From assembly GCA_011911785.1 (NCBI GenBank), contig GCA_011911785.1_4084.1: a stretch of DNA of 64,000 bases; one strand, written 5' to 3'. The notes under the pieces were generated by a model. That model was not told where the DNA came from. It saw only the letters and a list, made by a program, of their open reading frames with translations, and did no database searches. This document shows positions 1 through 64,000 of the stretch, one piece after another. The stretch's first letter is position 1. Each line of letters opens with the position of its first letter. A program made the position numbers and the translations under genes. The stretch is from a phage.

Positions 1-202
1 AATAACAGTACAGAAACGTTGTAAGCCAGTACAACATAGGGGTTTGTTTTGGGTGGAGTTGAGTGCATTAGCATTGAATTCAGAGTTGAGTACTGACTTC
101 TTCTATTCAGATGCGAAGCCAGAAAACTTTGGATATTTGAATGGTAAGTTAGTTAAGCTTGATTATGGAGATTAATATGTACGCATTGTATAATAAAGAA
201 AA

Positions 203-235
203 GGGTTGACTTCAGTCAGCCCTTTTTGCTATAAT
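203..235 (+). promoter_or_regulatory. Type-A terminator/promoter cassette: hairpin GGGTTGACTTCAGTCAGCCC + T-run, -35 TTGACT inside the stem, -10 TATAAT
   Basis: Read directly; near-identical cassette recurs at 931, 2356, 33296, 36728, 40039, 43119 and degenerate at 27554. Confidence 0.6.
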
Positions 236-263
236 TATTTCATCGAAACGAGAGGATGAATAC

Positions 264-701
264 ATGACACGCATTAACTTAGTACACGTTAAAGAACTTG
301 CTGACCAACATCTGATGGCTGAATATCGTGAACTTCCACGTGTGTTTGGTGCTGTACAAAAACATGTTCAAGCACGTAAGCGTGTACGTGATTTCAAAAT
401 TAACAGTACTTATCTGTTAGGTTCAGGTCATGTAACATTCTTCTACGACAAGTTACTGTACTTACAGAAGCGTCATATTGATATTGTTAACGAATGTTTG
501 CGTCGTGGTATGAAGATTCAAAACACTGAAGTAAACGACATTAGCGGCTTCCCTGCTGAGTTTTGTAATGACTACGTACCATCGGAGTCCGAGATTAAAA
601 CATCACGCGAGCGTTTGATTGAGAAGCTTCAGATGAAGCCTAAGTGGTATAAGTTTACTGATGTTGAGCTACCTGTATATTATGTTGATATGATACAATG
701 A
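264..701 (+). CDS. denV: Endonuclease V (pyrimidine dimer DNA glycosylase), phage T4 DenV homolog
   Basis: 145-aa product matches T4 endonuclease V along its length ([37 protein letters not shown]); T4 sequence recalled from memory. Confidence 0.9.
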
Positions 702-925
702 ATGATGAAGAATTCAAAAAATATGCGATTGAGAAGCTTGATTCATACAAGCCACGCGAAACGTATAAATTTAATCCTGATAAAACAAAAGCATCTATAA
801 GATGGTTGATTAATTCACCCAAATATACATTTGATGAAAAATATTCATGGATAGTGCAATGTAGTGATTATGAGGATTTGGTATATAATATTAAACTGTG
901 TTGGTATGAATACAACAATAAATGA
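698..925 (+). CDS. Hypothetical protein (75 aa)
   Basis: ATGA start/stop overlap with denV suggests translational coupling. Confidence 0.45.
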
Positions 926-930
926 TATAA

Positions 931-964
931 GGGGTTGACTTCGGTCAGCCCTTTTTGCTATAAT
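931..964 (+). promoter_or_regulatory. Type-A terminator/promoter cassette (GGGGTTGACTTCGGTCAGCCC + T-run; -10 TATAAT)
   Basis: Hairpin with TTCG loop followed by TTTTT, then TATAAT; read directly. Confidence 0.6.
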
Positions 965-990
965 CATTTCATCAACTCAAGAGGTAACAC

Positions 991-1227
991 ATGAAACTAT
1001 CTTTTATACGTTTAGCAGAATTCTTCGGTACTGATGTAATTACTCTACAACAAATCGCAGATAATACATCATTAACTACGCAAGAAGTACTTGACTTAGA
1101 TGTAATTAAGAGCGATAATACTTCCATTGATTTCAAAGAAGGTCTTGTCGAAAAAGATAAGATTCAAGCTAAGATTCATGGTGCTGGGCGGGTTCAGTAC
1201 TGGAAAGGAGTTTTAAGTAATGTTTGA
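991..1227 (+). CDS. Hypothetical protein (78 aa)
   Basis: ORF after type-A promoter with RBS GAGG. Confidence 0.45.
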   Translation: MKLSFIRLAEFFGTDVITLQQIADNTSLTTQEVLDLDVIKSDNTSIDFKEGLVEKDKIQAKIHGAGRVQYWKGVLSNV

Positions 1228-2347
1228 ACAGTACTATTTTAATGAAGATGGTGAAAAAGTTTATTTTTATGAAGAGCATGGAATGCTTTTTGAGTGGATG
1301 AAAGCCGAAGATATAAATTTTGTAAAAAAATCCAACATTGCTCAAGATCCTATTAGTATTATGGGTGAAATAAATGATCCAAGAGTTCTTGGATTCTATA
1401 TCAATAGATCACAAGATTATATATCTAAATCAAAAACCAAACTTGTAGTGAATAACGATGGTATGTTAGTTATTGGAGCCACCTGCACGAATTTTATTAG
1501 GCAGGGATTTAATGGGAAGATTTTTTACAATATTATTAATATTCCATATTACAGCCTTAATCATATTAGTGTCATCAACAAAAAATATGGTTATGATAAA
1601 TTTACTTATAGTGGAATAACTTCGTTTAACTCTACACTTCCTAGTAGAACTAAAATTGAAGTAGTATGTAATGATTGTGGTGATATAAAAAAACCCACAA
1701 TTACTGACTTAGCTACTGGTAAAATTGGTTGTCAAGAATGCACGAAACAAACTTTAGGTGAATTTATAAAAAAATCACATCTTATACACGGAAATAAGTA
1801 TGATTATTCTTTATATGACTACATTAACAACCAAGTAACCTCTATTATAATATGCAAAGAACATGGTGAATTTCAACAAACACCAAATTCACATCTGTCT
1901 GGTTCTGGTTGTCCCACGTGTGCAGTAAAAGGATTTAAAACTTCCAAGCCTGGAAGATTTTATATTCACAATGATTATGCAAAAAAATCGGATAAAGCTG
2001 GTATTACAAACAAAACTATTAAAGCAAGATTAAGTCCACAAAACTTATCTTATAAAAAAATATATAAAGTAGATAATTTTTGGAGTAATGAAATTTCCAT
2101 TTTATTTCATAAGAATGTGGGTGGGAAACTTGCTAGAGAATTGGAAATAATAATACATACAATTGCGTTATGTGGTAAACTATATAATAAAGGTTATTAT
2201 GAAAAGGGAGATGGTTGCACAGAAACATTCAATAATATCCATCGTCCTAAAGTTAATGAAGCCATTAAAAAATTCTTAGCTGAACATGAAGGAGAATACA
2301 TCATTGAACGTGATATCAATGGTATTTTTGGTGAAGTGATTGTATAA
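1220..2347 (+). CDS. Hypothetical protein with two zinc-ribbon-like Cys/His clusters (375 aa)
   Basis: CNDCG..GCQEC and CKEHG..GCPTC motifs; start overlaps upstream stop. Confidence 0.5.
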   Translation: MFEQYYFNEDGEKVYFYEEHGMLFEWMKAEDINFVKKSNIAQDPISIMGEINDPRVLGFYINRSQDYISKSKTKLVVNNDGMLVIGATCTNFIRQGFNGKIFYNIINIPYYSLNHISVINKKYGYDKFTYSGITSFNSTLPSRTKIEVVCNDCGDIKKPTITDLATGKIGCQECTKQTLGEFIKKSHLIHGNKYDYSLYDYINNQVTSIIICKEHGEFQQTPNSHLSGSGCPTCAVKGFKTSKPGRFYIHNDYAKKSDKAGITNKTIKARLSPQNLSYKKIYKVDNFWSNEISILFHKNVGGKLARELEIIIHTIALCGKLYNKGYYEKGDGCTETFNNIHRPKVNEAIKKFLAEHEGEYIIERDINGIFGEVIV

Positions 2348-2355
2348 AACAAAAA

Positions 2356-2387
2356 GGTTGACTTCGGTCAGCCCTTTTTGCTATAAT
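2356..2387 (+). promoter_or_regulatory. Type-A terminator/promoter cassette
   Basis: GGTTGACTTCGGTCAGCC hairpin + TTTTT + TATAAT upstream of ATPase gene. Confidence 0.6.
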
Positions 2388-2415
2388 CATATCATCAACT
2401 ACAGAGGGTAACGAA

Positions 2416-3189
2416 ATGAACCGTACAGAGAAAGCAATCCAAATCGAAAAGAACTTCAACTCCATGATGGCAGCACTGGAATGTCTTCTTGATACACAAA
2501 CTAACTCTATCAACTCTCTGATCGTTTCTGGCAAGGGTGGTGTTGGTAAAACTTTCAACGTTGACCAACGGTTGCAGAAAGCTGATGACAACTTTGAAAT
2601 CGACTACAAGAAAATCAGTGGCAAAGTAACTACTGTTGGTCTGTACGAAGCACTGTATCGTTCACGTCACGCTGCTTCAGTACTGTTACTTGATGATGTT
2701 GATATCTTCTCTGATGAGACGAATATTGATTTGCTTAAAGCTGTATTGGATACTTCTGAGAAGCGTGTAGTATCTTACGCTACTTCTGCTAAGTACCTGG
2801 AACAGCAGGGTATCCCTAAGCAGTTTGAATTCCGTGGTAAAGTAATCTTCCTGACTAACAAAAACCTGTCACAGATTGCTAAAGGTAAAAGCAGTTTAGC
2901 ACCACACATTGATGCACTGATCACTCGTAGTATCTTTGTTGACCTGCAACTGTTCACCAACGAAGAAGTGATGATTCACATTGAGAACATCATGAACAAA
3001 ACTAACATCCTTGAAAACAATGGTGTTAACAAAAATGGTTGTAAAGCAATCCTGAACTGGATGCTGAGCAATGAAGACCGTCTGCGTAGTCCTTCACTGC
3101 GTATGCCAGTACTGATCGCTGGTCTTTACAATAAATTCCCATACGACTGGGAATCAATGGCTGAAAATATGTTCCTGGAGAAAAATTAA
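2416..3189 (+). CDS. P-loop NTPase, AAA+-like ATPase (257 aa)
   Basis: Walker A GKGGVGKT, Walker B LLLDDVD, sensor-1-like FLTNKN. Confidence 0.6.
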   Translation: MNRTEKAIQIEKNFNSMMAALECLLDTQTNSINSLIVSGKGGVGKTFNVDQRLQKADDNFEIDYKKISGKVTTVGLYEALYRSRHAASVLLLDDVDIFSDETNIDLLKAVLDTSEKRVVSYATSAKYLEQQGIPKQFEFRGKVIFLTNKNLSQIAKGKSSLAPHIDALITRSIFVDLQLFTNEEVMIHIENIMNKTNILENNGVNKNGCKAILNWMLSNEDRLRSPSLRMPVLIAGLYNKFPYDWESMAENMFLEKN

Positions 3190-3216
3190 TTGATAACATA
3201 TAACATCGATAAGGTC

Positions 3217-3408
3217 ATGTTATTATATGCATGTATTAACATGATTGTCGTTTTAGTTAAAGTTTATAGATGGTTTCATACACTTGATATTGATACTGAA
3301 AAGGAGTATAATCCTCAAGAAGCATCTCTTGGATTAAAAATTATTGTTTTAATTAGCGTAGTATCCGTATACATGGTATTACTATCAACTATGATTAAGT
3401 TCACTTAA
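3217..3408 (+). CDS. Small hydrophobic membrane protein (63 aa; track start 3190 is TTG)
   Basis: Hydrophobic ORF; first ATG with AAGG upstream. Confidence 0.3.
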   Translation: MLLYACINMIVVLVKVYRWFHTLDIDTEKEYNPQEASLGLKIIVLISVVSVYMVLLSTMIKFT

Positions 3409-3418
3409 CGAGGAACAT

Positions 3419-3751
3419 ATGATTAATTTATTTTCAACTGAGGTTATGATTAAAATTACATTAGTATACATGTGTCTATTCGTATACTACCACGCTCTCA
3501 TCGGAATCTTGTGGTTCTTTAAGAAAGGTCGTCTTCTTGAGAAATTGTACCCAGACTATATGATATTGTATACAATCGTCCAGGGTGTAGGAATAGTACT
3601 GGGAATTCTAGTGCACTTGATATATTTGTTTGAACCACACCTTCCGTGTATTACACAATACATTGTATTCGGAACTACTATTATGTGGCTTGTAATGATG
3701 GGTGTGTATGGTCTGTATTTGTACAGGAAACGTATAGTGGGAGATTTCTAA
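3419..3751 (+). CDS. Small membrane protein, WFFKxx paralog group (110 aa)
   Basis: RBS GAGGA; hydrophobic; motif LWFFKKGRL. Confidence 0.5.
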   Translation: MINLFSTEVMIKITLVYMCLFVYYHALIGILWFFKKGRLLEKLYPDYMILYTIVQGVGIVLGILVHLIYLFEPHLPCITQYIVFGTTIMWLVMMGVYGLYLYRKRIVGDF

Positions 3752-4104
3752 TGCAAGAGGTTATTAAATGGTTGACAACCAGTGATATTGCTAGTACACT
3801 GAACTATGTACTCATTATCTTATATCCGTTTTTGATGGTTCTAAACTTCATTGGATGGTATTTCAAACGTCCAATTTACTACAAGATTAATAATTCAGAG
3901 TACTATGAAAGTGTTGTAATTGCAACCTCAATCACGTATACTATGGGTGCAGTTCTTACAGTCATAGGATTAGGTCAAGGTGATAATCTTAACTTTATGC
4001 TATGTACCTTTGTTATGATATGTATTCCAACACTAATTGTAATTCTATCGAATATTGTGTGGAAAAAAATGTTATTTGCACGCAACAAAATACCGGAGGC
4101 ATAA
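3751..4104 (+). CDS. Small membrane protein, paralog (117 aa)
   Basis: TAATG overlap with upstream stop; motif GWYFKRPIYY; track start 3646 rejected. Confidence 0.5.
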   Translation: MQEVIKWLTTSDIASTLNYVLIILYPFLMVLNFIGWYFKRPIYYKINNSEYYESVVIATSITYTMGAVLTVIGLGQGDNLNFMLCTFVMICIPTLIVILSNIVWKKMLFARNKIPEA

Positions 4105-4439
4105 TGGAGTACTTTATCAGTTTACTACCGTGGTACTTGAAAGTAAGTACAATTTACTACATCATTTCCGCTGGGTTTTATTTCTTGATGTGGTTCTTTA
4201 AACGTCCAATCAGTGAATTCATCGATAATCATCTGATGAGTTTTAAACTTCACTGCTGGTTTTGGTCATCGTCAGTGATGCCATTCATCCATTACGGAAT
4301 TATCAGTACTGGTAAACGTTCTAATGGTGAAATAATTTCCTTGGGTTTTTACTGGATATCGACTATTGTTTACATTGGTGTGCTTTTGTATCCATTTGTA
4401 GTTAAACTACGAAACTCTATCCCAGATCACAGGAAATAA
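4104..4439 (+). CDS. Small membrane protein, paralog (111 aa)
   Basis: RBS GGAGG; TAATG overlap; motif MWFFKRPISEF. Confidence 0.5.
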   Translation: MEYFISLLPWYLKVSTIYYIISAGFYFLMWFFKRPISEFIDNHLMSFKLHCWFWSSSVMPFIHYGIISTGKRSNGEIISLGFYWISTIVYIGVLLYPFVVKLRNSIPDHRK

Positions 4440-4440
4440 T

Positions 4441-4761
4441 ATGAAGATTGAATTGATTCTTTTCACAGTAAGTGCATTCTACTTTTGGGTTTGCTGGATT
4501 GGTTTTCTCTTTGCACTAAAACCATTTGACTTCTATGCAAAGCAGTGTAAAAATGCTGCTGTTGGTAATGTAGCTTTTACATTGCTTAGTACATTATGGG
4601 TAATACTGCTTATATTCAATCCACCTGATAATGATTTGGAAATGTCATTGTGTACATTATTTGCAGTCCTGTGTGTATTCGCAGCATTCTGTAGTTATAT
4701 TGGAAAGTTATGTTCTTTGGTATCAAATTTCCATCGTAAACAAAAAGATAAGAGGGTATAA
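4441..4761 (+). CDS. Small membrane protein (106 aa)
   Basis: Hydrophobic ORF, coupled in operon. Confidence 0.5.
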   Translation: MKIELILFTVSAFYFWVCWIGFLFALKPFDFYAKQCKNAAVGNVAFTLLSTLWVILLIFNPPDNDLEMSLCTLFAVLCVFAAFCSYIGKLCSLVSNFHRKQKDKRV

Positions 4762-5144
4762 TGTACACAACAATATATGTTATTCTTAATATCCTAAGTG
4801 CATGTCTAACAATAGGTGCATTAATATACATTGGAAAGTTCTTTTGTGTAAAGTTCGTCGAAGATGTGTATGAGGATATTGAATACGACTACGAATCTAA
4901 GTGCTTCTTCCATGTTGGATATATCATTTGCTTAGTAACTACTATCTTCACATGGATTGTATACGTATTCGGGATTGGAATCACTTCAATTGGTGAACCA
5001 GTACTGTGCATTATTGGATTAGTGTTTTCTTCAATATTCGGGTTATTGTTCATGATTATTCTTATGTATAATTTAATCTGTACTGCTATTGTTCCTTTCT
5101 TTTATGAAATTCACAATAACATTAAACGTAAGAAACGAGGTTAA
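4761..5144 (+). CDS. Small membrane protein (127 aa)
   Basis: TAATG overlap; multiple hydrophobic segments. Confidence 0.5.
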   Translation: MYTTIYVILNILSACLTIGALIYIGKFFCVKFVEDVYEDIEYDYESKCFFHVGYIICLVTTIFTWIVYVFGIGITSIGEPVLCIIGLVFSSIFGLLFMIILMYNLICTAIVPFFYEIHNNIKRKKRG

Positions 5145-5146
5145 TT

Positions 5147-5500
5147 ATGTTTTCTCCTGCTGGTCAAGTTATATTCATGTTATGTACACTGGTATTCTTT
5201 ATGTTATCTGTACTACTTGTGATGAAATTCTTTCACATGAAACCATTCAGTACTTGGTATGATAATATTGTGTACTATATTGGTAATGCTATAACACTCT
5301 TTTCAGTTGCATACTATTTCGGTTATTTTGCAATGCTATTTGGGTTATTACTTGAAGCTCGTGCATTGCTTGTAGCTGGTATGGTGGCAGATTTAATGTG
5401 TCTAACACTAGCCTGTATTGGATTTACTGTATGTATGTCGTTAACCATTTTTGACAAATTATGTAAACTACACAAACGTTTAGGTGAGAGGATGAAATAA
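5147..5500 (+). CDS. Small membrane protein (117 aa)
   Basis: Hydrophobic ORF with RBS. Confidence 0.5.
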   Translation: MFSPAGQVIFMLCTLVFFMLSVLLVMKFFHMKPFSTWYDNIVYYIGNAITLFSVAYYFGYFAMLFGLLLEARALLVAGMVADLMCLTLACIGFTVCMSLTIFDKLCKLHKRLGERMK

Positions 5501-5883
5501 TGACTTACCGTGATTACTTTTGTATTTTTGAAATTGCAGTATTCGCTTTAGGTTCAGTCTGGTTACTTCTATACTACTTCTGTATTAATCCAGTATTCAA
5601 TTGGGTTCGTCGTGCTGAACAAAGTAGTGCTGGACAAATAGCAGTTGTTATGGGTATGACATATTATATGTTCGCCGTAGCTTCTGTTGTTATTGAAGTA
5701 ATATTTGGTGGCATGAATGGTGATGATGGGGCAACGTTCTATGGATTCGTAACATTCTTTAGTGTGCTGATTCCGTGTGGTGCTCTTATTATTACTGCGT
5801 TCTATTGGCTATATCGTGGTGTTAAGAAGCTGGAATCAATTCACGTAGATATGCGTTCAAAACGAATGGGGATTGACAAATAA
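5500..5883 (+). CDS. Small membrane protein (127 aa)
   Basis: Start overlaps upstream stop; hydrophobic. Confidence 0.5.
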   Translation: MTYRDYFCIFEIAVFALGSVWLLLYYFCINPVFNWVRRAEQSSAGQIAVVMGMTYYMFAVASVVIEVIFGGMNGDDGATFYGFVTFFSVLIPCGALIITAFYWLYRGVKKLESIHVDMRSKRMGIDK

Positions 5884-6434
5884 TGAAACGAAGTTCTAAT
5901 GTCATTCGTGAACGATTTCGTAAAGTAAAAACTATTAAGTACGGGACTATTGCTCTTGTACTTAGTAGTACTTTTATTATGACAGGATGTGAACGCTCTG
6001 AAGATATTTCTGTATATCAGAATGTGGACCAATGTAAAAGAAGTGGTAGCAATCCGGTACAATGTGAAGATGATTATAAAAAAGCCCTAACTGAATCGGA
6101 AAAGGTAGCACCAAAATATAGTTCACAGAGTGATTGCTCAAGCGATTTTGGTAATCAATGTCAACAACATAGTTCGGGATTCTTTTGGATTCCAATCATG
6201 AGCGGGTTCCATAGTAGTGGTAATGGGTTTGCTAGTCAACCACTATACAACTCTAAAGGGAACTACTATGATGCTGGTGGTAACTCCTACGGTAGCAGTA
6301 CTGCAAAAGGTACAACACGTACTGTATCAAGTTCCGCATTAGCTCCAAAACCTCCTACAACGACCACAATCACCCGCAATGGGTTTGGGTCTTCAATAGC
6401 CAGAAGTGCCGCTCACACGAGTTCTGGTGGATAA
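5883..6434 (+). CDS. Putative lipoprotein (183 aa), possibly YgiB/DUF1190-like
   Basis: Signal peptide + lipobox FIMTGC; Ser/Gly/Thr-rich C-terminus; YgiB resemblance is from memory, unverified. Confidence 0.5.
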   Translation: MKRSSNVIRERFRKVKTIKYGTIALVLSSTFIMTGCERSEDISVYQNVDQCKRSGSNPVQCEDDYKKALTESEKVAPKYSSQSDCSSDFGNQCQQHSSGFFWIPIMSGFHSSGNGFASQPLYNSKGNYYDAGGNSYGSSTAKGTTRTVSSSALAPKPPTTTTITRNGFGSSIARSAAHTSSGG

Positions 6435-6435
6435 T

Positions 6436-6465
6436 AAAAAAGCCCACTTAATGTGGGCTTTTTGT
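6436..6465. terminator. Bidirectional intrinsic terminator between convergent genes
   Basis: AAAAAGCCCAC-ttaat-GTGGGCTTTTT; A-run and T-run flank the hairpin. Confidence 0.75.
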
Positions 6466-9398
6466 TATTTGTGTTTTATGTGTAAAGTATCTAATATTGT
6501 ATTGAACAATGATTTAGCAGAAATCATGATTACTTGATCAAAATCTTTAGTATAAGAAATATTAGCAGTACTGGAAGAATCTTTCACCTCATCCGGTAAT
6601 GCATCAAACTCTTCTTTTTCCATAATCTTTTCAAGTTCTTCACGAGAAATGGCTTTTACGTTTTCAATAGTCCTTAGTTGTATATTATAATCTTTATAAT
6701 ACGAAACTAAGTTCGTTGCGTATGAACCATCTTTAGATGCTGTTCCAGTAAAATCATAACATCCTGTATCAGTACTAACCCAATCGATTTTCCCTGAGCT
6801 ACCACTATATACACCTTTGTTAAATTTAATATTAACAACATCGCCAATAGTTTTCAATATACCACCTTTACATTCATTAAATGCGTTTAATTGATAACTT
6901 GTAGTCATATAGAATTTCGGTTCTAATGTAACAGTATCACCTACAGTTGCTTTCATGTCAGAAACACTTAAGAACAATTCATTAAATCCTTTTGAATAAG
7001 TCTTGGTAATTGTTGTTCCATCCCTGTTAGTTACTGTGTATTCTAAGTCCAATTCACAAATACTATTCAATGATAAGTAAGGGATATCAAATTTATCAGT
7101 ACTAGCATCATAAGGACATCTTGATGATGGTAGTATACCAGTAGGGTTTGGTACGTATTGAACTTTTGTTAACTCATACCCGCTTGCATTCGCTGGTGTA
7201 ACTGTAATAGACGGTGTAGATATTCCTTTCATTCCACAGAAGTATATGTTATCTGGAAAATCATTTATTACGAAGTCAGTGACAGGAATATCATAAGTAT
7301 CTTTATCAGTCCAATTGAGAACAACATTAGAACTGGTTGGATCAACAATATGTTCACTAGAACCACAGAAATATACTGATTTGGTATTAGTAATCATTAG
7401 TAATGTTTTGGATGATGAGTTCAATTCAAGAACATCTTTCACTTCAAGACCAGATGGTAATGTCAATGGTAACTTCGTGAATGATGTTAAATCTTGTTCA
7501 TCTTTAACACCACTAGTCCCCGCCGGAAACTTACCTGAACCATAGAAAACACCTTTATTCGTCATGAAATACATGAACGGGGTTGATGTTCCTTTGTCAA
7601 ATAGTTTAATGTCATCACATGTTAAACCATCAGGTAAACTTACTTTAGATGGAGTTCTATAAACACCAGGCTTAATACCACCTTCACCATTACTTACATC
7701 ACCTAGTACATATAAATCTTTACCTAGTTTCAAGAACATTGATTTATTTTTAGCACACAAGAATGTATCATATGATTTATCATCAATTGGTAGCTTGGTA
7801 TATTCGGTGTATGTAGGTATTGAATCATCAATCCACGAACTATCACCACTAATGTAAATGTGATTGTTTCTGTCAATATAATATGAATACACATCAGTAC
7901 TGTTCATATATAAAGCATTTAGTGCATTTGTTTTCACTAAGTGATTGAACTTAAGAACTTGTTTTCCATCGTACTTATGGGAGTTGACACCAATATCACC
8001 ATTCAGGCTACTACCAAATGAATATATGTGACCACGTGGTAATAGAACTTGAACACCACTTTTGGTTAAATTATATTTGGAGTGCAAGAGATCGTTATAT
8101 ACAACTCTAACTTTCTTAAAGATATCAGTACATTCAATCCACGATTTAGATGGTGTACCATCCATTCCTATTATTGCTGGATCACCATAATAATAAGCTT
8201 TATTTTCATATGATATTTTAAAAGATGATTTACCATCTTTTGTATTAGCACTGAAATACACATCTTTACTATCTTTAATTGGATAAGTACTATTCTCTAC
8301 AAAAGTATTATATGAGATATCGTTGTTAGAACTATTAAGAACAAAAGAAGTAGATGTACTATTGGACTTATAGACTGCTACGGAAGATGTATCACTGAAA
8401 TCAATTTTAGTGAACGTATCTTTGTATGTTTCGTTTAATAATCCTACATAAAAAACATCAGTGCCATCAGTAACGAATATAGCATTTCTATTATTACATA
8501 AAGAAGTAATATTTTTTACTACTTTATTTGAATTATAGTTCGGTAACTTCTTTAATCCACGAACAAAATTATCACAAATAATACCAGTACCATAGAAGTT
8601 ATAATCTTTATCACAGTATATAAATGCTGTATCATATGGTGAAGTACTTAAATTCTTATAGAATGGGAATGGAGTGAATGTGAATTGTAGAACATTACGC
8701 AATTCCCCTACTGTCTCTGTTGGGAATTGTCTGTTTTTATTATTTCCAAGAAAAACAACTCTATCTGTTAGGTATGTGTACATAATTCCATATGGTTTTA
8801 CGTACAAGTCATTATATCCTAATGATAATTTAGTTGGTGATGTTAGTGGACCGGAATTTATTTTATTTTGGTTAAAAGAAAATTCATTTGAATTATAACC
8901 AGCCCCATATGTATTACCATCAGTACTTAAATAATATACAGTAGCTTCCCCTGCTCCAAGAAAAGTCTTTACATCAGTTGCTAACGTTTTTTTGAAAGTT
9001 GGATAAAATTTATTATATGTTCCCGTTCCCATCATCAGTTCACCATTGCGGTTATGACCACGAGCATATAGAATACCTTTGTCTGTATCTAAGAAGAACA
9101 TACCATTATATGTTTTGTAAATCTTACCTTTTGTAATATCGAAATTGGAAAAATCATCACTAATATCAATGAATATCGTCTCAAGGTTATTTTCAAGGGA
9201 GTTTAGAGATTTACCACAATACCATACTGAGTTATCTTTTTTAACAGCAACACAACCACACGGACTGGCATCAAAATATGTTACATCGGAAAGAACCAGA
9301 GATAAGTTCTTTGTACTGCAATAATTATCCATTGCATATAAATCGGAATCTTTAAGTATATATACGGAATTCCCTACCGCTTTAATCGAATTTATCAT
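6465..9398 (-). CDS. Large beta-propeller-like repeat protein, RCC1-like (977 aa), lacks the conserved N-terminus of the downstream paralogs
   Basis: Start moved to ATG with RBS GAGGAT (track start is TTG at 9488); Gly-rich repeats e.g. GHNRNGELMMGTG. Confidence 0.55.
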   Translation of the reverse strand: MINSIKAVGNSVYILKDSDLYAMDNYCSTKNLSLVLSDVTYFDASPCGCVAVKKDNSVWYCGKSLNSLENNLETIFIDISDDFSNFDITKGKIYKTYNGMFFLDTDKGILYARGHNRNGELMMGTGTYNKFYPTFKKTLATDVKTFLGAGEATVYYLSTDGNTYGAGYNSNEFSFNQNKINSGPLTSPTKLSLGYNDLYVKPYGIMYTYLTDRVVFLGNNKNRQFPTETVGELRNVLQFTFTPFPFYKNLSTSPYDTAFIYCDKDYNFYGTGIICDNFVRGLKKLPNYNSNKVVKNITSLCNNRNAIFVTDGTDVFYVGLLNETYKDTFTKIDFSDTSSVAVYKSNSTSTSFVLNSSNNDISYNTFVENSTYPIKDSKDVYFSANTKDGKSSFKISYENKAYYYGDPAIIGMDGTPSKSWIECTDIFKKVRVVYNDLLHSKYNLTKSGVQVLLPRGHIYSFGSSLNGDIGVNSHKYDGKQVLKFNHLVKTNALNALYMNSTDVYSYYIDRNNHIYISGDSSWIDDSIPTYTEYTKLPIDDKSYDTFLCAKNKSMFLKLGKDLYVLGDVSNGEGGIKPGVYRTPSKVSLPDGLTCDDIKLFDKGTSTPFMYFMTNKGVFYGSGKFPAGTSGVKDEQDLTSFTKLPLTLPSGLEVKDVLELNSSSKTLLMITNTKSVYFCGSSEHIVDPTSSNVVLNWTDKDTYDIPVTDFVINDFPDNIYFCGMKGISTPSITVTPANASGYELTKVQYVPNPTGILPSSRCPYDASTDKFDIPYLSLNSICELDLEYTVTNRDGTTITKTYSKGFNELFLSVSDMKATVGDTVTLEPKFYMTTSYQLNAFNECKGGILKTIGDVVNIKFNKGVYSGSSGKIDWVSTDTGCYDFTGTASKDGSYATNLVSYYKDYNIQLRTIENVKAISREELEKIMEKEEFDALPDEVKDSSSTANISYTKDFDQVIMISAKSLFNTILDTLHIKHK

Positions 9399-9618
9399 GT
9401 TTATATCCTCATAAATTGATACCAATTCTAATGTATTTACCCACTTAAAGTACAAAAAATGATCAATTAAATGGGGAATCTTTAACAAATGAATTCATGA
9501 TGTACTTGATGAATTGCCCATACCAACGGATTCCCCAGTCCCAGCATACCACATGGTATTATCGAACTTTTTTATCATTGTAGTATCATAACCACACCAA
9601 ACATCATCAACATTAGTA

Positions 9619-10971
9619 TTACAACAATTGTATTTCTGTGAGTGTTTGATATGTTGTACCGTTGTACACACCTCTCCAATATACCCTACCTTCAGTACTA
9701 ACCACTAATAGTCCATATGTTGTAAACCCAAGAGTACCACCAACATACATAGCATCTTTAATTCGAATACCAATGTCTTCATATGTAAATGAAGCGACTG
9801 CTCCCGCTTGCCACGAAGGACTAGCGTAGTAATCACTATAAACACCATGTGCTTTATATATTGATGTTGTTCCTGGTTCAAAAATTACAGTTCCACAGTA
9901 GTTCATTCGTATTTTAGTACTGGATGAAGTCGGTACATTTATACCTATGCCATCTTTTATCCCTGTAGTTAGGACGTTAAAACCACCCGCCACACGGTTG
10001 ACGTCATTCTCACCGATTAAAAACATACCAACGTTGTAGCCCATATAATATACACTGCTACTGCCATTCCAGAAAGAAAAACCACCACCATTACCACAGC
10101 GATATAGTTGTGAATTTGAGCAGTACATCATACCTTCGTTTGTCGCATCAAATTCATCTGCTGTTCCTATTGTAGCTACAGTAGTCCACGTTTTAATCAC
10201 TTGGTTTGTACTAGCTGGTGTTTGTATACCATATCGTATATTATATCCCTTACCAACGATTGTACCATCTTCTAATTTAGCATAAAGTACAGGTCTATTA
10301 CCAACAAAATACATATTATTGTGTGACATGTCTATTGTGCATCTTAATGAAACTACTTTTTGTGTCAATTGATTATCTTTAGTAAAAGAAGTAAAGTAGT
10401 AATCCGATGTTGAGTTGTTTATTAAACCTTGTATTGACAATCCCATATACCAGATTTCACCATTGCTGTTTAATGCTGCCAAAATACAACTATATTTTGA
10501 AGTGTATGCTGGTGATGTTGTTGAAGTTGCTGGTCCTTTATCATATCCACCACAGAATACCATCTCCACAACTTCACCTACGTTCGCAAAATAAGAAGAT
10601 ACATTGATAAAACCATTTGTTATAAAAGGTGCTGTATTCATACTTGAATGTGTGAATATCCCATTTGCATATACACCACAAAAATGATATGAACCATCAT
10701 TATCTTGGACTATTATTCCATTTGATAGTAACCAAAAATTGTTTACATTTTTTCTTACTAATTCAACTCCTGCACCATTGGTTGGTGTTATACCAAAAGA
10801 AACATATTTTGTTTGACCAATACCATATAAATTTCCATTAGTTGCTAGTATTGCACCAAACCAGTTCCCACCACCATTCCTATCATGACCCATACCAATG
10901 GAGTCGAATTTCTTTACAGTAGGAACTTCAACTTTATTCCCATACTCTAGCATTCTAACAAAAGGTAACAT
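9619..10971 (-). CDS. Beta-propeller-like repeat protein, paralog with N-terminus MLPFVRMLEYGN (450 aa)
   Basis: RBS AAGGAGG 5 nt upstream of ATG; track N-terminal extension rejected. Confidence 0.65.
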   Translation of the reverse strand: MLPFVRMLEYGNKVEVPTVKKFDSIGMGHDRNGGGNWFGAILATNGNLYGIGQTKYVSFGITPTNGAGVELVRKNVNNFWLLSNGIIVQDNDGSYHFCGVYANGIFTHSSMNTAPFITNGFINVSSYFANVGEVVEMVFCGGYDKGPATSTTSPAYTSKYSCILAALNSNGEIWYMGLSIQGLINNSTSDYYFTSFTKDNQLTQKVVSLRCTIDMSHNNMYFVGNRPVLYAKLEDGTIVGKGYNIRYGIQTPASTNQVIKTWTTVATIGTADEFDATNEGMMYCSNSQLYRCGNGGGFSFWNGSSSVYYMGYNVGMFLIGENDVNRVAGGFNVLTTGIKDGIGINVPTSSSTKIRMNYCGTVIFEPGTTSIYKAHGVYSDYYASPSWQAGAVASFTYEDIGIRIKDAMYVGGTLGFTTYGLLVVSTEGRVYWRGVYNGTTYQTLTEIQLL

Positions 10972-11002
10972 ATATCCTCCTTTATTCATTATATTATATT
11001 TA
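10972..11002 (-). promoter_or_regulatory. Conserved leader ATTAAATATAATATAATGAATAAAGGAGG (AT-rich box + RBS)
   Basis: Near-identical leader precedes all nine MLPFVRM paralogs; promoter identity not resolved. Confidence 0.5.
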
Positions 11003-11035
11003 ATCAAAAAAGAAAAGCCAGTACAGAGTACTGGC
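11003..11035 (-). terminator. Intrinsic terminator GCCAGTAC-tct-GTACTGGC + T-run
   Basis: 8-bp stem followed by TTTTCTTTTTT on minus strand. Confidence 0.7.
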
Positions 11036-11046
11036 ATTTAAAATAA

Positions 11047-12222
11047 TCAAAATGTAGGAAGTTTGAATTCTCTCATAACAGATGAACTGCTTGCAGATAC
11101 ATTATCTGGTGATTTCCCTGCGTAGTATAATTTATTATCAATGAACATATACAATGTTGCATCATTTCCTGCTACAAGCGATTCACTTTTCTTAAATTTA
11201 ACACCACTAGGTAAAATTGCTTCAACAAATGAACCTGATTCTCGTGTAGTATTATTTGCCAATTGACCATTGTTATTATAACCAGTACTATAAATTTTAC
11301 CTGAACTATAATATACGAGTCCACGAGTACTAGTGTTTTCTATTCGAATGAATTCACTATCATCTGGAACTGTCGTTGATAGTACTGGGTTTAACTTATA
11401 AGCAGATGATACATTATTATTACCCAATTGACCATAACCTTGAAAGCCTAGTGTATACATAGGACATGATTCTGGTGTACCTTTTGTTATAATACCAATA
11501 TAATTCGTACTACAAAAAATGTCTATTACTTCTGTAATAGGTGTACCCTTATATTGAACCCAAGGGAATACATACGATTGTTGCTTACCATTTCCCAAAG
11601 TACCGGAAGTTGTTGTCCCAGTACGCCACATTGTATCATCAAGTTTAATAATCCAGTTAGCTGTCGTTATCGATGAACAGAATTTTTTAACATTATCCAC
11701 TAAAAATGTAAATTGATTATAATATGATGCAGTGTTTATACCAAACTTAGCACCAGTATTATCACCTAACAAATATAAACTATTATCTGTACCTAAAATC
11801 AAAGCATAATCATAACCCACGTATATATCTTTAATTCTTGAAATTCCAAATTGTGTAAAATAGCTTGTACATTCTGTGAATGTTGTTATATTATTGGTTG
11901 TATTATTACCCAGCCATTTATCTAAACCACTATAAAAGAATCTATCATCATTTGTGCGTATTAGACAAAAAGCGTTCATTGTACTGCACCAAAAATCTTT
12001 AACATTGCTATATATTTTTGTCCATTCAGTTAGTGGATTAGTATGACCTAAACCAAAAATTCCACCATTCTGAAGACCAATAGCCCATATTGAACCATTT
12101 TTATCAAGCATCATTGTACATGTATGTGAATAACCACCCGATGGTGTAACTAATTTAACAAAATTGGGAATATATGGTAAAACTTTATTTCCATAATCCA
12201 ACATTCTAACAAAAGGTAACAT
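11047..12222 (-). CDS. RCC1-like repeat protein, MLPFVRMLDYGN paralog (391 aa)
   Basis: YGQLGNN RCC1-type motif; RBS AAGGAGG. Confidence 0.65.
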   Translation of the reverse strand: MLPFVRMLDYGNKVLPYIPNFVKLVTPSGGYSHTCTMMLDKNGSIWAIGLQNGGIFGLGHTNPLTEWTKIYSNVKDFWCSTMNAFCLIRTNDDRFFYSGLDKWLGNNTTNNITTFTECTSYFTQFGISRIKDIYVGYDYALILGTDNSLYLLGDNTGAKFGINTASYYNQFTFLVDNVKKFCSSITTANWIIKLDDTMWRTGTTTSGTLGNGKQQSYVFPWVQYKGTPITEVIDIFCSTNYIGIITKGTPESCPMYTLGFQGYGQLGNNNVSSAYKLNPVLSTTVPDDSEFIRIENTSTRGLVYYSSGKIYSTGYNNNGQLANNTTRESGSFVEAILPSGVKFKKSESLVAGNDATLYMFIDNKLYYAGKSPDNVSASSSSVMREFKLPTF

Positions 12223-12292
12223 ATTCCCTCCTTTATTCATTATACTATATTTAATCAAAAAGAAATGCCAGCATCAAGTACTGGCGAAATTA

Positions 12293-13483
12293 TTACAATT
12301 GTCTAGGTGTATCCAGAACATATCTATTTGTACTAGGACCACCATCATCATACGTTCCGGTTGAATATATATTTTTCATATCAGCAGTTAAAAATGTACG
12401 ATACGAACCTCTATATATTTTTATTTTATCATACATAGAATATGTTATTTGTGCTGGCAGTGGACATGCAGTAAATCTACCAATAGTAACATTAGAACCA
12501 ACACCCAATGTACCAGCATAACTACTCTCATTTAAACCAGTTGCATATACACCAGTACTCGTAACTAGTATACTAGATTGTGTTGGATATCCAGTATGGA
12601 TTGAATACAACGTGCCAGTTGGTAGAGTAGTACTATTATTTCCTAATACTGCTAGTGCTGTACTAGTCGTAGTGTTATTACCCCATGCACCATTCCTAGC
12701 TAAACCACCCACAAGGAACTGGCGTGCTCCTGTACTTGGATTTTCAACTAAAGCACTGACCGCACCACTTGAACAACCAGTGTATTGTAACGTTTTTGTA
12801 TATGTTGTACTTGGCTGATATAAAGTATATTCATTATAGGGAGTCCATGTGGTACTGGTACTTATACCTGACGTACCACCACCAATATATAAATTATTTT
12901 GTGTATCAAAAAACATTACACAGTTATTTGTTGACTGTATTTGTGCAATATCAACATTAGGCGTGACAGCTTTTACAAATGATCCATCTGTTATTTGTTG
13001 AGTACTACCAGTACCATCAGCGAATTGTCTAGCCCCACTCCAACCAGTACTCCATATTGTATTATTATCCATTAATACCGTAAACCACGTAGTACCTCCA
13101 TACATCTGTTTAATTGAAGTACTTGAACTTTGCGTGTACAAATTTTCAATATATTGGTTATAACTTAAAAACGTAGTAGTACTAGTTGGTAAACCAATAT
13201 GATCACCATATCCACAATAAAAATAATTTGAGTCATTATCTTTTACTAATAAAGTTCCTTGTGTAACCCAGCAATCATTAACGTTTTCTCTAATTAATGT
13301 CCATGATTTTAATGCAGTGTTGTTTCCCCTCCCAAATTTCCCAAAACTATTATCCCCACGTGCATATAGTTGACCATCCGTATACAGAACAACAACATCT
13401 AAATCAGTTGGGATTATTTTCTTAATTTGAAGTGGTACTGGGGTAATATTCCCATAATCAAATAATCTAACAAAAGGTAACAT
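12293..13483 (-). CDS. RCC1-like repeat protein, MLPFVRLFDYGN paralog (396 aa)
   Basis: GDNSFGKFGRGNN motif; conserved leader. Confidence 0.65.
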   Translation of the reverse strand: MLPFVRLFDYGNITPVPLQIKKIIPTDLDVVVLYTDGQLYARGDNSFGKFGRGNNTALKSWTLIRENVNDCWVTQGTLLVKDNDSNYFYCGYGDHIGLPTSTTTFLSYNQYIENLYTQSSSTSIKQMYGGTTWFTVLMDNNTIWSTGWSGARQFADGTGSTQQITDGSFVKAVTPNVDIAQIQSTNNCVMFFDTQNNLYIGGGTSGISTSTTWTPYNEYTLYQPSTTYTKTLQYTGCSSGAVSALVENPSTGARQFLVGGLARNGAWGNNTTTSTALAVLGNNSTTLPTGTLYSIHTGYPTQSSILVTSTGVYATGLNESSYAGTLGVGSNVTIGRFTACPLPAQITYSMYDKIKIYRGSYRTFLTADMKNIYSTGTYDDGGPSTNRYVLDTPRQL

Positions 13484-13516
13484 ATATTCCTCCTTTATTC
13501 ATTATACTATATTTAC

Positions 13517-13548
13517 CCCAAAAAGAAATGCCAGTATCAAGTACTGGC
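13517..13548 (-). terminator. Intrinsic terminator GCCAGTA-cttga-TACTGGC + U-rich tract
   Basis: Read directly on minus strand. Confidence 0.6.
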
Positions 13549-13554
13549 CTATAT

Positions 13555-14724
13555 TTAAACTGGTGAATCTAATACAAATTCTAAACTACTAATGCCACCA
13601 TATGTGACATTTGTCCCTGTGCTATATACAAAATTACCATCAGTTATATAAGTTCGGTTATACCCACCTGCCATCTGCGACTTACTATAATCAAACCCAT
13701 CAGGAACGATTGCTTTGGTATATACTAATGCATTATTAGATGTACCAATACCTAACATACCAGCTTCTGAAGATTTATTGTAGCCGCAACAATATATACC
13801 ATCTGTTGTAGCAATAACTTGGTTATAATATGAAGTAATGTTAGCAATGCTTACTACATCACCGGGTGGCATTAGTGAAGCAGTTTGAACCTCAAATGCT
13901 CTATAATCACTGAGAGAACCATTTATCCCATCTGCTTGTGCACCAAATATTCTCGAACCGCCATTTGCGATGATGGTTTTACCAGTGGGATCAGTACCAA
14001 TTGCCATTGCCATTGAAGTACTATTCTCCATATAGTACTTGATATTAATTGTATTTCTTAAGCTGGTAGGAGCACCATAATATATAGTATATAACTTACC
14101 TCCTGAACTTGTAACTGCATTTACTCTTCCTGTATAAAATAGCCATCCTTGGTTTGTAACATAACCGTGCATTAAATTACTTGCAAACAATTTAACAGGT
14201 AATTGATCTGCTGCGGTCGGAACAGTACTTTTGACGAATTTTCTAGCAACATTGTTAGTTGTTGTCCCATCACCCAACTGACCATCACCCCCTGCTCCAG
14301 TACTCCATATTGTTTGGTCTGTTAGTAATACACTTGTAGTCTGATAACTAACTGCTATATCTAATATTGGTAATGTTAACGTATCGAATGTTGGCATAGC
14401 AGAAGTCCATATTGATACTGCTGCCCCTGGCATACCAACAGTTGTTGAACTTCCACTGTACCATATTTCATCATTGCTTTTCTTAATAACTATCGACGTG
14501 GCTCCCATCCAAAAATCTTGAACATCAGAAGTGCTAAAAGTCCATGTAGTAACAATATTTTTGTGACCTAAACCCAAAAGACCATTTGCATTCTCACCAC
14601 GCACATATAAATCACCACTGTTTGTTAAAACAGCAACATTATAGTTGTTAGCTAGTATTTTTTTAATATTTGGTTTAGCAGGTGCAATATTCCCATACTC
14701 TAACATTCTTACAAAAGGTAACAT
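13555..14724 (-). CDS. RCC1-like repeat protein, MLPFVRMLEYGN paralog (389 aa)
   Basis: GDGQLGDG and GLLGLGH motifs; track start 14856 rejected. Confidence 0.65.
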   Translation of the reverse strand: MLPFVRMLEYGNIAPAKPNIKKILANNYNVAVLTNSGDLYVRGENANGLLGLGHKNIVTTWTFSTSDVQDFWMGATSIVIKKSNDEIWYSGSSTTVGMPGAAVSIWTSAMPTFDTLTLPILDIAVSYQTTSVLLTDQTIWSTGAGGDGQLGDGTTTNNVARKFVKSTVPTAADQLPVKLFASNLMHGYVTNQGWLFYTGRVNAVTSSGGKLYTIYYGAPTSLRNTINIKYYMENSTSMAMAIGTDPTGKTIIANGGSRIFGAQADGINGSLSDYRAFEVQTASLMPPGDVVSIANITSYYNQVIATTDGIYCCGYNKSSEAGMLGIGTSNNALVYTKAIVPDGFDYSKSQMAGGYNRTYITDGNFVYSTGTNVTYGGISSLEFVLDSPV

Positions 14725-14757
14725 AATTCCTCCTTTATTCATTATATTATATTTAAT

Positions 14758-14789
14758 CCAAATAAGAAAGCCAGTATCAAGTACTGGCT
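14758..14789 (-). terminator. Intrinsic terminator AGCCAGTA-cttga-TACTGGCT + U-rich tract
   Basis: Read directly on minus strand. Confidence 0.6.
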
Positions 14790-14794
14790 TTAAT

Positions 14795-15943
14795 TCATTG
14801 TATAAATGACATATCAACTTCGGTATATCTTGTAGTGTACTGCCCAGAACTTCCACCCATTACTAGATTGGAAAAACCAGTATAAAATAACTTACCTTCA
14901 TCTGTGAGAATCAAACTACCGATGTTATTCAGTACTAAACTGTAAGAACTATTAAAATTAGCATAGGACTGGGTATAATAGAACTGATTTGTAAGATTAC
15001 CAACACCCAATTGTCCACCAGTGTTAACCCCAGTTGCAAATATCGTAGTACCAAATCTGCGAATATGCGAGGCCATATTGCCGACGCAACAATGTACATT
15101 CTGAACATCCGAATTCAATAAAGTTGGTGTTGTGTATTGCTTAAGTGTTGTGCCTGTACCGAATTCATTACCATATGATACCCCATACTGTGTACCACAA
15201 GCGTACAATTTATTATCATCTTTAATAAAAAATGTACTCTGATAACTTACATCGACATCTATAACATTAGTCTGTATTCTAACAACTCCAGTACTAGCAG
15301 TTTGATTGCCTGTCCCTAACTGATAGTAAGTGTTAATACCACAACCCCATAATGTATTATCTTCTTTTAGGTATATGTTACCAACAGCTTTTTTTACCGA
15401 TGATATGGCTTCAATCTTAACAAAGGCGTTAAATGAATTTGTATTTGTGCCATTACCAAAAGATGATCTGGTTGATGTGCTGTTTGTTCCGCAGCAATAT
15501 AAAGTACCATCAGTTGTTATCAAATTCACTTTAAGATCACTGTAACTACTCATGTATTTTATATCAGAAACATTAATACCACTGGATGTTATCCATGAAG
15601 TACAATCTGTCCACGTGTTATAATATGCACCTGAACCAGAAAACGCACTCGGACTTCCTGTTATAAACACTTTTCCAGTACCGTCTTCTTCATATAATTG
15701 ACAACCACTACTGTTATTTTCCAAAAGAACTCTTTTAACATTAGTTGCACTAAGAATAAATTTACTTGACGATACACCAGTCCCCGTACCCTGACTGACT
15801 GCTGCTGAAGCATACAAATTTTTAGTGTATGTATCATGAAAATACATAGCACTACCACCGGAATATATTTTAAAACGTGTACTAGGATCTGGTGGAATTG
15901 GTGCAATATTCCCATAATCTAACATTCTTACAAAAGGTAACAT
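14795..15943 (-). CDS. RCC1-like repeat protein, MLPFVRMLDYGN paralog (382 aa)
   Basis: YYQLGTGNQ and GGQLGVGN motifs; track start 16105 rejected. Confidence 0.65.
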   Translation of the reverse strand: MLPFVRMLDYGNIAPIPPDPSTRFKIYSGGSAMYFHDTYTKNLYASAAVSQGTGTGVSSSKFILSATNVKRVLLENNSSGCQLYEEDGTGKVFITGSPSAFSGSGAYYNTWTDCTSWITSSGINVSDIKYMSSYSDLKVNLITTDGTLYCCGTNSTSTRSSFGNGTNTNSFNAFVKIEAISSVKKAVGNIYLKEDNTLWGCGINTYYQLGTGNQTASTGVVRIQTNVIDVDVSYQSTFFIKDDNKLYACGTQYGVSYGNEFGTGTTLKQYTTPTLLNSDVQNVHCCVGNMASHIRRFGTTIFATGVNTGGQLGVGNLTNQFYYTQSYANFNSSYSLVLNNIGSLILTDEGKLFYTGFSNLVMGGSSGQYTTRYTEVDMSFIQ

Positions 15944-16013
15944 AATTCCTCCTTTATTCATTATATTATATTTAATCCAAATAAGAAAGCCAGTATCAAG
16001 TACTGGCATTATG

Positions 16014-17123
16014 TTATTTTGGTAAATCAATTTTAGTAAAGACTGCAACATCCTCGCTTGCACCGGGAATGGCGTAATACGTTCCAGTACTATATACATC
16101 TCCATTTTTGGTTAATATTGAAGTCAAACCATCACTAAAAAGAACATCCCTAATCTCACTAACTTCAACGGGTAATTGTAAATTTGTAGCACTATATATA
16201 GCACCAGTTTGAGAATTGTTTAATCCCAAACCACGGTTCGCCCCAACACCCTTCTGATATGTACTGGTAATTACCATTTGTGTAGCAGTATTTAATGCAG
16301 GTGAATTCGTCATAAACAACGGAGAACTATTAGGAAAAGTACTTGCAGGAACTGCACGGAATGTAGTCGTGCCTGAACTAAGAAAGTTTGGAGTTTGACC
16401 ACATACGAAATATGATGTACCATTATAGTAATTAAATGCATTACCACCAATGGCTGCATCGATTACACCAGAACTACGTAATCCCCAAGTGTTAATTTGT
16501 GTTTGGTCCCCTGTACCATGCTGCCCACTGCTATTCCATCCAGAACTATATAGCTTATTATCTAATGTAATATACATACTATCATTTGCATTAGTCATTA
16601 CTTTACGCACGTTAGTAGCACATTGAGTTAATGTGTAAATCGATGATGAGCCAATACCTAAAGAACCACGATATCCATTATCTCCTGCACCATAGAGTAC
16701 TGAACTAGTGCTAAGTACAAATATTAAACCATTTGTACATACAATATTAGCAATTTCACTCACTGGTATAGCATTGGTAAACCAATTAGTCCTTTCAACT
16801 AATATAGTACTGTAAGAAGTAGTTGTAGAAGATGAGAACCAGTACGTTTCACCCGATGTCCATATCGTATTATCATTTTTAATAATAACAAGTGTACGAC
16901 CACCCACGAAAAAATTAGAAACATCTGAACTTACTAATATCCATGAAGATACCGTGTTGTTATTACCATTTCCAGATTCACCACCTTGATTTCTACCTAT
17001 GTAATATAAATCATGTGAATCAGTCAATAAGAATTGACCTTGTGTAGAAGCACCAACTTTAATTATATTTTTAGGACCAGGTACAATATTCCCATACTCT
17101 AACATTCTAACAAAAGGTAACAT
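16014..17123 (-). CDS. RCC1-like repeat protein, MLPFVRMLEYGN paralog (369 aa)
   Basis: SGQHGTGD motif; conserved leader. Confidence 0.65.
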   Translation of the reverse strand: MLPFVRMLEYGNIVPGPKNIIKVGASTQGQFLLTDSHDLYYIGRNQGGESGNGNNNTVSSWILVSSDVSNFFVGGRTLVIIKNDNTIWTSGETYWFSSSTTTSYSTILVERTNWFTNAIPVSEIANIVCTNGLIFVLSTSSVLYGAGDNGYRGSLGIGSSSIYTLTQCATNVRKVMTNANDSMYITLDNKLYSSGWNSSGQHGTGDQTQINTWGLRSSGVIDAAIGGNAFNYYNGTSYFVCGQTPNFLSSGTTTFRAVPASTFPNSSPLFMTNSPALNTATQMVITSTYQKGVGANRGLGLNNSQTGAIYSATNLQLPVEVSEIRDVLFSDGLTSILTKNGDVYSTGTYYAIPGASEDVAVFTKIDLPK

Positions 17124-17195
17124 AATTCCTCCTTTATTCATTATACTATATTTAATACAAATAAGAAAAGCCAGTACAGAGTACTGGCTATTATA

Positions 17196-18338
17196 TTATT
17201 TCCACGGTAGAAGTGAATCAGGAACTCTGGTTGGTACTCTAACGGCTGGAACATTTCCAAGTTCAGGTAAACCACTCATATACAAATTGTTATTTTCATC
17301 AATTATCATTGAATAGAAATTATCAATTACGAAGCCTGAAATTCGTCTTCCTTCTAATGCATCAAGAACCATTTCGGTGAAAGTTAGTATATTTTCGGAT
17401 GTTTGATTAACACCACATGCACCATAGGTATTTCGACCACAAGTATATAACTTATTATTATTTTTAACAACACATCCATTCCCTTCGTTGTTGGATAAAC
17501 CACCCACCAACTCTATTTCACCTTGGAATGATAAATTGGGAATTAATGTACTCATTGGTACTGCTGATACTCTACCTACACCAGCTTGACCATATGCATT
17601 TGGTGAAGCAACCTTCACTGAACCATCATTAAGAAATATATATGAAGTACGGTATGTATTTACAGCTTGTATAGCATTGGTGATCGTATTGTCTTTTGTA
17701 AAACTTAATATATTTGATGTTGTTGTACTACCAGGAGCAACAGTATTTCCTGCATACCAATAGGAGCCATCATCAAGTACTAACCCAGTACTGAGCAAAG
17801 AACAGCCATAACTTTTAACATTTTCTATAGTGCTGTATCTGAACGATGTGACATTAGCTGTTGACGCGTTACCAAATACACCACCTTCGCCAGCACCACA
17901 GTAGAACCATTTTCCATTTTTTAAAAATACACGCAAATTCTGCCCAACAGCAATACCATCAATATCATCAGCACTGACACCAAAATCAGTGAAGTACTGG
18001 GTTACATCAATCCAAACCCCATTTGTATTTGTTCCGATTTGTGGCATTACTATACTAGCACCTGTGAACCAAATAGTTCCATCATTCTTAATGGCAATGG
18101 AACCAAGAACACCACCCCAGTAACGTTCAATATTATTATTCACACGGGTCCATACGGTGGATGATTGTAATGAACCATTACCACCTTGTCCAAATGAAGA
18201 TGAACCATACCAGTACAAGTCACCATTAACATGCAAATAAAAACGAGTATTATAATTTGCTTGTAATCTATTTTTAAATAGAGGTTTTGGTTCTGGTGCT
18301 TCATTTCCATACTCTAACATTCTAGCAAAAGGTAACAT
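17196..18338 (-). CDS. RCC1-like repeat protein, MLPFARMLEYGN paralog (380 aa)
   Basis: YGQAGVGR motif; close paralog of 18412-19554. Confidence 0.65.
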   Translation of the reverse strand: MLPFARMLEYGNEAPEPKPLFKNRLQANYNTRFYLHVNGDLYWYGSSSFGQGGNGSLQSSTVWTRVNNNIERYWGGVLGSIAIKNDGTIWFTGASIVMPQIGTNTNGVWIDVTQYFTDFGVSADDIDGIAVGQNLRVFLKNGKWFYCGAGEGGVFGNASTANVTSFRYSTIENVKSYGCSLLSTGLVLDDGSYWYAGNTVAPGSTTTSNILSFTKDNTITNAIQAVNTYRTSYIFLNDGSVKVASPNAYGQAGVGRVSAVPMSTLIPNLSFQGEIELVGGLSNNEGNGCVVKNNNKLYTCGRNTYGACGVNQTSENILTFTEMVLDALEGRRISGFVIDNFYSMIIDENNNLYMSGLPELGNVPAVRVPTRVPDSLLPWK

Positions 18339-18411
18339 AATTTCCTCCTTTATTCATTATACTATATTTAATACAAATAAGAAAAGCCAGTACAGAGTAC
18401 TGGCTATTATA

Positions 18412-19554
18412 TTATTTCCACGGTAGAAGTGAATCAGGAACCCTTGTCGGTACATTTGTAGTAGACACCCCATCAAGATTTGGTACACCGCATGTATATA
18501 AATTATCAGCATCGTCAACTAACATCGTATAGTTATATCCCCTACAAAAACTACTAACATTACGACCTTCTAATGCAGTAAGAATCATTTCAGTGAATGT
18601 TGTTATATTTGTCGAGGTTGAACCAACACCACATTGTCCATTTGAATTAAGACCACATAAAAATAACTTATTATCATTTTTAATTATACAGGATGGTCCA
18701 GTAAGGTTTGTACCAAGCTCACCCACTAACTCTATTTCACCTTGGAATGCTAAATTTGGAATTAATGTACTCATAGGGGCTGGTGTTGTATTCCCAGTAC
18801 CTGCTTGACCACGTTCGTTGGAAGATGCAACTTTAACTGTTCCATCACTAAGAAATATATAGGAAGTTTCAATTGTATTGACTGCTTTAATTGCAGTGCT
18901 GATAGAAGTTTCTTGTGTAAATCTTAGCACGTTTTGTGCTGACGTTCCCGATATAAACGTATTACCTGCATACCAATATGTACCATCATTGAGTACTAAT
19001 GCAGTACTTCGAATTGCACAACCAGCACTTCGAACATTTTCTATAGTACTGTACGTGAATTGTGAAACGCTTGCCGATGAACCATTTCCGAATACACCAC
19101 CACTCCCAGCACCACAGAAGAACCACTTTCCATTTTTCAAAAATACACGCATACACGCAGATATAACAATACTATCAATATCATCAGCACTGACACCGAA
19201 ATCAGCAAAGTGCGATGTCACATCAACCCAAACACCGTTAGTGTTTGATGCAATTACTGGAATAACAGAACTTGTACCAGTGTACCAAATAGTACCATCT
19301 TTCTTTATCGCTATTGTTCCTTGAACACCACCCCAATATCGTACAACATTTGTATTGACGAGAGTCCATGCGGTTGAAGAGTTCAATGAACCATTACCAC
19401 CTTGACCATATGATGAAGAACCAAACCAATATAGATTACCATTGGTGTGTAAATAAAATTTGGCATCTGCCGAGCATTGTAACCTATTTTTTAATCGTGG
19501 TGCGGGTTCCGGTGCAATATTCCCGTACTCTAACATTCTTGCAAAAGGTAACAT
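18412..19554 (-). CDS. RCC1-like repeat protein, MLPFARMLEYGN paralog (380 aa)
   Basis: RGQAGTGN motif; RBS directly follows upstream stop, no terminator. Confidence 0.65.
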   Translation of the reverse strand: MLPFARMLEYGNIAPEPAPRLKNRLQCSADAKFYLHTNGNLYWFGSSSYGQGGNGSLNSSTAWTLVNTNVVRYWGGVQGTIAIKKDGTIWYTGTSSVIPVIASNTNGVWVDVTSHFADFGVSADDIDSIVISACMRVFLKNGKWFFCGAGSGGVFGNGSSASVSQFTYSTIENVRSAGCAIRSTALVLNDGTYWYAGNTFISGTSAQNVLRFTQETSISTAIKAVNTIETSYIFLSDGTVKVASSNERGQAGTGNTTPAPMSTLIPNLAFQGEIELVGELGTNLTGPSCIIKNDNKLFLCGLNSNGQCGVGSTSTNITTFTEMILTALEGRNVSSFCRGYNYTMLVDDADNLYTCGVPNLDGVSTTNVPTRVPDSLLPWK

Positions 19555-19566
19555 AATTCCTCCATA

Positions 19567-20463
19567 TTATTTAAAAACATACTGCGTATTAACACGAGTG
19601 CCATTGTCAAAACCAAGTACATAAAATATCTCAGCACTATTCTTAGAACCAAATAACGCACCAGTACTACTACTCAAAGTAGTATTAACCGCTAAGGGAA
19701 TCCATATGTCTTCTTCTGCATCGTATCTCAATAAATTTAATGCACCATACGACACTGCATATATATTTTTATCATATGTACTGTAACATATTTTACTAGG
19801 GTTATTACCACCAACTGGTGCTATGTTAGACCACACCGCACTTTGTATATGATATTTTTGTGCAGTACTAGTACCTTGACCAGTAATATATATGTAAGTA
19901 CCATCCGTACACATATCACCACCTCCATTGTTATTTGTTCCATCACTTGTACCTAATGATGACCATGTATTAGTACTTGGAGTATAACTGTATAACGAAT
20001 TATTAGTAGGCGAACCCCACAAATATATCTTATCCCCAGCAGTAATCATCTTACTATACGCCAGTTGACTAGGCTTCCCAATACTGTTAGTGTTCAGAAT
20101 CCATGTATTTGTACTTATATTATATACATAAAAATTATTACTACTATTACCTGAACCACCAAACAAATATATTTTTCCCTGATAAGCACATAACGCACTA
20201 CCAAATGTAGATACAGGTGCATTGGCTAATTGTGACCACGTTCTTGTAGTTAAATTAAAACTCCATAACTGATTATCCGTCTGCACCGCATTCTGTATAC
20301 CACCAAATATATAAGCAATATTACTTTCCGCATCATACGTATAACCAAAGTTATTTCGTGCTGAAGGTACTGGTGTTGTAGTAAATTGTGTTCGTACTCC
20401 ACCATTTGGGCCAGGTAATGGACCTACATTCCCGAACTCAAACATTCTAACAAAAGGTAACAT
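19567..20463 (-). CDS. Kelch/beta-propeller-like repeat protein with N-terminus MLPFVRMFEFGN (298 aa); first gene of the array
   Basis: Repeated YIFGG / IYLFGG / IYLWG motifs; conserved leader. Confidence 0.6.
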   Translation of the reverse strand: MLPFVRMFEFGNVGPLPGPNGGVRTQFTTTPVPSARNNFGYTYDAESNIAYIFGGIQNAVQTDNQLWSFNLTTRTWSQLANAPVSTFGSALCAYQGKIYLFGGSGNSSNNFYVYNISTNTWILNTNSIGKPSQLAYSKMITAGDKIYLWGSPTNNSLYSYTPSTNTWSSLGTSDGTNNNGGGDMCTDGTYIYITGQGTSTAQKYHIQSAVWSNIAPVGGNNPSKICYSTYDKNIYAVSYGALNLLRYDAEEDIWIPLAVNTTLSSSTGALFGSKNSAEIFYVLGFDNGTRVNTQYVFK

Positions 20464-20511
20464 AATTCCTCCTTTATTCATTATACTATATTTAATCAAA
20501 AAAGAAAACCC

Positions 20512-20540
20512 TTGACACCCTTTCAGTACTGATGTACTAT
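20512..20540 (+). promoter_or_regulatory. Sigma70-type promoter TTGACA-17-TACTAT for the F3 array, in a divergent region
   Basis: Read directly; RBS TAAGGAG follows. Confidence 0.55.
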
Positions 20541-20565
20541 ATGAGAAATCTAAGGAGAATCGTAC

Positions 20566-20793
20566 ATGCCATATGCTCTAAAGTACTACATCAATGAACT
20601 AAATGAACTAGAGTACGCAAAGGTTCTCTCTGACCAATCGTGGCTAATTGAACTAAAAAATCATAAGAGCACAGGGTGTAACCTTATGCTTGGTAGTGCA
20701 CTGAATACCCTTACTGTGAGCATTGTACACAATACACTATTAGGGGATACCCGTAAACAATTTTTAAACATCTTAGTACTAGTGGCTATATGA
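20566..20793 (+). CDS. F3 family small protein (75 aa)
   Basis: First gene after promoter. Confidence 0.5.
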   Translation: MPYALKYYINELNELEYAKVLSDQSWLIELKNHKSTGCNLMLGSALNTLTVSIVHNTLLGDTRKQFLNILVLVAI

Positions 20794-20990
20794 ACATTAA
20801 CCCGTACTACATCAATGCATTGCACCCTGGGCTACAAGATGCAATGAAGAACCAAAAAACAGTACTGAAAAATGCTAAACGCATACCAGGACTCCTGAAC
20901 TCAAACAGGAATAACCTCATATGGAATGCAATAGAAGGTAACGAAAGTATGCAGTACTATTTCATCTTAACACTACTATTGGAGTACTAA
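20790..20990 (+). CDS. F3 family small protein (66 aa)
   Basis: N-term PYYINAL, C-term YYFILTLLLEY; start/stop overlap. Confidence 0.5.
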   Translation: MNINPYYINALHPGLQDAMKNQKTVLKNAKRIPGLLNSNRNNLIWNAIEGNESMQYYFILTLLLEY

Positions 20991-20991
20991 T

Positions 20992-21201
20992 ATGAATACT
21001 GAACATAAAGAATTCTACACCAAATACCTCAGCAACGAAGAACAAATGTTTCTAAGGAGTGTACCACCTGTAAGTATAGACACACCCAACACAAGGAATT
21101 GCTTTAATAATTGTATACGTAGTACTCTAGAAGCTATTGAATGCAATAACAAAAATATGCAGTACTCAAGTTTAATCGGACTAATATACTTCTATGAATA
21201 A
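20992..21201 (+). CDS. F3 family small protein (69 aa)
   Basis: N-term HKEFYTKYL, C-term LIYFYE. Confidence 0.5.
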   Translation: MNTEHKEFYTKYLSNEEQMFLRSVPPVSIDTPNTRNCFNNCIRSTLEAIECNNKNMQYSSLIGLIYFYE

Positions 21202-21385
21202 TCATAAAGATTTCTACTGTAGTAAACTACACGAACAATACAGGGACTCATTCCCTCAAGAACCTATGAGAAAGAATAGTCCCTTTTATAATTACGATTT
21301 CAGGTTGGAGACACGTTATGCAATAGAACAACCATTTACTTCAACTAAGTACCGCTCTATCCTGAACCTCATCTTTAAGTTCTAA
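21194..21385 (+). CDS. F3 family small protein (63 aa)
   Basis: N-term HKDFY, C-term LNLIFKF. Confidence 0.5.
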   Translation: MNNHKDFYCSKLHEQYRDSFPQEPMRKNSPFYNYDFRLETRYAIEQPFTSTKYRSILNLIFKF

Positions 21386-21396
21386 AAAGGTACTAT

Positions 21397-21609
21397 ATGA
21401 AAACTACAAACATTCATCAGTACTACATAGATATTCTCCCTAAAGATATACAGTTCATACTTAAACAAGAATTCAGTACTTTTTAAAAACTTAAAAGAAC
21501 CGCACCGAATGTACTCATCCAGCACCAAAAAAATGTCGTGCGTAATATTCTACAAGGTGCAACAGGGACCGAGTACTTTAATATAGTAAGGCTAATTACA
21601 TTACAATGA
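21397..21609 (+). pseudogene. F3 family member interrupted by in-frame TAA at 21484-21486
   Basis: Reading frame continues in the same frame after the stop and ends ..EYFNIVRLITLQ with family-like C-terminus. Confidence 0.45.
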
Positions 21610-21791
21610 ATCATATAAGCTACTATTACCAAAAACTATCCGACAGAGACAAGTACAGCCACAACTCCCATGTGTGGTACTACAAACGCGGCAGTATAAG
21701 AGACAAACAACATTACTTCTGTACTGCTATAAAAGAAACACTAACAACTAAGTACACGTACAGAGCAGTACTTAAACTTATTGAAATGTAG
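21606..21791 (+). CDS. F3 family small protein (61 aa)
   Basis: ATGA overlap; C-term LKLIEM. Confidence 0.5.
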   Translation: MNHISYYYQKLSDRDKYSHNSHVWYYKRGSIRDKQHYFCTAIKETLTTKYTYRAVLKLIEM

Positions 21792-21799
21792 AGAATACA

Positions 21800-21979
21800 A
21801 TGCTAGAATACTACCTAAGCGTAATTTACCCAGAAGATAGATACGGCTTCAATTACTTCTCAATGAGCTATCATTGTAGTTCGCAAAGAAAACAAAGAAA
21901 ATTACTCCTGAATTGTACTAAATTGGCACAGGACGAAATGTTCACATATAATGAAGTACTGAAACTAATCTCTATATAA
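21800..21979 (+). CDS. F3 family small protein (59 aa), not in ORF track
   Basis: Hand-translated MLEYYLSVIY..LKLISI. Confidence 0.4.
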   Translation: MLEYYLSVIYPEDRYGFNYFSMSYHCSSQRKQRKLLLNCTKLAQDEMFTYNEVLKLISI

Positions 21980-21989
21980 GGAATAAACT

Positions 21990-22169
21990 ATGCTAGAGTA
22001 CTACACCGATAATCTCAGTACTAAGGATCGTTTCATGTACGACACCTTCGTGAAGTACTACAACATAGGAACAAAAAGTACTAAAACTATTAATCTCAAT
22101 AGCTGCATTCATCACGTCCTGACAAAAAATAACCCATACAGAGAAATAATCTCGCTTGTAACAGTATAA
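21990..22169 (+). CDS. F3 family small protein (59 aa), not in ORF track
   Basis: Hand-translated MLEYYTDNL..ISLVTV. Confidence 0.4.
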   Translation: MLEYYTDNLSTKDRFMYDTFVKYYNIGTKSTKTINLNSCIHHVLTKNNPYREIISLVTV

Positions 22170-22197
22170 GCAGTATAAGCAATTTAAGGAGACTAAA

Positions 22198-22869
22198 ATG
22201 AAACTCAATCCACAAAGCAAACGATACCTACAGCACTTTAAGTACCTACAATCAATCCAGGCTGAATCTACCACTAATGCATATACTTATCATCCTAATG
22301 TACTAAAGAACCTAAAGAAAAGTAAAAAAACCAGTACAAATGGAGTTAACGTATCAAAGAACCTTGAATTGTACATGAAGAAAAATAATATAGCTGTTCA
22401 TTATATGAATATCTATAATACTGATTTAAAAGTATTGAGTACTAATACGAGCATGAAGGTACTAAAGAACGCATCCTTCATCATCCATATGCAGTTGGAT
22501 AATACCCCGTGCACTTTAATGCTATACTTCGGGAATACATACTTCTTCGGGAATTGTAACACCTCCCACGATGTCAATACAGCACAATTCCAAATGGGTG
22601 GCATATACAGTATGGGTTCAGAAGAAATACACGATAACATGCATTTCTTCCAACAGCAACGTACAGAAGAAACTAAATCAATTGTAGAATTCCTCAAAGA
22701 ACTACAAGGCAAAGAATTATCAGAAGAAGAACTATTCATGTACAGTACTGTAATCGATAATCCTGTACTGTACAAAAACGCGTACAATCTTACAAAACAT
22801 GTACAGGAACTTATCAGTACTAATAAGAAAATTCATCACCTCATTACATATATTACAAACTATGCATAA
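22198..22869 (+). CDS. F2-like protein (223 aa) sitting inside the F3 array
   Basis: Motif SEEELFMYSTVID matches F2 signature; RBS AAGGAG. Confidence 0.5.
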   Translation: MKLNPQSKRYLQHFKYLQSIQAESTTNAYTYHPNVLKNLKKSKKTSTNGVNVSKNLELYMKKNNIAVHYMNIYNTDLKVLSTNTSMKVLKNASFIIHMQLDNTPCTLMLYFGNTYFFGNCNTSHDVNTAQFQMGGIYSMGSEEIHDNMHFFQQQRTEETKSIVEFLKELQGKELSEEELFMYSTVIDNPVLYKNAYNLTKHVQELISTNKKIHHLITYITNYA

Positions 22870-23044
22870 AGAATACTACGTAAGTAAACTTACAATAGAT
22901 CTCCAAAAACTTATTCCCCAAAAACCTGTAGATTTCAAAGATAAAAGCCAAACTATATTCTACCGATATCAAACAGAATCTGCAATAAATGAAGATGATA
23001 TCTATAACCTGTACAATGTACTAACACTTATATACAGGTACTAA
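22862..23044 (+). CDS. F3 family small protein (60 aa)
   Basis: MHKEYYVSKL; track start 22799 rejected. Confidence 0.5.
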   Translation: MHKEYYVSKLTIDLQKLIPQKPVDFKDKSQTIFYRYQTESAINEDDIYNLYNVLTLIYRY

Positions 23045-23045
23045 T

Positions 23046-23234
23046 ATGCACAAAGAATACTACACAAAATATTTCCCAATGTACCTCAGAACTAATCTAT
23101 TAGATAAACCTCGCGGTATCAATGCACAAAACGATAAAAAGTACTTTACTATGTGCACTAAAGCATGTATACAAGATTATGATAGCTATCATCGAGTACT
23201 GTACCACACCCTGTACCTCGCATTCGTGTACTAA
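23046..23234 (+). CDS. F3 family small protein (62 aa)
   Basis: MHKEYYTKYF..LYLAFVY. Confidence 0.5.
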   Translation: MHKEYYTKYFPMYLRTNLLDKPRGINAQNDKKYFTMCTKACIQDYDSYHRVLYHTLYLAFVY

Positions 23235-23243
23235 GGAAATCAT

Positions 23244-23444
23244 ATGCATAAAGAACACTACATAAAAGAACTACCAAAGTTTCTACAAGGCAATCTATTA
23301 GATGATGAACCTCGCGACATTAACTGTATATACGAAGCTGATTACTTCCGTACATGTACTGAACAAGTACTTAATGAAGAAGTTAATGAAAACAATTCTC
23401 AAGTGCAACTGTACCACACTCTGTATCTCGCGTTCCAGTACTAA
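23244..23444 (+). CDS. F3 family small protein (66 aa)
   Basis: MHKEHYIKEL..LYLAFQY. Confidence 0.5.
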   Translation: MHKEHYIKELPKFLQGNLLDDEPRDINCIYEADYFRTCTEQVLNEEVNENNSQVQLYHTLYLAFQY

Positions 23445-23452
23445 GGACTAAT

Positions 23453-23635
23453 ATGTATAAAGAATTTTATAAAGATCATCTCCCAATGCATCTCCAACAC
23501 CATGTGCCAACAAAACCATTGGGCATAAAAGATCATGCAAAAATAATGTTCCAACAATGTACTAAGTACACCCTAATATACGATGACAATCCATATATGC
23601 TGTACTACATAACAATGCTAATATTCAGGTACTAA
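23453..23635 (+). CDS. F3 family small protein (60 aa)
   Basis: MYKEFYKDHL..MLIFRY. Confidence 0.5.
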   Translation: MYKEFYKDHLPMHLQHHVPTKPLGIKDHAKIMFQQCTKYTLIYDDNPYMLYYITMLIFRY

Positions 23636-23637
23636 TC

Positions 23638-23838
23638 ATGTATAAAGAATACTATATGAGTAAACTATCAAGCACCGAAAGAATCTGGTGCGGAGCCGCC
23701 GCCCCCGTTAATCCAAAAAGTGCATACGCAAAAATGTGCTTTAGGAAAGCTACAACGAACTCAATTGAAGCTCTAGAACAAGATGACACTAAAGCACTAT
23801 ACTCTAACCTAATGTTGCTAGTATATATCTATGGATAA
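23638..23838 (+). CDS. F3 family small protein (66 aa)
   Basis: MYKEYYMSKL..LLVYIYG. Confidence 0.5.
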   Translation: MYKEYYMSKLSSTERIWCGAAAPVNPKSAYAKMCFRKATTNSIEALEQDDTKALYSNLMLLVYIYG

Positions 23839-24022
23839 TTATAAAGAATACTATAAACAATTTGTTAAAGAGAACTACAAAGATGCCGTCCCCGTAATCC
23901 CTTTAAATTCCCATGACCCAAGTTCTATATTCTTGTTTAAGGACGCAATACGTACAGTACTCAATACTAAAGATGAACAGGTGCAGTACGTATTCTTACT
24001 ATTACTTATATACAGACACTAA
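23831..24022 (+). CDS. F3 family small protein (63 aa)
   Basis: MDNYKEYYKQF..LLLIYRH. Confidence 0.5.
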   Translation: MDNYKEYYKQFVKENYKDAVPVIPLNSHDPSSIFLFKDAIRTVLNTKDEQVQYVFLLLLIYRH

Positions 24023-24023
24023 T

Positions 24024-24221
24024 ATGAATGACCATAAAGAATTCTATATAAGTAAACTCAAAGAGAATGAACAAGTATGGATTAACGCTCTAATCCCTCT
24101 ACCAATGACTCGATATGAATTTAATAAATGTACTAATATAGCAATAGACCCTTCTCCTGTTCTAGAGAATGTACAGTACAATCAGTACTACTATATCTTA
24201 ATGCTTATATATAGGAAGTAA
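24024..24221 (+). CDS. F3 family small protein (65 aa)
   Basis: MNDHKEFYISKL..MLIYRK; track start 23913 rejected. Confidence 0.5.
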   Translation: MNDHKEFYISKLKENEQVWINALIPLPMTRYEFNKCTNIAIDPSPVLENVQYNQYYYILMLIYRK

Positions 24222-24339
24222 TTAAACACATATAGCTAGGGGAAGCTCCGTAGTGCAAGCATTATACAGGCTTTAACATATGTTGCATATGTTAAAATTC
24301 AGCCTGGACAAATGCGATCACTAGGATTCTCCCCAGGCT

Positions 24340-24400
24340 AAACCCCGTAATCATAGGTAGTCATAAGTAATCATATATAAACATTTAAGTAATCATTTAT
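24340..24400. repeat. Cluster of direct 8-mer repeats GTAATCAT (4-5 copies)
   Basis: Read directly in non-coding region. Confidence 0.6.
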
Positions 24401-24613
24401 AATCATTGCAGTGAAGAGTATTGAGTACTGTTTCCCCTATATGATTCAGTACTGATATCCCACTAAGTAGGCAAATGAAGTCGCCCAAAATTTACATAAT
24501 TTTACAGTACTGAACAATTGCAAAACAAATCATTTCCAATCAAAAGTAATCACGGAATGACCAGTACTGAAAACTCCCAATCACCTATTCAAAAAAGTTC
24601 AATTTACCCTTTG

Positions 24614-24656
24614 TCAAAAATCCCGAATACCCATTGGGGAAAATTCCGAATACCCC
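24614..24656. repeat. Direct repeat AAAAT(C/T)CCGAATACCC, 2 copies
   Basis: Read directly. Confidence 0.6.
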
Positions 24657-24851
24657 TTGAGGCTCCAGCAAAAAGTTGGTTAGTACTCCATTGTAAATCT
24701 GGATCGTAAAAATTTTGGAGTACCTATGAAATAAAAGTTGGATCTTCGAAAGTTGAAATTTACATTGGGACATATAGGATTAGTGGGATATAATGAGTTT
24801 TGAAGAGATACAGAAGATATGTTTTCAGTACTGAATAATGAAAGAAATCTA

Positions 24852-24879
24852 TTGACATTATGATTCAGTACTGTATAAT
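24852..24879 (+). promoter_or_regulatory. Orphan sigma70 promoter TTGACA-16-TGTATAAT (extended -10)
   Basis: No CDS within 1.2 kb downstream. Confidence 0.5.
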
Positions 24880-25280
24880 GTTCTACATAGAGTGATGGAT
24901 TGCCGCAAACAATTCAGAGCCTTAACCCTCCTGTCGTGAGACAGTACAGAAGAGATTGAATCCTCCTATGCAGTGGTTCATCTTTGACAACCTCTTTTTT
25001 CGTAATATAAACAGTACTGTTATTAACAGAATGGTAGCAGTACTGATATTAATCTAATATAATGTTACCATGCAATGTGGTGAATTTCCCTTAACAGTAT
25101 TCAGTACTACATGATAGTCTTCATCCTCCTAGGGTAACATAGTGAGGGCTATTGTGGCAGTACTGAATACTCCTTTCACAAGATAGATCTATGGTATAGT
25201 ACTGACGGATTTTGGGCGTAGTAACCCTGGGTGGATTTTGGACGTAGAGATGCCTAGCCCTCCAGAAGTCTGGAAGTAAA

Positions 25281-25409
25281 GATGGCTATCCCTCTAGACG
25301 GCTGGATGGCTAGATTTCTAGATGGCTGTACTGCTAGACGTTTGGACGGCTAAACGGCTAAACGGCTAAACGGCTAGATGGTTAAACGTCTGGATGTATA
25401 GACGGCTAA
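25281..25409. repeat. Iteron-like array of 8-bp direct repeats (AAACGGCT x3 tandem plus about 8 degenerate copies), followed by an AT-rich tract
   Basis: GGCTAAACGGCTAAACGGCTAAACGGCTAGATGG and flanking variants read directly. Confidence 0.7.
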
Positions 25410-25566
25410 ATCAAAATTTTTATTTTGTTTTTTCCAATAGTTCCCCTACCGCGTGGGGATGGTTTCCCCGCAGTATCTGGAGTTAGATTTTTCTGAATCT
25501 GGAATCATTATCTAATAAACTGGGGGCAATGTCAACCGCCTGGATGAATATTTTTAAAAATAATCT

Positions 25567-25646
25567 AGTACTGAATTTTGGGCGTAACTATGCACCCGGT
25601 GGGCTAGAGTCTTTCTCGACTTGATGAAATAATTATAGCAGTACTG
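25567..25646. repeat. ~80-bp repeat element (copy 1) containing GCACCCGGTGGGC and TAATTATA, flanked by AGTACTG
   Basis: Related copies at 25786-25868 and 29147-29230. Confidence 0.55.
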
Positions 25647-25785
25647 AATGATAAAAGCAATAGCCTAAGTGTAAAAAGTTTTAATTAATTTGCTTGCCAT
25701 CCTGGGGCGTACTATGGTACTATGATTCAGTACTGAGAAAGTGCTTTTACCTGCTAGGGTGCGGGAGTGTATCCTTTTTAAATTT

Positions 25786-25868
25786 ACTGAATTTTGGGCG
25801 TAGTTCCGCACCCCCTGGGGTATCCGCTTTCTCGCGTCTATGTAGTAATTATACGCTTTTTTAGTACT
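25786..25868. repeat. ~80-bp repeat element (copy 2)
   Basis: Aligns with 25567-25646. Confidence 0.5.
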
Positions 25869-26077
25869 GAGTCAATAGCTAAAAACAAAATAATTGAAAA
25901 TAATTTAACGCGTTTAAATGGCCCGTAAAGCCCTGGATTGTTGGGAGTGGTGCAAATGTATAGCTTAGGTGTATTAATGCGTTAGAATGCGTATGAGGCC
26001 GTTTTAAGGGTATAGTACTGAATAATAGTACTCCTATATAGAAAGAAAACTATTTTAAAAAGTATTTGTAGAAAGTA

Positions 26078-26106
26078 CTTGCAAAGTATTGGGAAAGGTG
26101 TAGAAT
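26078..26106 (+). promoter_or_regulatory. Type-B early promoter CTTGCA-17-TAGAAT; 5' stem-loop at 26120-26138
   Basis: A-rich upstream tract; hairpin AGCGGGAA-cac-TTCCCGCT in the leader. Confidence 0.55.
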
Positions 26107-26161
26107 GTTTTACATCGAGAGCGGGAACACTTCCCGCTACACTTTAAGAGAGATTAAAACG

Positions 26162-26524
26162 ATGGCTACTCAAATCAATAAAATTATTGCTAACCTGGTT
26201 AACTTCCGCGAAGAGATGAAAGGTCTTCCGGCTGAAACTGTAAAGATTCACATTTCAGCTTATCGGGAATTGATTGCGATGTTACCGCTTAAGCGTGAAC
26301 AATACGCCGCTACCGTGATGCTTGATGCGATGATCCACAAGATGATTGCCAGTGATTTAACGATGGCTTATCAGTACATGGGCGAAATGTTTGCGGTGTA
26401 TAGTAAACCAGTACCAGGGATGGAAAGTACCGAAGTATTGCACGGTTTAAACTTAAAACAAGATGCATGGGATAATATGCCTCGTTTCCTGGTATGGGCT
26501 GACAGTGGCAAGATTTACGAATAA
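26162..26524 (+). CDS. Hypothetical small early protein (120 aa)
   Basis: Start moved downstream of leader hairpin; RBS AAGAGAG. Confidence 0.5.
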   Translation: MATQINKIIANLVNFREEMKGLPAETVKIHISAYRELIAMLPLKREQYAATVMLDAMIHKMIASDLTMAYQYMGEMFAVYSKPVPGMESTEVLHGLNLKQDAWDNMPRFLVWADSGKIYE

Positions 26525-26537
26525 GTTTTAAAAAGTA

Positions 26538-26566
26538 CTTGCAAACTAAGTTTAAAAGCGTATAAT
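26538..26566 (+). promoter_or_regulatory. Type-B early promoter AAAAAGTACTTGCA-17-TATAAT; 5' stem-loop at 26579-26597
   Basis: Read directly; hairpin GTGGGGA-atagt-TCCCCAC. Confidence 0.6.
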
Positions 26567-26618
26567 ACTTTCTATCAGGTGGGGAATAGTTCCCCACTAC
26601 AAATAAGAGAATTTAAAA

Positions 26619-26858
26619 ATGGCTACTACTAAAACTTTCAACGGTCACAAAAACAAAACTCAATGGAATGTAAGCCTTTGGATTAATAACGATGAGTCAT
26701 TGTATCGTCTGGCGAAAGAATTTATCGACGCTAATACTAATCGTAATGATGCGGCCCGTCATATGATGCTATTTTTAGAACAAATTGGACAAGATAAAAC
26801 ACCGGACGGATTCAAGTATAGCACTACTGCGATCCGTGCTGCAATGGTTGGCATGTAA
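26619..26858 (+). CDS. Hypothetical small early protein (79 aa)
   Basis: Own promoter cassette; start ATGGCT. Confidence 0.55.
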   Translation: MATTKTFNGHKNKTQWNVSLWINNDESLYRLAKEFIDANTNRNDAARHMMLFLEQIGQDKTPDGFKYSTTAIRAAMVGM

Positions 26859-26939
26859 GAGAATAGATTAAAAGTACTATTGCACGGTGATAGTACTTTA
26901 TAATAGATTTCTTTTATACATCAACGATGGGGTAACAGC

Positions 26940-27206
26940 ATGAATATTATATACTTTGCAACGCGTGAACTAGCTCGGATTGCAGCACGCCAGGACGGGG
27001 CGACGTTTAAAGATATGGGTGTACAATCGGAACGTGGTAAACGTTGGGCCGTAGTAAAGCAAAGTACAGCCCGATCAATTCAGTACTGGTTAGCGGCGTT
27101 AAAAAGTCCTGATAGTGTATCGCGTCGAGTAGTAGAAATAAAGCACGACCGCAAGGGCAACCGTGTTACTGTGTACAGTACTAAAAAGATTGCAGTACTT
27201 GAATAA
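26940..27206 (+). CDS. Hypothetical small early protein (88 aa); paralog of 38093-38488
   Basis: Shared FYATRE..FKDMG..HDRKGNRVTVYS. Confidence 0.55.
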   Translation: MNIIYFATRELARIAARQDGATFKDMGVQSERGKRWAVVKQSTARSIQYWLAALKSPDSVSRRVVEIKHDRKGNRVTVYSTKKIAVLE

Positions 27207-27211
27207 AAGTA

Positions 27212-27240
27212 CTTGCATACTAAGTTTAAAAGCGTATAAT
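27212..27240 (+). promoter_or_regulatory. Type-B early promoter CTTGCA-17-TATAAT; 5' stem-loop at 27253-27271
   Basis: Read directly. Confidence 0.6.
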
Positions 27241-27292
27241 ACTTTATATCAGGTGGGGAATACTTCCCCACTACAATGAAGAGGATTTTAAA

Positions 27293-27523
27293 ATGGCTAT
27301 CATGTATATGACCGAAGTTAAAACCGTAAAAGATACTACCACTAATAAAACTACTTACTTACAGCGGGTATGCGGTGTATGGCAACGTATTAGTAAAGCA
27401 AAGTACTTTAAATTAACATCATATGCTAATCGTTCGGATTCATTCAGTACTGAAATAAAAGGTAATAAATTACACCAATACGGCACTTATTATTATTATA
27501 GCCTGGACGCGATTGCAGTCTAA
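27293..27523 (+). CDS. Hypothetical small early protein (76 aa)
   Basis: RBS GAGGA; promoter cassette. Confidence 0.55.
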   Translation: MAIMYMTEVKTVKDTTTNKTTYLQRVCGVWQRISKAKYFKLTSYANRSDSFSTEIKGNKLHQYGTYYYYSLDAIAV

Positions 27524-27807
27524 GCAGTTTACAAATCTTTACAATTGCCGGTATTGACTTATTTTGTCAGTACTGGCATAATGTATCTATTGAAACGAAC
27601 AATTTGGCCCACGGGGTGCGGGAGTGTATCTATAGAAAAAGTAGTTTAGTACAGTTACAATTGTGCACCCGGTGGGTTAGCTGTTGTCATGGGGTATATT
27701 ATACCAGTACTTGATAATGCTGTCAATACTTTTTTTTACTATTCAGTACTGAAAACTATTTTTAAAAAGTACTTGCAAACTATGTTTAAAGGCGTATAAT
27801 GTTTTAC

Positions 27808-27883
27808 ATCAGGACGGGGAACGAAATAAGTAACTCCCCGTTAAGTAGCCCAGGAGTAAGGCATACGAAAAACTCCCCTGATA
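27808..27883 (+). other. Conserved ~76-nt structured leader element between tandem promoters (candidate small RNA or 5' leader)
   Basis: Second copy at 36895-36970; internal hairpin ACGGGGA..TCCCCGT; outer ATCAGG/CCTGAT; no start codon inside. Confidence 0.35.
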
Positions 27884-27889
27884 AAATAG

Positions 27890-27917
27890 TTTGACAATTG
27901 TTTTTAAAAGCGTATAA
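27890..27917 (+). promoter_or_regulatory. Early promoter TTGACA-16-TATAAT; 5' stem-loop at 27930-27953
   Basis: Read directly. Confidence 0.6.
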
Positions 27918-27973
27918 TACTTTACATCGAGGCGGGGGAATGATTCTCCCGCCTATAACCAGGAGTAAGCATC

Positions 27974-28207
27974 ATGATCGAACAAATCAAAACTACTACA
28001 AGCCGGACTGGAACGAAAGTACATTGCATCGCTGATAACGAAAAAGGCGTACCCTATTGTGCTGTACACGTAAACACAGATGGCGACTATTGGTTAACTG
28101 TATATGGGAGTTATTCGTTTGCTCGACCTGCTCATAGTAAGATCCTGGACGTAGTGAAGCCTACCGGAAAGGATATCACGGTAGAAAAATATTTTACTAA
28201 GCACTAA
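27974..28207 (+). CDS. Hypothetical small early protein (77 aa)
   Basis: RBS AGGAG. Confidence 0.55.
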   Translation: MIEQIKTTTSRTGTKVHCIADNEKGVPYCAVHVNTDGDYWLTVYGSYSFARPAHSKILDVVKPTGKDITVEKYFTKH

Positions 28208-28295
28208 AAAGTACTTGCATACTAAGTTTAAACGAGTATAATACTTTATATCGAGGCGGGGGAATGGTTCCCCTGCATTTACAGAGGATTATCTA

Positions 28296-28583
28296 ATGAG
28301 CAAAGTAATTGACTATAAAGTGTTAACCAAATCATTTTCTATCAGCCAGTGCACCGATGGTTATTGGCTTTATGATGAAACACGCGGCATGAATTTAGCT
28401 ATGCGGGAGAAAACTGCTGAGGCGGCGTATGTGCAAGCCCTGGAATACTACCAGAAACGTTTAAAGGAAGTAGAAGAGGATTATAAAAGCCTCAAAGAGA
28501 AAGTAGATAATTTCGTCGGTCAATTCGTTGACGATGACGAGGAAGACGGGTACTACTGCAACCGCTGCGGATCTTACAATTAA
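28296..28583 (+). CDS. Hypothetical small early protein (95 aa)
   Basis: RBS GAGGA; C-terminal CNRCG. Confidence 0.55.
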   Translation: MSKVIDYKVLTKSFSISQCTDGYWLYDETRGMNLAMREKTAEAAYVQALEYYQKRLKEVEEDYKSLKEKVDNFVGQFVDDDEEDGYYCNRCGSYN

Positions 28584-28600
28584 GTACTGAGGATTATCTA

Positions 28601-28804
28601 ATGAGTGATTTAATCGACCGTATCAAAGAGCTTGAAGAAAAAGAATTGCAGTTAATCGGCTTACAAAATAAAATCTTTCATGATTTGGGGAGTTTTATCA
28701 ATGCCTGGGATAGTGGCGATCCTGCTGCGTTACCTGCTAACCGCGAGGCGATGATCAATGATGTGCGTGGTGTCTTTGAGTATGTTTTAAAGCAATTAAA
28801 TTAA
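28601..28804 (+). CDS. Hypothetical small early protein (67 aa)
   Basis: Same RBS context GAGGATTATCTAATGAG as upstream gene. Confidence 0.55.
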   Translation: MSDLIDRIKELEEKELQLIGLQNKIFHDLGSFINAWDSGDPAALPANREAMINDVRGVFEYVLKQLN

Positions 28805-28811
28805 AAAAGTA

Positions 28812-28840
28812 CTTGCAATTAGTTTTCAGTACTGTATAAT
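28812..28840 (+). promoter_or_regulatory. Type-B early promoter CTTGCA-17-TGTATAAT; 5' stem-loop at 28854-28871
   Basis: Read directly. Confidence 0.6.
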
Positions 28841-28890
28841 AGTTTACATCAAGGGGAGAAATGGTTCTCCCTGGTAATGAGGAAAATAAA

Positions 28891-29112
28891 ATGGCTAATA
28901 TCACTACTCTTTCCCAACTTGAAGCACTGGTTAAATCTATGCGGGAACATGCCGACAATATCGGCGTAAAAGATCCAGCCGTTTGCTTCTGCGACGAATT
29001 GAATGATGATACATTGGTAATAGCAGAAGTCCAGGACGTTTCTAACTATTCATCGCGTTACACTGGCGGCGTAGCAAATAAAGGTGACTTCTGTTTATAC
29101 CTTACAAAATAA
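28891..29112 (+). CDS. Hypothetical small early protein (73 aa)
   Basis: Track start 28861 lies inside the leader hairpin; RBS GAGGA. Confidence 0.55.
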   Translation: MANITTLSQLEALVKSMREHADNIGVKDPAVCFCDELNDDTLVIAEVQDVSNYSSRYTGGVANKGDFCLYLTK

Positions 29113-29116
29113 CAAC

Positions 29117-29146
29117 GAGGGGATCAATTGATCCCCTTTCTTTTTT
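29117..29146 (+). terminator. Intrinsic terminator GGGGATC-aatt-GATCCCC + T-run
   Basis: Read directly. Confidence 0.75.
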
Positions 29147-29230
29147 CAGTACTGAATCATTTAATAGACGGATCTATGCACCCGGTGGGTTAGAGACTGT
29201 TTCGTCTTTATGTAGTAATTATACAGTACT
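29147..29230. repeat. ~80-bp repeat element (copy 3)
   Basis: Aligns with 25567-25646 and 25786-25868. Confidence 0.5.
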
Positions 29231-29357
29231 GGATGCAGTTGTCAAGAACTATTTTTCAAATACTTTTATATTAATGTACTATACAATAGTTTTTAAACGC
29301 GTATAATGTTTTACATCTAGTCGGGAATACTCCCTAGTACTAACAAAGGATATACAA

Positions 29358-29657
29358 ATGAAAACTGCAATCATCGCCCTGGCTTTATCTGTTTCCTCTT
29401 TCGCTGTTAATGCGTCGTTAGATGTACCTGGTGATAAATTCATTCAGTGCACCGTAGCAATGACCGATGAAAGTACTGGCGAGATTGTTTTAAAGGATCT
29501 GGAATTACAGCCAGAAGCATTTAAAAACGGGCCGTTCCATGAAGAAGACGAAAACGGTAGCACAACAATTTATTATGATGCAAAGAAAAAACGCGGTTCG
29601 GTCACTGTTATGGATACTGAGAAAGTAACGCATACAGGCGTTATTAACTGCCTATAA
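29358..29657 (+). CDS. Small secreted protein with signal peptide (99 aa)
   Basis: N-terminus MKTAIIALALSVSSFAVNA. Confidence 0.55.
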   Translation: MKTAIIALALSVSSFAVNASLDVPGDKFIQCTVAMTDESTGEIVLKDLELQPEAFKNGPFHEEDENGSTTIYYDAKKKRGSVTVMDTEKVTHTGVINCL

Positions 29658-29677
29658 TACATCAGTACTGAATCACT

Positions 29678-29705
29678 AGCCCACTATAAGCAGTGGGCTT
29701 TTTTG
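29678..29705 (+). terminator. Intrinsic terminator AGCCCACT-ataagc-AGTGGGCT + T-run
   Basis: Read directly; same module at 30408. Confidence 0.75.
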
Positions 29706-29752
29706 TAGTATCGTAGTACTGGAATACTTTGAAAATAGTTTTAAAAAAGTAG

Positions 29753-29780
29753 TTGACATTACCGCAAAAAGGCGTAGAAT
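29753..29780 (+). promoter_or_regulatory. Early promoter TTGACA-16-TAGAAT with ~120-nt leader
   Basis: Leader is a diverged copy of the 27808-type element. Confidence 0.5.
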
Positions 29781-29903
29781 GTATTACATCAAGACGGGGA
29801 ACACTAAGTAGACCGCCAGTAAGTCGAACGAAAAACTGGACACGTCGAGAAAACTTTGATACACTAACTAACGTAAACTAAACTTTAATTGAGGAATTAC
29901 ATA

Positions 29904-30386
29904 ATGGCTAACGTAAAATCATTCATCAAAGCACTGGTAGCAAATGAAACTAACGTAGCGGCAGAGATCCTGGCCGAACTGGATAGCGATACCATGAAAG
30001 CAGTACGCAACAATTTTAACATTGCGTACAGCGAAGCGAAAGAACTGCAAGCTAATAAAGCGGCAGCACTTGAAGCTGAGAAGGCAGCACGCGAAGCTGA
30101 ATTGCAGAAAACGATTGAAGATATTAACGCCGCCGTCGCTGGGCTTGATCTGGAAGTAGTTACCGAAATGGCACGTAAAGCCCTGGCAGCGAAATACGGG
30201 GAAGACAAGCCAGAAGTAAAAGCTAAAAAATGGATTCAGGAACGCGTGACGGTAGTACTGGATAACGGCGAGGAATACACTGTACCAGTACGCGGTAACT
30301 GCATTGCGGTAGTACTGGATGCTATCAAAGAAAGCGGATTGACTCGCGAGGAATGGATCGAAGCTCATCGCAAAGTTGAAGCATAA
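29904..30386 (+). CDS. Hypothetical Ala/Lys/Glu-rich protein (160 aa)
   Basis: RBS GAGGA; track start 29889 rejected. Confidence 0.55.
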   Translation: MANVKSFIKALVANETNVAAEILAELDSDTMKAVRNNFNIAYSEAKELQANKAAALEAEKAAREAELQKTIEDINAAVAGLDLEVVTEMARKALAAKYGEDKPEVKAKKWIQERVTVVLDNGEEYTVPVRGNCIAVVLDAIKESGLTREEWIEAHRKVEA

Positions 30387-30407
30387 CAATTAAAGTACTG
30401 AATCACT

Positions 30408-30435
30408 AGCCCACCTTAAACAGTGGGCTTTTTTG
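30408..30435 (+). terminator. Intrinsic terminator AGCCCAC..GTGGGCT + T-run
   Basis: Read directly. Confidence 0.7.
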
Positions 30436-30661
30436 TGTCTATCGTTTACCAGGCCAGCAGCACCGCCTAGAATCGATTCTAACGCATTAAACTGATTATC
30501 TGATGCATCGCCCTAGCTGGTGGCGTTAAGGTCGTTAGAATGCGATTGAGGACGTTTAAAGTATTTTGCAAAAAGTAATAAAAAGTACTTGCACGATTAA
30601 GAGATTAGCGTATAATTAATTTCATCAAGGCGAGACACCTTAACTAACTGAGGATATAAAG

Positions 30662-30814
30662 ATGAATACTTATGAACTGGATTGTTTCACTTTACAAGTA
30701 ATGTCAGTATGCAGCAAGAAAGATTGGTCATCAAAGGAATTTAAAGCAGTTATCGCGTGTGCAAAACACGGCAAGACTATCAATGAAACGGCATCAATCA
30801 TTGATAAACTTTAA
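30662..30814 (+). CDS. Hypothetical small protein (50 aa), not in ORF track
   Basis: Promoter CTTGCA-17-TATAAT upstream; RBS GAGGA; hand-translated. Confidence 0.4.
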   Translation: MNTYELDCFTLQVMSVCSKKDWSSKEFKAVIACAKHGKTINETASIIDKL

Positions 30815-30885
30815 AAAATAGTTTGACAATAGTTTTAAGTACTGACATAATACATACATCAACTACTGAATAGGAATTAAAAAAA

Positions 30886-31113
30886 ATGGCTATCGTAATC
30901 ACTCGCGTAACTGGTACTACTGGCAATTCTTCTACTGTTGCTGTAATTACTAACAAGAAAGGTGCGGAACTACATTTTGCAATGTATAACTGGTCAGTTG
31001 ATGAGTTTGGTCAGTACGCTAGTGTAGAATACATTGAAACCTATCAAGTGCCGTCGATTAGTTTAACTGATTTGGGCGTTGAGCGTATCCTTTGCCTGGA
31101 TGAATTAAATTAA
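30886..31113 (+). CDS. Hypothetical small early protein (75 aa)
   Basis: Promoter TTGACA-17-CATAAT upstream. Confidence 0.55.
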   Translation: MAIVITRVTGTTGNSSTVAVITNKKGAELHFAMYNWSVDEFGQYASVEYIETYQVPSISLTDLGVERILCLDELN

Positions 31114-31198
31114 AAAAGTACTTGCAAAGTAAAACGAATAAAGTATAATACATTACATCAAGGGGAGAAATGGTTCTCCCCACTAAGAGGAAACGAAA

Positions 31199-31342
31199 AT
31201 GAAAACTTGTCAATGTGGTAAAAAATCTATTACTGGTTTAAAGCGGGGCGTTGCTCTTTGTCAGTATCACTATAATGCTCAAGTATGGGGTAAAGAGTGG
31301 GCCGACCAGGTTGAAGCAGTAAAGAAAGCAAAAAGTAAGTAA
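31199..31342 (+). CDS. Small Cys-rich protein (47 aa), not in ORF track
   Basis: Promoter + GGGGAGAA hairpin + RBS GAGGAAA; CQCG..CQYH. Confidence 0.4.
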   Translation: MKTCQCGKKSITGLKRGVALCQYHYNAQVWGKEWADQVEAVKKAKSK

Positions 31343-31433
31343 AATTATTATCACAGTACTATTGACATAGATTGATAGTACTGGCATAATAGATTTTATC
31401 AAGACAACACATATTAATTTAAGGAATACTAAA

Positions 31434-31646
31434 ATGGCTATCATTATTAAAAACAAAGTTAACAAGACTATCGTTAAACTGGCAGAAGTGAAAGAAGGTT
31501 ATAAAGTATCTTGGGAGGGTTTTTATAGGATGTTCACAGATATAGACGATGCAATCAAGTACTACACTGATACGGTTGCTGACTTTGTTCGTTCTGATGT
31601 AGTAATGGCAGTTGCACAACATAAAGCATCGAAAGAAAGTAAGTAA
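31434..31646 (+). CDS. Hypothetical small early protein (70 aa)
   Basis: Upstream cassette 31345-31433 duplicated at 31647-31737. Confidence 0.55.
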   Translation: MAIIIKNKVNKTIVKLAEVKEGYKVSWEGFYRMFTDIDDAIKYYTDTVADFVRSDVVMAVAQHKASKESK

Positions 31647-31737
31647 AAATATTATCACAGTACTATTGACATAGTTTGATAGTACTGGCATAATAGATTT
31701 TATCAAGACAACACATATTAATTTAAGGAATACTAAA

Positions 31738-32061
31738 ATGGCTAAAACTATCATTAACACCGTATCCCTGGCTGCAATCCGTGCAATCAATGTTGACGGT
31801 AAACGTTGGACTGATTCATATGGCAATACTTATCATTCTTGTCATGTAAGCGTTGAACTGGATAACGGTGTGAATGATCTGGCGGTTGAATCATTTACTT
31901 ATGGCTATGAAGATGCATATCAACAAACGGCGTTATCTCTCTTAAAGGAATCAGTAGATGGGCTTGATACTGTTGAAACCTCCCTTAATCGTTTGTGCAA
32001 TGATTTGTCTATCCCGTTGCATTGTACTGTACAGAATGTTAAACGCAAAAAAGATCTTTAA
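31738..32061 (+). CDS. Hypothetical small early protein (107 aa); paralog of 37670-37993
   Basis: Shared RWTDSxGNTYHSC..FTYGY. Confidence 0.55.
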   Translation: MAKTIINTVSLAAIRAINVDGKRWTDSYGNTYHSCHVSVELDNGVNDLAVESFTYGYEDAYQQTALSLLKESVDGLDTVETSLNRLCNDLSIPLHCTVQNVKRKKDL

Positions 32062-32141
32062 TTAGCTTTACTTTATGCAGATACTTTGATATAGTGTCTG
32101 CATAGGGGAAAGAAATTAAATTAACTTAAGAGGATAGTATA

Positions 32142-32411
32142 ATGAAAAATATCAGTACTTTAATCGATGCAGGTACGCATGTTCGTCGGTCTATGGTTGC
32201 AACCAGTACTACAAAACAAGTACCAAGCGGTTATCTTGTATTTGTACACGATGGAAAACTCCTGGAACGTTCAATCAATTTTGATGTTAAGAACAATTGT
32301 CGTTTTATTATCTTTAAGCGTGAACAATATAAAATTGATTTGCCAGCGAAGCCCATTAGCGGGGCGTACAACGTGCAATCATTGTTTGAGCGTCAACCAT
32401 ACACCTATTAA
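32142..32411 (+). CDS. Hypothetical small early protein (89 aa)
   Basis: RBS AAGAGGA; inverted repeat TGCAGATACT/AGTGTCTGCA upstream. Confidence 0.5.
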   Translation: MKNISTLIDAGTHVRRSMVATSTTKQVPSGYLVFVHDGKLLERSINFDVKNNCRFIIFKREQYKIDLPAKPISGAYNVQSLFERQPYTY

Positions 32412-32462
32412 TCAAAACATCGTTAGCGGTCGATTTAGGCCGCTAATATTGAGGATAATACC

Positions 32463-32633
32463 ATGAACGTTAATCAAGTACTGAATGAAGTTGAAAGCAT
32501 CATTAAACCTATGCAGCGTAGCGATGCTATTCCTACACCGGAAGAATGCAGACTATACGAACAATACAGCGTAGAACAAGCCCAGGCGATGGCCCGTATT
32601 CGTCCGGTTGCTAGTACTGATAAGGCGGTGTAA
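32463..32633 (+). CDS. Hypothetical small protein (56 aa), not in ORF track
   Basis: RBS GAGGA; coupled to next gene (TAATATG). Confidence 0.4.
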   Translation: MNVNQVLNEVESIIKPMQRSDAIPTPEECRLYEQYSVEQAQAMARIRPVASTDKAV

Positions 32634-32634
32634 T

Positions 32635-32844
32635 ATGCTTACTGTACAGGATAAGATCGACATCTTAAAGGTTAATATGTATGTGATTGATGCCGTACCT
32701 GGTAAAGTATTTGCATACGATGATTCTAATCGTAGTCCTTTCTATTGTAGTCATGTAGTTGGATACGTGCCGTTGGCGTATGTTATCGAAAGAGTGGTTG
32801 ATGCAGCATACAATCATTTTTTAGAAAATAATACTTGCAATTAG
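32635..32844 (+). CDS. Hypothetical small early protein (69 aa)
   Basis: Track start 32608 rejected. Confidence 0.5.
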   Translation: MLTVQDKIDILKVNMYVIDAVPGKVFAYDDSNRSPFYCSHVVGYVPLAYVIERVVDAAYNHFLENNTCN

Positions 32845-32913
32845 TTTTCAGTACTGTATAATTGTTTACATAGAGGGGGGAAATGGTTCTCCCCTGATAC
32901 TAGGAGAATCAAA

Positions 32914-33066
32914 ATGAAACAATACAACGCTCGGTTTGATGTTACTATCGGCAACGGCAAAGGTCAATTTTCTTTCAGTACTCGTCGCAGTTATACAGAA
33001 AACTTCCTGCGTAATTGTGCATTGACCGCCGCACAAATTAAACATTACTTCCAGGCTAAAAAATGA
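32914..33066 (+). CDS. Hypothetical small protein (50 aa), not in ORF track
   Basis: Promoter + hairpin + RBS AGGAG. Confidence 0.4.
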   Translation: MKQYNARFDVTIGNGKGQFSFSTRRSYTENFLRNCALTAAQIKHYFQAKK

Positions 33067-33152
33067 AATCATTGGCTTATTACAGTTCGGCGGTGATCGG
33101 TGCATTGATCGCGGCATTGTTAGTAACCTATCTATTCTTTGTGGTGATTTAA
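33063..33152 (+). CDS. Tiny hydrophobic peptide (29 aa)
   Basis: ATGA overlap with upstream stop; single TM-like segment. Confidence 0.25.
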   Translation: MKSLAYYSSAVIGALIAALLVTYLFFVVI

Positions 33153-33290
33153 ATGAATCCTAACGGTTTAATTTACAGTGCTCCTAAAACGAAAGCAGAT
33201 AAAGCGAAAGCACGTAAAGCGAAAGTAAAGGAGTACATCAAGCAAGGCATGACGCGAAAAGCAGCAGTACTAAAAGCTAAAAATAAATGA
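33153..33290 (+). CDS. Small Lys-rich basic protein (45 aa)
   Basis: TAAATG overlap; hand-translated. Confidence 0.3.
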   Translation: MNPNGLIYSAPKTKADKAKARKAKVKEYIKQGMTRKAAVLKAKNK

Positions 33291-33295
33291 AAAAA

Positions 33296-33329
33296 GTGGT
33301 TGACTTCGGTCAGCCATTTTGCTATTATA
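33296..33329 (+). promoter_or_regulatory. Type-A terminator/promoter cassette
   Basis: GTGGTTGACTTCGGTCAGCCA hairpin; -10 TATTAT; 13-nt motif follows at 33353. Confidence 0.55.
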
Positions 33330-33409
33330 TATTCATTGAGAGATAGCTCACTAGCCCACCGGGTGCGGAAGTGTAAATAAAATATATCAATCTAATAAGG
33401 AGTACTACA

Positions 33410-33592
33410 ATGTTTAAACCAATCGAACTAGCGGCATCACATATCATCGGTAAACCTGCCGTTATCATACGCCAGGAAGACGTAAACCTATGGATCATCT
33501 ATGTAGACATGAAAGAGATTGAGCGTCACGATGATTTCAAATCAGCGTCAATTGCGTATGATATGGCGTTATGTGAGTATCAAAGAGATTAA
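33410..33592 (+). CDS. Hypothetical small early protein (60 aa)
   Basis: RBS AAGGAG. Confidence 0.5.
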   Translation: MFKPIELAASHIIGKPAVIIRQEDVNLWIIYVDMKEIERHDDFKSASIAYDMALCEYQRD

Positions 33593-33691
33593 AAGTATTT
33601 TGCAAAAAGTACTTGCATTGTACTTAGAATCAAGTATAATGTTTTACATAGCAAGGGGAAACGGTTTCCCCTGGTAATAAGGAAACGAATC

Positions 33692-34033
33692 ATGACTATC
33701 TCAATTGCTCAATCTAACTTTGAAAACGAAATCATCGCCCAGGCACTGCGTTTAAATGATGGTCGGGCCGAAATTAATTACGGTTTCAATTCAGGCGGTT
33801 GTGAAAACTATCAGTACTTTGTAACGGCTGATGGCGGTGTCCTGGGAATCAATACAGTTATTGTAAACATTCAGAAAATTAATTTCAATGATCCAGACGA
33901 TAGCCAGTTTTACATTGTCGGCGTAGACGTGAACTATGAGGATGACTCACTAACTGATGATTGCACTGGTGAGAAGTTAGAAAGTGCATACGGTGAAGAT
34001 GATTATCAGTCCGGTCCAGAAGATTTCGAATAA
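33692..34033 (+). CDS. Hypothetical acidic protein (113 aa)
   Basis: Promoter cassette; RBS AAGGAAA. Confidence 0.55.
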   Translation: MTISIAQSNFENEIIAQALRLNDGRAEINYGFNSGGCENYQYFVTADGGVLGINTVIVNIQKINFNDPDDSQFYIVGVDVNYEDDSLTDDCTGEKLESAYGEDDYQSGPEDFE

Positions 34034-34128
34034 TATTAAAAAATAGTTTGACAATAGATTATAGTACTGTATAATAGTTTACATCAAGGGGAGAATAGTT
34101 CTCCCCACTAACAGAGAGAGAAAACAAA

Positions 34129-34341
34129 ATGGCTAATATCCGGTCGAAATTGAAAAATGCAAAACAAGTTTTATTTTCAGACCATGAATACTTTAATAAA
34201 GATATTACAGGAGTTACAAGTATCAAGGAAGTAAAAGAAAAAACTGGCGTTTTGTGTGATGTGCGATTGGTTGGAACATTTGGGAATAACGTGCTATATC
34301 GATGCGGTGATTATAACTTTACATTAACCATTATCGATTAA
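34129..34341 (+). CDS. Hypothetical small early protein (70 aa)
   Basis: Promoter TTGACA..TGTATAAT + hairpin upstream. Confidence 0.55.
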   Translation: MANIRSKLKNAKQVLFSDHEYFNKDITGVTSIKEVKEKTGVLCDVRLVGTFGNNVLYRCGDYNFTLTIID

Positions 34342-34423
34342 AAATATTATCACAGTACTATTGACAAAGATTGATAGTACTGGCATAATAGATTTTATCA
34401 ACTACACTACTAAGGAATTAAAA

Positions 34424-34603
34424 ATGGCTATCATCGCAAAAACTGAAATCGTTGGTCTGGATTCTATCATCATGACGTTTGAAGATCAAAAAGGGATGTA
34501 TGTAGTTTCCTATGGTGATTATGTTCGGGAGTATGAAACGGTAGACGAAGCCTTTGAAAGTTACATTCGCCAGGTGAATAAAGCATACGACGACTACCGC
34601 TAA
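34424..34603 (+). CDS. Hypothetical small early protein (59 aa)
   Basis: Upstream cassette shared with 31434 and 31738; track start 34361 rejected. Confidence 0.5.
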   Translation: MAIIAKTEIVGLDSIIMTFEDQKGMYVVSYGDYVREYETVDEAFESYIRQVNKAYDDYR

Positions 34604-34702
34604 AATATATTACCAGTACTATTAAAGATATTGACATAGTTTGATAGTACTGTATAATAAGTTTTATCAACAGTAGTTAACTTAACCTAAGAGAGAAAGA
34701 AA

Positions 34703-34846
34703 ATGATCGCACTGGATTCATTCATCGAAGCAGTACTGGCAAAAACTGGCGAAGATCTGACCGCAGAACAATACGCAATGATCGAACAATGCCAGCAAGA
34801 CGGTAAATCGGTGAAAGATACTGTTAAGATTATCCGCAAGATGTAA
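34703..34846 (+). CDS. Hypothetical small protein (47 aa), not in ORF track
   Basis: Promoter + RBS AGAGAGAAAG; terminator follows. Confidence 0.4.
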   Translation: MIALDSFIEAVLAKTGEDLTAEQYAMIEQCQQDGKSVKDTVKIIRKM

Positions 34847-34852
34847 GATTAT

Positions 34853-34882
34853 AGCCCACTGGTTAACGCTGGTGGGCTTTTT
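34853..34882 (+). terminator. Intrinsic terminator AGCCCAC..GTGGGCT + TTTT
   Basis: Read directly. Confidence 0.65.
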
Positions 34883-35024
34883 AGTATATACCTATCCGAT
34901 AGTACTACAAAATAGATTAGCTCGTTAGAATGCGTTTGAGAGCGTTTAAATAAGTACTAAAAAGTAATTGACAGTACTGAAAGATAGTATATAATATTTT
35001 ATATCTTAACTGAGGATAGAAATC

Positions 35025-35381
35025 ATGGGAATACAACACATCACGCGTACTACTGACAATGGTGAGATCACTGGTTATCAAGTACAGGGAAAAGCGTCAC
35101 AATTGCAGTACTGGTTTGAAAAACGTGGATTGATTGCACCGGATCTTGATTATGACCGTGTAGCGTTTATTGATTCTCTTTATGTTGATTCTGCTAGTCG
35201 GGGTAATGGTGAAGGCACGGAATTGATGAACGCCTTTATTGATGCCGCCGATGATTCAGATTGTATCATTTTAGAATGCGATACGGGAGAAGATAACGCC
35301 TTTAATCTTAAAGAATGGTACGAAGGTTTCGGATTCGAAGTACTGATCGATAGTGAATATCCTATCATGATTTTATCGTAG
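35025..35381 (+). CDS. Putative GNAT-family N-acetyltransferase (118 aa)
   Basis: Motif A-like VDSASRGNGEGTELM and motif B-like NAFNLKEWYEGFGF. Confidence 0.5.
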   Translation: MGIQHITRTTDNGEITGYQVQGKASQLQYWFEKRGLIAPDLDYDRVAFIDSLYVDSASRGNGEGTELMNAFIDAADDSDCIILECDTGEDNAFNLKEWYEGFGFEVLIDSEYPIMILS

Positions 35382-35469
35382 TACTAAAAAGTAATTGACA
35401 GTACTGATAGATAGTGTATAATGTTTTACATGAAGGGGAAACATCTTCCCCTACTAAGAGGAAATGAAA

Positions 35470-35658
35470 ATGGAAAACTTATCAAGTATTTTAGTACAAG
35501 ATGAATACGGCAATCCAGGAAGTGCTATCATTGTTCGGGGTAATAAGGCAACGTTTGTTATTGCTGGTGGACCTGTACAGCGTAGCATTAAAAACAATGC
35601 CGTTACTATTAATAATGTACGCTATCGCTTAGATAAAGAATTGATTCACAAACTGTAA
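35470..35658 (+). CDS. Hypothetical small early protein (62 aa)
   Basis: RBS AAGAGGA 7 nt upstream; promoter + hairpin. Confidence 0.5.
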   Translation: MENLSSILVQDEYGNPGSAIIVRGNKATFVIAGGPVQRSIKNNAVTINNVRYRLDKELIHKL

Positions 35659-35685
35659 TATTAATTTAATAGAGGATAACAATAA

Positions 35686-36009
35686 ATGTACATTCATACT
35701 ACTATCACAAAGGAAGTCCGTTGCCAGTTCGAAAGTATTCCGGGCGTATGTTTCATCACTGGTACGTTTTCCCCTGGTGATCGTGATAATCCAGTACTGT
35801 TACAATTACGCCATCCATCATGGGATAAAGCATTTGATCTACCGTTGAATGAATTCGCAACTACTGCTGAAAAGTACATTAAAAATATTCGCGAGAATGA
35901 TCGACTATTCATTAATGCTTTTAGTGATTCCGCGTTAAGCGAGATCCACGGCGTATTGGTTGCAATCATGGAATCTATGCAGAAAACTAAATTCAAACAA
36001 GGTGAATAA
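35686..36009 (+). CDS. Hypothetical small early protein (107 aa)
   Basis: RBS AGAGGA. Confidence 0.55.
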   Translation: MYIHTTITKEVRCQFESIPGVCFITGTFSPGDRDNPVLLQLRHPSWDKAFDLPLNEFATTAEKYIKNIRENDRLFINAFSDSALSEIHGVLVAIMESMQKTKFKQGE

Positions 36010-36093
36010 AAACTATTGACAATGCAATCCAGTACTGTATAATAAGTTACATGAAGGGGAGAAATGATTCTCCCCAGTACTGAGGAAAGAAAA

Positions 36094-36306
36094 ATGCAAG
36101 GTCAACTAATCGTTCGTAAATGGTCTGATACTAACGAAAAACCGTGGGATGTACAATACATCGCCCCCAATGGTGAATCCAGATATCAACCAGGTGTAAC
36201 GCATAGTACTGAGCAATTCGCCGCCGCACACCGTGAACGCCTGTTACAATCCATGCAGCAAGGCTTCGGTGAAAAATTCATCCAAGATCATTGGCTGAAA
36301 GATTAA
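36094..36306 (+). CDS. Hypothetical small early protein (70 aa)
   Basis: Track start 36064 lies in the leader hairpin; RBS GAGGAAAG. Confidence 0.55.
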   Translation: MQGQLIVRKWSDTNEKPWDVQYIAPNGESRYQPGVTHSTEQFAAAHRERLLQSMQQGFGEKFIQDHWLKD

Positions 36307-36393
36307 AAAAGTACTTGTGAAGTACTTAGAATCAAGTATAATGTTTTACATAGAGAGGGGAATAGTTCCCCTCCTAACAAAAAGGAAAGTAAC

Positions 36394-36567
36394 ATGATCC
36401 AAGTAGAATTGACAGTACTGAAAGATCTGTTTTATCGGATGGGTACTACTGGCGAATATCCGAAAGGTGATACCGCAAAACTTTACGTATCGCTGGATGT
36501 ATGGCAACGCGAACAATTAGCAACGGCCTGGCGTAAAGGCAAAGCAGATCGCGAGGTGCAAGCATGA
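36394..36567 (+). CDS. Hypothetical small protein (57 aa), not in ORF track
   Basis: Promoter + hairpin + RBS AAAGGAAAG. Confidence 0.4.
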   Translation: MIQVELTVLKDLFYRMGTTGEYPKGDTAKLYVSLDVWQREQLATAWRKGKADREVQA

Positions 36568-36713
36568 AAGAATACTTATTCGAAGTTACATTTTTGGGGC
36601 AAGGTATGCACCAACTAGTAAGATCCAGCGGTTATAGTCTTAACCAGGCATGGAATAACTTAAAGAAAATGTACCCTAACGCTATCACATATCGCAACCC
36701 AAAAGAAGTTTAA
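36564..36713 (+). CDS. Hypothetical small protein (49 aa), not in ORF track
   Basis: ATGA overlap with upstream gene. Confidence 0.35.
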   Translation: MKEYLFEVTFLGQGMHQLVRSSGYSLNQAWNNLKKMYPNAITYRNPKEV

Positions 36714-36727
36714 AAATAATTGAAAAA

Positions 36728-36760
36728 GGGATTGACTCCGGTCAGTCCCTTTGCTATTAT
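36728..36760 (+). promoter_or_regulatory. Type-A terminator/promoter cassette
   Basis: GGGATTGACTCCGGTCAGTCCC hairpin; -10 TATTAT; motif GCCCACAGGGTGC at 36781. Confidence 0.6.
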
Positions 36761-36894
36761 ATACGCATAGAAACAAATCAGCCCACAGGGTGCATAAATG
36801 TATCTATTATATGCTGGTGGACGTATTATCTAGTACTGAAAACTATTATAAAAAAGTACTTGCATTGTACTTAGAATCAAGTATAATGTTTTAC

Positions 36895-36970
36895 ATCAGG
36901 ACGGGGAATGAAACAAGTAACCCCGTTAAGTAGTCCAGGAGTAAGACATAAGAAAACCTCCCCTGATAAA
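36895..36970 (+). other. Conserved ~76-nt structured leader element (copy 2)
   Basis: About 85% identical to 27808-27883; lies between promoter at 36858-36887 and promoter at 36976. Confidence 0.35.
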
Positions 36971-36975
36971 ATAGT

Positions 36976-37003
36976 TTGACAATAGAAAGTAAACGAGTAT
37001 AAT
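36976..37003 (+). promoter_or_regulatory. Early promoter TTGACA-16-TATAAT
   Basis: Read directly. Confidence 0.6.
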
Positions 37004-37035
37004 ACTTACATCAACCACTGATAAGGAAACATAAA

Positions 37036-37311
37036 ATGCGGATTCTACTGACAGCTAACGAAATCGAACAAGTACTGACTACTAACCTGCAAGACTGGAA
37101 ACGTGAAGCAGATATCCAGGCGGTTCAATGGCTTAACGATAAGTTAACGCCGGATGACTTAAGCAAGATTGTAGATCCTCAATTCTATGAAGATATTCAC
37201 GACACCGCGTTAAGCGTCGAGGATGTACTTGATAAGCACTACATTGATATTGATTTGCAGGTTTACGGTCGTAAAAACTTTATCACTATTCACGACATTT
37301 ACAATAATTAA
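37036..37311 (+). CDS. Hypothetical small early protein (91 aa)
   Basis: RBS AAGGAAA. Confidence 0.55.
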   Translation: MRILLTANEIEQVLTTNLQDWKREADIQAVQWLNDKLTPDDLSKIVDPQFYEDIHDTALSVEDVLDKHYIDIDLQVYGRKNFITIHDIYNN

Positions 37312-37314
37312 GTA

Positions 37315-37342
37315 TTGACAAAGTATCTTAGTACTGTATAAT
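37315..37342 (+). promoter_or_regulatory. Early promoter TTGACA-16-TGTATAAT; 5' stem-loop at 37357-37375; cassette duplicated at 37573-37640
   Basis: Read directly. Confidence 0.6.
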
Positions 37343-37398
37343 AGTTTACATCAAGTGAGGGGAATGGTTCCCCTCCTAACTAAAAGAGAGAAATAAAA

Positions 37399-37581
37399 AT
37401 GGCTAAGTGCACTATCTGTAAGAAAGAAATCGTATTAGTTCCAAGTGCCCGTGAACGTGCCGCTCGGTTCGGTGGCAAAGCGTCAGACTATACAAAAATG
37501 TTTACTACCCATGCAGATTGCCAGGTAGCAAAACGTTCACAAGAAAGCGTAGAATTAATGCGTAAACTTTCCAGAAAATAA
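37399..37581 (+). CDS. Small Cys-containing protein (60 aa)
   Basis: CTICKK..HADC; start ATGGCT. Confidence 0.5.
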   Translation: MAKCTICKKEIVLVPSARERAARFGGKASDYTKMFTTHADCQVAKRSQESVELMRKLSRK

Positions 37582-37669
37582 GTATTGACAAAGTATCTTA
37601 GTACTGTATAATAGTTTACATCGAGTGAGGGGAAACGGTTCCCCTCCTAACAAAGAGAGAGAAATAAAA

Positions 37670-37993
37670 ATGGCTATGATCCTCACCCAGAAAGTAGAAC
37701 TGAAAATTGTAACCTCCTTTGACATTAAAGTTAATCGGTGGACTGATTCACACGGCAATACTTACCACTCTTGCTACGTGTCTGCTTTGATTGGTGATCG
37801 CTGGGAGGATTTAGGACATGAAACCTTTACTTACGGTTACGGCACACAAGGCGAATACACAGGCTTGGAGATCATTAAAGAAACCGTTATAGGTTTCAAC
37901 CCGAAAGAAAAAGTTATTCATCAAATAGAAAAAGAGATCAACAAAGAAATAACAGTTCGATACTACGATGTAAAACGTAAGAAAGACATGTAA
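37670..37993 (+). CDS. Hypothetical small early protein (107 aa); paralog of 31738-32061
   Basis: Track start 37625 rejected. Confidence 0.55.
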   Translation: MAMILTQKVELKIVTSFDIKVNRWTDSHGNTYHSCYVSALIGDRWEDLGHETFTYGYGTQGEYTGLEIIKETVIGFNPKEKVIHQIEKEINKEITVRYYDVKRKKDM

Positions 37994-38015
37994 TAGAATC
38001 CATTTAAAGTACTAT

Positions 38016-38044
38016 TTGACATTGCCCAGATAGTACTTTATAAT
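38016..38044 (+). promoter_or_regulatory. Early promoter TTGACA-17-TATAAT
   Basis: Degenerate copy precedes paralog gene at 26940. Confidence 0.55.
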
Positions 38045-38092
38045 AGACTCTAGCTTGTAGTACTAATTAACTTAACTAATAGGATGTATACC

Positions 38093-38488
38093 ATGATTAC
38101 TAAATTCTACGCTACCCGTGAAGCTGCCCGTATTGTTGCACGCGAGGAAGGAGCAGCATTTAAAGACATGGGCACGACCGCACCGAAAGGCCAACGCTGG
38201 GCCGTACAGTTCAAAGAAATCTCTGATATTGTGCATTCACCTGAGCCAGTACTAACAGCAGCAGAACTAAAACGAGCGGATATGCTGGCGGCAGTACTTA
38301 ACGCACAAGATGAGTTTATCGCTGGTTCTGATATCAAAGTACAGGTAAATGCTAATGCATGGACTCACGCGGATCACCTGGCTAACCTGAAGCGTCCAAG
38401 TGAACTGGTTCGCAACCAAAAAGAGATCCGTCATGATCGTAAGGGTAATCGTGTAACAGTATACAGTAAACGCCGCCAGGTTATCTAA
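38093..38488 (+). CDS. Hypothetical early protein (131 aa); paralog of 26940-27206
   Basis: RBS AGGA 8 nt upstream. Confidence 0.55.
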   Translation: MITKFYATREAARIVAREEGAAFKDMGTTAPKGQRWAVQFKEISDIVHSPEPVLTAAELKRADMLAAVLNAQDEFIAGSDIKVQVNANAWTHADHLANLKRPSELVRNQKEIRHDRKGNRVTVYSKRRQVI

Positions 38489-38510
38489 TAACTTGCAGTA
38501 CTAACAACAC

Positions 38511-38535
38511 GGCGGGATCAGTTCCCGCCTTTTTT
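38511..38535 (+). terminator. Intrinsic terminator GGCGGGA-tcagt-TCCCGCC + TTTTTT
   Basis: Read directly. Confidence 0.8.
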
Positions 38536-38550
38536 ATAGGATAAACTAAA

Positions 38551-38805
38551 ATGATTAAGGTTCAACTATCAAAAGATAATATCTTGCGGGTACACTATAA
38601 AGCACCACAGAGAATCATCACAAAGGCCGTACAGCTTGCTAATGAGTTTATTAATGGTAATCTATTGCCCAGGAAGTTAAGCAACGGCAAACTGCGTGTA
38701 ATCGATGTAGACACTAACAACAGAATAGTAATCGAGAATACAGGAAAGATAAACCTATATGAACACCAACAATATAATAAGAAAATAAAACTAATATCAC
38801 GTTGA
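38551..38805 (+). CDS. Hypothetical small early protein (84 aa)
   Basis: RBS AGGA. Confidence 0.5.
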   Translation: MIKVQLSKDNILRVHYKAPQRIITKAVQLANEFINGNLLPRKLSNGKLRVIDVDTNNRIVIENTGKINLYEHQQYNKKIKLISR

Positions 38806-38858
38806 CAGTACTCAATTGTTTTAGTACTATGTATCTATACCAACACGGGAGAAACAAA

Positions 38859-39077
38859 ATGAAATTATCTAAAATCGAAAAGAAAACTATTGATGAAGCA
38901 GTTAAGCACGGTTATACCTTTCGTAATGATTCACATTTTACCAATTTTCAACAAGGGTATCGTACTATTAAAAAACTTATTGACAAAGGTTTATTAGTTG
39001 AAGTCAATAACGGTAACGGTATCGAGTATCAACCAACACAAGACGCATTATCTTTAAAGAAATATGCAATTATCTAA
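38859..39077 (+). CDS. Hypothetical small early protein (72 aa)
   Basis: Promoter TTGACA-17-TACTAT duplicated at 39080; track start 38802 rejected. Confidence 0.5.
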   Translation: MKLSKIEKKTIDEAVKHGYTFRNDSHFTNFQQGYRTIKKLIDKGLLVEVNNGNGIEYQPTQDALSLKKYAII

Positions 39078-39142
39078 TTGACAGTACTCAATTGTTTTAG
39101 TACTATATGTACATACCAACACGGAATAACTGGAGAAACAAA

Positions 39143-39370
39143 ATGATTAATATCTTAGAACGCATCAAAGAAACTACTACGCTGGTGGATCTACTCAATG
39201 TACTGACTTTTAAAGTAACTCGGTTTAGTACTCCTGAATTTATCAACCTCATTGATAGTAAAGGTGAATACCGCATCACTATTGAAAATGGTCGTGCTAA
39301 TGTATTCAGTACTAAATCAGGTAAAACCGCAATTCATTCAGTAATTGCAAATAAAACTGTTGCAATCTAA
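39143..39370 (+). CDS. Hypothetical small early protein (75 aa)
   Basis: RBS GGAG; track start 39107 rejected. Confidence 0.5.
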   Translation: MINILERIKETTTLVDLLNVLTFKVTRFSTPEFINLIDSKGEYRITIENGRANVFSTKSGKTAIHSVIANKTVAI

Positions 39371-39439
39371 TTAGTACTAACATATAATAGTCACATCAAG
39401 GCAGGGAATACCTCCCTGCTATCTTAAAGAGTAAATGCA

Positions 39440-40024
39440 ATGCGTAATTATACTAAATTCATCCGTACACTGGCAGAAATGGAAACTAATAAAGAGATCC
39501 TTACAGCTTGTCGGTTGGCTGGTCTGGAGATCATCGGGGCCGGATCATCCCGTATCGTATTCGCTTTAAATGATCGGTTAGTGATTAAGGTCGCTAATTG
39601 TGACGCTGGCGTAGAACAAAATGAAACAGAATGTAAGGTATGGAATTTTTTAGATTATGACCGCCCTCACCTTAAACAGTACTTTGCTAAGGTGCATATG
39701 CATTTAAGCGATCCTGATAATATGTTTATTGTTATGGATCGTTTGAGTACTGCAAGCAAAGGCAGTGTAAAGCACGTTAACGCTTGCAATGAATTAAAGT
39801 ACAATGTCAAACGTAACACTATTGAACGCCAACACCATTTCGCTGATGCACTACAACACGTTGATGATACCTTATCAACACTAACGATAAGAGATATCAG
39901 AAAGCAGAACATAGGCCAAGATCGCAATGGCCTGATTAAAGTACTTGATTACGGTTTAACCCGCAATATCTGGAATCAGTACTATAAACAACGCGACGTA
40001 AAAGCCGTAACTATAACACGATAA
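39440..40024 (+). CDS. Putative protein kinase-like protein (194 aa)
   Basis: Gly-loop IGAGSSRIV, Lys in VIKV, catalytic-loop-like RDIRKQN, DYG in place of DFG. Confidence 0.5.
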   Translation: MRNYTKFIRTLAEMETNKEILTACRLAGLEIIGAGSSRIVFALNDRLVIKVANCDAGVEQNETECKVWNFLDYDRPHLKQYFAKVHMHLSDPDNMFIVMDRLSTASKGSVKHVNACNELKYNVKRNTIERQHHFADALQHVDDTLSTLTIRDIRKQNIGQDRNGLIKVLDYGLTRNIWNQYYKQRDVKAVTITR

Positions 40025-40038
40025 AAAAGATTAAAAAA

Positions 40039-40071
40039 GGGATTGACTCCAGTCAGTCCCTTTGCTATTAT
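40039..40071 (+). promoter_or_regulatory. Type-A terminator/promoter cassette
   Basis: GGGATTGACTCCAGTCAGTCCC hairpin; -10 TATTAT; motif variant at 40097. Confidence 0.6.
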
Positions 40072-40248
40072 ATAGTCATTGAGAGATAACTCACTGACCC
40101 ATAGGGTGCATAAGTGTATCTATAATATAAGTATTGTCAGTACTGAAAACTATTTTTAAAAAGTACTTGCATTGTACTTAGATTCAAGTATAATGTTTTA
40201 CATAGAGAGGGGGAAATAGTTCTCCCTCAAAGAATAAGGAATAAAATC

Positions 40249-40470
40249 ATGACTACAATGACTTGCATTTACGCTTCCAATCTTCTGAATGATGCGGCCT
40301 TTAATGTTGATTCAGAATATCAATGTTATCGGGATGAAAATAAAAAAGTTTTTGTAGTTGATAATAATGGTTTCCATATTGAATTACAATCCGGCTTCAC
40401 TGGTGTTGATGGTAAATCAGTATGGGGCGTTCAGGATGATAAAGGCACATATCATTTTAAACGTAATTAA
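40249..40470 (+). CDS. Hypothetical small early protein (73 aa)
   Basis: Promoter + hairpin + RBS AAGGAAT. Confidence 0.55.
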   Translation: MTTMTCIYASNLLNDAAFNVDSEYQCYRDENKKVFVVDNNGFHIELQSGFTGVDGKSVWGVQDDKGTYHFKRN

Positions 40471-40553
40471 GTATTGACAAAGTATATCAGTACTGTATAA
40501 TAGTTTACATCAAGGGGAGAATAGTTCTCCCCGATACTAAAAGGAATAAAATC

Positions 40554-40961
40554 ATGACTACTACTAATCAAGCTCGGTCCATCACCAACGATAAAAATCA
40601 TGCTGCAATGGTCGCTGGTTACATTGAAGCTATGCAATTCAGTACTGTACACAATGAGAACGGCGACTACCTGGAAGATTATGAATTATCAGAGCAAGCC
40701 CATCAAGCGGCAGTGATTGCATGTTCTCGTTTCCTTGAGAAGTTTAGTAATGAAATGGAAGCAGTACAAAAACACCATAATCCTGATTATACTTATAGTC
40801 ATGCAGGTCATGATCTCTTTCTTACCCGCGAAGGTCACGGTACTGGCTTTTGGGATCGTGATATCGGTCACTATGACGATGTATTCACTAAGTACTGCGA
40901 AGAAATCAACGTTTGCGATCCCTATGTAGGCGATGATAATCTAATCTATATGGGCGAATAA
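40554..40961 (+). CDS. Hypothetical His-rich early protein (135 aa)
   Basis: HAGHDLFLTREGHGTGFWDRDIGH; promoter cassette. Confidence 0.55.
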   Translation: MTTTNQARSITNDKNHAAMVAGYIEAMQFSTVHNENGDYLEDYELSEQAHQAAVIACSRFLEKFSNEMEAVQKHHNPDYTYSHAGHDLFLTREGHGTGFWDRDIGHYDDVFTKYCEEINVCDPYVGDDNLIYMGE

Positions 40962-41048
40962 AAGTATTTGACAAAGCATATCAGTACTGTATAATAGTTT
41001 ACATCAAGGGGAGAATAGTTCTCCCCACTACTAAAAGGAAACAAAATT

Positions 41049-41321
41049 ATGTCTAGCTACTCCGCTACTATGATCATCAAAGATATGAACGGTAATCCTA
41101 CTTCCGCTGGTGGATCATTTGGAAACATTAACTTAGATGGTCGGTTATCAATGGAATCAGCCATCAATGCAGCGAAAGAAGTTTTTAAGAATGAATGTAC
41201 TGTAAGCAAGCTGGATTATATGGGCTTCGCTATCGAGAAAACTAAACGTTTTGTGGACTACAAAAATCCACTGATGATTGATACTAACCTGAAAGCTAAC
41301 GAAGTGGAATACTTATTATGA
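41049..41321 (+). CDS. Hypothetical small early protein (90 aa)
   Basis: Promoter cassette; RBS AAGGAAA. Confidence 0.55.
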   Translation: MSSYSATMIIKDMNGNPTSAGGSFGNINLDGRLSMESAINAAKEVFKNECTVSKLDYMGFAIEKTKRFVDYKNPLMIDTNLKANEVEYLL

Positions 41322-41509
41322 CAGTTGATGAAGTTAAAAAAGTACTGGCAGTACTACGCTATCATAATCATTGTAAGGTTAAGAATGATCCTGATTATGT
41401 TGATTCATCCCTGGAGGAAGACACCTTAAACGCGATAAGCCATATGCAAACATTAGCAAAGCGTATGACCGAAAAGAATAGGCCGGACTATATCGGAAAT
41501 AAAATTTAA
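41318..41509 (+). CDS. Hypothetical small early protein (63 aa)
   Basis: ATGA overlap. Confidence 0.5.
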   Translation: MTVDEVKKVLAVLRYHNHCKVKNDPDYVDSSLEEDTLNAISHMQTLAKRMTEKNRPDYIGNKI

Positions 41510-41596
41510 AAAGTACTTGCATTGTAGTTAGATTAACGTATAATGTTTTATATCGAGAGGGGGAAATGGTTTCCCCTCAAGTCCAGGAGATACACC

Positions 41597-41863
41597 ATGA
41601 ACACTATCGAAATCACTATCAATGCTCACGTATACGACAACGTAGTACTGCAAACTACTATGACCGCTAACGATACCAGTACTTTGCGGAATACTGTTAT
41701 AAGTGCTGTATGTGCCGCTATCGGTGATGTATCCCTGGAAAACGCAGAACACATCAATAACGGTTTCACTATGTGCAAACGTGATAACGCAAAACATATC
41801 ATCGTAGAAGGTTACGGCGGTGTAGAATATAATCTTTATATGAAAAAAGTACTTGCATCGTAA
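41597..41863 (+). CDS. Hypothetical small early protein (88 aa)
   Basis: Track start 41543 lies in promoter/leader; RBS AGGAG. Confidence 0.55.
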   Translation: MNTIEITINAHVYDNVVLQTTMTANDTSTLRNTVISAVCAAIGDVSLENAEHINNGFTMCKRDNAKHIIVEGYGGVEYNLYMKKVLAS

Positions 41864-41928
41864 GTAAAACAAAGTATAATGTTTTGCATAGGGGGAGATA
41901 TCCTCCCCCACTAATAAGGAGTACTACG

Positions 41929-42153
41929 ATGGCTAATCATGATGAACTGATTCGGGAAGTAGCTAACCTGGCGGCAGAAAAGAAATCATTTGATTCTATC
42001 TATAACACCGCTCACCGTGATTCAGTACTGGCATGTAATCAGGATCAAAAAGATGAACTGATCGCAACCTATCATGAAGCGTGGAAGTATTACCGTCAAT
42101 GGGAGAAAGAAGAAAAAGCATCAACCATAAGAGGATTAAATAATCTAGTATAA
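41929..42153 (+). CDS. Hypothetical small early protein (74 aa)
   Basis: Track start 41884 rejected; RBS AAGGAG. Confidence 0.55.
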   Translation: MANHDELIREVANLAAEKKSFDSIYNTAHRDSVLACNQDQKDELIATYHEAWKYYRQWEKEEKASTIRGLNNLV

Positions 42154-42205
42154 CAATAAAAGGGGATGATAATATCCCCTTAATAATTTCTATAATAGGT
42201 TAACA

Positions 42206-42472
42206 ATGAAAAAGAAAACAACATATCGCTATAATAAAAATTATCAATCCGTTGTATTAGATCACTCTATGCTCCCGCTCGTTGTCCCTGCCGTTGGTGT
42301 AGTCTATCAATCCATATACTGGTCAAGGAAACAACAAAAGTACTTAAAAGGCCCAATAGCACGCTATGAGGGTAATGGTGTATGGTCCGATCCGTTACAT
42401 CCAATCACTACGCGTTATATTGAATATTTTCCTTATTGTGACTACATTGAAATACATCCTAAATTTAATTGA
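42206..42472 (+). CDS. Hypothetical small protein (88 aa); paralog of 42553-42810
   Basis: Shared ..GNG(V/E)W(S/F)DP.. Confidence 0.5.
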   Translation: MKKKTTYRYNKNYQSVVLDHSMLPLVVPAVGVVYQSIYWSRKQQKYLKGPIARYEGNGVWSDPLHPITTRYIEYFPYCDYIEIHPKFN

Positions 42473-42552
42473 TAGTATTGACAGTACTAACTGATAGTGT
42501 ATAATGTTTTGCATAGGGGGAATACTCCCCCAATATTAAAAGGGGAAACATC

Positions 42553-42810
42553 ATGGAACAATTCACACAATATCGGGTAAATCCTCAAGCTATGGCCTAC
42601 GTAGAAGACCATAAAACGTTACCAGTACTGCAACCAGTTAAAGGCCGTATCTATCGTGGCCTTGCATGGAATACGGCCCAGGATGGATATAAAACCGTTG
42701 CCGTGGGGATGTATTGCGGTAATGGTGAATGGTTTGATCCAAATAATCCGGTAGCTATTGACAGTACTGAAAAAATGAAATGGGCCGACTATATCGAGGA
42801 TATCTCATAA
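42553..42810 (+). CDS. Hypothetical small protein (85 aa); paralog of 42206-42472
   Basis: Promoter + hairpin; RBS AAGGGGAAA. Confidence 0.55.
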   Translation: MEQFTQYRVNPQAMAYVEDHKTLPVLQPVKGRIYRGLAWNTAQDGYKTVAVGMYCGNGEWFDPNNPVAIDSTEKMKWADYIEDIS

Positions 42811-42899
42811 AACTATTTGACAGTACTATCATATAGTGTATAATGTTTTACATAGAGCGGGGGAATAGTTCTCCCGCCAATAGTTTGGAGTAAAACATT

Positions 42900-43100
42900 A
42901 TGTCAATCGCTAACGAAATGATCGCAGTACTGAAAGAAGCTAAAGCCAACCTGATCGACGTAAAGATCCAGGAACTACAATCCGGCTTAATCGGCTGTAC
43001 TTGTACCGCTGGTGGGGCGACAGATTATCGTGAATTCGAATCACTCGAATCGATGGTTCGGTATCTTACAATGATCGTGGAAGATTGGAAGATCATCTAA
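42900..43100 (+). CDS. Hypothetical small early protein (66 aa)
   Basis: Promoter + hairpin. Confidence 0.5.
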   Translation: MSIANEMIAVLKEAKANLIDVKIQELQSGLIGCTCTAGGATDYREFESLESMVRYLTMIVEDWKII

Positions 43101-43118
43101 CAAAAAAGAATAAAAAAA

Positions 43119-43151
43119 GGGATTGACTCCGGTCAGTCCCTTTGCTATTAT
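43119..43151 (+). promoter_or_regulatory. Type-A terminator/promoter cassette
   Basis: GGGATTGACTCCGGTCAGTCCC; -10 TATTAT; motif GCCCACAGGGTGC at 43172. Confidence 0.6.
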
Positions 43152-43347
43152 ATACGCATAGACAAAAACTAGCCCACAGGGTGCATAAGTGTATCCAAAA
43201 TATATAGTTAATAACGGTGAGTAACTATCTGCTGGTGGAGTGAAAACTATTAATAAAAAAAGTATTGACAAAGTATATCAGTACTGCAATAATGTATCTC
43301 GTAGGGCGGCAATGGTGCGACGGCCCACAAAGTTAGGAGATTCACAA

Positions 43348-43680
43348 ATGAGTACTTCAATCGCCATCGTTAATGCTTTCATCCGTACCAATGTTTCTTC
43401 TGTATTCATCGACGGACTGGATCGGGAAGTAGAATACTCAATCATTATCGCACAGACTGCAAACGGTGCTCGGTATATCCTCAATGATAGCGAAGCAAAT
43501 CACTACTACTACACTAAAGCTACTGGCTTTAAACGCATCGATGCGGACGTAGTATACGCTAAGATGAATAAGCTGGTAGACAAGATTAACGCTAAAGGTA
43601 CTATCGATTTACAGTACTGGACCGAAACCGATCCAGAATATGGATCTCACCGCTACCTGAATCCAGGTATTAAAATGTAA
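43348..43680 (+). CDS. Hypothetical early protein (110 aa)
   Basis: RBS AGGAGA; track start 43240 rejected. Confidence 0.55.
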   Translation: MSTSIAIVNAFIRTNVSSVFIDGLDREVEYSIIIAQTANGARYILNDSEANHYYYTKATGFKRIDADVVYAKMNKLVDKINAKGTIDLQYWTETDPEYGSHRYLNPGIKM

Positions 43681-43769
43681 AAAGTACTTGCATAGTACTT
43701 AGTAAAGTGTATAATGTTTTACATAGAGAGGGGGAAATGGTTCTCCCTCCTAAATTAAGGAGTACTACC

Positions 43770-44171
43770 ATGACTTTCTCAATCACTTCCTACGCTGACG
43801 TTTTAGTACTGGCTCGGACTTTTGGTAAAGCTGGCATGGAGTATGCTGTAAACAATGGTCACATGCACCCTGAATATTGCCGCATCATTGGAAGCTGTAA
43901 ACGTTGGGCAACTAACAATACGATTGAACTGGAAAACTTCAATGATGGTAACAATGAATATACTGTTGATGCAGTATTTGAAGCCGTTGATCTCGGCGGT
44001 ATCTATAACACTAACCTGAATGATGTGCGTATCGTTCGCACGGGGTTCGGTGCTTATGATGTATCCATCCGTGAAGCTATGGACACGGGATACATTAGTA
44101 AGGACTTGCTCGCTTACATCATGCAGCAGACTAAGGAGCGTAACGAAGCACGCACTATCTTAGGACTGTAA
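43770..44171 (+). CDS. Hypothetical early protein (133 aa)
   Basis: Track start 43707 rejected; RBS AAGGAG. Confidence 0.55.
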   Translation: MTFSITSYADVLVLARTFGKAGMEYAVNNGHMHPEYCRIIGSCKRWATNNTIELENFNDGNNEYTVDAVFEAVDLGGIYNTNLNDVRIVRTGFGAYDVSIREAMDTGYISKDLLAYIMQQTKERNEARTILGL

Positions 44172-44239
44172 GCATTACACATCACCAAACATCATAGGCC
44201 GCTCTCTAGCGGCCTTAACTATATCAGGAGTACACACAC

Positions 44240-44449
44240 ATGATCTATACAGTATACAGCGTTCTAGGTACTATTGCAGGCGTACATGATAACGTCGATG
44301 ATGCTATGCGTACAGTACTGCAACAGGTTCCACTAAAGCCTAAGACTATTAAGCAGATGACAGCACGACTAACCAGGGCAAAGGCTGGCGGTGAAGTCTG
44401 GCAGGACTACGCGGATACGCAGATTATCATTGCAGTAAGTAATGATTAA
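44240..44449 (+). CDS. Hypothetical small protein (69 aa)
   Basis: RBS CAGGAG. Confidence 0.5.
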   Translation: MIYTVYSVLGTIAGVHDNVDDAMRTVLQQVPLKPKTIKQMTARLTRAKAGGEVWQDYADTQIIIAVSND

Positions 44450-44493
44450 TGAATTAAATGATTCAGTACTAAAACTATTAGTCAGAAAATAAT

Positions 44494-44527
44494 CGGTGCA
44501 TTTTAAAAATGCATCGTTTTTTATTTT
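44494..44527 (+). terminator. Intrinsic terminator TGCATTTT-a-AAAATGCA + T-run
   Basis: Read directly; closes the early small-gene region. Confidence 0.65.
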
Positions 44528-44684
44528 AACCAGTACACTATAACGTATGAAATAGTTTCGACCTGTGATTATATTCTTAGGCAACTAGGGGCAGGTAATG
44601 CTTAGCTGCGTGTATAGGGGTTCATAGGTGGGACAAAATTGTTTCGTATGCTACAATCATAACAAATAACATAAGGAGAAACCA

Positions 44685-45107
44685 ATGATTAAATTTAAAG
44701 TTGATTATAATTCTAATATACAAATGGATGCAAATGTTCAATTTCCAAAAAACTTACTAAAAATGTCATTCAGTTATCATATACCATCGAATTCTATGTT
44801 GATTGATTGTGTTAATAAGAATGAAGATGTTATGCGTTCAAGTGTTTATTTCATAAGTGATGATTCTGAAATATTTAACATTGAATATTCAGATTATAAA
44901 GGTCAATTTGTTTTAGATACACCCAGTAACCAATATAAATTCAACATTCTTGATGTATCAAATACAGTAATTAGTTCGTTTGATGTGGGTAATTTATCTG
45001 TTCCACATGACAACGGTGTATCTGGGGATTTATATGAAAACACCATGCCATATACTAAACAAGAAAATATGAGTATTAACGATATATGTAATTATTTGAA
45101 AAAATAA
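44685..45107 (+). CDS. Hypothetical protein (140 aa)
   Basis: RBS AAGGAGA. Confidence 0.55.
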   Translation: MIKFKVDYNSNIQMDANVQFPKNLLKMSFSYHIPSNSMLIDCVNKNEDVMRSSVYFISDDSEIFNIEYSDYKGQFVLDTPSNQYKFNILDVSNTVISSFDVGNLSVPHDNGVSGDLYENTMPYTKQENMSINDICNYLKK

Positions 45108-45114
45108 GTTCTAC

Positions 45115-45143
45115 TTGACATCATGCCTCGTATGGGGTATGAT
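45115..45143 (+). promoter_or_regulatory. Sigma70-type promoter TTGACA-17-TATGAT at head of F1 array
   Basis: Read directly. Confidence 0.55.
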
Positions 45144-45177
45144 GTTTTTTCATATATGAACCTATGGAATTTGCCCT

Positions 45178-45375
45178 ATGCGTATTTTAACCCAAGAAGA
45201 GCATCACGAAAGACTTATCAATAACATGGCTATGATAATGTATAAGTCACATAAACGTGGTAATGCCTATAAACGTGAATTAGTTATGGAACTATTCTTA
45301 GGAACTAACTTACAAAATGAATATGTTAAACTATATGTAAAAGAGTTATGTTTAGAGATAAATGGTAAACTATGA
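45178..45375 (+). CDS. F1 family small protein (65 aa)
   Basis: Motif FLGTNLQNEY. Confidence 0.5.
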   Translation: MRILTQEEHHERLINNMAMIMYKSHKRGNAYKRELVMELFLGTNLQNEYVKLYVKELCLEINGKL

Positions 45376-45572
45376 AAATGCGTACATTAACTCAAGATGA
45401 ATATCATCATATACTACGTAAAAACACGGCAAGGATTTACCAAAGCAATGTGCACTTAGAAAGAGTTGAGTTGTACCTTTTGATTACGATGGGAACAAAC
45501 TATCAGGAAGTGTGGATAACTCACTATTTGGAATCTTTGAAAGCTGACATACGAGCGAGGTGCAAACATTGA
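45372..45572 (+). CDS. F1 family small protein (66 aa)
   Basis: Motif MGTNYQEVW; ATGA overlap. Confidence 0.5.
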   Translation: MKMRTLTQDEYHHILRKNTARIYQSNVHLERVELYLLITMGTNYQEVWITHYLESLKADIRARCKH

Positions 45573-45778
45573 AAATCATAACACAGACACAAGCATTTGG
45601 TCGTATATTGAAATACCTTGATGACATGATAGATATACATAGTGACCTCCCTAAAACTGTAATCGACGCCAAAAGAGCAGAATATCGCATGATGGCTGTA
45701 CTGGACACAAACTTTCAGGAAGAGTATGTCAATGATTGGATTGGATTTTTAATTGAAGATATAAAGAGTAAACTATGA
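45560..45778 (+). CDS. F1 family small protein (72 aa; non-ATG start, alternative TTG at 45569)
   Basis: Motif LDTNFQEEY. Confidence 0.45.
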   Translation: MQTLKIITQTQAFGRILKYLDDMIDIHSDLPKTVIDAKRAEYRMMAVLDTNFQEEYVNDWIGFLIEDIKSKL

Positions 45779-45987
45779 TTATATTAACACCAGAGCAATA
45801 TAGGAAACGTTACAATTCTAAGCAGATTGAAATCTTGCTGATATATGCAGACAGGGATGATGTATACTTATCAAAAGTTATGGAAAAAGAATTACTTATG
45901 GGTGTCTTCTTAGGAACTGACCACCAGAAATCTTATGTCCAAGAGTATCTAATAGCTCTTGAGAAATACATCAGGAGTAAACTATGA
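45775..45987 (+). CDS. F1 family small protein (70 aa)
   Basis: Motif FLGTDHQKSY; ATGA overlap. Confidence 0.5.
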   Translation: MIILTPEQYRKRYNSKQIEILLIYADRDDVYLSKVMEKELLMGVFLGTDHQKSYVQEYLIALEKYIRSKL

Positions 45988-46208
45988 ACTGCATTAATAA
46001 CTTTGAATACGAGGCTCGCTCAAGGTGTGCATCTCAAAAAGAGAACCACATTTACTTCACTATGATGTACTTATCTTGGAATGAAATTGAAGAAATGGTT
46101 GCTGAAGTATGGCTGTTTGAATTCATGGGGACGCAGTATCAGAATAGGTTTGTGGGTGAGTATCTTAATGTTCTTATGAAACATATAGAAAGAAAGGGAA
46201 TGAACTAA
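45984..46208 (+). CDS. F1 family small protein (74 aa)
   Basis: Motif FMGTQYQNRF. Confidence 0.5.
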   Translation: MNCINNFEYEARSRCASQKENHIYFTMMYLSWNEIEEMVAEVWLFEFMGTQYQNRFVGEYLNVLMKHIERKGMN

Positions 46209-46459
46209 TGAAAGTATTATCAAGCACTGAGTATCAATCTGCCCTATTCTCTCTTATCAATACCCTTCGCAAGAACAATGAACTTTATCCTTCCCCTGAG
46301 AATGATGTAGTTAATGGTGACGTGTTTCTACTTAAATTCGTTGGGACTAATAAACAAGTTATCTTCACTGATCGTTATATCAATGCACTAAGAAACCTTG
46401 TAGCGTATAAAACCCGCCAGGCCAAAAGAGAATGGAAGAGACAATGCGATCCAGAATAA
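46208..46459 (+). CDS. F1 family small protein (83 aa)
   Basis: Motif FVGTNKQVIF. Confidence 0.5.
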   Translation: MKVLSSTEYQSALFSLINTLRKNNELYPSPENDVVNGDVFLLKFVGTNKQVIFTDRYINALRNLVAYKTRQAKREWKRQCDPE

Positions 46460-46692
46460 ATCACATCATGTACGTTAAACTATTTCAGAAACTAATCCAC
46501 AAACACTATGATACAGTATCTGATAAACTCACTAATGATATCAGCAGACTTATTCACTGTGAAGCAGAGATGCTTGTACTGATGACGGGAGACGATACAC
46601 AAACAATCGCTAAGGCAATAGAGAACTATCTGGAAGCATATCAACAACATATAAGAACGGAAGTCTGGAGACGAGAGAATGAAAATCCTTAG
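46432..46692 (+). CDS. F1-like small protein, degenerate motif (86 aa; start uncertain)
   Basis: LMTGDDTQTIAKAIENYLEAY in the motif position. Confidence 0.4.
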   Translation: MEETMRSRINHIMYVKLFQKLIHKHYDTVSDKLTNDISRLIHCEAEMLVLMTGDDTQTIAKAIENYLEAYQQHIRTEVWRRENENP

Positions 46693-46894
46693 TGGGTATG
46701 AATATTACAGGCTGTTGCGAACTATACAAGCAAAAGTTTCTAGTATTTCTTTAAACAAATCTATTGCACAAGTGGACAAATGTGTTATAATAACTGAAAT
46801 GAAGCTATCTATCTTCATTGGGACAAACTATCAAAGCATCTACACTGACGCATGGTTAGCAAGTCTACGTAACAAGGTGATATCCAGAGAATGA
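46679..46894 (+). CDS. F1 family small protein (71 aa)
   Basis: Motif FIGTNYQSIY. Confidence 0.5.
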   Translation: MKILSGYEYYRLLRTIQAKVSSISLNKSIAQVDKCVIITEMKLSIFIGTNYQSIYTDAWLASLRNKVISRE

Positions 46895-47109
46895 AAAATT
46901 TACAAGGTTTTGAATATATTAAGCTTCTGCAAACCTGTGAAATCCAAAGAAGAAAGATTCAAAAGGCTAAAAGAATTACCGCAGAACGAAAGTTTACACT
47001 GATAACTGAAGTCTATGTAGAGGCACTCTTAGGCACAAACTATCAACAAACGTATATAGACCTATGGATCGATGCACTCCAGAAAGAGGTTAAAAGTAAA
47101 TGCAAATGA
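46891..47109 (+). CDS. F1 family small protein (72 aa)
   Basis: Motif LLGTNYQQTY. Confidence 0.5.
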   Translation: MKNLQGFEYIKLLQTCEIQRRKIQKAKRITAERKFTLITEVYVEALLGTNYQQTYIDLWIDALQKEVKSKCK

Positions 47110-47324
47110 TTAATTTAAGTAAAGATGAATATTATGTACGTCTTGCAAAAACTTATTCATTACGCAAGGCCATTTATGAAAGTCACATTATTGAACAATC
47201 AAATAAGTGGATTGTAGTAAATGAGATCAAGATGCTTTCAGTCTTAGGAACAAACTATCAAGCGAGTGCTGTACTGAAGGTCATTAATGCACTTCAAAAT
47301 GAGGTCCAAAGTAAATGCAAATGA
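47100..47324 (+). CDS. F1 family small protein (74 aa)
   Basis: Motif VLGTNYQASA. Confidence 0.5.
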   Translation: MQMINLSKDEYYVRLAKTYSLRKAIYESHIIEQSNKWIVVNEIKMLSVLGTNYQASAVLKVINALQNEVQSKCK

Positions 47325-47578
47325 TTAATTTAAGTCAAGATGAATATAACGAGCGACTTGCAAAAATCTCACCTAAACGTAATGCAATCTATCACAGCCA
47401 AGAAATTCAACACAGTAAGAAGATGATTATGTTTCGTGAGTTAAAGATGGGTGTCTTCTTAGGAACAAACTATCAAGAGACAGAAGTAAATCGCGTCATA
47501 ACCGAGTTACTCATGGAAATCAGAGGTAAGCTGTACTTTCATCAAATGACCCAACCACTGAGGTGTAATGAGAAATGA
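47315..47578 (+). CDS. F1 family small protein (87 aa)
   Basis: Motif FLGTNYQETE. Confidence 0.5.
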   Translation: MQMINLSQDEYNERLAKISPKRNAIYHSQEIQHSKKMIMFRELKMGVFLGTNYQETEVNRVITELLMEIRGKLYFHQMTQPLRCNEK

Positions 47579-47811
47579 ATAAAATTAATAACATCAACTT
47601 AGCAGAAAGATTTGATAGAATTGGGGAAGCTCTGAGAAGATACGATAAAGCATATGGTCATTTAAGCTTTACCATAGAAACGAGATATGCCCTTGAAGAA
47701 GAGTTTAAAATGCATAGTCTCTTAGGCACACAGTATCAAAATCAATATGTTCAAAATTGGATTGAACTTTTAATCCAAACAATTCATGTGAGGAACATAA
47801 AATGCAAATGA
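47575..47811 (+). CDS. F1 family small protein (78 aa)
   Basis: Motif LLGTQYQNQY. Confidence 0.5.
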   Translation: MNKINNINLAERFDRIGEALRRYDKAYGHLSFTIETRYALEEEFKMHSLLGTQYQNQYVQNWIELLIQTIHVRNIKCK

Positions 47812-48056
47812 TATACTTAACAGACGATGAAATAAAAGAAAGAATAATTAAATCCAGAAAACATACAAATCAACTTCCAAAAGACCCAAATCAAACCCCT
47901 GCTGAAAGGAGTGCAGAAGTATTATATCAACAACTCCTGTACTTTCTTGGGACTGATAGACAGGATTATTATGTTCGATCGATTCTTAGATATCTTAAAA
48001 TGACTATTCAGGAAAAGATACATGACCAAATATATAAAAATCTTAACAGTCAATGA
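47802..48056 (+). CDS. F1 family small protein (84 aa)
   Basis: Motif FLGTDRQDYY. Confidence 0.5.
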   Translation: MQMIYLTDDEIKERIIKSRKHTNQLPKDPNQTPAERSAEVLYQQLLYFLGTDRQDYYVRSILRYLKMTIQEKIHDQIYKNLNSQ

Positions 48057-48279
48057 ATATCATAAGATTATCATGAAGACTAATATTGAGAATTCTAAAA
48101 AATCAAATACCAAGTACATTCTGGAACACACATTTGAAGAACGACAATTAGCTTTAGTTGAAGCAAAACTTCTTGCACTATTAGGGACTAACTATCAAGA
48201 CGAGTACGTAAGAAAACTAATATACCTTTTAACTAAACATATAAGAAAAAGAAAAGCACATGAAACACTTGACAGATGA
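48022..48279 (+). CDS. F1 family small protein (85 aa)
   Basis: Motif LLGTNYQDEY; overlaps upstream gene by 35 nt. Confidence 0.45.
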   Translation: MTKYIKILTVNEYHKIIMKTNIENSKKSNTKYILEHTFEERQLALVEAKLLALLGTNYQDEYVRKLIYLLTKHIRKRKAHETLDR

Positions 48280-48490
48280 CGAATACGGTGTTATCATCCT
48301 TGATGTTATCAATAAAGAATACCATAGGAAACAACGATACGCTTGTTATGAAGATAAACAGCTTTCTATAGCTGAACAACAATTAGTTCATTTATTAGGA
48401 ACAAACTATCAAGAACAATGCACTGAACGTTACCTGTATCTACTGTCGAGGAAAGCAAAAAGAGATTATGAAAATTTTAAACGAAGGTGA
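48260..48490 (+). CDS. F1 family small protein (76 aa)
   Basis: Motif LLGTNYQEQC. Confidence 0.5.
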   Translation: MKHLTDDEYGVIILDVINKEYHRKQRYACYEDKQLSIAEQQLVHLLGTNYQEQCTERYLYLLSRKAKRDYENFKRR

Positions 48491-48683
48491 TGAAGTAATA
48501 TTACTTATAGAGAATTCAAGTAAATTCTTAAACATATCACTGTCTGATATAGATGAAGATGACAAAGAAGTACTGAGAGCAGATTTAAGAGTACTGTTAC
48601 ATCTCGGAACAAACCTACAAGAGCAATTCGTTGAGGACTACATCGATGAACTTAAAGAATCAGTACTGAGAAGATGCAAATGA
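48468..48683 (+). CDS. F1 family small protein (71 aa)
   Basis: Motif HLGTNLQEQF. Confidence 0.5.
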   Translation: MKILNEGDEVILLIENSSKFLNISLSDIDEDDKEVLRADLRVLLHLGTNLQEQFVEDYIDELKESVLRRCK

Positions 48684-48925
48684 AAATCCTTTCACCAAGT
48701 GAATACCACGAACTATTAAGTAGTTTAATTCCAAAGTTACATCGTAGCTGGTCAGCAGAATTATCACAGGATGAAAAAAATATTCTAATAAGTGAAATCT
48801 ATGTTCTAGCTACTATAGGAACTAACTATCAAGAACACATCATCGTGGATTATATTAATACACTTCAAAGGTCTATCCAATGCAAATGCGAATCATTACC
48901 GGAGAAGAATACCGAACAATCATAA
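48674..48925 (+). CDS. F1 family small protein (83 aa)
   Basis: Motif TIGTNYQEHI. Confidence 0.5.
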   Translation: MQMKILSPSEYHELLSSLIPKLHRSWSAELSQDEKNILISEIYVLATIGTNYQEHIIVDYINTLQRSIQCKCESLPEKNTEQS

Positions 48926-49122
48926 ATGGACTGTTTTTGAAGTTATTTGCCATTAACACATCAAAACTACCAGACACGGATAAAATTATTAAGTTAAATG
49001 AAATCTACGTTCAAGCAACTCTAGGAACTAACTATCAAGAAGCCAATGTTTATAATTACATTAATACACTTAAAAGGGTAATACAATTAAAATGCACAGA
49101 CAGCACATACACAAACCCCTAG
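48880..49122 (+). CDS. F1 family small protein (80 aa)
   Basis: Motif TLGTNYQEAN. Confidence 0.5.
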   Translation: MQMRIITGEEYRTIINGLFLKLFAINTSKLPDTDKIIKLNEIYVQATLGTNYQEANVYNYINTLKRVIQLKCTDSTYTNP

Positions 49123-49322
49123 GAACAGCAGAATACCTTGAACTAATGGCAGCAAACTTCTCATCCTTTCAGAAACTGATGCAAGAATCAAATAATGATT
49201 TAGAATATCATATCAAAAGTTCAGATTTAAGATTGTTACTCACTCTAGGAACAGACAGTCAGTACCAATTCGTACAGGAGCATATTAGAGCACTTTTAAA
49301 TGGCATCAGGAATAAACTATGA
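49092..49322 (+). CDS. F1 family small protein (76 aa)
   Basis: Motif TLGTDSQYQF. Confidence 0.5.
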   Translation: MHRQHIHKPLGTAEYLELMAANFSSFQKLMQESNNDLEYHIKSSDLRLLLTLGTDSQYQFVQEHIRALLNGIRNKL

Positions 49323-49534
49323 AGACAATATCTAATCAAGAGTACTTAGAACTATTCAGAAAGAATAATCACAAATTTTTAGTACTTGATACAAGAACTG
49401 ATATAGGGGAACTTGAAAAAAATCTTTTGCGTTCAGAGATGATAGTACTGACACTCTTAGGAACACAGCACCAAGAGAGAACTGTTAATTCACACATAGG
49501 GATTCTTATACAGATAGTACAGGAAAAGATATGA
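49319..49534 (+). CDS. F1 family small protein (71 aa)
   Basis: Motif LLGTQHQERT. Confidence 0.5.
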   Translation: MKTISNQEYLELFRKNNHKFLVLDTRTDIGELEKNLLRSEMIVLTLLGTQHQERTVNSHIGILIQIVQEKI

Positions 49535-49752
49535 GAATCATAACACAACAAGATATTCTTAAGTTCACAAGGGTTCATGCATCTGAATTTGATGCTATAT
49601 TATCAAAAAGTTACAACAACCCTTATACAGAAGATGTACACTACAGTGAATTATGGGTGTATATACTTTTAGATACAAATTATCAAGAGCAAGCAGTACA
49701 GAAGTATTTGACAGCTTTAAGTACTGCTATTGCTAATGGAATAGGTGTTTAA
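49531..49752 (+). CDS. F1 family small protein (73 aa)
   Basis: Motif LLDTNYQEQA. Confidence 0.5.
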   Translation: MRIITQQDILKFTRVHASEFDAILSKSYNNPYTEDVHYSELWVYILLDTNYQEQAVQKYLTALSTAIANGIGV

Positions 49753-49754
49753 AA

Positions 49755-50096
49755 ATGAAAACTAATATTCAACTTAAGGTTTATAAATCATTTGCAAGTA
49801 CATATATCAAATGCAGTCTATGTAAAGATGTAATGGACTACAAAGGTAAGCCATTCACGATTACTTACGATTCTACAAGAGGTTTTTATATATCTTTTGC
49901 TGATTACAAATATAACATGTACGAACACATTGACATTAAAGATTTAAGTACTTTATCTGAAGAAGAATACTTTCAAGAATCATTAGTATGGGATTTAGAG
50001 TTTCCTATGCCATTGGTACATAAGATGATAGTACTAATAAAAGAAACTAAACAGGAGCCTAATAGTGCTTATGAAGAACACATTATTGAGTACTGA
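49755..50096 (+). CDS. F2 family protein (113 aa)
   Basis: Motif SEEEYFQESLVWD. Confidence 0.5.
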   Translation: MKTNIQLKVYKSFASTYIKCSLCKDVMDYKGKPFTITYDSTRGFYISFADYKYNMYEHIDIKDLSTLSEEEYFQESLVWDLEFPMPLVHKMIVLIKETKQEPNSAYEEHIIEY

Positions 50097-50099
50097 ACC

Positions 50100-50330
50100 A
50101 TGAAAAGATTATCATTCGAAGAGTACTGCAAGCTTATTAATACTTTACAACCACAAATAAAACAAATAAATTCTCTTCCTATATCCCAAGAAGAACGTGC
50201 AGTACTGAAAGATGAGTTAATTTTAAAATGCACAGTAGGTACTAACTATCAAGCTGATAGTGTTCGTTATCTAATTTGGGGTTTAATGTGCATAATAGAG
50301 AACAAAGCAGTTGACAGTACTCTAATGTAG
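50100..50330 (+). CDS. F1 family small protein (76 aa)
   Basis: Motif TVGTNYQADS. Confidence 0.5.
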   Translation: MKRLSFEEYCKLINTLQPQIKQINSLPISQEERAVLKDELILKCTVGTNYQADSVRYLIWGLMCIIENKAVDSTLM

Positions 50331-50378
50331 TGCTATAGTACTTGTACTTTTCGAGCGTTCTAATAGAGGGTACAGATT

Positions 50379-50624
50379 ATGTTAAAATTTTTAAATTTTC
50401 TTATCGTCTTGTGTATTGTTCTTGGGATTGCACCGTTTGTATTAGCGTATCTGGATTCAGATGAAATGCACAAGATGAATTGCACAAAGACAGGACAGAG
50501 TAGAAAAGAGACGGTTATGATGCCCGTAACGGTTATTGTGAATAACATGCCGATTACAAACATGGTCCCTACCCTAACGACAACGTACCAGTACTCTTGC
50601 GATGACGGAGAGAGATGGAGATGA
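50379..50624 (+). CDS. Small protein with N-terminal hydrophobic segment (81 aa)
   Basis: MLKFLNFLIVLCIVLGIAPFVLA. Confidence 0.45.
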   Translation: MLKFLNFLIVLCIVLGIAPFVLAYLDSDEMHKMNCTKTGQSRKETVMMPVTVIVNNMPITNMVPTLTTTYQYSCDDGERWR

Positions 50625-50958
50625 TGCGATAATGCGTAAGATCAATTGTATAAAAAGAGCGAATACATGTTTCATTGCGTTGACCAATGTACCGGGTGGG
50701 TCTGGTGTTAAGATATTTGAGTACAATAAAGTTGATAATTGTTTCTATTGGGTAGAAGGTATCAAATCATATGAAAATACGATAGCAGTACCGAATCTAG
50801 TTGATATCTCTGAAGAAGAAGAGTTTCAGTACATGTTAGTACACGATGATTCTTTTGGGTTGACATACAAAGAGATGAAGGAAGTACAAAGGCAGATGAT
50901 ATCATGTATGAATATTTCTAAGCATTTCCTTCAAAATATTCATCCAATTTACGTATAA
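50602..50958 (+). CDS. F2 family protein (118 aa; start may be 50632)
   Basis: Motif SEEEEFQYMLVHD. Confidence 0.45.
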   Translation: MTERDGDDAIMRKINCIKRANTCFIALTNVPGGSGVKIFEYNKVDNCFYWVEGIKSYENTIAVPNLVDISEEEEFQYMLVHDDSFGLTYKEMKEVQRQMISCMNISKHFLQNIHPIYV

Positions 50959-50967
50959 GAGATTAAT

Positions 50968-51303
50968 ATGAAATTCAACATTCATAGAATTAATTCCGGT
51001 TGTATATTTGCTTATACGCATGAGAATTACAAGAAGTACATGAATCATGAAGTACATTATGTTTTTGAGGACGGTAAAGAATATTTTGCTTATTTGAGTC
51101 CCAGGAGTTTAGGTAAGTACGAGTTGCTTCAGGATCTTTCTCTTATGCAGGAAGATGAATTATTTCAGTACAGTCTAATTCATGACCCTTATATGTTTGA
51201 TATAGATATTATGTGCAGTTTACAGAAGAGGATGAAAGAAGTTTGGGATTCGATTAAAAGAGGTGATTGTATAGAATATGATAGTATACAAGAAGATGCC
51301 TAA
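50968..51303 (+). CDS. F2 family protein (111 aa)
   Basis: Motif QEDELFQYSLIHD. Confidence 0.5.
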   Translation: MKFNIHRINSGCIFAYTHENYKKYMNHEVHYVFEDGKEYFAYLSPRSLGKYELLQDLSLMQEDELFQYSLIHDPYMFDIDIMCSLQKRMKEVWDSIKRGDCIEYDSIQEDA

Positions 51304-51496
51304 CGGATATGAATTGAAGTACAGACAGTTTATTCGAAATGTAGATTCAGATCCTTTTAATGTTAAAATGGCAGAGTTTGATTTATTATTTTATCTAGGA
51401 ACGAGAGCACAGCCACAATTCGTTGATGCATACATAAGGGCTTTACGAACAGAGATAGTATGCACACCAAAGGAGTCTAAATGTACAAAAATGTAA
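51278..51496 (+). CDS. F1 family small protein (72 aa)
   Basis: Motif YLGTRAQPQF. Confidence 0.5.
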   Translation: MIVYKKMPNGYELKYRQFIRNVDSDPFNVKMAEFDLLFYLGTRAQPQFVDAYIRALRTEIVCTPKESKCTKM

Positions 51497-51738
51497 ACCA
51501 TCATTTGTACGCATCGAAGTACAGGGATTTTTGTTTACAAGGGGGCGATGAAGATTTTGCTCTGCGATTATCGGAATTTAATATGTTATTTTATCTTGGT
51601 ACATCAGTACAAGAAGAAATGGTACAGAAATTTATCAAGCACCTTGAGCGAAAAATTCATACGCAAATTTTGGTTGTTAAGTTACAGAATGAGATAAATG
51701 AATACAATGCAGAATCTAACAATAGTACAGGATCTTAG
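51481..51738 (+). CDS. F1 family small protein (85 aa)
   Basis: Motif YLGTSVQEEM. Confidence 0.5.
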   Translation: MYKNVNHHLYASKYRDFCLQGGDEDFALRLSEFNMLFYLGTSVQEEMVQKFIKHLERKIHTQILVVKLQNEINEYNAESNNSTGS

Positions 51739-52099
51739 ACCAGTAATAATGATGTTAAATGCAAGACGAGATTTATGGCACGAAATGCATAACAAGAAGG
51801 ATTCATTTGCACAAATCAATTTAGTCTTTCAGGAGTTAATCCAGAGTGCATTGGGTGTTATCGAACCAAAATACAAAGATGGTATATTCTGTGTAAAGAA
51901 TGCAGTTCGTCCTCATGCAATTCCAAGGAAAATTAAGTTAGCCAGATTAACATTTGACGAGAGGGATTTCTTCAGTTATAATCCCAGTACAGCTTTATAT
52001 TTTATTCCTGATTCAGACAAATATCATCCTATCCATTACGGATGGATTATGTCTTATATAGTAAATGAAACGGAATACCCTATTAAATGGGAAAGATGA
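51698..52099 (+). CDS. Hypothetical protein (133 aa)
   Basis: ORF track; overlaps neighbours. Confidence 0.4.
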   Translation: MNTMQNLTIVQDLRPVIMMLNARRDLWHEMHNKKDSFAQINLVFQELIQSALGVIEPKYKDGIFCVKNAVRPHAIPRKIKLARLTFDERDFFSYNPSTALYFIPDSDKYHPIHYGWIMSYIVNETEYPIKWER

Positions 52100-52275
52100 T
52101 GATAGATACAAAGACATTAAATGCATTACAGGATTCATTATTAGATAGTATTAAGCTGTATTACAATATGCATTTGAGGGGTGGTATCAATGATTACAAT
52201 TATTATTTGAGTGTAATTATATTTGAGCATCTTTCAGTACAGGATAGAATTTTACACAAGTACAAACATTATTGA
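52087..52275 (+). CDS. Hypothetical small protein (62 aa)
   Basis: ORF track; ATG start. Confidence 0.35.
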   Translation: MGKMMIDTKTLNALQDSLLDSIKLYYNMHLRGGINDYNYYLSVIIFEHLSVQDRILHKYKHY

Positions 52276-52286
52276 GGAAACAAAAT

Positions 52287-52646
52287 ATGTTCAATAAAAT
52301 CATGTTCATTTTAACATTTGTGTTTTTATCATTCACAAACACCGCTCATGCAGCACAGGCAGTACAGGCATCATCGGATGTACCGTTATATGAAACATAC
52401 AAATTTGATTGCAGATTACAGAATAATGAAATAATCAATATCTTTTTACACAATACAGAAGTACCTTATTTGCAGATTGAAGCAACGAAGTACATGTATT
52501 ATGGTACGAATTCGGTACAGGAATTTTTATTTAAACACACAGAACAGGATGTAATTATATCATTGCAGTACGTTGATAGTTCATTGTCTTTAATGCATTT
52601 CAAGAATGCAGAGGGATTAGTTACAGTGCTCAAATGCTATAGGTAA
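52287..52646 (+). CDS. Small secreted protein with signal peptide (119 aa)
   Basis: MFNKIMFILTFVFLSFTNTAHA; RBS GAGGA; track TTG start 52272 rejected. Confidence 0.5.
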   Translation: MFNKIMFILTFVFLSFTNTAHAAQAVQASSDVPLYETYKFDCRLQNNEIINIFLHNTEVPYLQIEATKYMYYGTNSVQEFLFKHTEQDVIISLQYVDSSLSLMHFKNAEGLVTVLKCYR

Positions 52647-52652
52647 TAATAT

Positions 52653-53168
52653 ATGAATGAAATTGAATTATTAACGCACAAGATTAGTACAATAATGCTT
52701 ATGCTCAAAAATAATCATCCTATACATAAGTACATTGATATAGATGAATTACGCATAGAAGATAGGCATGGTAAATTATCGTTTATGTTTCACAATGCAA
52801 ATAATGCAGGGAATGTTAACGTTTGTTTTGCAGCATTTACCCAAGCCAATCCAGTACAAACATCTCCTGTTGTATACGAAAATAAAGAAGGGTATTTGTG
52901 GGTAAACACAAACGATTATTTCTTTTATGATTTGAAACAAGATGATGAAGTAGAAGAACGAATTGATTTAATTGATATTAGTACAGATTGTAGTGCTGAA
53001 TTATTTCAGAAATCGTTATTATATAGTCCTCGTCAAATGCATTATCTAAAGTTATTCAGTTCATTGTACGCGAATCCTTTAATTAAGGGTTTTAAATTTT
53101 ATATAAAAGTTCCTGACATTCAAGCAGTTTATGATATTTTGATGCAAGGATATAGTTATGAAGTATAG
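52653..53168 (+). CDS. F2 family protein (171 aa)
   Basis: Motif SAELFQKSLLYS. Confidence 0.5.
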   Translation: MNEIELLTHKISTIMLMLKNNHPIHKYIDIDELRIEDRHGKLSFMFHNANNAGNVNVCFAAFTQANPVQTSPVVYENKEGYLWVNTNDYFFYDLKQDDEVEERIDLIDISTDCSAELFQKSLLYSPRQMHYLKLFSSLYANPLIKGFKFYIKVPDIQAVYDILMQGYSYEV

Positions 53169-53466
53169 AATGCTCTATACCAAAGATATGATTTATGTTG
53201 AATTAGAAGGCGATGAAGACGGTTGGAATTTGATTTATTCATGTAGTTCAGGTTGGTACATGGCACATTTAAATGATAACGAAGTCACAGATTATTTTGT
53301 AGATTTCAATACATTATCCGACGAAGAATTGTTTCAACAGCAATTAGTGATTGACACAGGTGGATATGATGTGTTATTATTAAAAAAGATACAGAAAGCT
53401 GTTATGAATTTTAATGCACATGTATCCGAATGGGAAAGGAAATATTATGACCTCGAAGTACAATAA
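53158..53466 (+). CDS. F2 family protein (102 aa)
   Basis: Motif SDEELFQQQLVID. Confidence 0.5.
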   Translation: MKYRMLYTKDMIYVELEGDEDGWNLIYSCSSGWYMAHLNDNEVTDYFVDFNTLSDEELFQQQLVIDTGGYDVLLLKKIQKAVMNFNAHVSEWERKYYDLEVQ

Positions 53467-53815
53467 TACATTTGATATTAATAAGTTAACAGAATGGTTT
53501 TATAATATTGAAATTGAAGCTATTCCGTATCACAAGTACGAACAACGTGATTTACGTAGTATAGATATTCGTGAGTTGTACGAGTATTATCAGAGTGCAT
53601 TAGAGATGCATAAGATATTTTTGAGTACAGAATACATGACACGTTGTAAGGATGCGTTTGATGAATTCAAGAAGAATGATAATTTAGTACAGAAATATGT
53701 AATAGCAAAGTACATGTACCTTCAGGGAATTACAAGTACAGTGCAATTCAATACAGTTCTTGCTTTAGTTGAGATTATTTTATTATGCAAAAATGTAAAG
53801 TGGAATTTAGTTTAG
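53447..53815 (+). CDS. Hypothetical protein (122 aa)
   Basis: No family motif; track start 53414 rejected. Confidence 0.4.
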   Translation: MTSKYNNTFDINKLTEWFYNIEIEAIPYHKYEQRDLRSIDIRELYEYYQSALEMHKIFLSTEYMTRCKDAFDEFKKNDNLVQKYVIAKYMYLQGITSTVQFNTVLALVEIILLCKNVKWNLV

Positions 53816-54282
53816 AGAGTGCTGTGCAGTACGTTAAGTACATTGAAGGTGTATACAATATAATGAAAGCATATGAAGGAAAAGGATATGCTTCAATAAA
53901 TCACAAATATGATTATATTAACAATCAGTTAGAAGAATCAAATTCAGGTAAAGTGCTTTTTAGTTTTTTATATTTTGCTCCTGACAATGTATATCCTGAT
54001 GAAAATGATCTTCGTCTGGAAAGAGATGACCTTTGGTATATGTATCCAGGACGTGATAAGCCAATGGATGATGCTTTGTTGGAAATCAAATACAGTCCAG
54101 AACCCTTGACACCGGAGTTGTGGTTCCAGTACAGTACAATACATGAAGAAATTGATATCTTTTTCTACGCAATATACAAGATGCTTTATGAGAATGGTGT
54201 GCTTAAGAATCATGTATATTTTTATTTCCAGCAAATGAAAAATGTATATGAGTCCTTTTACCCAACCGAGCCTGTATCGTAA
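53785..54282 (+). CDS. F2 family protein (165 aa)
   Basis: Motif TPELWFQYSTIHEE. Confidence 0.5.
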   Translation: MQKCKVEFSLESAVQYVKYIEGVYNIMKAYEGKGYASINHKYDYINNQLEESNSGKVLFSFLYFAPDNVYPDENDLRLERDDLWYMYPGRDKPMDDALLEIKYSPEPLTPELWFQYSTIHEEIDIFFYAIYKMLYENGVLKNHVYFYFQQMKNVYESFYPTEPVS

Positions 54283-54308
54283 GATATGGGCTTTTTTTCG
54301 TTTTGGTA

Positions 54309-54337
54309 TTGACACAGTACAGAATCGGTGCTAATAT
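54309..54337 (+). promoter_or_regulatory. Sigma70-type promoter TTGACA-17-TAATAT inside the F2 array
   Basis: Preceded by a weak hairpin + T7 run. Confidence 0.5.
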
Positions 54338-54363
54338 ACCTGAACATTTTTAAGGAGAACCCC

Positions 54364-54897
54364 ATGCAAACATCGCAAAAATCGCAAGTACAGAAAGCAA
54401 TGTCATTCAATGAAATTGGTGCATTTAAAGATAAGATTATTGATTGTATTGAATACGCGATTTGTAGTAATATCAAAAGTATAGAGGTATTTAACAAGTC
54501 AAATCGCTCTTACCATATGATGTACATTGCAAACAATAATGGTATCATTCCATTTGTTTCGGATAGTACAATATGGTTCGCTTGCGATGTGAAAAAATAC
54601 ACAATAGGTTCATATGTCTTCGGTAAACATGGTGATCTAATTATTCCTGAGCATTGTATGCAAGAAGAAGAATATTTTCAAAAGCAATGTGTACATGAAC
54701 CATTAGAGATGGTTGCTTTATATATGATACCTTATATCTCTAAATGTGTTCATGAGAATAAAGCTCCGTGGAATCATGAATTTGTATCGTTGAAGTTATT
54801 GTATAATGTTTTAGTACAATATTATGATTACAGACACGAGGGTACAATCAGCGATGTATGGGATTTCGAAAATTTAAGGGTAAAAACATATGAATAA
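54364..54897 (+). CDS. F2 family protein (177 aa)
   Basis: Motif QEEEYFQKQCVHE; RBS AAGGAG; track start 54328 rejected. Confidence 0.5.
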   Translation: MQTSQKSQVQKAMSFNEIGAFKDKIIDCIEYAICSNIKSIEVFNKSNRSYHMMYIANNNGIIPFVSDSTIWFACDVKKYTIGSYVFGKHGDLIIPEHCMQEEEYFQKQCVHEPLEMVALYMIPYISKCVHENKAPWNHEFVSLKLLYNVLVQYYDYRHEGTISDVWDFENLRVKTYE

Positions 54898-55528
54898 TTT
54901 TCCAAGAAATGCTTCACCGTATGAGGTGATGAAGTTCATGGAGCCTCATGTTCCTTATATGTTTGAAATGCTAAAGAAGTTCAATGCTATTTTCCCTGAG
55001 AATTCAAAATTGGAGATTCCATTTGATTCCGCATCCAGATACAGTGCATCCTGTGGTAAATTAGTTTTAGTTATCGGTAGTGACAGAATAGGTTTCAGGG
55101 AAGTATTTGACACGTCATTAGCATTTGGTATATTCGATAACAACAATAACATCACATACATTGACAAGTACATTTGCGACATAGCAGGTTCCTCTAAGCC
55201 GGATTCCTTTGTGGATTCAGTTGCAGATTATGGTGTTTCAAAAGATGGTAATGTAATAAGTACAAAGACGTTCATATCATTATCGTTAGAAGATGACATA
55301 TGTTACATTGCAGGGCAAGAGTACGAGGGTGTAGAGGAAGTGCTTTTTCAAATGTCCTTAGTACAGAAGGATATGGTGGACCCTACCGAAATCCTGAAGT
55401 TGTGCAAATATGCGAATGAGTACAAGAAATTGATTGAACCTGGGTTTAGTTTCAGTGCACAGAGTCCGCATTTTCAGATAAAAGTATATGAAGATTTCAT
55501 TTTGAAGTTAAAAGAGATTGTGTTATAA
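54890..55528 (+). CDS. F2 family protein (212 aa)
   Basis: Motif VEEVLFQMSLVQKD. Confidence 0.5.
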   Translation: MNNFPRNASPYEVMKFMEPHVPYMFEMLKKFNAIFPENSKLEIPFDSASRYSASCGKLVLVIGSDRIGFREVFDTSLAFGIFDNNNNITYIDKYICDIAGSSKPDSFVDSVADYGVSKDGNVISTKTFISLSLEDDICYIAGQEYEGVEEVLFQMSLVQKDMVDPTEILKLCKYANEYKKLIEPGFSFSAQSPHFQIKVYEDFILKLKEIVL

Positions 55529-55580
55529 TACGCAATAACATGCAATAACACACAATACAACAAAGACGGGAGTGATTTAG

Positions 55581-56117
55581 ATGATCCAGCACAAACATTT
55601 TGAGTACGAGTTCGCTGACAATTTAGTAAAAATCGTACAGGCGTTTGAGGCTGGGGATTTTGACCACATCTATCCTAAGCACAAGGAAGGATGGCTTGAG
55701 CCTAAGAGCGATATTGAAAAGTATCCATCTATTGTGTATTACAGGAGAGATACGGTAATGCACGCTGTAGGTGAGAAGATGCAGTTAGAGTATTGTCTTT
55801 TGTTCAATGCTATTACATCGGCTACATCAGCATCTGAAGAGTTCGCTCCAGTGAATTGGATTCGTTATTTGGATATGAGCAAGAGAGAGGAAGAAACCTT
55901 TTTTGGTTTAACAAAGCACGTTGATATTGCAACCTTGAATCCTAACATCCTGAGTCCTGAAGAATATTTTCAGGAGTCCTTAGTACAAGATCCTTATATT
56001 TTACAGGTGCAGCAAGTATATAATGTATTACGTGCTAATGTGAAAACGAATTTCTTTTTAGCTTTAACGTGGTACGATAGGTTAGTAAAAGATCTCAAAG
56101 AGATTAAGGGGGAGTAA
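55581..56117 (+). CDS. F2 family protein (178 aa)
   Basis: Motif SPEEYFQESLVQD. Confidence 0.5.
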   Translation: MIQHKHFEYEFADNLVKIVQAFEAGDFDHIYPKHKEGWLEPKSDIEKYPSIVYYRRDTVMHAVGEKMQLEYCLLFNAITSATSASEEFAPVNWIRYLDMSKREEETFFGLTKHVDIATLNPNILSPEEYFQESLVQDPYILQVQQVYNVLRANVKTNFFLALTWYDRLVKDLKEIKGE

Positions 56118-56683
56118 TGCTGGACCTTCAGGACATAGAAAGTACATGCAAAGCGATAGAAGATGATTTAGAATACATCAAGGGGTTGTATTTAATTGTA
56201 GATAGGATTTACAAAAATCCGAATGCGTTTCAGGAAACGTACCAGCATGATAAATTTCGACACGAACCAATCATTACGCTTATGTCGGATTTATCGATTT
56301 ACGAAAGAAAATCCAACAAATCACATAGTGTATTATTTGTGAGTACAGATAGATTTTACAGTACAACATCAATTTGTTCAGATGTATCATGTGCATGGTT
56401 CAGTTCAAATGAATATATAACAGTTAAAAATAATGGCGAAAATGAGAAATTAAAAGTAAGTGAGCTTATTGATTTGATGCCATATAGTCCTGATGTAGTG
56501 TTTCAGTACAGTACATTGCACGATTATAATTCAATACGATATCGTTATTTTGTTAAGCATTATTATGATACCTTCGGGGAGTTAACGGAGAAGTTAACGT
56601 TGAGATTTGACCGTGATATTGATCTCGTTGCAATGCTTCAGTACATACAGTACGTGTTTGATAAGGACGCGGAAAAGGGGTAA
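56117..56683 (+). CDS. F2 family protein (188 aa)
   Basis: Motif SPDVVFQYSTLHD. Confidence 0.5.
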   Translation: MLDLQDIESTCKAIEDDLEYIKGLYLIVDRIYKNPNAFQETYQHDKFRHEPIITLMSDLSIYERKSNKSHSVLFVSTDRFYSTTSICSDVSCAWFSSNEYITVKNNGENEKLKVSELIDLMPYSPDVVFQYSTLHDYNSIRYRYFVKHYYDTFGELTEKLTLRFDRDIDLVAMLQYIQYVFDKDAEKG

Positions 56684-56895
56684 TTTTAAAATGATAAATA
56701 TAGGCTTGTTTTTGGGGGCGTTTTGGGGGGTCAAAAAAATTTTCGCTGAAAAACATGTTAAGGTATATGTTTAATATAAAATTTTATATTGTGTTTTTCA
56801 GAGTACAGTTCATGTTTCCTTAAACAAAAAATACCCCGCCGCCGAACGTGCTCCTTATATTGTAGTTTACCTTATTAATTATAGTAGAGGTTATT

Positions 56896-57252
56896 ATGAG
56901 CAATGATTTTGCTATTCACAGTTTTTTCTACAAAAAGGTTGAGTTCTATTGTAATCTCGTTAAGGGTGATACCAATCATTCGTTGGACCAATATATTAAG
57001 TACACCTCAAATGGATTTTCTTTTATTGATTACGGTCGAGTGGGTGGTGGTGTTAATGAACCTATGCTGGACTATACAGAAATGGATGAGGCTACACTAT
57101 TTCAGGAATCATTAGTGTTCGATAAGAAATATATTTGTACACTAGATGAAGTTATTGGTATTCAGAATATCATGAAAGAACACTCTGCGAAGTGCATGAT
57201 AGAATTAACTCAAGATAAGCACAAGACTGTTCAGTACCATTTCAATCTTTAG
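56896..57252 (+). CDS. F2 family protein (118 aa)
   Basis: Motif DEATLFQESLVFD. Confidence 0.5.
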   Translation: MSNDFAIHSFFYKKVEFYCNLVKGDTNHSLDQYIKYTSNGFSFIDYGRVGGGVNEPMLDYTEMDEATLFQESLVFDKKYICTLDEVIGIQNIMKEHSAKCMIELTQDKHKTVQYHFNL

Positions 57253-57263
57253 GGGTCTTAACT

Positions 57264-57608
57264 ATGACATACAATGAATACCGTGAAATAGATCTTCTCC
57301 AGAATACATTATATGAAATTGAAGATTTAATGCACGGATGGACAAGTCTTTCTTTCTTTAATGAAATGTTCGAAGAAATAAAAGTAGTACTACAGAAAAA
57401 ACATAATGGTACTAAAATTAAAATAAAGACTTTCACTGGAGAAGTCTGGTGCGGAGAAATTGTGAAATACATTATAACTCGCAATAACGCATCATTCTGT
57501 TTGAATACTGGTCATTACAGAAATCATTTCAACAATAGCAGTACTCAAGTTATTTCCGAGGAAGAATACAATGAGCACTGTAATAAACTTCTTAAGAGTA
57601 GATTCTAA
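57264..57608 (+). CDS. F2-like protein, degenerate motif (114 aa)
   Basis: ISEEEYNEHCNKL in the motif position. Confidence 0.4.
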   Translation: MTYNEYREIDLLQNTLYEIEDLMHGWTSLSFFNEMFEEIKVVLQKKHNGTKIKIKTFTGEVWCGEIVKYIITRNNASFCLNTGHYRNHFNNSSTQVISEEEYNEHCNKLLKSRF

Positions 57609-57934
57609 TGAATACTAAAATATATGTTTCTTCAAGTACAATGGGAAGTGGTTTTACTTATACGTGCTTTTTTACTACATTGAATAAAACACCTATATTG
57701 ATTATTCGTGATTTCAATGAATGTAATATAGAGTACGTATCCAAAACAGATAAGCTTCCTAATTACATCGAATGCGAATACATGGAGAACTATGAAAGTT
57801 TTATATTTCAGGAATCATTAGTATGGGATAAAGAAATCGATTTCTTTATGTACCTTGCATTACAAAAGTACTACAGAGATAACAAGGACCAAATAGTTCG
57901 TTCTTGCATTTATTCTATTAATCTGGAGTACTGA
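57608..57934 (+). CDS. F2 family protein (108 aa)
   Basis: Motif ESFIFQESLVWD. Confidence 0.5.
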   Translation: MNTKIYVSSSTMGSGFTYTCFFTTLNKTPILIIRDFNECNIEYVSKTDKLPNYIECEYMENYESFIFQESLVWDKEIDFFMYLALQKYYRDNKDQIVRSCIYSINLEY

Positions 57935-58104
57935 TGCTTAAAAAAGAACAAATGGAATCATTAATGAATGCAGTTATTCGTCGTTTTGTTAAAGACATTA
58001 GTCATAAAAACTGTATTACAAATGACAGGTACGGTATAGAATTGTATATAGCTAATATTCACATGGCGTACAGAGAATATATTAAGACACGTCACAGGGG
58101 TTGA
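57934..58104 (+). CDS. Small ORF (56 aa), likely 3' remnant of an F2 copy
   Basis: Ends ..KTRHRG + GGTTGAAATGAG junction identical to the end of 58106-58588. Confidence 0.3.
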   Translation: MLKKEQMESLMNAVIRRFVKDISHKNCITNDRYGIELYIANIHMAYREYIKTRHRG

Positions 58105-58105
58105 A

Positions 58106-58588
58106 ATGAGTTTAGAAAGTGCATTGAAAGAAGCAAAGAAGATTCATGAGTACATGAATATGGCAAAAGAAGGTTCAGTTTACGGTATTTTCAAAGACAC
58201 AAGTACTCAATATTATGTCTCTGATAACCTCATTGATAATGACTTCCCAGATACAGAAACGTGCGTACTAGATACCGACCCTAATGATTATGAATGTTTC
58301 ATTGATATGCATAATGAGTACATGGTCTATGTTAATGATGGAGATATTACCATCTACAGTACTGTCCACGATACCGATGACATTATAATTCCGTGTGCAG
58401 TACTGGAAGGTCCGTGGGATAGTGAAGAGTATTACTTCCAACAAAGTACTGTATACAATGAAGAAGAACTTGATTGTATTGTAATTATGTGGTACTTTAA
58501 AAGTATTGGTTCTGAGAACTTCTATTTCGATTACAGATACGTAAAGAAAACTGTAGATAACGGTATTAATAAACTTCACAGGGGTTGA
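58106..58588 (+). CDS. F2 family protein (160 aa), one of a recently duplicated triplet
   Basis: Motif SEEYYFQQSTVYN; N-term MSLESALKEAKKIHEYM. Confidence 0.55.
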   Translation: MSLESALKEAKKIHEYMNMAKEGSVYGIFKDTSTQYYVSDNLIDNDFPDTETCVLDTDPNDYECFIDMHNEYMVYVNDGDITIYSTVHDTDDIIIPCAVLEGPWDSEEYYFQQSTVYNEEELDCIVIMWYFKSIGSENFYFDYRYVKKTVDNGINKLHRG

Positions 58589-58589
58589 A

Positions 58590-59033
58590 ATGAGTTTAGA
58601 AAGAGCACTAGAACTAGCCAACAAAATACATCACTTCCACGATAACATAAAAAGTGGGTTCTATGGTGATAAAGTAAGTGCATTTGGTAATGAGTATTAT
58701 CTATCAGGTATAAAGACATACTCTGCTGATATTTTACTTATGGGTCATGATAAAGACAATACTATACAGTACTCTTCATGTAGTCAATATACTAGTTTTA
58801 TGGTATATATTCCAGGTACTAAGATTACTTTTGACACATCAAATTCACCTGTTGACTTCGGGGTACTTGATGGCCCGTGGGGTACTGAAGAGTATTACTT
58901 CCAACAGAGTCTCATTTTTAACCAAGAAATGCTTGATTCCTTGGTTGTGTTGTGGTACTTTAAGGAATTGAATTTTGAACCATTCTTTCTTGACTGGGGA
59001 GCATGTGAATATTTAAGTACAGGGGATTTGTAA
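58590..59033 (+). CDS. F2 family protein (147 aa), triplet member
   Basis: Motif TEEYYFQQSLIFN. Confidence 0.55.
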   Translation: MSLERALELANKIHHFHDNIKSGFYGDKVSAFGNEYYLSGIKTYSADILLMGHDKDNTIQYSSCSQYTSFMVYIPGTKITFDTSNSPVDFGVLDGPWGTEEYYFQQSLIFNQEMLDSLVVLWYFKELNFEPFFLDWGACEYLSTGDL

Positions 59034-59488
59034 TGTCGTTACAAAGTGCATTGAAAGAAGCAAAGAAGATTCATGAGTACATGATTAAGGTCAAAGGTGG
59101 AGAAATTCCAGGTATCTTCAAAATGTCAGAGACTGAATATTGCACGAAGAATATTGAGGATTTTGATGGTTCTGATACATTAGTACTGCAATGTGATGAT
59201 TATGATCATGATAATTGTGGTTATAACCCTTTGTACTACTTTATCAATTACTACCCAGGGTCAGATATAACCGTATACAACCCTGATTATTATGCTAAAG
59301 ATTTGACAATTCCGTTTTCAGTACTGGATGGTCCGTGGGATAGTGAAGAGTATTACTTTCAGCAAAGTACTGTATATACTGAACATGAACTCGATACTCT
59401 GGTCATTATGTGGTACTTTAAAAGTATAGATTCAACATGTTTCTATATGGATTATGAATACATAGAGACACAGAAATATAAGAGGTAA
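59033..59488 (+). CDS. F2 family protein (151 aa), triplet member
   Basis: Motif SEEYYFQQSTVYT; 5' ~40 nt identical to 58106 gene. Confidence 0.55.
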   Translation: MSLQSALKEAKKIHEYMIKVKGGEIPGIFKMSETEYCTKNIEDFDGSDTLVLQCDDYDHDNCGYNPLYYFINYYPGSDITVYNPDYYAKDLTIPFSVLDGPWDSEEYYFQQSTVYTEHELDTLVIMWYFKSIDSTCFYMDYEYIETQKYKR

Positions 59489-59493
59489 TTGTA

Positions 59494-59940
59494 ATGTTTT
59501 TTTATTATTATGAAGTAAATGATAAGTTGGTTCAGGATATTGTACAAATAATCAAGTACTTCAATGATAATCCTAAAGTATTGGGTAGTGAACTTGAATA
59601 CGAGAAAGGTGGGTGTGTATATTTTACTTTCTGCGGTGGGTGCTCTGATGAGCAATCATTTTTCAATTCTTATTCAAATTACATCTCCTATAATGCACTT
59701 GCAGACGAGTTGATTGTGGTACGTGACAGTAGTGATGACCGTACAGTGTATACCAGAGAGACAATACAAAGTGTAGGTAATGAAGAAGGATACTTTCAAT
59801 TGAGTACAGTACTTAATCATGAAGAACTACATGTATTACGTTTGTTTTATCTTATTAGTACTATGAACTTGAAGCACGATCAGGTATACATTGATTTAGA
59901 TTACTTTGAGTACTTACGTAAGATTAGTTCTAAAAAATAA
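59494..59940 (+). CDS. F2 family protein (148 aa)
   Basis: Motif NEEGYFQLSTVLN. Confidence 0.5.
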   Translation: MFFYYYEVNDKLVQDIVQIIKYFNDNPKVLGSELEYEKGGCVYFTFCGGCSDEQSFFNSYSNYISYNALADELIVVRDSSDDRTVYTRETIQSVGNEEGYFQLSTVLNHEELHVLRLFYLISTMNLKHDQVYIDLDYFEYLRKISSKK

Positions 59941-59950
59941 GTTCATGCTA

Positions 59951-59978
59951 TTGACAAGAGCCTGTACTGTGTTACAAT
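59951..59978 (+). promoter_or_regulatory. Sigma70-type promoter TTGACA-16-TACAAT
   Basis: Read directly. Confidence 0.5.
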
Positions 59979-60012
59979 GCACAGTAATATTAATTCAAAA
60001 GGTGCACATTAA

Positions 60013-60546
60013 ATGATTATTGATGCTTACAATGCTGAGGAAATGCAGGAATTATCTCGTAAAATCAACATTATAGTTCCTTTGCTTAAGGATTGCAGTA
60101 CTGGTTTGATTCCATCACGAGACATTATTAAAGAAGGATACTACCTACAGGCAGTCTATAAGGGTGGTACATTTCATCGTTGTCGTGTATTACGTGATGG
60201 CCTTCCTGCACTTACACTTATTGGTATTGGTATTGCCGTATGCGGCACGAACCGTTTGTACTTGAATGAAAAAAATCAAATCATGAATTTGTTTTATACA
60301 GGAAAAAGTACTGAATTATATTTTGGTATTCAGAACTGGTGGGATACAGTAAAGAGTAGTACTATTGAAATCCCAAAATACAATTACAACACATTTGAAG
60401 AGCAGATGTTTCAATTGTCATGTACAGATGACATGTACATGATTCTACGTCTCTATATGGAGATGCAAATGAACTTCAGAAGTAATTTATACATTGATAC
60501 TTCAACATTTGAATTCGAAGATGTATTCGTTGATGGTATATTATGA
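60013..60546 (+). CDS. F2 family protein (177 aa)
   Basis: Motif FEEQMFQLSCTDD. Confidence 0.5.
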   Translation: MIIDAYNAEEMQELSRKINIIVPLLKDCSTGLIPSRDIIKEGYYLQAVYKGGTFHRCRVLRDGLPALTLIGIGIAVCGTNRLYLNEKNQIMNLFYTGKSTELYFGIQNWWDTVKSSTIEIPKYNYNTFEEQMFQLSCTDDMYMILRLYMEMQMNFRSNLYIDTSTFEFEDVFVDGIL

Positions 60547-60770
60547 AGTATATTCCAAAACACCAGTACTACAGGATGTGTTCTGACATTTACACAAAAT
60601 GGAATACATTTCATCCCCTTTTGAAGAAGAGGCGTCCATATCATGATTACAAGTTGAATCATTTTCTTGGAACTAATTATCAAGAGGTTGTGATGAAAGA
60701 TTACATTTTTAACCTTCAGAAATTAATTCAGAATAAAGTTCAAGGAAAGGGGGAGTCACCGTGGGTATAA
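60543..60770 (+). CDS. F1 family small protein (75 aa)
   Basis: Motif FLGTNYQEVV. Confidence 0.5.
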   Translation: MKYIPKHQYYRMCSDIYTKWNTFHPLLKKRRPYHDYKLNHFLGTNYQEVVMKDYIFNLQKLIQNKVQGKGESPWV

Positions 60771-60967
60771 GACACAGAGACATGCAAGATATTCTTAACC
60801 AATACAGTGCTCAAATGTTCACTGCAATCAGGTCTTCCAATCAAAATGACGTGTCGGAATTACAGTTACTGATGTACATAGGGACACAATACCAGGAGGC
60901 TTCAGTTGAGACGTATATTAAGTACCTATTGGGTATTATAAGGATGAAAAATGGACAATACTTTTGA
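60761..60967 (+). CDS. F1 family small protein (68 aa)
   Basis: Motif YIGTQYQEAS. Confidence 0.5.
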   Translation: MGIRHRDMQDILNQYSAQMFTAIRSSNQNDVSELQLLMYIGTQYQEASVETYIKYLLGIIRMKNGQYF

Positions 60968-61187
60968 ACAAGCACCAGCATCGGATTTTAGTTATGGGTT
61001 TATTATAGATATATTTTCTGGTACTGAAGAATCGGATATACCTCTTTATATCTTTGCTAATATGCGTTATATTTTTCGTATTGCAGAGGACAGTGACAAA
61101 TCTGATATGTCTTTTATGATTAAAAAAATCATATACTTATCGTGCTATGAATATATGAATGAAATGAGCGAACACTATGACCTATGA
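60951..61187 (+). CDS. Hypothetical small protein (78 aa)
   Basis: No family motif. Confidence 0.4.
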   Translation: MDNTFEQAPASDFSYGFIIDIFSGTEESDIPLYIFANMRYIFRIAEDSDKSDMSFMIKKIIYLSCYEYMNEMSEHYDL

Positions 61188-61725
61188 TGAGATAATTTCT
61201 TTTGCAAATAAGTTAAGTACACTAACCAAATTGACGGAAGTAGTACTGCAAGATGAGCGTATACTTTCTAGGAGTGAGCTAATTGTTTCACAACACGATT
61301 ACATGACGTATATGTCTTTCAGATCGTCAGGCCGAACAATTATTAAGTTCGGTTCTGTTCCTGAAACAAATGGAAAATTATCTATGTGCACCCATAACAA
61401 TGGGGAATTGTATGGATTAGTGTACAGAAAAGATTCGACAGTACTGAATACTTTTAATGCAGGTGCGAGTGCAGTTGATGTTACATCATTAAGCGATGTT
61501 GACAAACACATAGATTTACCACACATTGAAATTAATGAAGAAAGTGTTTTTCAGTTAAGTACTTTGTACAATGATATTGAAGTGTTTGGTATTTCTTTAT
61601 GGAATATCCTTCGTTTAAGGGATGATGCTCCTGTATTTGTATATGCAAATTATGAAGACATTGATACTTGTATTGATGAAATGGAGAAATACATTGATCA
61701 ATTTAAACAAAACTTCCACATTTGA
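61177..61725 (+). CDS. F2 family protein (182 aa)
   Basis: Motif NEESVFQLSTLYND. Confidence 0.5.
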   Translation: MTYDEIISFANKLSTLTKLTEVVLQDERILSRSELIVSQHDYMTYMSFRSSGRTIIKFGSVPETNGKLSMCTHNNGELYGLVYRKDSTVLNTFNAGASAVDVTSLSDVDKHIDLPHIEINEESVFQLSTLYNDIEVFGISLWNILRLRDDAPVFVYANYEDIDTCIDEMEKYIDQFKQNFHI

Positions 61726-62284
61726 TATTCACGAGAAAGCTAAGCTACTCATCAGTACTGCTGAATATTATTACGATACAGTACTGAGTCAATCACCTTC
61801 TACATTTCGTGATTTAGTTAAATCATTTAATAAAACACAAAAAGACTGTGAGCTTTCATATAATGGTGTGAACTTTATGTATATTAAACCATATATGTCA
61901 AAGCGTGATTTGATTAAATGCAATGATGATTTCAAGATTGATCGTGATTTAAATCGTTTCTTCTACGATGTAAGAAGCAATCTGTATCAACTTACATTAA
62001 ATTCCAGTACTTCTTTCATTATTGGATTGGGTAAGAATTTAGGCACAGGTACTTCATTTTATAATAAAGGTGCAGTACAAGATGTGGATCTCAATCCAAG
62101 TACTGATGTTGCATTCCAACAGGATTTGATTATGAATGTGGATTCAGCATCAGTATACAGTTCTAATGTTCTGTGTAAGGAATTTCAGAATTCCAAAATT
62201 CTTGAGTTATTGTACATTGCGGATTGCAATATACTGTACAAATTTTGTACTCATCTGAAGGAGATTTATGAAAAAAGAAATTAG
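61676..62284 (+). CDS. F2-like protein (~202 aa; start uncertain, overlaps upstream gene)
   Basis: VAFQQDLIMN in the motif position; first in-frame ATG after track start region. Confidence 0.35.
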   Translation: MKWRNTLINLNKTSTFDIHEKAKLLISTAEYYYDTVLSQSPSTFRDLVKSFNKTQKDCELSYNGVNFMYIKPYMSKRDLIKCNDDFKIDRDLNRFFYDVRSNLYQLTLNSSTSFIIGLGKNLGTGTSFYNKGAVQDVDLNPSTDVAFQQDLIMNVDSASVYSSNVLCKEFQNSKILELLYIADCNILYKFCTHLKEIYEKRN

Positions 62285-62636
62285 AATCCAATTCGGTATG
62301 AGGAAAAAAGAGGTCATTTGTACACTGAATCATGCGGTCGTGGAAAGGTTTGATGCATTACAAAAATTCTCCCATTTTGTTCTTGTACTATATGAAAATG
62401 GGTCTTTTAAAATCTTCACATATGATGATTCAAAAAATTATCGTAATGATTTTGTAAATCTTACAGTACTGTCAGAAGAGGAATTCTTTCAGGAAAGTAC
62501 AGTCTGGGATTTACCAGGAGCACCAATTGAATACGTCCGTGCTACACAGGCAGAAATGATCAAAGCAATGCAGAACTATCCAGAAGATCATATGACTAAG
62601 TTTCCTGAATCTATTCATGTAGAGGTTGAGTACTGA
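62268..62636 (+). CDS. F2 family protein (122 aa)
   Basis: Motif SEEEFFQESTVWD. Confidence 0.5.
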   Translation: MKKEIRIQFGMRKKEVICTLNHAVVERFDALQKFSHFVLVLYENGSFKIFTYDDSKNYRNDFVNLTVLSEEEFFQESTVWDLPGAPIEYVRATQAEMIKAMQNYPEDHMTKFPESIHVEVEY

Positions 62637-62974
62637 TGGATTTAGTAAAAGTTACTATAGCCAAACATCAGTACTATGTAATGATTGAGTTAGGTTATAA
62701 CCACAAGAAAGAACATTTTTATTATCTTACATATGAAAAGAATATGTTCAAGATAATCACTAATAATTTAGCACGAGATGTATTTCATATTTTTGATTAC
62801 AGTGATTATAGTGAAGAAGAGTTATTTCAGGAATCATTAGTATGGGAGTACAATAGAATTGTAGATATTGAAAAGTTATTTAAGTATCAACAACTAATGA
62901 AAGATATAATGAATAACTATCCATGTGAACTACAAAGAGAACTGGAATTTATTGTCCAATACAAAGAGGTTTAA
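62636..62974 (+). CDS. F2 family protein (112 aa)
   Basis: Motif SEEELFQESLVWE. Confidence 0.5.
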   Translation: MDLVKVTIAKHQYYVMIELGYNHKKEHFYYLTYEKNMFKIITNNLARDVFHIFDYSDYSEEELFQESLVWEYNRIVDIEKLFKYQQLMKDIMNNYPCELQRELEFIVQYKEV

Positions 62975-62976
62975 TT

Positions 62977-63513
62977 ATGTTAGATTATGACAGAATAGAG
63001 AAAGATGATTGGGACGGTACTCACCATTTAAAGGTTGACACTTTTGAACACGCTCGCAGTACTGCTCAAGATCTTATGCAAATCCATGAGTTCATTTGTA
63101 ATAACAGAGAGACTTCTATTTGGACAAAATCTGACAGATTTATTGATTCAAGTTATGATTACTTCAGTATTCGTTCAAATCATCTAGATGATGACGGGTA
63201 CAGTGTTGATATGTTCAATATCAACAAATTTAATGACCCTGAATATGATCCAAAATACAGCGGTGGATTTTTAAGTTATTCCCCTAACTATGACAGAATA
63301 AAGTTCTTTTACGTAGATACTGACATTGTTCTTCCATTTATCGAAGAAGAACTTACCGAAGAACTGTTCTTTCAGATGAGTACTGTTGACGACCCGTACA
63401 TAGTTGGTGTACAATTCATGTTCTCTTGGCTTAAACAGAATAACTTCCCTCCTTTTTATGTTGACCTTACTTTTTACGATTTGATTTGGAATTTTGTTCG
63501 TAATCCATCTTGA
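62977..63513 (+). CDS. F2 family protein (178 aa)
   Basis: Motif TEELFFQMSTVDD. Confidence 0.5.
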   Translation: MLDYDRIEKDDWDGTHHLKVDTFEHARSTAQDLMQIHEFICNNRETSIWTKSDRFIDSSYDYFSIRSNHLDDDGYSVDMFNINKFNDPEYDPKYSGGFLSYSPNYDRIKFFYVDTDIVLPFIEEELTEELFFQMSTVDDPYIVGVQFMFSWLKQNNFPPFYVDLTFYDLIWNFVRNPS

Positions 63514-63538
63514 CACCTCCTTCTGTGCATGATATAAT
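63510..63538 (+). promoter_or_regulatory. Sigma70-type promoter TTGACA-17-TATAAT
   Basis: Read directly. Confidence 0.55.
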
Positions 63539-63569
63539 CTTTTTCATCTAATACGAAAAGGATCATATC

Positions 63570-64000
63570 ATGCAATTCAATCCTGAACTCTCATACAGTA
63601 ATGCTATAACTTTTGCAGACAATTTAATTCGCATTCATAACTTTTTAAGAGATGTTGAAACTAATTTTGACGTTACATATGTGGACCCCAAAAGTGGAGA
63701 GATGTTTACCGATACAGTACAGGTATCCAGTATTCTGTCATTTCGTATGCATATGTTATACAGCAAAGTTGAAGCACATAATAATGTAAGAATTCTTGGT
63801 TCGTCATTCTTTGGATTCAATGCGAAAGCGAAAGGTACTCTTCGTTTTTATAAAGAATTTTTGGAGTACGAAGATATAGAATATATAGATCTCATTGATA
63901 TCAATGATGAGTGTGAATACTTTCAGTACTGCACAATCTATTCAGAAGATGTGGTTTTTGCATTAACTGCAATATCTGAATTGCATAAAAAATTACCACC
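63570..64000 (+). CDS. F2 family protein, 3'-truncated by window end
   Basis: Not in ORF track (no stop); hand-translated MQFNPELSY..; motif ECEYFQYCTIYSED; RBS AAAAGGA. Confidence 0.45.
   Translation, partial: MQFNPELSYSNAITFADNLIRIHNFLRDVETNFDVTYVDPKSGEMFTDTVQVSSILSFRMHMLYSKVEAHNNVRILGSSFFGFNAKAKGTLRFYKEFLEYEDIEYIDLIDINDECEYFQYCTIYSEDVVFALTAISELHKKLP

What the first reader, a model, noticed from the sequence alone, without database searches (positions are those of the whole stretch)
3217..6434. Operon of eight small membrane proteins, some paralogous, ending in a lipoprotein
Genes at 3419, 3751 and 4104 share a W-(F/Y)-F-K-(R/K)-P motif at the end of a transmembrane segment and are linked by TAATG overlaps. 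The terminal gene encodes a lipobox protein (..FIMTGC) whose overall pattern resembles the enterobacterial YgiB/DUF1190 lipoprotein family as I recall it. Small membrane proteins in T4-type early regions commonly act in superinfection exclusion or envelope remodelling.
Basis: partly seen in the sequence, partly recalled or inferred. Interest (0 to 1): 0.5.

Follow-up and report, generated by a model that had tools for sequence, protein, structure and literature searches.

The report
Jumbo-phage membrane-protein operon with YgiB-like lipoprotein
This is a real, probably early-expressed operon of a giant E. coli phage that encodes seven diverged copies of one small three-helix membrane protein and ends in a phage copy of the bacterial envelope lipoprotein YgiB; the parts can be identified and related phages have the same layout, but what the operon does for the phage is still untested.

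Summary
Window 3217-6434 carries nine tightly packed + strand genes. Five of the eight junctions are TAATG stop/start overlaps.

The window is an Asteriusvirus, a Rak2-like jumbo phage, 98.8% identical here to Escherichia phage A4.

The last gene (5883-6434) is a true DUF1190 member:
- Pfam E 2e-31.
- 42% identity to E. coli YgiB.
- It has the lipobox Cys36, four invariant Cys and a C-terminal GG.

All seven genes from 3419 to 5883 belong to one jumbo-phage-specific 3-TM family, predicted N-out/C-in. It has no Pfam model and no bacterial relatives.

The operon starts further upstream, at a T4 NrdC.10 homologue (2416-3189). That gene sits behind a repeated terminator-plus-sigma70-promoter cassette. 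The operon ends at a terminator at 6437-6463.

The order NrdC.10, 3-TM array, DUF1190 is conserved in RaK2, GAP32, CBB, Yen9-04 and XbC2. The two parts also occur separately: 121Q has the array only, and Ea35-70 and Merlin have the lipoprotein only.

Homologues were already annotated as DUF1190 or YgiB-like lipoproteins (GAP32, Moon, Merlin). Function is inferred only; early envelope maintenance or modification is most likely. A link to DUF350/YjfL was tested and rejected. Interest is modest.

The parts
2354..2387 (+). Terminator-plus-promoter cassette. The hairpin GGTTGAC-TTCG-GTCAGCC is followed by a T-run. The -35 TTGACT (2358-2363) lies inside the stem and TGcTATAAT supplies the -10 (ends 2387).
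   Evidence: The promoter scan scores it 11/12 with an extended -10, and a terminator-like hairpin lies at 2356-2373. The same 34-nt element recurs at 202 and 931 in the window, where 0 matches are expected by chance. It is conserved upstream of the nrdC.10 homologue in 121Q and RaK2.
2416..3189 (+). First gene of the unit: a T4 NrdC.10 homologue, 257 aa, a soluble P-loop protein (GKGGVGKT).
   Evidence: 40% identity and E 2e-67 to T4 NrdC.10. PHROG 1250 E 1e-99. Weak AAA_16 hit. It has the same position in RaK2, GAP32, CBB, Yen9-04 and metagenomic contigs.
3217..3408 (+). g0: an orphan hydrophobic peptide of 63 aa with 2 predicted TM segments. It would be 72 aa if it starts at TTG 3190, as annotated in phage A4.
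   Evidence: ORF and hydropathy. Seen here only in phage A4: the other loci examined do not have it at this position, and it has no Pfam, PHROG, NCBIfam or PADLOC hit. It scores only 9.7 bits against the 3-TM family profile, which is inconclusive.
3419..3751 (+). g1: 3-TM family paralogue, 110 aa, with WFFKKG at the cytoplasmic end of TM1.
   Evidence: PHROG 19454. Orthologues in 121Q and RaK2. Hit by the family profile built without window sequences, E 3e-4.
3751..4104 (+). g2: 3-TM family paralogue, 117 aa, with WYFKRP.
   Evidence: PHROG 19046 plus cross-hits to the PHROG of g3. phmmer links it to g3 and to GAP32 paralogues. The AF2 model has three helices at 12-37, 49-74 and 80-111.
4104..4439 (+). 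g3: 3-TM family paralogue, 111 aa, with WFFKRP. It is the most conserved member.
   Evidence: PHROG 27396 E 9e-45. tblastn finds it in 45 phage records: 32 Escherichia, 4 Salmonella and 9 Klebsiella. Its middle helix is less hydrophobic than in the others.
4441..4761 (+). g4: 3-TM family paralogue, 106 aa.
   Evidence: PHROG 33258. Family profile E 1.8e-8. The 121Q orthologue is split into two ORFs. It shows 0 synonymous and 5 non-synonymous codon differences against A4.
4761..5144 (+). g5: 3-TM family paralogue, 127 aa.
   Evidence: PHROG 26405, with a cross-hit to the PHROG of g7. It sits in the main phmmer cluster. It is still hit by a profile built only from the Mimasvirus and Eneladusvirus loci.
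5147..5500 (+). g6: 3-TM family paralogue, 117 aa.
   Evidence: It sits in the main phmmer cluster. It has a 121Q orthologue. The non-window profile gives E 1e-7.
5500..5883 (+). g7: 3-TM family paralogue, 127 aa.
   Evidence: PHROG 27618. Family profile E 2.3e-7. Its weak Pfam DUF350 hit (E 0.0036) did not survive testing.
5883..6434 (+). g8: DUF1190 (YgiB-type) prolipoprotein, 183 aa. It has a long basic n-region, the h-region GTIALVLSSTFIM, the lipobox IMTG|C36 and Glu at +2. It also has four invariant Cys (51, 61, 85, 93) and a C-terminal GG.
   Evidence: Pfam PF06693 E 2.2e-31. PHROG 3739. NCBIfam PRK11653 gives 150 bits, below the equivalog cutoff of 223. 42% identity to YgiB and 27% to YjfM. 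Invariant columns. Lipobox and GG counts. 13 synonymous and 2 non-synonymous codon differences against A4.
6437..6463 (.). Intrinsic terminator hairpin AAAAAGCCCAC-TTAAT-GTGGGCTTTTT, flanked by A and T runs, between the convergent genes g8 (+) and the 1007-aa ORF (-).
   Evidence: Terminator scan: 11 pairs followed by a T-rich tail. Sequence read directly.

Best explanation
What is shown.
- Region 2354-6463 is one transcription unit of an Asteriusvirus jumbo phage. It starts at a sigma70-type promoter built into a repeated terminator-promoter cassette and ends at a strong intrinsic terminator.
- It encodes, in order: a T4 NrdC.10-type P-loop protein; an orphan 2-TM peptide; seven anciently diverged paralogues of one jumbo-phage-specific small membrane protein; and a YgiB-type DUF1190 lipoprotein.
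- The seven paralogues have three predicted TM helices. They carry an aromatic-basic motif just after TM1 and a basic C-terminal tail. Most are translationally coupled through TAATG overlaps.

What is inferred about location.
- The positive-inside rule puts the paralogues N-out and C-in, so the motif and the tail face the cytoplasm.
- g8 is exported, lipidated at Cys36 and cleaved by signal peptidase II. It has Glu rather than Asp at +2, like bacterial YgiB, so it should be passed by Lol to the outer membrane. Most Rak2-like homologues have Asp at +2 followed by Asp or Glu, and would stay in the inner membrane.

What is inferred about function.
- The unit is probably expressed early by host RNA polymerase and acts on the host envelope.
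- The lipoprotein gives the infected cell a phage-made copy of a Cpx-regulated envelope-stress lipoprotein, at a time when host gene expression is presumably shut down. Alternatively it perturbs the pathway in which host YgiB works.
- The 3-TM proteins load the inner membrane with a fixed set of distinct small proteins.
- The array and the lipoprotein each occur without the other in related phages. They are therefore more likely neighbours in an early envelope-directed gene block than obligate subunits of one machine.
For: Identity of the phage and the genes:
-.

DUF1190 membership and closeness to YgiB:
-.
- An NJ tree places all phage copies on the YgiB side rather than the YjfM side.

Single 3-TM family:
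- phmmer single linkage, with zero hits among shuffled sequences.
- A profile of the 27-member cluster recovers members of every other orthologue group at E 1e-8 to 3e-3. No reversed or shuffled decoy appears among the listed hits.
- A profile built without window sequences hits exactly the seven ORFs among 388 window ORF segments.
- Topology is supported by charge distribution and by the AF2 model.

Restriction to jumbo phages:
- 25 hits among 5.8 billion proteins.
- 76 cluster representatives among 1.84 billion proteins. All are 81-128 aa.

Conserved module order:
- RaK2, GAP32, CBB, Yen9-04 and XbC2, plus metagenomic contigs.

Separability of the two parts:
- 121Q gp233 is not DUF1190 (hhalign probability 0.1%).
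- 32 Escherichia records have the g3 gene, but at most 5 have DUF1190.
- Ea35-70, SA002 and Merlin have DUF1190 without the array.

Promoter and terminator:
-.
- In CBB, most RpoD-like promoters cluster upstream of CBB_390-546, a block that its authors suspect is early and involved in host takeover (PMC5259590). I did not confirm that the CBB module lies inside that range.

Biology of host YgiB:
- Cpx-dependent expression and stress-fitness defects (bioRxiv 10.1101/2022.08.05.503015).
- Part of the tolC-ygiBC operon (PMC11762307).
- Overexpression lowers persister survival about tenfold, which the authors discuss in terms of envelope remodelling (PMC13435647).
- Found in outer-membrane vesicles (PMC7973035).

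Purifying selection:
-.
Against: - No experiment or homology assigns any function to the 3-TM family or to NrdC.10.
- The molecular function of YgiB itself is unknown.
- Early timing rests only on a promoter consensus and on a published inference for a relative.
- Lipoprotein processing and outer-membrane sorting come from sequence rules, not from a dedicated predictor or an assay. The lipobox has Met at -3.
- The phage lacks the ATP-grasp partner (YgiC/YjfC) that accompanies DUF1190 in E. coli and in the PspA-linked operons described in the literature. It may therefore not do what YgiB does.
- Conserved synteny across four genera could still mean the parts cooperate.
Confidence: 0.5

Rival explanations
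1. Superinfection exclusion or receptor masking. The inner-membrane proteins would block DNA entry from later-arriving phages, as T4 Imm does. The lipoprotein would inactivate an outer-membrane receptor or channel, as T5 Llp and Cor do. TolC is a conceivable target because host ygiB sits in the tolC operon.
For: - The unit is probably expressed early.
- The proteins are predicted to lie in the envelope.
- Small early membrane proteins and lipoproteins are the classic Sie effectors (established knowledge of T4 Imm/Sp and T5 Llp).
- DUF1190 genes were taken up or kept by several unrelated groups of Enterobacterales phages. That pattern fits a generally useful accessory gene.
- Copy number of the array varies between genera, from about 4 to 9.
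Against: - There is no sequence similarity to Imm, Sp, SieB, Llp or Cor. The only trace is a SieB hit at E 0.055 in 1 of 47 family members, which is noise.
- Individual paralogues keep 1:1 orthologues across genera and are under purifying selection. That is unlike fast arms-race genes.
- Deleting ygiBC does not affect TolC localisation, folding or activity (PMC11762307).
Confidence: 0.2
2. One membrane-associated machine. The NrdC.10 P-loop ATPase would dock on the conserved basic cytoplasmic tails of a hetero-oligomer of the seven 3-TM paralogues. The lipoprotein would be its periplasmic partner.
For: - The gene order NrdC.10, array, DUF1190 is conserved in four genera and in metagenomic contigs.
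- The genes are translationally coupled.
- Each paralogue is kept as a distinct orthologue.
- The family has conserved cytoplasmic motifs.
- Most Rak2-like DUF1190 copies carry Asp at +2, which would hold them at the inner membrane next to the array.
Against: - T4 has NrdC.10 without the array.
- 121Q-type phages have the array without DUF1190.
- Ea35-70, SA002 and Merlin have DUF1190 without the array.
- The copy in this window has Glu at +2, which predicts outer-membrane sorting.
Confidence: 0.1
3. Lysis or lysis-timing genes. The 3-TM proteins, predicted N-out/C-in with charged C-tails, would be class I holin or antiholin-like. The lipoprotein would act as an o-spanin.
For: The predicted topology, the size (106-127 aa) and the basic C-terminal tail match the textbook description of class I holins. 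The last gene encodes a lipoprotein.
Against: - None of the 47 family members hits a holin family in Pfam.
- Seven conserved paralogues would be unprecedented for a holin.
- In relatives, the SAR-type endolysin is a gene with a very different number (CBB_187, GAP32 gp180, 121Q gp532; PMC5259590), whereas this module is 121Q genes 223-233.
- The unit has a sigma70-type promoter and no late ATAAATA-type motif.
- g8 is a 183-aa homologue of a bacterial housekeeping lipoprotein. There is no i-spanin partner gene.
Confidence: 0.06

Closest known systems
E. coli YgiB (DUF1190/UPF0441, PF06693; tolC-ygiB-ygiC operon)
   Same: - 42% identity over the full length.
- A conserved basic n-region (MKR...FRK) and the lipobox Cys.
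- Glu at +2.
- Four invariant Cys, the W-x-P-x-M-x-G and QPL motifs, TR-G-FG, and a terminal GG.
   Different: - It is 40 residues shorter and lacks the Q/A-rich insert.
- It scores 150 bits, below the NCBIfam equivalog cutoff of 223.
- It is encoded by a phage, next to membrane-protein genes rather than tolC.
- It has no ygiC-type ATP-grasp partner.
- It has Met at lipobox position -3.
DUF1190 lipoproteins of other phages (GAP32_529, RaK2 gp218, CBB gp432, K64-1 'outer membrane lipoprotein', and the 'YgiB-like lipoprotein' of Moon and Merlin)
   Same: - The same family (45-57% identity to Rak2-like copies and about 36% to Moon and Merlin).
- In Rak2-like phages, the same position at the end of the NrdC.10-array module.
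- Already annotated as DUF1190 or as a lipoprotein in GenBank and in PMC4319498.
   Different: - The window and A4 copy has Cys-Glu-Arg after the lipobox. Most Rak2-like copies have Cys-Asp followed by Asp or Glu, the classical Lol-avoidance signal.
- A4 annotates it only as a hypothetical protein.
- Most other Asteriusviruses, including 121Q, lack it.
Bacterial yjfL (DUF350) and yjfM (DUF1190) gene pair in PspA-linked operons
   Same: A small multi-pass membrane protein gene sits directly upstream of a DUF1190 lipoprotein gene.
   Different: - The phage membrane proteins are not DUF350. Only 1 of 47 members gives a sub-threshold hit. hhalign against YjfL gives 3% probability.
- The phage proteins have 3 TM helices rather than 4.
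- g8 is nearer to YgiB than to YjfM.
GAP32 and CBB '3-transmembrane membrane proteins' (PHROGs 19454, 19046, 27396, 33258, 26405, 27618)
   Same: g1-g7 are members of the same set. The GAP32 annotators already noted 3 TM helices using TMHMM and Phobius.
   Different: Databases split them into many small families of unknown function. Here they are shown to form one family.
T4 NrdC.10
   Same: The first gene of the unit is 40% identical over 241 residues and shares the P-loop.
   Different: - The window protein lacks the first 70 or so residues of the T4 protein.
- In T4 the gene is followed by unrelated genes. NrdC.7, a predicted membrane protein, is not related to the array.

Membership tests
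DUF1190 / YgiB family (PF06693) | Match to the family profile above the curated threshold | tested here: met
   Pfam gives E 2.2e-31 and 109.8 bits against a cutoff of 22, covering profile positions 2-155 of 159.
DUF1190 / YgiB family (PF06693) | YgiB equivalog level (NCBIfam PRK11653 cutoff) | tested here: not met
   150.5 bits against a cutoff of 223. It is a family member but does not reach the YgiB equivalog score.
DUF1190 / YgiB family (PF06693) | N-terminal lipoprotein signal with a conserved lipobox cysteine | tested here: met
   VLSSTFIMTG-C36 fits the PS51257 residue classes. Cys36 is present in at least 90% of 71 homologues. Two caveats apply: Met at -3, and Cys one position beyond the PROSITE window. 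No SignalP or LipoP was available.
DUF1190 / YgiB family (PF06693) | Four conserved cysteines in the mature N-terminal domain and a C-terminal Gly-Gly | tested here: met
   C51, C61, C85 and C93 are invariant in 71 sequences. GG is the last dipeptide in 70 of 71.
DUF1190 / YgiB family (PF06693) | Bacterial context: adjacent ATP-grasp peptide-spermidine ligase (YgiC/YjfC) | tested here: not met
   tblastn with YgiC finds homologues in Acinetobacter, Aeromonas and Pseudomonas phages among others. None of the listed organism groups is Escherichia, Klebsiella, Cronobacter or Erwinia, though three minor groups were not named. In E. coli the pair is adjacent.
DUF350 (YjfL) membrane proteins | Profile match of the phage 3-TM proteins to DUF350 or YjfL | tested here: not met
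   Only g7 hits, at E 0.0036 and 17.8 bits against a cutoff of 26. That is 1 of 47 family members. hhalign of the family against E. coli YjfL gives 3.3% probability.
Class I holins | Three TM helices, N-out/C-in, charged C-terminal tail | tested here: met
   Hydropathy and the positive-inside pattern and the AF2 helices. These are predictions only.
Class I holins | Sequence membership in a holin family, and linkage to an endolysin and late expression | tested here: not met
   No holin Pfam hit in 47 members. No endolysin is annotated in the A4 stretch flanking the operon. The endolysin of relatives has a very different gene number. The promoter is sigma70-type.
Spanins (o-spanin lipoprotein) | A small outer-membrane lipoprotein gene embedded in, overlapping or adjacent to an i-spanin gene in a lysis cassette | tested here: not met
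   g8 is 183 aa and is a DUF1190 homologue. The upstream gene g7 is a 3-TM protein and not a type II membrane protein. The downstream gene is convergent.
Known superinfection-exclusion or anti-defence proteins (Imm, Sp, SieB, Llp/Cor; PADLOC models) | Sequence similarity | tested here: not met
   The Pfam scan of 47 members gives only SieB at E 0.055 in one member. PADLOC has no hit for g0-g8. Function itself cannot be tested with these tools.
T4 NrdC.10 family (PHROG 1250) | Full-length similarity to T4 NrdC.10, including the P-loop | tested here: met
   40% identity and E 2e-67. PHROG 1250 E 1.1e-99.

The most novel reading that the evidence does not exclude
The phage YgiB copy may plug into the host pathway formed by YgiB/YjfM and the YgiC/YjfC ligases. 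DUF1190 proteins end in a near-invariant Gly-Gly, and in E. coli each sits next to an ATP-grasp peptide-spermidine ligase whose physiological substrate is unknown. If the DUF1190 C-terminus is that substrate, or a regulator of the ligase, then a phage copy that arrives without its own ligase would act as a substitute or a decoy. It would reprogramme polyamine-linked envelope-stress signalling during infection. The seven 3-TM paralogues, and possibly NrdC.10, would form the inner-membrane side of the same takeover device.
Probability: 0.06. Interest if true: 0.7.

Novelty: new member of a known kind. Interest (0 to 1): 0.3.

Why it matters
- It gives a correct annotation for nine genes that A4 lists as hypothetical proteins, or in one case wrongly as endonuclease V.
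- It shows that six or more PHROGs of unknown function are one jumbo-phage-specific 3-TM family, arranged in a conserved array.
- It documents that a host envelope-stress lipoprotein, YgiB, has been kept by many Enterobacterales phages without its bacterial enzyme partner.
- If the lipoprotein proves to maintain or rewire the envelope of infected cells, it would offer a handle on the unknown function of YgiB/DUF1190 and on how jumbo phages manage the host envelope.
- As it stands, this is a tidy annotation result rather than a surprise.

Tried and rejected
1. DUF350/YjfL link. The weak hit of g7 suggested the phage might mirror the bacterial yjfL-yjfM pair. Rejected: only 1 of 47 members hits, and hhalign gives 3% probability.
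2. T4 NrdC.7, a predicted membrane protein, as a T4 counterpart of the array. hhalign gives 0.3% probability.
3. 121Q gp233, in the same terminal position, as a diverged DUF1190. hhalign gives 0.1% probability.
5. Fold of g2. It forms three helices at pLDDT 66. Foldseek against BFVD finds nothing at E below 1.
6. PADLOC and NCBIfam give nothing for the membrane proteins.
7. g0 as a truncated member of the 3-TM family. It scores 9.7 bits, which is inconclusive.
8. Presence of the region in complete E. coli genomes or in plasmids. No match.
9. Literature on the function of this module, or on a Sie role in jumbo phages. Nothing specific was found. The papers by Dhamdhere and Zgurskaya (2010) and Pederick et al. 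(2023) are not held.
10. My comparison of the nrdC.10 gene with A4 used the wrong offset and should be ignored.

Full report
**1. What is there**

Between 3190 and 6434 the + strand carries nine consecutive ORFs with Shine-Dalgarno sequences.
- g0: 3217-3408 (63 aa; 72 aa from TTG 3190).
- g1: 3419-3751.
- g2: 3751-4104.
- g3: 4104-4439.
- g4: 4441-4761.
- g5: 4761-5144.
- g6: 5147-5500.
- g7: 5500-5883.
- g8: 5883-6434.

Five of the eight junctions are TAATG stop/start overlaps. The other gaps are 1, 2 and 10 nt.

In g1 it reads WFFKKG. These are the only three matches in the six-frame translation of the window.

The region is 98.8% identical to Escherichia phage A4. A4 is a 355-kb phage of the genus Asteriusvirus, which belongs to the Rak2-like jumbo phages. 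A4 annotates these genes as hypothetical proteins, and the g0 homologue as 'endonuclease V'.

Against A4, g0-g8 differ at 21 synonymous and 14 non-synonymous codons. For g8 alone the counts are 13 and 2. The genes are therefore under purifying selection.

**2. The lipoprotein**

g8 matches Pfam DUF1190 at E 2.2e-31, well above the gathering score. It is 42% identical to E. coli YgiB over its full length (E 1e-51). It is only 27% identical to the paralogue YjfM. It scores 150 bits on the NCBIfam YgiB equivalog model, below that model's cutoff of 223. It is thus a family member on the YgiB branch but not a scored equivalog.

In an alignment of 71 bacterial and phage homologues:
- The four cysteines C51, C61, C85 and C93 are invariant.
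- The lipobox Cys36 is present in at least 90% of sequences.
- 70 of 71 sequences end in Gly-Gly.

The signal region VLSSTFIMTG-C36 fits the PROSITE lipobox residue classes. It has Met at -3, and its Cys lies one position past the PROSITE window.

Residue +2 is Glu, as in all the bacterial YgiB-type sequences aligned. Most Rak2-like phage copies have Cys-Asp followed by Asp or Glu. By the established Lol-avoidance rule, this predicts an outer-membrane location for the window protein. It predicts inner-membrane retention for most of its phage orthologues. This step is an inference.

**3. The small membrane proteins**

g1, g2 and g4-g7 each show three hydrophobic segments. The middle helix of g3 is weaker. 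K/R residues concentrate in loop 1 and the C-terminal tail, and acidic residues in loop 2. This gives an N-out/C-in topology. An AF2 model of g2 has three long helices.

Each gene has a 1:1 orthologue in 121Q and/or RaK2.

- All-against-all phmmer of 47 such proteins from seven phages links 27 of them, including g2, g5 and g6, at E below 1e-3. It links 39 at E below 1e-2. Shuffled sets gave no hits at all.
- A profile of the 27-member cluster finds members of every remaining group: the g1 orthologues (best 1.2e-8), g4 (1.8e-8), g7 (2.3e-7) and g3 (3.5e-7). The RaK2/GAP32-type last array gene scores 2e-5 to 3e-3. No reversed or shuffled decoy appears among the listed hits.
- A profile built without any window sequence hits exactly the seven ORFs among 388 ORF segments of the window.

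The shared features are an aromatic-basic motif just after TM1 and a basic C-terminal tail. In the Mimasvirus-type members these read TYADYYT and RKYFGRKRNKL.

The family is small and confined to phages.
- A word-indexed search of 5.8 billion proteins finds 25 members.
- A full HMMER scan of 1.84 billion cluster representatives finds 76. All are 81-128 aa.
- The precomputed Pfam column is empty for all 25 hits. The only hits that carry a source name are phage proteins, and none is named as bacterial.

PHROGs splits the family into at least six families of unknown function.

g0 is an orphan seen here only in A4. Its relation to the family is unresolved.

**4. Extent of the operon and its conservation**

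The gene just upstream (2416-3189) is a homologue of T4 NrdC.10, with 40% identity and E 2e-67. It is a P-loop protein of unknown function.

In front of it lies a 34-nt element, AAGGTTGACTTCGGTCAGCCCTTTTTGCTATAAT. It is a terminator hairpin whose stem contains a -35 TTGACT, followed by a T-run and an extended -10.
- The same element occurs at 202 and 931 in the window. Chance expectation is 0.
- It is conserved upstream of the NrdC.10 homologue in 121Q and RaK2.

A strong terminator follows g8 at 6437-6463. The unit is therefore 2354-6463.

An internal promoter-like site at 3284-3312 lies inside g0 and was not tested.

For the relative CBB, the authors report that most RpoD-like promoters cluster upstream of CBB_390-546. 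They suspect that block is early and involved in host takeover (PMC5259590). I did not confirm that the CBB module lies within that range.

The order NrdC.10, 3-TM array, DUF1190, followed by convergent RCC1-like genes, is found in:
- RaK2 (Alcyoneusvirus).
- GAP32, CBB and XbC2 (Mimasvirus).
- Yen9-04 (Eneladusvirus).
- Metagenomic contigs.

The array holds about 4 to 9 copies in these phages.

The two parts are separable.
- In 121Q the array ends in an unrelated 219-aa protein.
- 32 Escherichia phage records carry g3, but at most 5 Escherichia records have a DUF1190 match.
- Ea35-70, SA002 and the T4-like Merlin and Moon carry DUF1190 with no array.

**5. Comparison with what is known**

Homologues of g8 were already annotated as DUF1190 in GAP32 and CBB. 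K64-1, Muenster and Yen9-04 list theirs as a lipoprotein. Moon and Merlin list a 'YgiB-like lipoprotein' whose role in infection is stated to be unknown (PMC4319498).

What is known about bacterial YgiB:
- It is encoded in the tolC-ygiB-ygiC operon and predicted to be an outer-membrane lipoprotein. Its function is unknown, and deleting it does not affect TolC (PMC11762307).
- In Citrobacter rodentium its expression depends on Cpx. Mutants have fitness defects under pH and peroxide stress.
- In E. coli, overexpression lowers persister survival about tenfold, which the authors discuss in terms of envelope remodelling.

In other bacterial operons, DUF1190 sits beside a DUF350 membrane protein and an ATP-grasp ligase within PspA-linked gene clusters (PMC11237479; E. 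coli yjfIJKLMC).

I tested whether the phage array is the DUF350 counterpart. It is not.

The phage also lacks the ligase partner. YgiC-like genes occur in other phage groups, such as Acinetobacter and Aeromonas phages, and the listed groups do not include DUF1190-carrying genera apart from Salmonella. At least three of those six Salmonella records are bacterial ygiB-ygiC DNA in the collection.

**6. Interpretation**

Shown:
- The gene structure.
- The family assignments.
- The single-family status of g1-g7.
- The conserved module order and the separability of its parts.
- The promoter and terminator elements.

Inferred:
- Early expression.
- Inner-membrane insertion of g1-g7 with N-out/C-in topology.
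- Lipidation of g8 and its sorting to the outer membrane.
- An envelope-directed role.

I favour, at about 0.5, an early envelope maintenance or modification block. In it the lipoprotein stands in for, or interferes with, host YgiB, and the 3-TM proteins act separately. The rivals are:
- Superinfection exclusion (0.2).
- A single NrdC.10-array-lipoprotein machine (0.1).
- Lysis control (0.06).

None of these can be settled by sequence analysis.

**7. Verdict**

The object is a further member of a gene module that already exists, and is partly annotated, in related jumbo phages.

The new points are modest:
- The membrane proteins are unified into one family.
- The operon boundaries are defined, with a repeated terminator-promoter cassette.
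- The array and the lipoprotein are separable.
- Residue +2 differs between this copy (Glu) and most phage orthologues (Asp).

Interest is 0.3.

Noticed in passing
window 202-235, 931-964, 2354-2387 (+): A 34-nt cassette occurs three times, with at most one mismatch to the 34-nt query (itself based on the copy at 2354). It combines an intrinsic-terminator hairpin with a sigma70-type promoter, and the -35 lies inside the stem. It sits at the start of successive + strand units and is conserved in 121Q and RaK2. It looks like the standard punctuation of this phage group's presumed early region.
   Followed up: partly
L001 6001-6219 (A4_227), equivalent to window 3190-3408: Phage A4 annotates the 72-aa, 2-TM orphan peptide g0 as 'endonuclease V'. 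It has no hit in any family library searched here. This is very likely an annotation error; the real denV-like gene is probably A4_222.
   Followed up: partly
window 6465-9488 (-): The convergent downstream gene is one intact 1007-aa ORF here. Its counterparts in related phages are annotated as RCC1-like or 'DNA condensation' proteins. In A4 the same stretch is annotated as two overlapping CDS (A4_236 and A4_237), which suggests a frameshift or sequencing difference in one of the two genomes.
   Followed up: no
L003 6359-6674 (121Q genes 228 and 229): The 121Q orthologue of g4 is split into two short ORFs of 59 and 55 aa, and both match g4. It is probably a pseudogene or a sequencing frameshift. 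121Q also has two g1-like copies (genes 224 and 225).
   Followed up: no
window 4441-4761 (g4): Against phage A4, g4 has 5 non-synonymous and 0 synonymous codon differences. g8 has 2 non-synonymous and 13 synonymous. The numbers are small, but g4 may be evolving under relaxed or diversifying selection.
   Followed up: no
window 5991-5996 (codons for Cys36 and Glu37); homologues in L002, L004, L005, L007-L010: The residue after the lipobox Cys is Glu in the window and A4 copy, in Merlin and in the bacterial YgiB-type sequences aligned. It is Asp, mostly followed by Asp or Glu (the classical inner-membrane retention signal), in most Rak2-like and Ea35-70-like phage copies. The closest relative outside the A4 lineage (P0027, 66% identity) also has Asp, so Glu looks derived in the A4 lineage.
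   Followed up: partly
window 5883-5945 and 6426-6431; alignment A7: DUF1190 proteins keep an unusually long and conserved n-region in a presumably cleaved signal peptide (MKRTKNI..FRK). They also end in a near-invariant Gly-Gly (70 of 71). Their neighbour in E. coli is a peptide-spermidine ligase whose substrate is unknown, so the C-terminus may have a role of its own.
   Followed up: no
phage collection: YgiC-like ATP-grasp ('glutathionylspermidine synthase') genes occur in 144 phage-collection records, mainly from Acinetobacter, Aeromonas and Pseudomonas phages plus phiRSL1. By the listed organism names, the only genus shared with the DUF1190-carrying records is Salmonella, and at least three of those six records are bacterial DNA (two Salmonella chromosome contigs and a 1.5-kb ygiB-ygiC fragment). 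Phages seem to take one partner of the bacterial pair or the other, not both.
   Followed up: no
phage collection: AGRM01000002.1, AFYI01000007.1, OR851682.1 and OR845559.1: Several records in the phage collection that match DUF1190 or YgiC are bacterial DNA. They include Salmonella chromosome contigs and 1.5-2.1-kb 'phage' records that carry ygiB-ygiC. Counts by organism should be read with that in mind.
   Followed up: no
window 1220-2347 (+): The 375-aa ORF between two promoter cassettes has a weak treble-clef zinc-finger hit (DUF4379). Its size varies between relatives: 565 aa in A4 and 487 aa in 121Q, where it is annotated as an endonuclease. It may be a mobile homing-endonuclease-type insert.
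   Followed up: no

What the first reader, a model, noticed from the sequence alone, without database searches (positions are those of the whole stretch)
9399..9705. Unusual junction between the 977-aa propeller gene and its upstream neighbour
The 220-bp gap between 9619 and 9398 is the only place in the array without the terminator-leader cassette. In the frame of gene 6465-9398 an open stretch reads ..NTNVDDVWCGYDTTMIKKFDNTMWYAGTGESVGMGNSSSTS and stops at 9495-9497, 30 codons before the RBS-backed ATG at 9398. This looks like a decayed repeat unit or an ancestral N-terminal extension.
Basis: inference. Interest (0 to 1): 0.35.

Follow-up and report, generated by a model that had tools for sequence, protein, structure and literature searches.

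The report
Deletion relic of a lost propeller gene
The odd 220-base gap is the non-coding wreck of a whole RCC1-like propeller gene, which two deletions cut down to about 157 bases in this jumbo coliphage; it is an ordinary pseudogene remnant, not part of either neighbouring gene.

Summary
The gap 9399-9618 exists, the quoted peptide reads as stated, and a TGA lies at 9497-9495 in the frame of the 977-aa gene.

It is not an N-terminal extension of that gene, and not an assembly frameshift. A near-identical relative (Logan contig L008, 977-aa protein 99% identical) carries a complete 385-codon RCC1-like paralog ("geneB") between the same two genes. GeneB is the ortholog of phage 121Q gp235/234.

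The window aligns to L008 in three collinear blocks, which define two deletions:
- **Deletion 1 (290 nt).** It lies between 12-nt direct repeats TGTAATACTAAT. It removed the upstream gene's terminator, geneB's leader and ribosome-binding site, and codons 1-63.
- **Deletion 2 (811 nt).** It removed codons 106-375. The TGA is made by this junction: TG of a Trp codon plus an A from the 3' end.

What remains is geneB codons 64-105 (9623-9496), its last nine codons plus stop (9495-9467), and the native 68-nt spacer with the ribosome-binding site of the 977-aa gene.

The same junctions occur in phage A4 and two other assemblies. A4 and L006 carry indels that break the frame. Another relative (L007) lost geneB through a different single deletion and kept the terminator. 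This is an ordinary gene relic of low interest.

The parts
9619..10971 (-). geneA: complete 450-aa member of the MLPFVRML-headed paralog array. Its stop codon TAA is at 9621-9619.
   Evidence: ORF and start motif. Orthologs in EC.P1, Turkey3 and L008 have the same length and end at the same stop.
9612..9623 (-). Junction 1: a single copy of the 12-nt repeat TGTAATACTAAT. In L008 it occurs twice (1674-1685 at the end of geneA, 1964-1975 inside geneB). The 290 nt between the two copies are deleted here.
   Evidence: The blocks window 9800-9612 = L008 1497-1685 and window 9623-9496 = L008 1964-2091 overlap by these 12 nt. The L008 sequence shows both copies.
9496..9623 (-). geneB relic, part 1: codons 64-105 plus the first two bases (TG) of Trp106 of the lost RCC1-like paralog.
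   Evidence: 97.7% identical over 128 nt to L008 1964-2091. 63% amino-acid identity to 121Q gp235/234. Aligns to residues ~66-106 of the window's paralogs.
9495..9497 (-). TGA created by junction 2: TG from geneB's Trp106 codon (TGG) plus the A of AATTC from geneB's 3' end. L008 2092-2902 (811 nt) are missing between them.
   Evidence: Block boundaries window 9496 | 9495 = L008 2091 | 2903, with no overlap. L008 reads ...ACATCATGGGCATC... and ...CCAGTAATTCATTTG....
9467..9495 (-). geneB relic, part 2: the last nine codons plus stop of geneB (NSFVKDSPI* in L008). It carries a derived 1-nt deletion (TTCACCC to TTCCCC). The original stop TAA is at 9469-9467.
   Evidence: Window 9495-9300 = L008 2903-3099, 98% identical with one gap. 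The C-terminus matches 121Q gp234 ...VFVKDSPF*. The A is present in L006, L007 and L008.
9399..9466 (-). Native 68-nt spacer upstream of the 977-aa gene, with GAGGA at 9410-9406. It has no hairpin terminator.
   Evidence: The same 68-nt spacer lies between the geneB stop (L008 2932) and the ATG (L008 3001). It is conserved in A4, L006, L007 and L009. No terminator was found.
6465..9398 (-). 977-aa RCC1-like-domain gene. It is intact and under purifying selection, and starts at ATG 9398. It is not part of the relic.
   Evidence: ORF. PF25390 match at E=1.6e-15. Homologs of 977/977/969 aa begin at the same ATG. dN/dS is 0.12-0.20.

Best explanation
The 220-nt gap is what remains of a whole gene. 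The ancestor had geneA, then a terminator plus leader, then geneB, then a 68-nt spacer, then the 977-aa gene. GeneB was a 385-codon RCC1-like propeller with the array's usual MLPF... N-terminus, and it is the ortholog of the last array gene of 121Q and PBECO4.

Two deletions destroyed geneB in the lineage of the window:
1. A 290-nt deletion lies between two copies of the 12-nt direct repeat TGTAATACTAAT. One copy spans the stop codon of geneA and the other sits at geneB codons 64-67. The deletion removed geneA's hairpin terminator, geneB's leader and ribosome-binding site, and codons 1-63.
2. An 811-nt deletion without microhomology removed codons 106-375.

The survivors are codons 64-105, the last nine codons plus stop, and the native spacer. 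The TGA at 9497-9495 was made by junction 2. The relic has no start codon with a ribosome-binding site and is not translated. It is drifting neutrally.

Shown: the collinear mapping, the junction sequences, and the polymorphisms. Inferred: the mechanism (slippage or illegitimate recombination at the direct repeat). Also inferred is the one functional consequence. Because geneA's terminator is gone, transcripts of geneA should now read through into the 977-aa gene, which is still translated from its own GAGGA-ATG.
For: - **Full-length parent gene in situ.** L008 has the order geneA (450 aa), terminator/leader, geneB (1774-2932), 68-nt spacer, 977-aa gene (99% identical).
- **Three collinear blocks.** The window maps to L008 at 97.7-98.9% identity, with a 12-nt overlap at junction 1 and a blunt junction 2.
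- **Orthology.** Repaired L008 geneB is 65% identical over its full length to 121Q gp235/234. It passes the Pfam RCC1 and RCC1_2 thresholds. In 121Q and PBECO4 this gene occupies the same terminal array position.
- **Breakpoint.** Homology of geneA to EC.P1 and Turkey3 stops 2-3 nt after the TAA, where those phages continue with the hairpin terminator.
- **Independent assemblies.** Identical junctions are present in A4, L006 and L009.
- **Neutral drift.** A4 lacks one A in the A-run. L006 keeps an extra A in relic part 2, so the frames differ. Of 4 substitutions, 3 are non-synonymous.
- **Separate loss in L007.** L007 lost geneB by a different deletion of about 1.2 kb and kept the terminator.
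- **No RNA signal.** RNA folding gives z = -0.66 and there is no Rfam hit above threshold.
Against: - No genome with only one of the two deletions was found, so the order of the events, or a single complex event, cannot be resolved.
- Junction 2 shows no microhomology, so its mechanism is unknown.
- L008, L006, L007 and L009 are automated short-read assemblies of public runs, not finished genomes.
- GeneB in L008 is itself frameshifted, so a fully intact parent has not been seen.
- Read-through transcription into the 977-aa gene is inferred only from the absence of a hairpin.
Confidence: 0.9

Rival explanations
1. Ancestral N-terminal extension: the fragment and the 32 codons after it once formed the N-terminus of the 977-aa protein. 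A Trp-to-stop mutation then cut it off, and translation now restarts at the internal ATG 9398.
For: The fragment is in the frame of the 977-aa gene and the 32 intervening codons are open. The TGA aligns with a Trp codon of 121Q gp234. The 977-aa protein also has an RCC1-like domain and lacks the MLPF N-terminus.
Against: - In L008 the parent gene ends at its own TAA, 68 nt before the ATG.
- The 32 codons are geneB's C-terminus read out of frame, plus spacer.
- The shared frame depends on a derived 1-nt deletion that is absent in L006, L007 and L008.
- The TGA is a deletion junction.
- L007 has a terminator directly upstream of the same spacer.
- There is no similarity between the 977-aa protein and geneB beyond generic repeats (E=0.33).
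Confidence: 0.02
2. C-terminal blade of geneA cut off by a frameshift. The frameshift could be a sequencing error, a mutation, or a programmed +1 shift at ...TTG TAA T..., possibly followed by TGA read-through to fuse with the 977-aa gene.
For: The fragment begins one base out of frame right at geneA's stop codon. The text ...TEIQLL|NTNVDDVWCG... looks like a continuing blade.
Against: - GeneA orthologs in EC.P1, Turkey3 and L008 have the same length and the same stop, followed by a terminator.
- The fragment is codons 64-105 of another gene.
- Frame-breaking indels in A4 and L006, and the complete absence of the fragment in L007, rule out conserved recoding.
- Four independent assemblies share the junction.
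Confidence: 0.01
3. Ectopic 'filler' DNA: a break at geneA's palindromic terminator was repaired by copying about 125 nt from a geneB-like gene elsewhere, or from a co-infecting phage. On this view the L007-like state (terminator present) is ancestral.
For: Compared with L007, the window differs almost exactly by replacement of the hairpin with the fragment. Short homologies flank the fragment.
Against: - L008 shows the whole geneB in place, with all three window blocks collinear. This includes the 29-nt 3' end that L007 also retains.
- L007 therefore once had geneB too.
- GeneB sits at this array position in 121Q and PBECO4.
- A4 has no other geneB copy to serve as template.
Confidence: 0.03
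4. The relic is retained because it functions in cis, for example as an RNA element, promoter or spacer controlling the 977-aa gene.
For: It is 96-99% conserved among four genomes, including L006, whose 977-aa allele is only 83% identical. Loss of the terminator must change transcription of the 977-aa gene.
Against: - That conservation equals the conservation of the flanking backbone.
- RNA folding is no better than shuffled sequence (z = -0.66).
- Rfam gives only a sub-threshold chance hit.
- No above-background promoter signal was found.
- L007 and L008 express the same gene family without this arrangement.
Confidence: 0.04

Closest known systems
Escherichia phage 121Q gp235/gp234 (YP_009101822/YP_009101821) and PBECO4 gp296: the last 'regulator of chromosome condensation' paralog of the Asteriusvirus array
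   Same: Ortholog of the parent gene. It holds the same terminal position in the array. It is 63% identical in amino acids to the relic and 65% identical over the full length to L008 geneB. It has the same C-terminus ...FVKDSP(F/I)*.
   Different: There the gene is full length and broken only by a 1-nt insertion near codon 70. Here only 157 of 1158 nt survive. In 121Q it is followed by convergent gp233, not by the 977-aa gene.
Deletion between short direct repeats (replication slippage or illegitimate recombination), the classic route to gene loss in phage and bacterial genomes (general knowledge)
   Same: Junction 1 keeps one copy of a 12-nt repeat that occurs twice, 290 nt apart, in the undeleted relative.
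   Different: Junction 2 has no repeat at all. The mechanism itself was not observed.
Tandem RCC1-like paralog arrays of Asteriusvirus jumbo phages (phAPEC6: eleven RCC1-like proteins, several listed in the virion proteome table as 'DNA condensation protein'; PMC7247149)
   Same: The window's array of genes, each headed by MLPF..., a terminator and a leader, is this array. The relic is one of its members.
   Different: The literature discusses expansion by duplication. This locus documents the opposite process, the loss of a member, in at least four different ways in different lineages.

Membership tests
RCC1-like repeat beta-propeller (Pfam PF00415 / PF13540 / PF25390) | The parent protein matches RCC1 repeat models above the curated thresholds. 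| tested here: met
   Repaired L008 geneB scores RCC1 27.6 bits (cut-off 21.7), RCC1_2 26.7 bits (cut-off 22), and WD40_RLD at E=1.9e-18 covering residues 15-162.
RCC1-like repeat beta-propeller (Pfam PF00415 / PF13540 / PF25390) | The fragment itself matches a repeat model. | tested here: not met
   The 42-aa peptide gives 0 Pfam families at E<=1. Its assignment rests on 97.7% nucleotide identity to geneB codons 64-105 and on blastp to paralogs at E=8e-8.
Asteriusvirus MLPF-headed paralog array member (functional gene) | An MLPF(V/A)RM... N-terminus preceded by the hairpin terminator plus AAAGGAGG leader cassette. | tested here: not met
   Both were removed by deletion 1. They are present upstream of geneB in L008 and at eight other array genes of the window.
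Asteriusvirus MLPF-headed paralog array member (functional gene) | An uninterrupted ORF of about 380-450 codons. | tested here: not met
   Only 42 + 10 codons remain, in different frames.
Pseudogene relic produced by deletion | Collinear blocks against an undeleted homolog at the same locus. | tested here: met
   The three blocks are L008 1497-1685, 1964-2091 and 2903-3099. The same blocks appear in A4, L006 and L009.
Pseudogene relic produced by deletion | Frame-indifferent drift: indels, and no excess of synonymous change. | tested here: met
   A4 has a 1-nt deletion, and the window, A4 and L009 differ from L006 by a 1-nt indel. Three of 4 substitutions are non-synonymous. The numbers are too small for a statistical test.
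Programmed recoding site (+1 frameshift or stop read-through) | The frame relationship and the site are conserved in relatives. | tested here: not met
   The frames differ in A4 and L006, and the segment is absent in L007.
Cis-regulatory RNA (Rfam families) | A match above the gathering score, or stability beyond shuffled sequence. | tested here: not met
   The only match is Noro_CRE at 20 bits against a gathering score of 35, on the opposite strand. Folding gives z = -0.66.

The most novel reading that the evidence does not exclude
GeneB is hit by a different lesion in every lineage examined. The 121Q/PBECO4 group has a 1-nt insertion near codon 70. L008 has a 1-nt insertion in codons 34-53. 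The window, A4, L006 and L009 have two deletions. L007 has one deletion of about 1.2 kb. This could mean that loss of this particular propeller is selected, for example because its product is recognised by a host defence or competes with the neighbouring hypervariable 977-aa protein. On that reading the relic marks an adaptive gene loss that also fuses geneA and the 977-aa gene into one transcription unit.
Probability: 0.1. Interest if true: 0.35.

Novelty: new member of a known kind. Interest (0 to 1): 0.13.

Why it matters
It matters little beyond annotation. The 220-nt gap should be annotated as a gene remnant. It should not be merged with either neighbour, and no recoding or assembly error needs to be invoked.

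The locus is a tidy natural series showing how members of the Asteriusvirus RCC1-like array are lost: frameshift, then partial deletion, then clean deletion. It also shows that the junction state and the 977-aa allele are reshuffled by recombination between otherwise near-identical phages. This may help anyone studying turnover of these virion-associated paralogs.

Tried and rejected
**My own hypotheses, rejected**
- My first reading was that the fragment is the last blade of geneA after a +1 frameshift. I rejected it once the orthologs showed the same stop.
- My second reading was an in-frame N-terminal extension of the 977-aa gene with a TGG-to-TGA point mutation, supported by the Trp alignment with 121Q. 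I rejected it once L008 showed that the TGA is a deletion junction and that the 'open' codons are geneB's C-terminus plus spacer.
- I also considered a second terminator (TERM2) upstream of the 977-aa gene, and filler-DNA repair at the hairpin. Both were rejected by L008, which has a 68-nt hairpin-less spacer and all blocks collinear.

**Searches that found nothing**
- The exact 36-mer of the spacer in IMG/VR.
- A 27-mer of the spacer in JGI metagenomes.
- The 44-aa relic peptide in the 5.8-billion-protein database; no candidate shared enough words.
- Rfam at E<=1 gave one sub-threshold chance hit.
- RNA folding gave z = -0.66.
- The sigma-70 promoter scan was no richer than shuffled sequence: 79 sites against 78.7 expected.
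- tblastn of the 977-aa protein found only A4 among 50,697 phage records.
- blastp of the 977-aa protein and of the convergent 183-aa protein against 121Q gp234/gp233 showed no meaningful similarity.

Full report
**Context.** The window comes from an Asteriusvirus-type jumbo coliphage. Over 6400-11100 it is 98.8% identical to Escherichia phage A4 (ON286972.1), and it shows partial matches to EC.P1, Turkey3, WPEC3, PBECO4 and 121Q.

On the minus strand, 6465-20499 holds an array of beta-propeller genes. Nine of them start with MLPF(V/A)R... Eight of those nine are preceded by a conserved cassette: a hairpin (GCCAGTAC-loop-GTACTGGC) with a T-tract, then ...TTAAATATAGTATAATGAATAAAGGAGG...ATG. Pfam identifies the members as RCC1-like, and the first one as Kelch-type. 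Such arrays are known. phAPEC6 has eleven RCC1-like proteins, and several are listed in its virion proteome table as 'DNA condensation protein' (PMC7247149).

**Checking the observation.**
- The upstream gene ("geneA", 9619-10971) ends at TAA 9621-9619.
- The 977-aa ORF starts at ATG 9398 behind GAGGA (9410-9406), so the gap is 220 nt.
- In the frame of the 977-aa gene the gap reads ...CCNTNVDDVWCGYDTTMIKKFDNTMWYAGTGESVGMGNSSSTS*, with TGA at 9497-9495. Then 32 open codons (not 30) lead to the ATG.
- No terminator-like hairpin lies in the gap.
- The claim that this is the only cassette-less junction is not exact. The junction 19555-19566 is 12 nt long and has only a ribosome-binding site.

**Is the fragment a propeller repeat?** Yes.
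- blastp against the window's paralogs gives E down to 8e-8. In five paralogs the best match falls at residues ~66-106, the second blade region, and not at the C-terminus.
- Against 50,697 phage records, the fragment matches 121Q gp235/234 and PBECO4 gp296 outside A4. The match is 63% amino-acid identity at E=5e-5 and 74% nucleotide identity. This gene is the last one of their arrays.
- The TGA aligns with a Trp codon there.

**Where homology breaks.** GeneA orthologs in EC.P1 and Turkey3 have the same length. They are about 93% identical up to 2-3 nt past the TAA and then continue with the standard terminator and leader. The window continues with the fragment instead. GeneA is therefore complete, and a breakpoint lies at about 9617-9612.

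**The decisive relatives.** The 977-aa protein has only three homologs in the 5.8-billion-protein set, at 99%, 83% and 64% identity. I fetched their contigs, plus one encoding the identical protein.

L008 (99% allele) carries the following order: geneA, a terminator and leader, a paralog at 1774-2932 ("geneB"), a 68-nt spacer, then the 977-aa gene. GeneB is 385 codons long once one extra base is removed.

Repaired geneB is collinear with 121Q gp235/234 and 65% identical to it. It passes the Pfam RCC1 and RCC1_2 thresholds.

The window maps onto L008 in three collinear blocks:

| Window | L008 | Identity | Content |
|---|---|---|---|
| 9800-9612 | 1497-1685 | 98.9% | end of geneA, stop, repeat |
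| 9623-9496 | 1964-2091 | 97.7% | geneB codons 64-105 plus TG of Trp106 |
| 9495-9300 | 2903-3099 | 98.0% | geneB 3' end, spacer, start of the 977-aa gene |

- Blocks 1 and 2 overlap by the 12 nt TGTAATACTAAT, which occurs twice in L008. Deletion 1 (290 nt) therefore lies between direct repeats. It removed geneA's terminator, geneB's leader and ribosome-binding site, and codons 1-63.
- Blocks 2 and 3 abut without overlap. Deletion 2 removed 811 nt (L008 2092-2902).
- The TGA is TG of Trp106 joined to the A of ...AATTCATTTG.... It is a junction product, not a point mutation.
- Window 9495-9467 is geneB's C-terminus (NSFVKDSPI* in L008; compare ...VFVKDSPF* in 121Q) with one base lost.
- Window 9466-9399 is the native spacer of the 977-aa gene.

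**Independent support.**
- A4, L006 and L009 have exactly the same three blocks, so the junctions are real and not an assembly artefact.
- The relic drifts without regard to frame. A4 lacks one A of the A-run. L006 retains the A in relic part 2, as do L007 and L008, so in L006 the fragment is not in frame with the 977-aa gene. Three of the four substitutions are non-synonymous.
- L007 (64% allele) lost geneB by a different single deletion of about 1.2 kb. There geneA's terminator T-tract is joined to the same geneB 3' end at TTTGT.
- GeneB is also frameshifted at different sites in L008 (codons 34-53) and in the 121Q/PBECO4 group (about codon 70).
- The gap shows no RNA structure signal (z = -0.66) and no Rfam family.

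**The 977-aa gene is a separate, functional gene.**
- ATG 9398 and the GAGGA are conserved in all relatives.
- dN/dS is 0.12-0.20 at dS 0.9-1.4.
- The flanks are 93-100% identical, so old alleles are exchanged within a conserved backbone.
- The relic state is shared by genomes with 83%-divergent alleles, while L008, with a 99% allele, lacks the deletions. Recombination must therefore occur between the relic and the gene body.

**Verdict.** The finding is a real but ordinary feature: a two-deletion relic of a lost array member. The 'decayed repeat unit' reading is right. The 'N-terminal extension' and 'assembly frameshift' readings are not.

The only inferred functional consequence is loss of the terminator between geneA and the 977-aa gene, which was not tested. 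Confidence in the deletion-relic explanation is about 0.9. The main residual uncertainty is reliance on automated assemblies and the unresolved order and mechanism of the two deletions.

Noticed in passing
window 6465-9398 (-); L006 1584-4517; L007 1464-4373; L008 3001-5934: The 977-aa RCC1-like-domain gene is a hypervariable island. Its alleles are 99%, 83% and 64% identical in amino acids, with dS 0.9-1.4 and dN/dS 0.12-0.20. The backbone on both sides is 93-100% identical. Only six genomes carry the gene, and tblastn finds no hit in other phages. It lacks the MLPF N-terminus of the array. This looks like allele swapping at a host-interaction gene.
   Followed up: partly
window ~8468 (-); L001 (A4) 5633-5646: Phage A4's copy of the 977-aa gene has a 4-nt tandem duplication (GATG GATG). 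It splits the gene into A4_237 and A4_236. The gene is intact in the window and in L006-L009.
   Followed up: yes
L004 (121Q) 2810-3962; L005 (PBECO4) ~4950-6101; L008 1774-2932: The last MLPF paralog (geneB) is broken differently in each lineage. The 121Q/PBECO4 group shares a 1-nt insertion near codon 70, seen in many independent genomes. L008 has a 1-nt insertion in codons 34-53. Both halves otherwise stay open. This could be recurrent loss or tolerated split expression.
   Followed up: partly
window 19555-19566 (-): The junction between the Kelch-type first array gene (19567-20463) and the next RCC1-like paralog is only 12 nt (TATGGAGGAATT) and has no terminator. It is a second cassette-less junction, suggesting that this pair is co-transcribed.
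   Followed up: no
window 10971, 12222, 13483, 14724, 15943, 17123, 18338, 19554, 20463 (starts, - strand): All array members, including the Kelch-type one, share the N-terminus MLPF(V/A)R(M/L)(L/F)(E/D)(Y/F)GN. The upstream cassette is 85-91% conserved across phages. This suggests a common anchoring or targeting module fused to different propellers. Some paralogs are listed in the virion proteome of phAPEC6 (PMC7247149).
   Followed up: no
window 5883-6434 (+) and 6437-6463: The convergent 183-aa gene is lipoprotein-like and carries DUF1190 (PF06693). It accompanies the 977-aa gene in all six genomes. It replaces the unrelated gp233/gp297 found at this position in 121Q and PBECO4. A bidirectional hairpin terminator separates the two genes.
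   Followed up: partly

What the first reader, a model, noticed from the sequence alone, without database searches (positions are those of the whole stretch)
9619..20565. Nine tandem RCC1/Kelch-like beta-propeller genes with a shared N-terminal module and a shared terminator-leader cassette
Genes at 9619, 11047, 12293, 13555, 14795, 16014, 17196, 18412 and 19567 (minus strand) all start M-L-P-F-(V/A)-R-M-(L/F)-(E/D)-(Y/F)-G-N, followed by divergent Gly/Thr/Ser/Asn-rich repeats carrying RCC1-type G-x-x-G-Q-L-G motifs, or Kelch-like IY-x-FGG in the first gene. Each gene except 18412 (whose RBS directly follows the stop of 19567) is preceded by an intrinsic terminator hairpin GCCAGTAC..GTACTGGC + T-run and then the leader GATTAAATATA(A/G)TATAATGAATAAAGGAGG-N5-ATG. 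A conserved N-terminal anchor with variable propeller domains is the architecture expected of interchangeable virion-associated binding proteins such as accessory receptor-binding or decoration proteins. Identical 5' ends and leaders give a substrate for cassette exchange. Strand and leader differ from the early genes, so these may be late genes, although no canonical T4 late box TATAAATA is present.
Basis: partly seen in the sequence, partly recalled or inferred. Interest (0 to 1): 0.75.

Follow-up and report, generated by a model that had tools for sequence, protein, structure and literature searches.

The report
Tagged virion-protein gene array, jumbo phage
A giant E. coli phage carries nine tandem late genes for beta-propeller proteins that all start with the same 12-residue tag; relatives of these proteins are found in phage particles, so they are probably swappable particle-attached binding modules and not the 'DNA condensation proteins' the databases call them.

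Summary
Nine minus-strand genes (9619-20463) all begin MLPF(V/A)R(M/L)(L/F)(E/D)(Y/F)GN. Eight carry an exact 27-nt leader and seven a terminator hairpin.

The window is an Asteriusvirus (121Q/phAPEC6-like jumbo coliphage). The genes are the family annotated 'RCC1-like / DNA condensation protein'.

Evidence:
- Published mass spectrometry finds orthologues in phAPEC6 virions; one is 99% identical to gene 17196-18338.
- The tag heads RCC1, Kelch, LamG-lectin and unknown domains in every sampled Rak2-like genus except RaK2/K64-1. In phage CBB, 7 of 9 tagged proteins are virion proteins.
- CBB peptide lists contain tag residues 7-20, so the tag is kept, not cleaved.
- AlphaFold puts the tag on a flexible linker outside a confident 7-bladed propeller.
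- The leader holds the group's late-promoter core TAAATA, which is otherwise rare in the window.
- Phage-to-phage differences begin and end at the repeated cassettes. A4 lacks exactly one unit.

Best reading: a recombining library of late, virion-attached binders that share one docking tag. Location on the virion and ligands remain untested. The DNA-condensation label is unsupported. The gene family is known; the tag and cassette logic appear undescribed.

The parts
19567..20463 (-). Unit 1: tagged Kelch-type propeller gene (298 aa). It has the leader but no upstream hairpin.
   Evidence: PF24681 87.6 bits; Kelch_1 62.6 bits; upstream fold not significant
18412..19554 (-). Unit 2: tagged RCC1-like propeller gene (380 aa). 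It is translationally coupled to unit 1 (RBS 12 nt after the Kelch stop) and has no cassette of its own.
   Evidence: the same Kelch+RCC1 pair spacing is seen in A4, Turkey5 and BF17
17196..18338 (-). Unit 3: tagged RCC1-like propeller gene (380 aa). It is 99.2% identical to phAPEC6 gp551/gp001, a protein detected in virions by mass spectrometry.
   Evidence: AlphaFold pLDDT 89, tag on a flexible N-terminal extension; Foldseek TM 0.78 to UVR8/HERC2 RLD
16014..17123 (-). Unit 4: tagged RCC1-like gene (369 aa). It belongs to an orthogroup present in all nine compared genomes, with six different tag variants.
14795..15943 (-). Unit 5: tagged RCC1-like gene (382 aa). It is the one unit absent from the otherwise collinear phage A4. 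Its closest copy is in 121Q (95.2%), at a different position in the array.
   Evidence: 67% identical to the mass-spectrometry-detected phAPEC6 gp549
13555..14724 (-). Unit 6: tagged RCC1-like gene (389 aa). It is 78% identical to the mass-spectrometry-detected phAPEC6 gp003.
12293..13483 (-). Unit 7: tagged RCC1-like gene (396 aa), with tag variant MLPFVRLFDYGN.
11047..12222 (-). Unit 8: tagged RCC1-like gene (391 aa).
9619..10971 (-). Unit 9: tagged divergent member (450 aa). It has no Pfam hit and only a weak match to the phage RCC1 family. No terminator follows it.
   Evidence: phrog_4219 E 2.8e-16; AlphaFold pLDDT 49.8
20468..20494 (-). Leader of unit 1: TAAATATAGTATAATGAATAAAGGAGG (late-promoter-like TAAATA, then TATAAT, then Shine-Dalgarno).
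18344..18405 (-). Cassette of unit 3: terminator hairpin 18385-18405 (-13.3 kcal/mol), T-run, and leader 18344-18370.
17128..17189 (-). Cassette of unit 4: hairpin 17169-17189, T-run, and leader 17128-17154.
15948..16007 (-). Cassette of unit 5: hairpin 15989-16007 (-10 kcal/mol), T-run, and leader 15948-15974.
14729..14791 (-). Cassette of unit 6: hairpin 14767-14791, T-run, and leader 14729-14755. The window/A4 one-unit difference has its junction in this repeat.
13489..13548 (-). Cassette of unit 7: hairpin 13530-13548, T-run, and leader 13489-13515 (GGGGTAAATA variant).
12227..12285 (-). Cassette of unit 8: hairpin 12267-12285 (one stem mismatch), T-run, and leader 12227-12253.
10976..11035 (-). 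Cassette of unit 9: hairpin 11017-11035 (-12.4 kcal/mol), T-run, and leader 10976-11002.
9489..9618 (-). Remnant of an RCC1-type blade (..VDDVWCGYDTTMIKKFDNTMWYAGTGESVGMGN..*) with no start codon or tag. It is probably the scar of a deleted unit.
   Evidence: read from the sequence, not tested further
6465..9399 (-). Large untagged protein containing an RCC1-like domain. It closes the minus-strand block. Its probable start is ATG 9399, as in A4_237, and it has its own TAAATA box at 9434-9439. In A4 it is split into two CDSs.
6437..6463 (.). Bidirectional terminator-like hairpin where the minus-strand block meets the convergent plus-strand genes.

Best explanation
The region is the accessory 'tagged binder' array of an Asteriusvirus jumbo phage.

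Each unit is its own late transcription unit. It has an intrinsic terminator that insulates it from the unit upstream, then a late-type promoter (TAAATA followed a few bases later by TATAAT), a strong Shine-Dalgarno sequence, and an ORF. The ORF has three parts:
- an almost invariant 12-residue N-terminal tag, M-L-P-F-x-R-(M/L)-x-x-(Y/F)-G-N;
- a short proline-rich linker;
- a variable beta-rich interaction domain, here seven RCC1-like propellers, one Kelch propeller and one divergent member.

The tag is an address label that stays on the protein. It attaches any cargo that carries it to one common site of the virion, so each particle carries a mixed set of binding modules.

The ~110-bp terminator-promoter-RBS-tag repeats are substrates for homologous and unequal recombination. 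This adds, deletes and swaps single units within and between phages.

Shown here: the anatomy, the similarity to late promoters, virion presence of orthologues, retention of the tag in virions of a related genus, modularity of the tag across folds and genera, and recombination junctions at the cassettes.

Inferred: that the tag is the docking element, that the cargo sits on the outside of the particle, and that it binds host or environmental ligands.
For: Anatomy.

Virion association:
- phAPEC6 mass spectrometry lists eight family members (PMC7247149), three of them orthologues of window genes.
- In CBB, all 9 tagged genes start MLPF... and 7 are mass-spectrometry-detected structural proteins.
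- GAP32 gp001 (MLPFSRIIQYGN) is reported as a structural protein.
- Serratia phage BF gp372 is annotated as a virion protein.

Tag retained: the CBB peptide report contains LFEYANVIIPPNYK, LLQYGNK and YANVIVEYATK, which are residues 7-20, 7-13 and 10-20 of three tagged proteins.

Tag modular and selected as a peptide:
- It is fused to RCC1, Kelch, Laminin_G_3/ConA-like lectin and unknown ~220-aa domains.
- Among 99 non-redundant genes, M1 L2 P3 F4 R6 N12 are invariant.
- Synonymous codons vary while the residues stay fixed.
- All 39 genuine profile hits in 1.84 billion proteins lie at the N-terminus.

Tag outside the fold: AlphaFold gives residues 4-11 as a low-confidence helix, 12-24 as coil, and a propeller from about residue 25 at pLDDT above 90.

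Late promoter: TAAATA lies upstream of 17 of 25 phAPEC6 structural-module genes. Its chance of occurring in a random 55-nt stretch of the window is 0.009, yet it precedes every unit. The CBB paper proposed ATAAATA as the late motif of the group.

Recombination:
- There are at least 25 cargo orthogroups in 9 genomes, with 8-15 units per genome. The same cargo carries 'acidic' (V..LE/FD) or 'basic' (A/G..VK/MN) tags.
- Window versus phAPEC6 gp551 shows 5 differences in nt 14-29, then none until nt 395.
- The window and A4 differ by exactly one unit, with the junction in the repeat. All inter-phage homology blocks end at cassettes.

Composition: pI 5.2-8.0, net charge -4 to +2, about 40% G+S+T+N. 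By my own knowledge this resembles fibre or adhesin proteins, not DNA binders.
Against: - No experiment or structure places these proteins on the virion surface.
- No partner for the tag is identified.
- Peptide counts in phAPEC6 are low (1-5 unique peptides), so contamination or low-copy internal packaging is not excluded.
- Tag retention was shown in CBB (Mimasvirus), not in an Asteriusvirus.
- The first six residues were not observed by mass spectrometry. The expected tryptic peptide MLPFxR is short, and it was not found.
- AlphaFold confidence for the tag is low (about 50), which is compatible with disorder but does not prove a docking role.
- CBB has tail whiskers but no RCC1 cargo, so the propellers are not the visible 'hairs'.
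- Promoter timing is inferred from a motif, not from transcripts.
Confidence: 0.6

Rival explanations
1. These are internal head proteins. In this reading the tag is a capsid-targeting signal, analogous to the T4 internal-protein CTS. It loads the propellers into the prohead or the 'inner body', from which they are ejected into the host with the DNA, for example as anti-defence binders.
For: - phAPEC6 has an inner body of unknown composition, and its authors proposed the RCC1-like proteins as candidates.
- The T4 IP locus is likewise hypervariable, with a shared ~10-residue N-terminal signal and repeated regulatory sequences (my own knowledge).
- Each paralogue shows a low peptide count.
- Asteriusvirus encodes a T4-like prohead protease.
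Against: - Tag positions 8-9 are LE, FD, VK, MN, IK or IQ in different phages. There is therefore no conserved L/I-x-E cleavage site.
- Tag residues 7-20 are present in peptides from mature CBB virions, so the tag is not removed as T4 CTS and phiKZ propeptides are.
- Cargo folds include ConA-like lectin domains typical of surface binders.
- The proteins are near-neutral, not basic.
- By inference, 40-kDa propellers would have to unfold to pass through the tail tube.
Confidence: 0.2
2. The conserved 5' end has no protein-level role. In this reading it is a by-product of gene conversion of the repeated promoter-RBS region, or an RNA-level translation-initiation element. The proteins would then be unrelated accessory proteins that merely co-purify with virions.
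For: - Nucleotide conservation runs continuously from the leader into the first 36 nt.
- Tag haplotypes tend to be homogenised within a genome.
- A conversion tract ends at about nt 30.
Against: - The peptide is conserved across genera whose leaders differ or are absent: GAP32, CBB, XbC2, BF and translationally coupled genes.
- Synonymous codons vary at P3, F4, R6, Y10, G11 and N12 while the amino acids stay fixed.
- Seven of nine tagged CBB proteins and eight phAPEC6 members are found in virions. That is hard to explain as chance co-purification.
Confidence: 0.1
3. This is the database annotation taken literally: RCC1-like 'DNA/chromosome condensation' proteins that organise the packaged genome.
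For: - Annotation in 121Q, A4, phAPEC6 and others.
- A suggestion in the phAPEC6 paper based on the eukaryotic RCC1 name.
Against: - The name is inherited from the fold only. The best structural matches are UVR8 and HERC2 RLD protein-binding propellers.
- Net charge is about 0 and pI is mostly below 7.
- The same tag and array position are used by Kelch and lectin-like cargos with no link to DNA.
- The family is an accessory set, variable in number (8-15) and content between close relatives.
Confidence: 0.03

Closest known systems
'RCC1-like / putative DNA condensation' multi-copy proteins of Rak2-like jumbo phages (121Q_234-248, phAPEC6 gp001-010 and gp549-551, GAP32 gp001)
   Same: This is the same gene family and the same locus. 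Its multi-copy nature and detection in virions by mass spectrometry are already published (PMC5259590, PMC7247149).
   Different: The literature treats these proteins as DNA-condensation candidates. It does not mention the shared N-terminal tag, its presence on Kelch, LamG and other cargos, the late-promoter/terminator cassette, or the unit-wise recombination (searches found no such description).
T4 internal proteins (IPI/II/III) with the capsid targeting sequence, and the hyperplastic IP locus of T-even phages (my own knowledge)
   Same: Both have a short conserved N-terminal address (~10-12 aa) on otherwise unrelated cargo. Both are tandem, highly variable accessory genes flanked by repeated regulatory sequence that promotes shuffling.
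   Different: The T4 CTS ends in L/I-x-E and is cut off by the prohead protease. Here that position is not conserved, and the tag is found in mature virion peptides. The cargos are 25-50 kDa beta-rich binding folds, not small basic proteins.
Exchangeable tailspike or tail-fibre cassettes with a conserved N-terminal anchor (SP6/K1-5/K1E adaptor system, CBA120 TSP1-4, G7C gp63.1/gp66) (my own knowledge)
   Same: Both have a conserved N-terminal attachment element plus a variable C-terminal binding or enzymatic module. In both, conserved flanks allow horizontal swapping and several alternatives are displayed on one particle.
   Different: The anchors in those systems are folded domains or trimeric fibres of tens to hundreds of residues. 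Here the anchor is a 12-residue peptide plus linker on predicted monomeric propellers or lectin folds. No depolymerase or beta-helix is present, and neither the attachment site nor host binding has been shown.
Non-essential capsid decoration adhesins such as T4 Hoc (Ig-like domains) (my own knowledge)
   Same: Both are accessory, late, virion-attached modules with generic binding folds. phAPEC6 has unassigned density at each hexamer centre and flexible appendages.
   Different: Hoc is a single gene, not an array of 8-15 alternatives. There is no evidence here for capsid-hexamer binding.
RCC1/RLD and Kelch beta-propeller superfamilies (UVR8, HERC2 RLD, KLHL proteins)
   Same: The fold and repeat motifs match.
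   Different: There is no evidence for Ran-GEF, chromatin or ubiquitin-ligase roles. Sequence identity is 12-18%, and an N-terminal tag and linker have been added.

Membership tests
RCC1-like domain (RLD) seven-bladed propeller superfamily | Sequence-profile match to RCC1 repeat or RLD models | tested here: met
   Seven of nine genes hit PF25390, PF00415 or PF13540. In six of them an RCC1 repeat model passes its curated cut-off; 12293-13483 falls just short (PF13540 20.5 vs 22 bits). The ninth gene (9619-10971) matches only phrog_4219, at E 2.8e-16.
RCC1-like domain (RLD) seven-bladed propeller superfamily | Seven-bladed propeller fold | tested here: met
   The AlphaFold model of 17196-18338 has pLDDT 89. 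Foldseek gives TM 0.76-0.79 to UVR8 and 0.70-0.72 to HERC2 RLD, with E as low as 7e-22. For 9619-10971 the model is poor and the result inconclusive.
RCC1 proper (Ran guanine-nucleotide exchange / chromatin or 'DNA condensation' function) | Chromatin or DNA binding, or Ran-GEF activity | not testable with these tools
   There is only indirect evidence against it: near-neutral or acidic proteins, 12-16% identity to RCC1, and bacteria have no Ran (my own knowledge).
Kelch-repeat propeller | Profile match to Kelch models above the curated cut-off | tested here: met
   Gene 19567-20463: PF24681 87.6 bits (cut-off 50), Kelch_6 71.5, Kelch_1 62.6.
T4-type CTS-bearing internal head proteins | Short conserved N-terminal targeting peptide on diverse cargo | tested here: met
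   The 12-residue tag is at residue 1 of all members.
T4-type CTS-bearing internal head proteins | Tag ends in a conserved prohead-protease site (L/I-x-E) and is removed in the mature virion | tested here: not met
   Positions 7-9 vary (MLE, LFD, MVK, MMN, MIK, IIR...). Peptides covering tag residues 7-20 are present in mature CBB virions.
T4-type CTS-bearing internal head proteins | Location inside the capsid and ejection with the DNA | not testable with these tools
   This needs fractionation, cryo-EM or ejection assays.
Phage virion (structural) proteins | Detected in purified particles | tested here: met
   Published mass spectrometry covers orthologues (phAPEC6 gp551 at 99% identity, gp003 at 78%, gp549 at 67%) and tagged proteins of CBB, GAP32 and BF. 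The phage of this window itself has not been tested.
Phage virion (structural) proteins | Late-gene expression signal of the phage | tested here: met
   The TAAATA core is shared with phAPEC6 capsid, scaffold and baseplate gene upstream regions and is depleted elsewhere. This is a motif match only, with no transcript data.
Receptor-binding proteins / tailspike cassettes with N-terminal anchor | Conserved N-terminal attachment element plus variable C-terminal module, exchanged as cassettes | tested here: met
   The architecture and the exchange are shown; attachment through the tag is inferred.
Receptor-binding proteins / tailspike cassettes with N-terminal anchor | Trimeric fibre or beta-helix architecture and demonstrated host-surface binding | tested here: not met
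   The predicted fold is a single-chain propeller. Binding is not testable here.

The most novel reading that the evidence does not exclude
The 12-residue MLPFxR(M/L)xxYGN peptide may be a general, uncleaved virion-docking tag for most Rak2-like jumbo phages. It is found in Asteriusvirus, Mimasvirus (including Xanthomonas phage XbC2), Eneladusvirus and Klebsiella phage fENko-Kae01. Any domain fused behind it would be loaded onto one conserved site of the particle. The tandem arrays would then be a recombining library of lectin-like and propeller adhesins displayed combinatorially on each virion. This would be a natural phage-display system, distinct from both cleaved capsid-targeting sequences and folded tail-fibre anchor domains.
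Probability: 0.45. Interest if true: 0.75.

Novelty: new variant of a known kind. Interest (0 to 1): 0.6.

Why it matters
If the tag is a docking signal, four things follow.

- It replaces a misleading annotation ('DNA/chromosome condensation protein') that is propagated through dozens of jumbo-phage genomes.
- It assigns a role to 8-15 genes per genome that are already known to be in the particle but are unexplained.
- It offers a very short, portable tag for loading foreign proteins onto jumbo-phage virions.
- It gives a concrete, testable model of how very large phages diversify accessory binding functions, namely unit-wise recombination at promoter/tag cassettes. This bears on host range and on the choice of these phages for therapy.

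The anatomy also supplies a clean set of late promoters and terminators for a phage group with no transcript maps.

Tried and rejected
- **T4-like cleaved CTS (cleavage after M-L-E).** Rejected. In 121Q, phAPEC6 and others the same positions are VK, MN or IK, and CBB virion peptides include the tag.
- **Tag as the closing 'velcro' strand of the propeller.** Rejected. AlphaFold puts residues 1-24 outside the fold, and the tag also heads Kelch and LamG proteins.
- **Sigma-70 promoter in the leader.** The consensus scan is not enriched (83 sites vs 84.7 expected) and finds no consistent -35 element. A -10-only TATAAT remains possible.
- **Known RNA family in the leaders.** None found.
- **IMG/VR scan with the 5' DNA pattern.** It returned only 121Q plus two chance matches.
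- **Whiskers equal RCC1 proteins.** Rejected. CBB has whiskers but no RCC1 homologue.
- **AlphaFold of the 450-aa member.** Low confidence, so it gave no fold assignment.
- **PDB sequence searches.** They found no solved phage relative.
- **Tag elsewhere in the genome.** None was found in a 50-kb core structural module of phAPEC6 or elsewhere in the window.
- **Salmonella phage SD-1_S14 locus.** Left out of the comparison because its genes are fragmented, which suggests sequence errors.

Full report

Yes. The ORF list and a motif scan show nine minus-strand genes. Their ATGs are at 20463, 19554, 18338, 17123, 15943, 14724, 13483, 12222 and 10971. Each begins MLPF(V/A)R(M/L)(L/F)(E/D)(Y/F)GN, followed by an x-x-P-x-P stretch.

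The 27-nt string TAAATATA(A/G)TATAATGAATAAAGGAGG occurs eight times without mismatch. It occurs nowhere else in the 64 kb, and none is expected by chance.

Seven units are preceded by a GCCAGTA(C)-loop-(G)TACTGGC hairpin and a T-run. These hairpins fold at -10 to -13.3 kcal/mol, with z-scores of -3.6 to -5.6.

- The first-transcribed gene (19567-20463) has the leader but no significant hairpin.
- Gene 18412-19554 is translationally coupled to it.
- One tag has Leu at position 7.

Pfam supports RCC1 repeats or an RCC1-like domain in seven genes and Kelch in 19567-20463. The ninth gene (9619-10971) has no Pfam hit and only a phrog_4219 match at E 2.8e-16. Its AlphaFold model is poor, at pLDDT 49.8.

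**2. What genome is this?**

Megablast places the region in Asteriusvirus, the 121Q/PBECO4/phAPEC6 group of ~350-kb E. coli jumbo myophages, also called 'Rak2-like'. The closest record is phage A4. It matches at 97.9-99.1% and is collinear except for one unit.

In all these records the genes are annotated 'regulator of chromosome condensation', 'putative DNA condensation protein', 'HERC1' or 'kelch-like'.

**3. Published evidence on the proteins.**

The phAPEC6 paper (PMC7247149) lists eight such proteins among 62 virion proteins found by ESI-MS/MS: gp003, 005, 006, 007, 009, 010, 549 and 551, each with 1-5 unique peptides. The authors speculate that they order the packaged DNA.

By BLASTP, gp551 is 99.2% identical to window gene 17196-18338, gp003 is 78% identical to 13555-14724, and gp549 is 67% identical to 14795-15943.

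The CBB paper (PMC5259590) notes that GAP32 gp001, an RCC1-like protein, was a mass-spectrometry-identified structural protein. It also notes that 121Q and PBECO4 have many copies, that CBB has tail 'whiskers' yet no RCC1 homologue, and that a motif ATAAATA precedes structural genes in this phage group.

Asteriusvirus papers from 2025-26 still call these proteins chromosome condensation regulators. A full-text search for the tag string returned nothing relevant.

**4. The tag is a modular, selected peptide.**

I scanned the arrays of nine Asteriusvirus genomes. This gave 99 non-redundant tagged genes, 8-15 per genome, falling into at least 25 cargo orthogroups.

Conservation along the tag:
- M1, L2, P3, F4, R6 and N12 are invariant.
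- Y10 and G11 are each conserved in 94 of 99 genes.
- Positions 5, 8 and 9 vary.

The tag is also found outside the genus:
- GAP32 gp001 begins MLPFSRIIQYGN and gp002 begins MLPFARIFRYGD.
- All nine genes of a CBB cluster carry it. Their cargos are Kelch, Laminin_G_3/ConA-like lectin and unknown ~220-aa domains.
- Serratia phage BF carries it.
- Ten consecutive genes of Xanthomonas phage XbC2 carry it.

A tblastn search with 20 residues hit 57 phage records, all jumbo phages of about 310-390 kb, and every record whose taxonomy I checked belongs to the Rak2-like genera; RaK2 and K64-1 themselves gave no hit. A profile of the first 30 residues, searched against 1.84 billion representative proteins, found 42 hits. 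The 39 genuine ones all lie at the extreme N-terminus.

Synonymous codons differ at P3, F4, R6, Y10, G11 and N12 while the residues stay fixed. Selection therefore acts on the peptide, not only on the RNA.

The tag was absent from a 50-kb core structural module of phAPEC6.

**5. The tag is not part of the fold and is not cleaved.**

AlphaFold modelling of 17196-18338 gave mean pLDDT 89. It shows a seven-bladed propeller from about residue 25. Residues 4-11 form a low-confidence helix and residues 12-24 are coil. Foldseek gives TM 0.76-0.79 to UVR8 and 0.70-0.72 to HERC2 RLD.

I first considered a T4-like capsid targeting sequence cut after M-L-E. In 121Q, phAPEC6 and PBECO4 those positions are VK, MN, IK or IR.

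The published CBB peptide report contains three relevant peptides:
- LFEYANVIIPPNYK, residues 7-20 of CBB_536;
- LLQYGNK, residues 7-13 of CBB_553;
- YANVIVEYATK, residues 10-20 of CBB_548.

In CBB, 7 of the 9 tagged proteins are mass-spectrometry-detected virion proteins. So the tag stays on the mature virion protein.

**6. Timing.**

In phAPEC6, 17 of 25 upstream regions of the capsid, portal and baseplate module contain (A/N)TAAATA, often followed a few bases later by a TATAAT-like element. The module also encodes a gp55-like late sigma factor.

In the window, TAAATA is rare. There are 7 copies on the plus strand and 19 on the minus strand in 64 kb, and the chance of one in a random 55-nt stretch is 0.009. 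Of the 19 minus-strand copies, 13 lie in 6-21 kb:
- one in each of the eight leaders;
- one 13 nt before ATG 19554;
- one 35 nt before ATG 9399 of the large untagged RLD gene.

The array therefore carries the group's late-type promoter. This fits virion proteins. The sigma-70 scan was not enriched.

**7. Cassette exchange.**

The same cargo orthogroup carries either a 'V..(L/F)(E/D)' tag or an '(A/G/T)..(V/I/M)(K/N)' tag in different genomes.

Window gene 17196-18338 and phAPEC6 gp551 differ at 5 positions within nt 14-29 and then at none up to nt 395.

The window and A4 differ by exactly one unit, 14795-15943. The two flanking alignments overlap in the ~110-bp repeat. The closest copy of that unit (95.2%) sits elsewhere in the 121Q array. 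Every inter-phage homology block starts or stops at a cassette.

A tag-less RCC1 blade fragment at 9489-9618 looks like a deletion scar.

**8. What it most likely is.**

It is a recombining array of late, virion-attached proteins built as tag-linker-binder. The tag serves as a common, uncleaved docking label, and the cargos (propellers here; lectin-like domains in sister genera) serve as variable ligand-binding modules.

The near-neutral charge and G/S/T/N-rich composition argue against DNA condensation. The location on the particle, the tag's partner and the ligands are not established. Rival explanations, with my estimates, are:
- an uncleaved head-internal targeting signal, about 0.2;
- a purely nucleic-acid-level conservation of the 5' end, about 0.1;
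- literal DNA condensation, about 0.03.

**9. Novelty and score.**

The gene family, its copy number and its presence in virions are published. The shared tag, its spread over unrelated folds and genera, its retention in virions, the late-promoter/terminator cassette and the unit-wise recombination were not found described.

I rate it a new variant of a known kind: modular virion proteins with a conserved N-terminal attachment element. Interest is 0.6.

Noticed in passing
window 9489-9618 (-): Directly after the stop of the last tagged gene lies an out-of-frame fragment reading ..VDDVWCGYDTTMIKKFDNTMWYAGTGESVGMGNSSSTS*. It looks like one RCC1 blade with no start codon or tag, probably a remnant of a deleted unit.
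   Followed up: partly
window 6465-9488 (-): A ~980-1007-aa untagged protein with an RCC1-like domain closes the minus-strand block. It is one ORF here but two CDSs in phage A4 (A4_236/237), and it has its own TAAATA box at 9434-9439. Its C-terminal ~280 aa have no family match.
   Followed up: partly
window 20566-21791 (+): A tandem run of small (61-75 aa) plus-strand ORFs lies divergent from the array, several starting MN..(F/Y)Y. 121Q annotates 17 similar ~60-aa genes (121Q_249-265) at the same place. This may be a second paralogous array.
   Followed up: no
whole window: The hexamer TAAATA is strongly avoided. There are only 7 copies on the plus strand and 19 on the minus strand in 64 kb of ~35% GC DNA. 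This suggests genome-wide counter-selection of the late-promoter core outside promoters.
   Followed up: partly
L012:10037-10774 (121Q_243); L007 ~7600-8334 (phAPEC6): A tagged 245-aa non-propeller member (..FTVPAGVTEISVCVISPGGQRGAGGG..) has no Pfam or PDB match. In phAPEC6 it is unannotated, and gp004 is called in another frame over it. It is not present in the window.
   Followed up: partly
L018 (Serratia BF) and L019 (XbC2): A second tag variant, MLPFPIISN(T/L).., lacks the YGN motif. It heads some RCC1 and LamG genes next to canonical tags, which may indicate a second docking class.
   Followed up: no
L007 13299-15656 and L008 12179-14536 (phAPEC6 record ends): gp001 and gp551, and the neighbouring gene, are identical copies at the two ends of the 'circular' record. 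This looks like a terminal redundancy or assembly overlap that splits the array.
   Followed up: no
L017 (CBB) 1-6177 and 6637-11905: In CBB the tagged-gene cluster lies about 460 bp from the boundary of the 22-kb terminal repeat. In GAP32 tagged genes sit at both ends of the record. The array may therefore lie at a physical genome end.
   Followed up: no
window 24000-48000: There are few ORFs of 100 aa or more and no tRNA genes anywhere in the window. The region seems to consist of very small genes.
   Followed up: no
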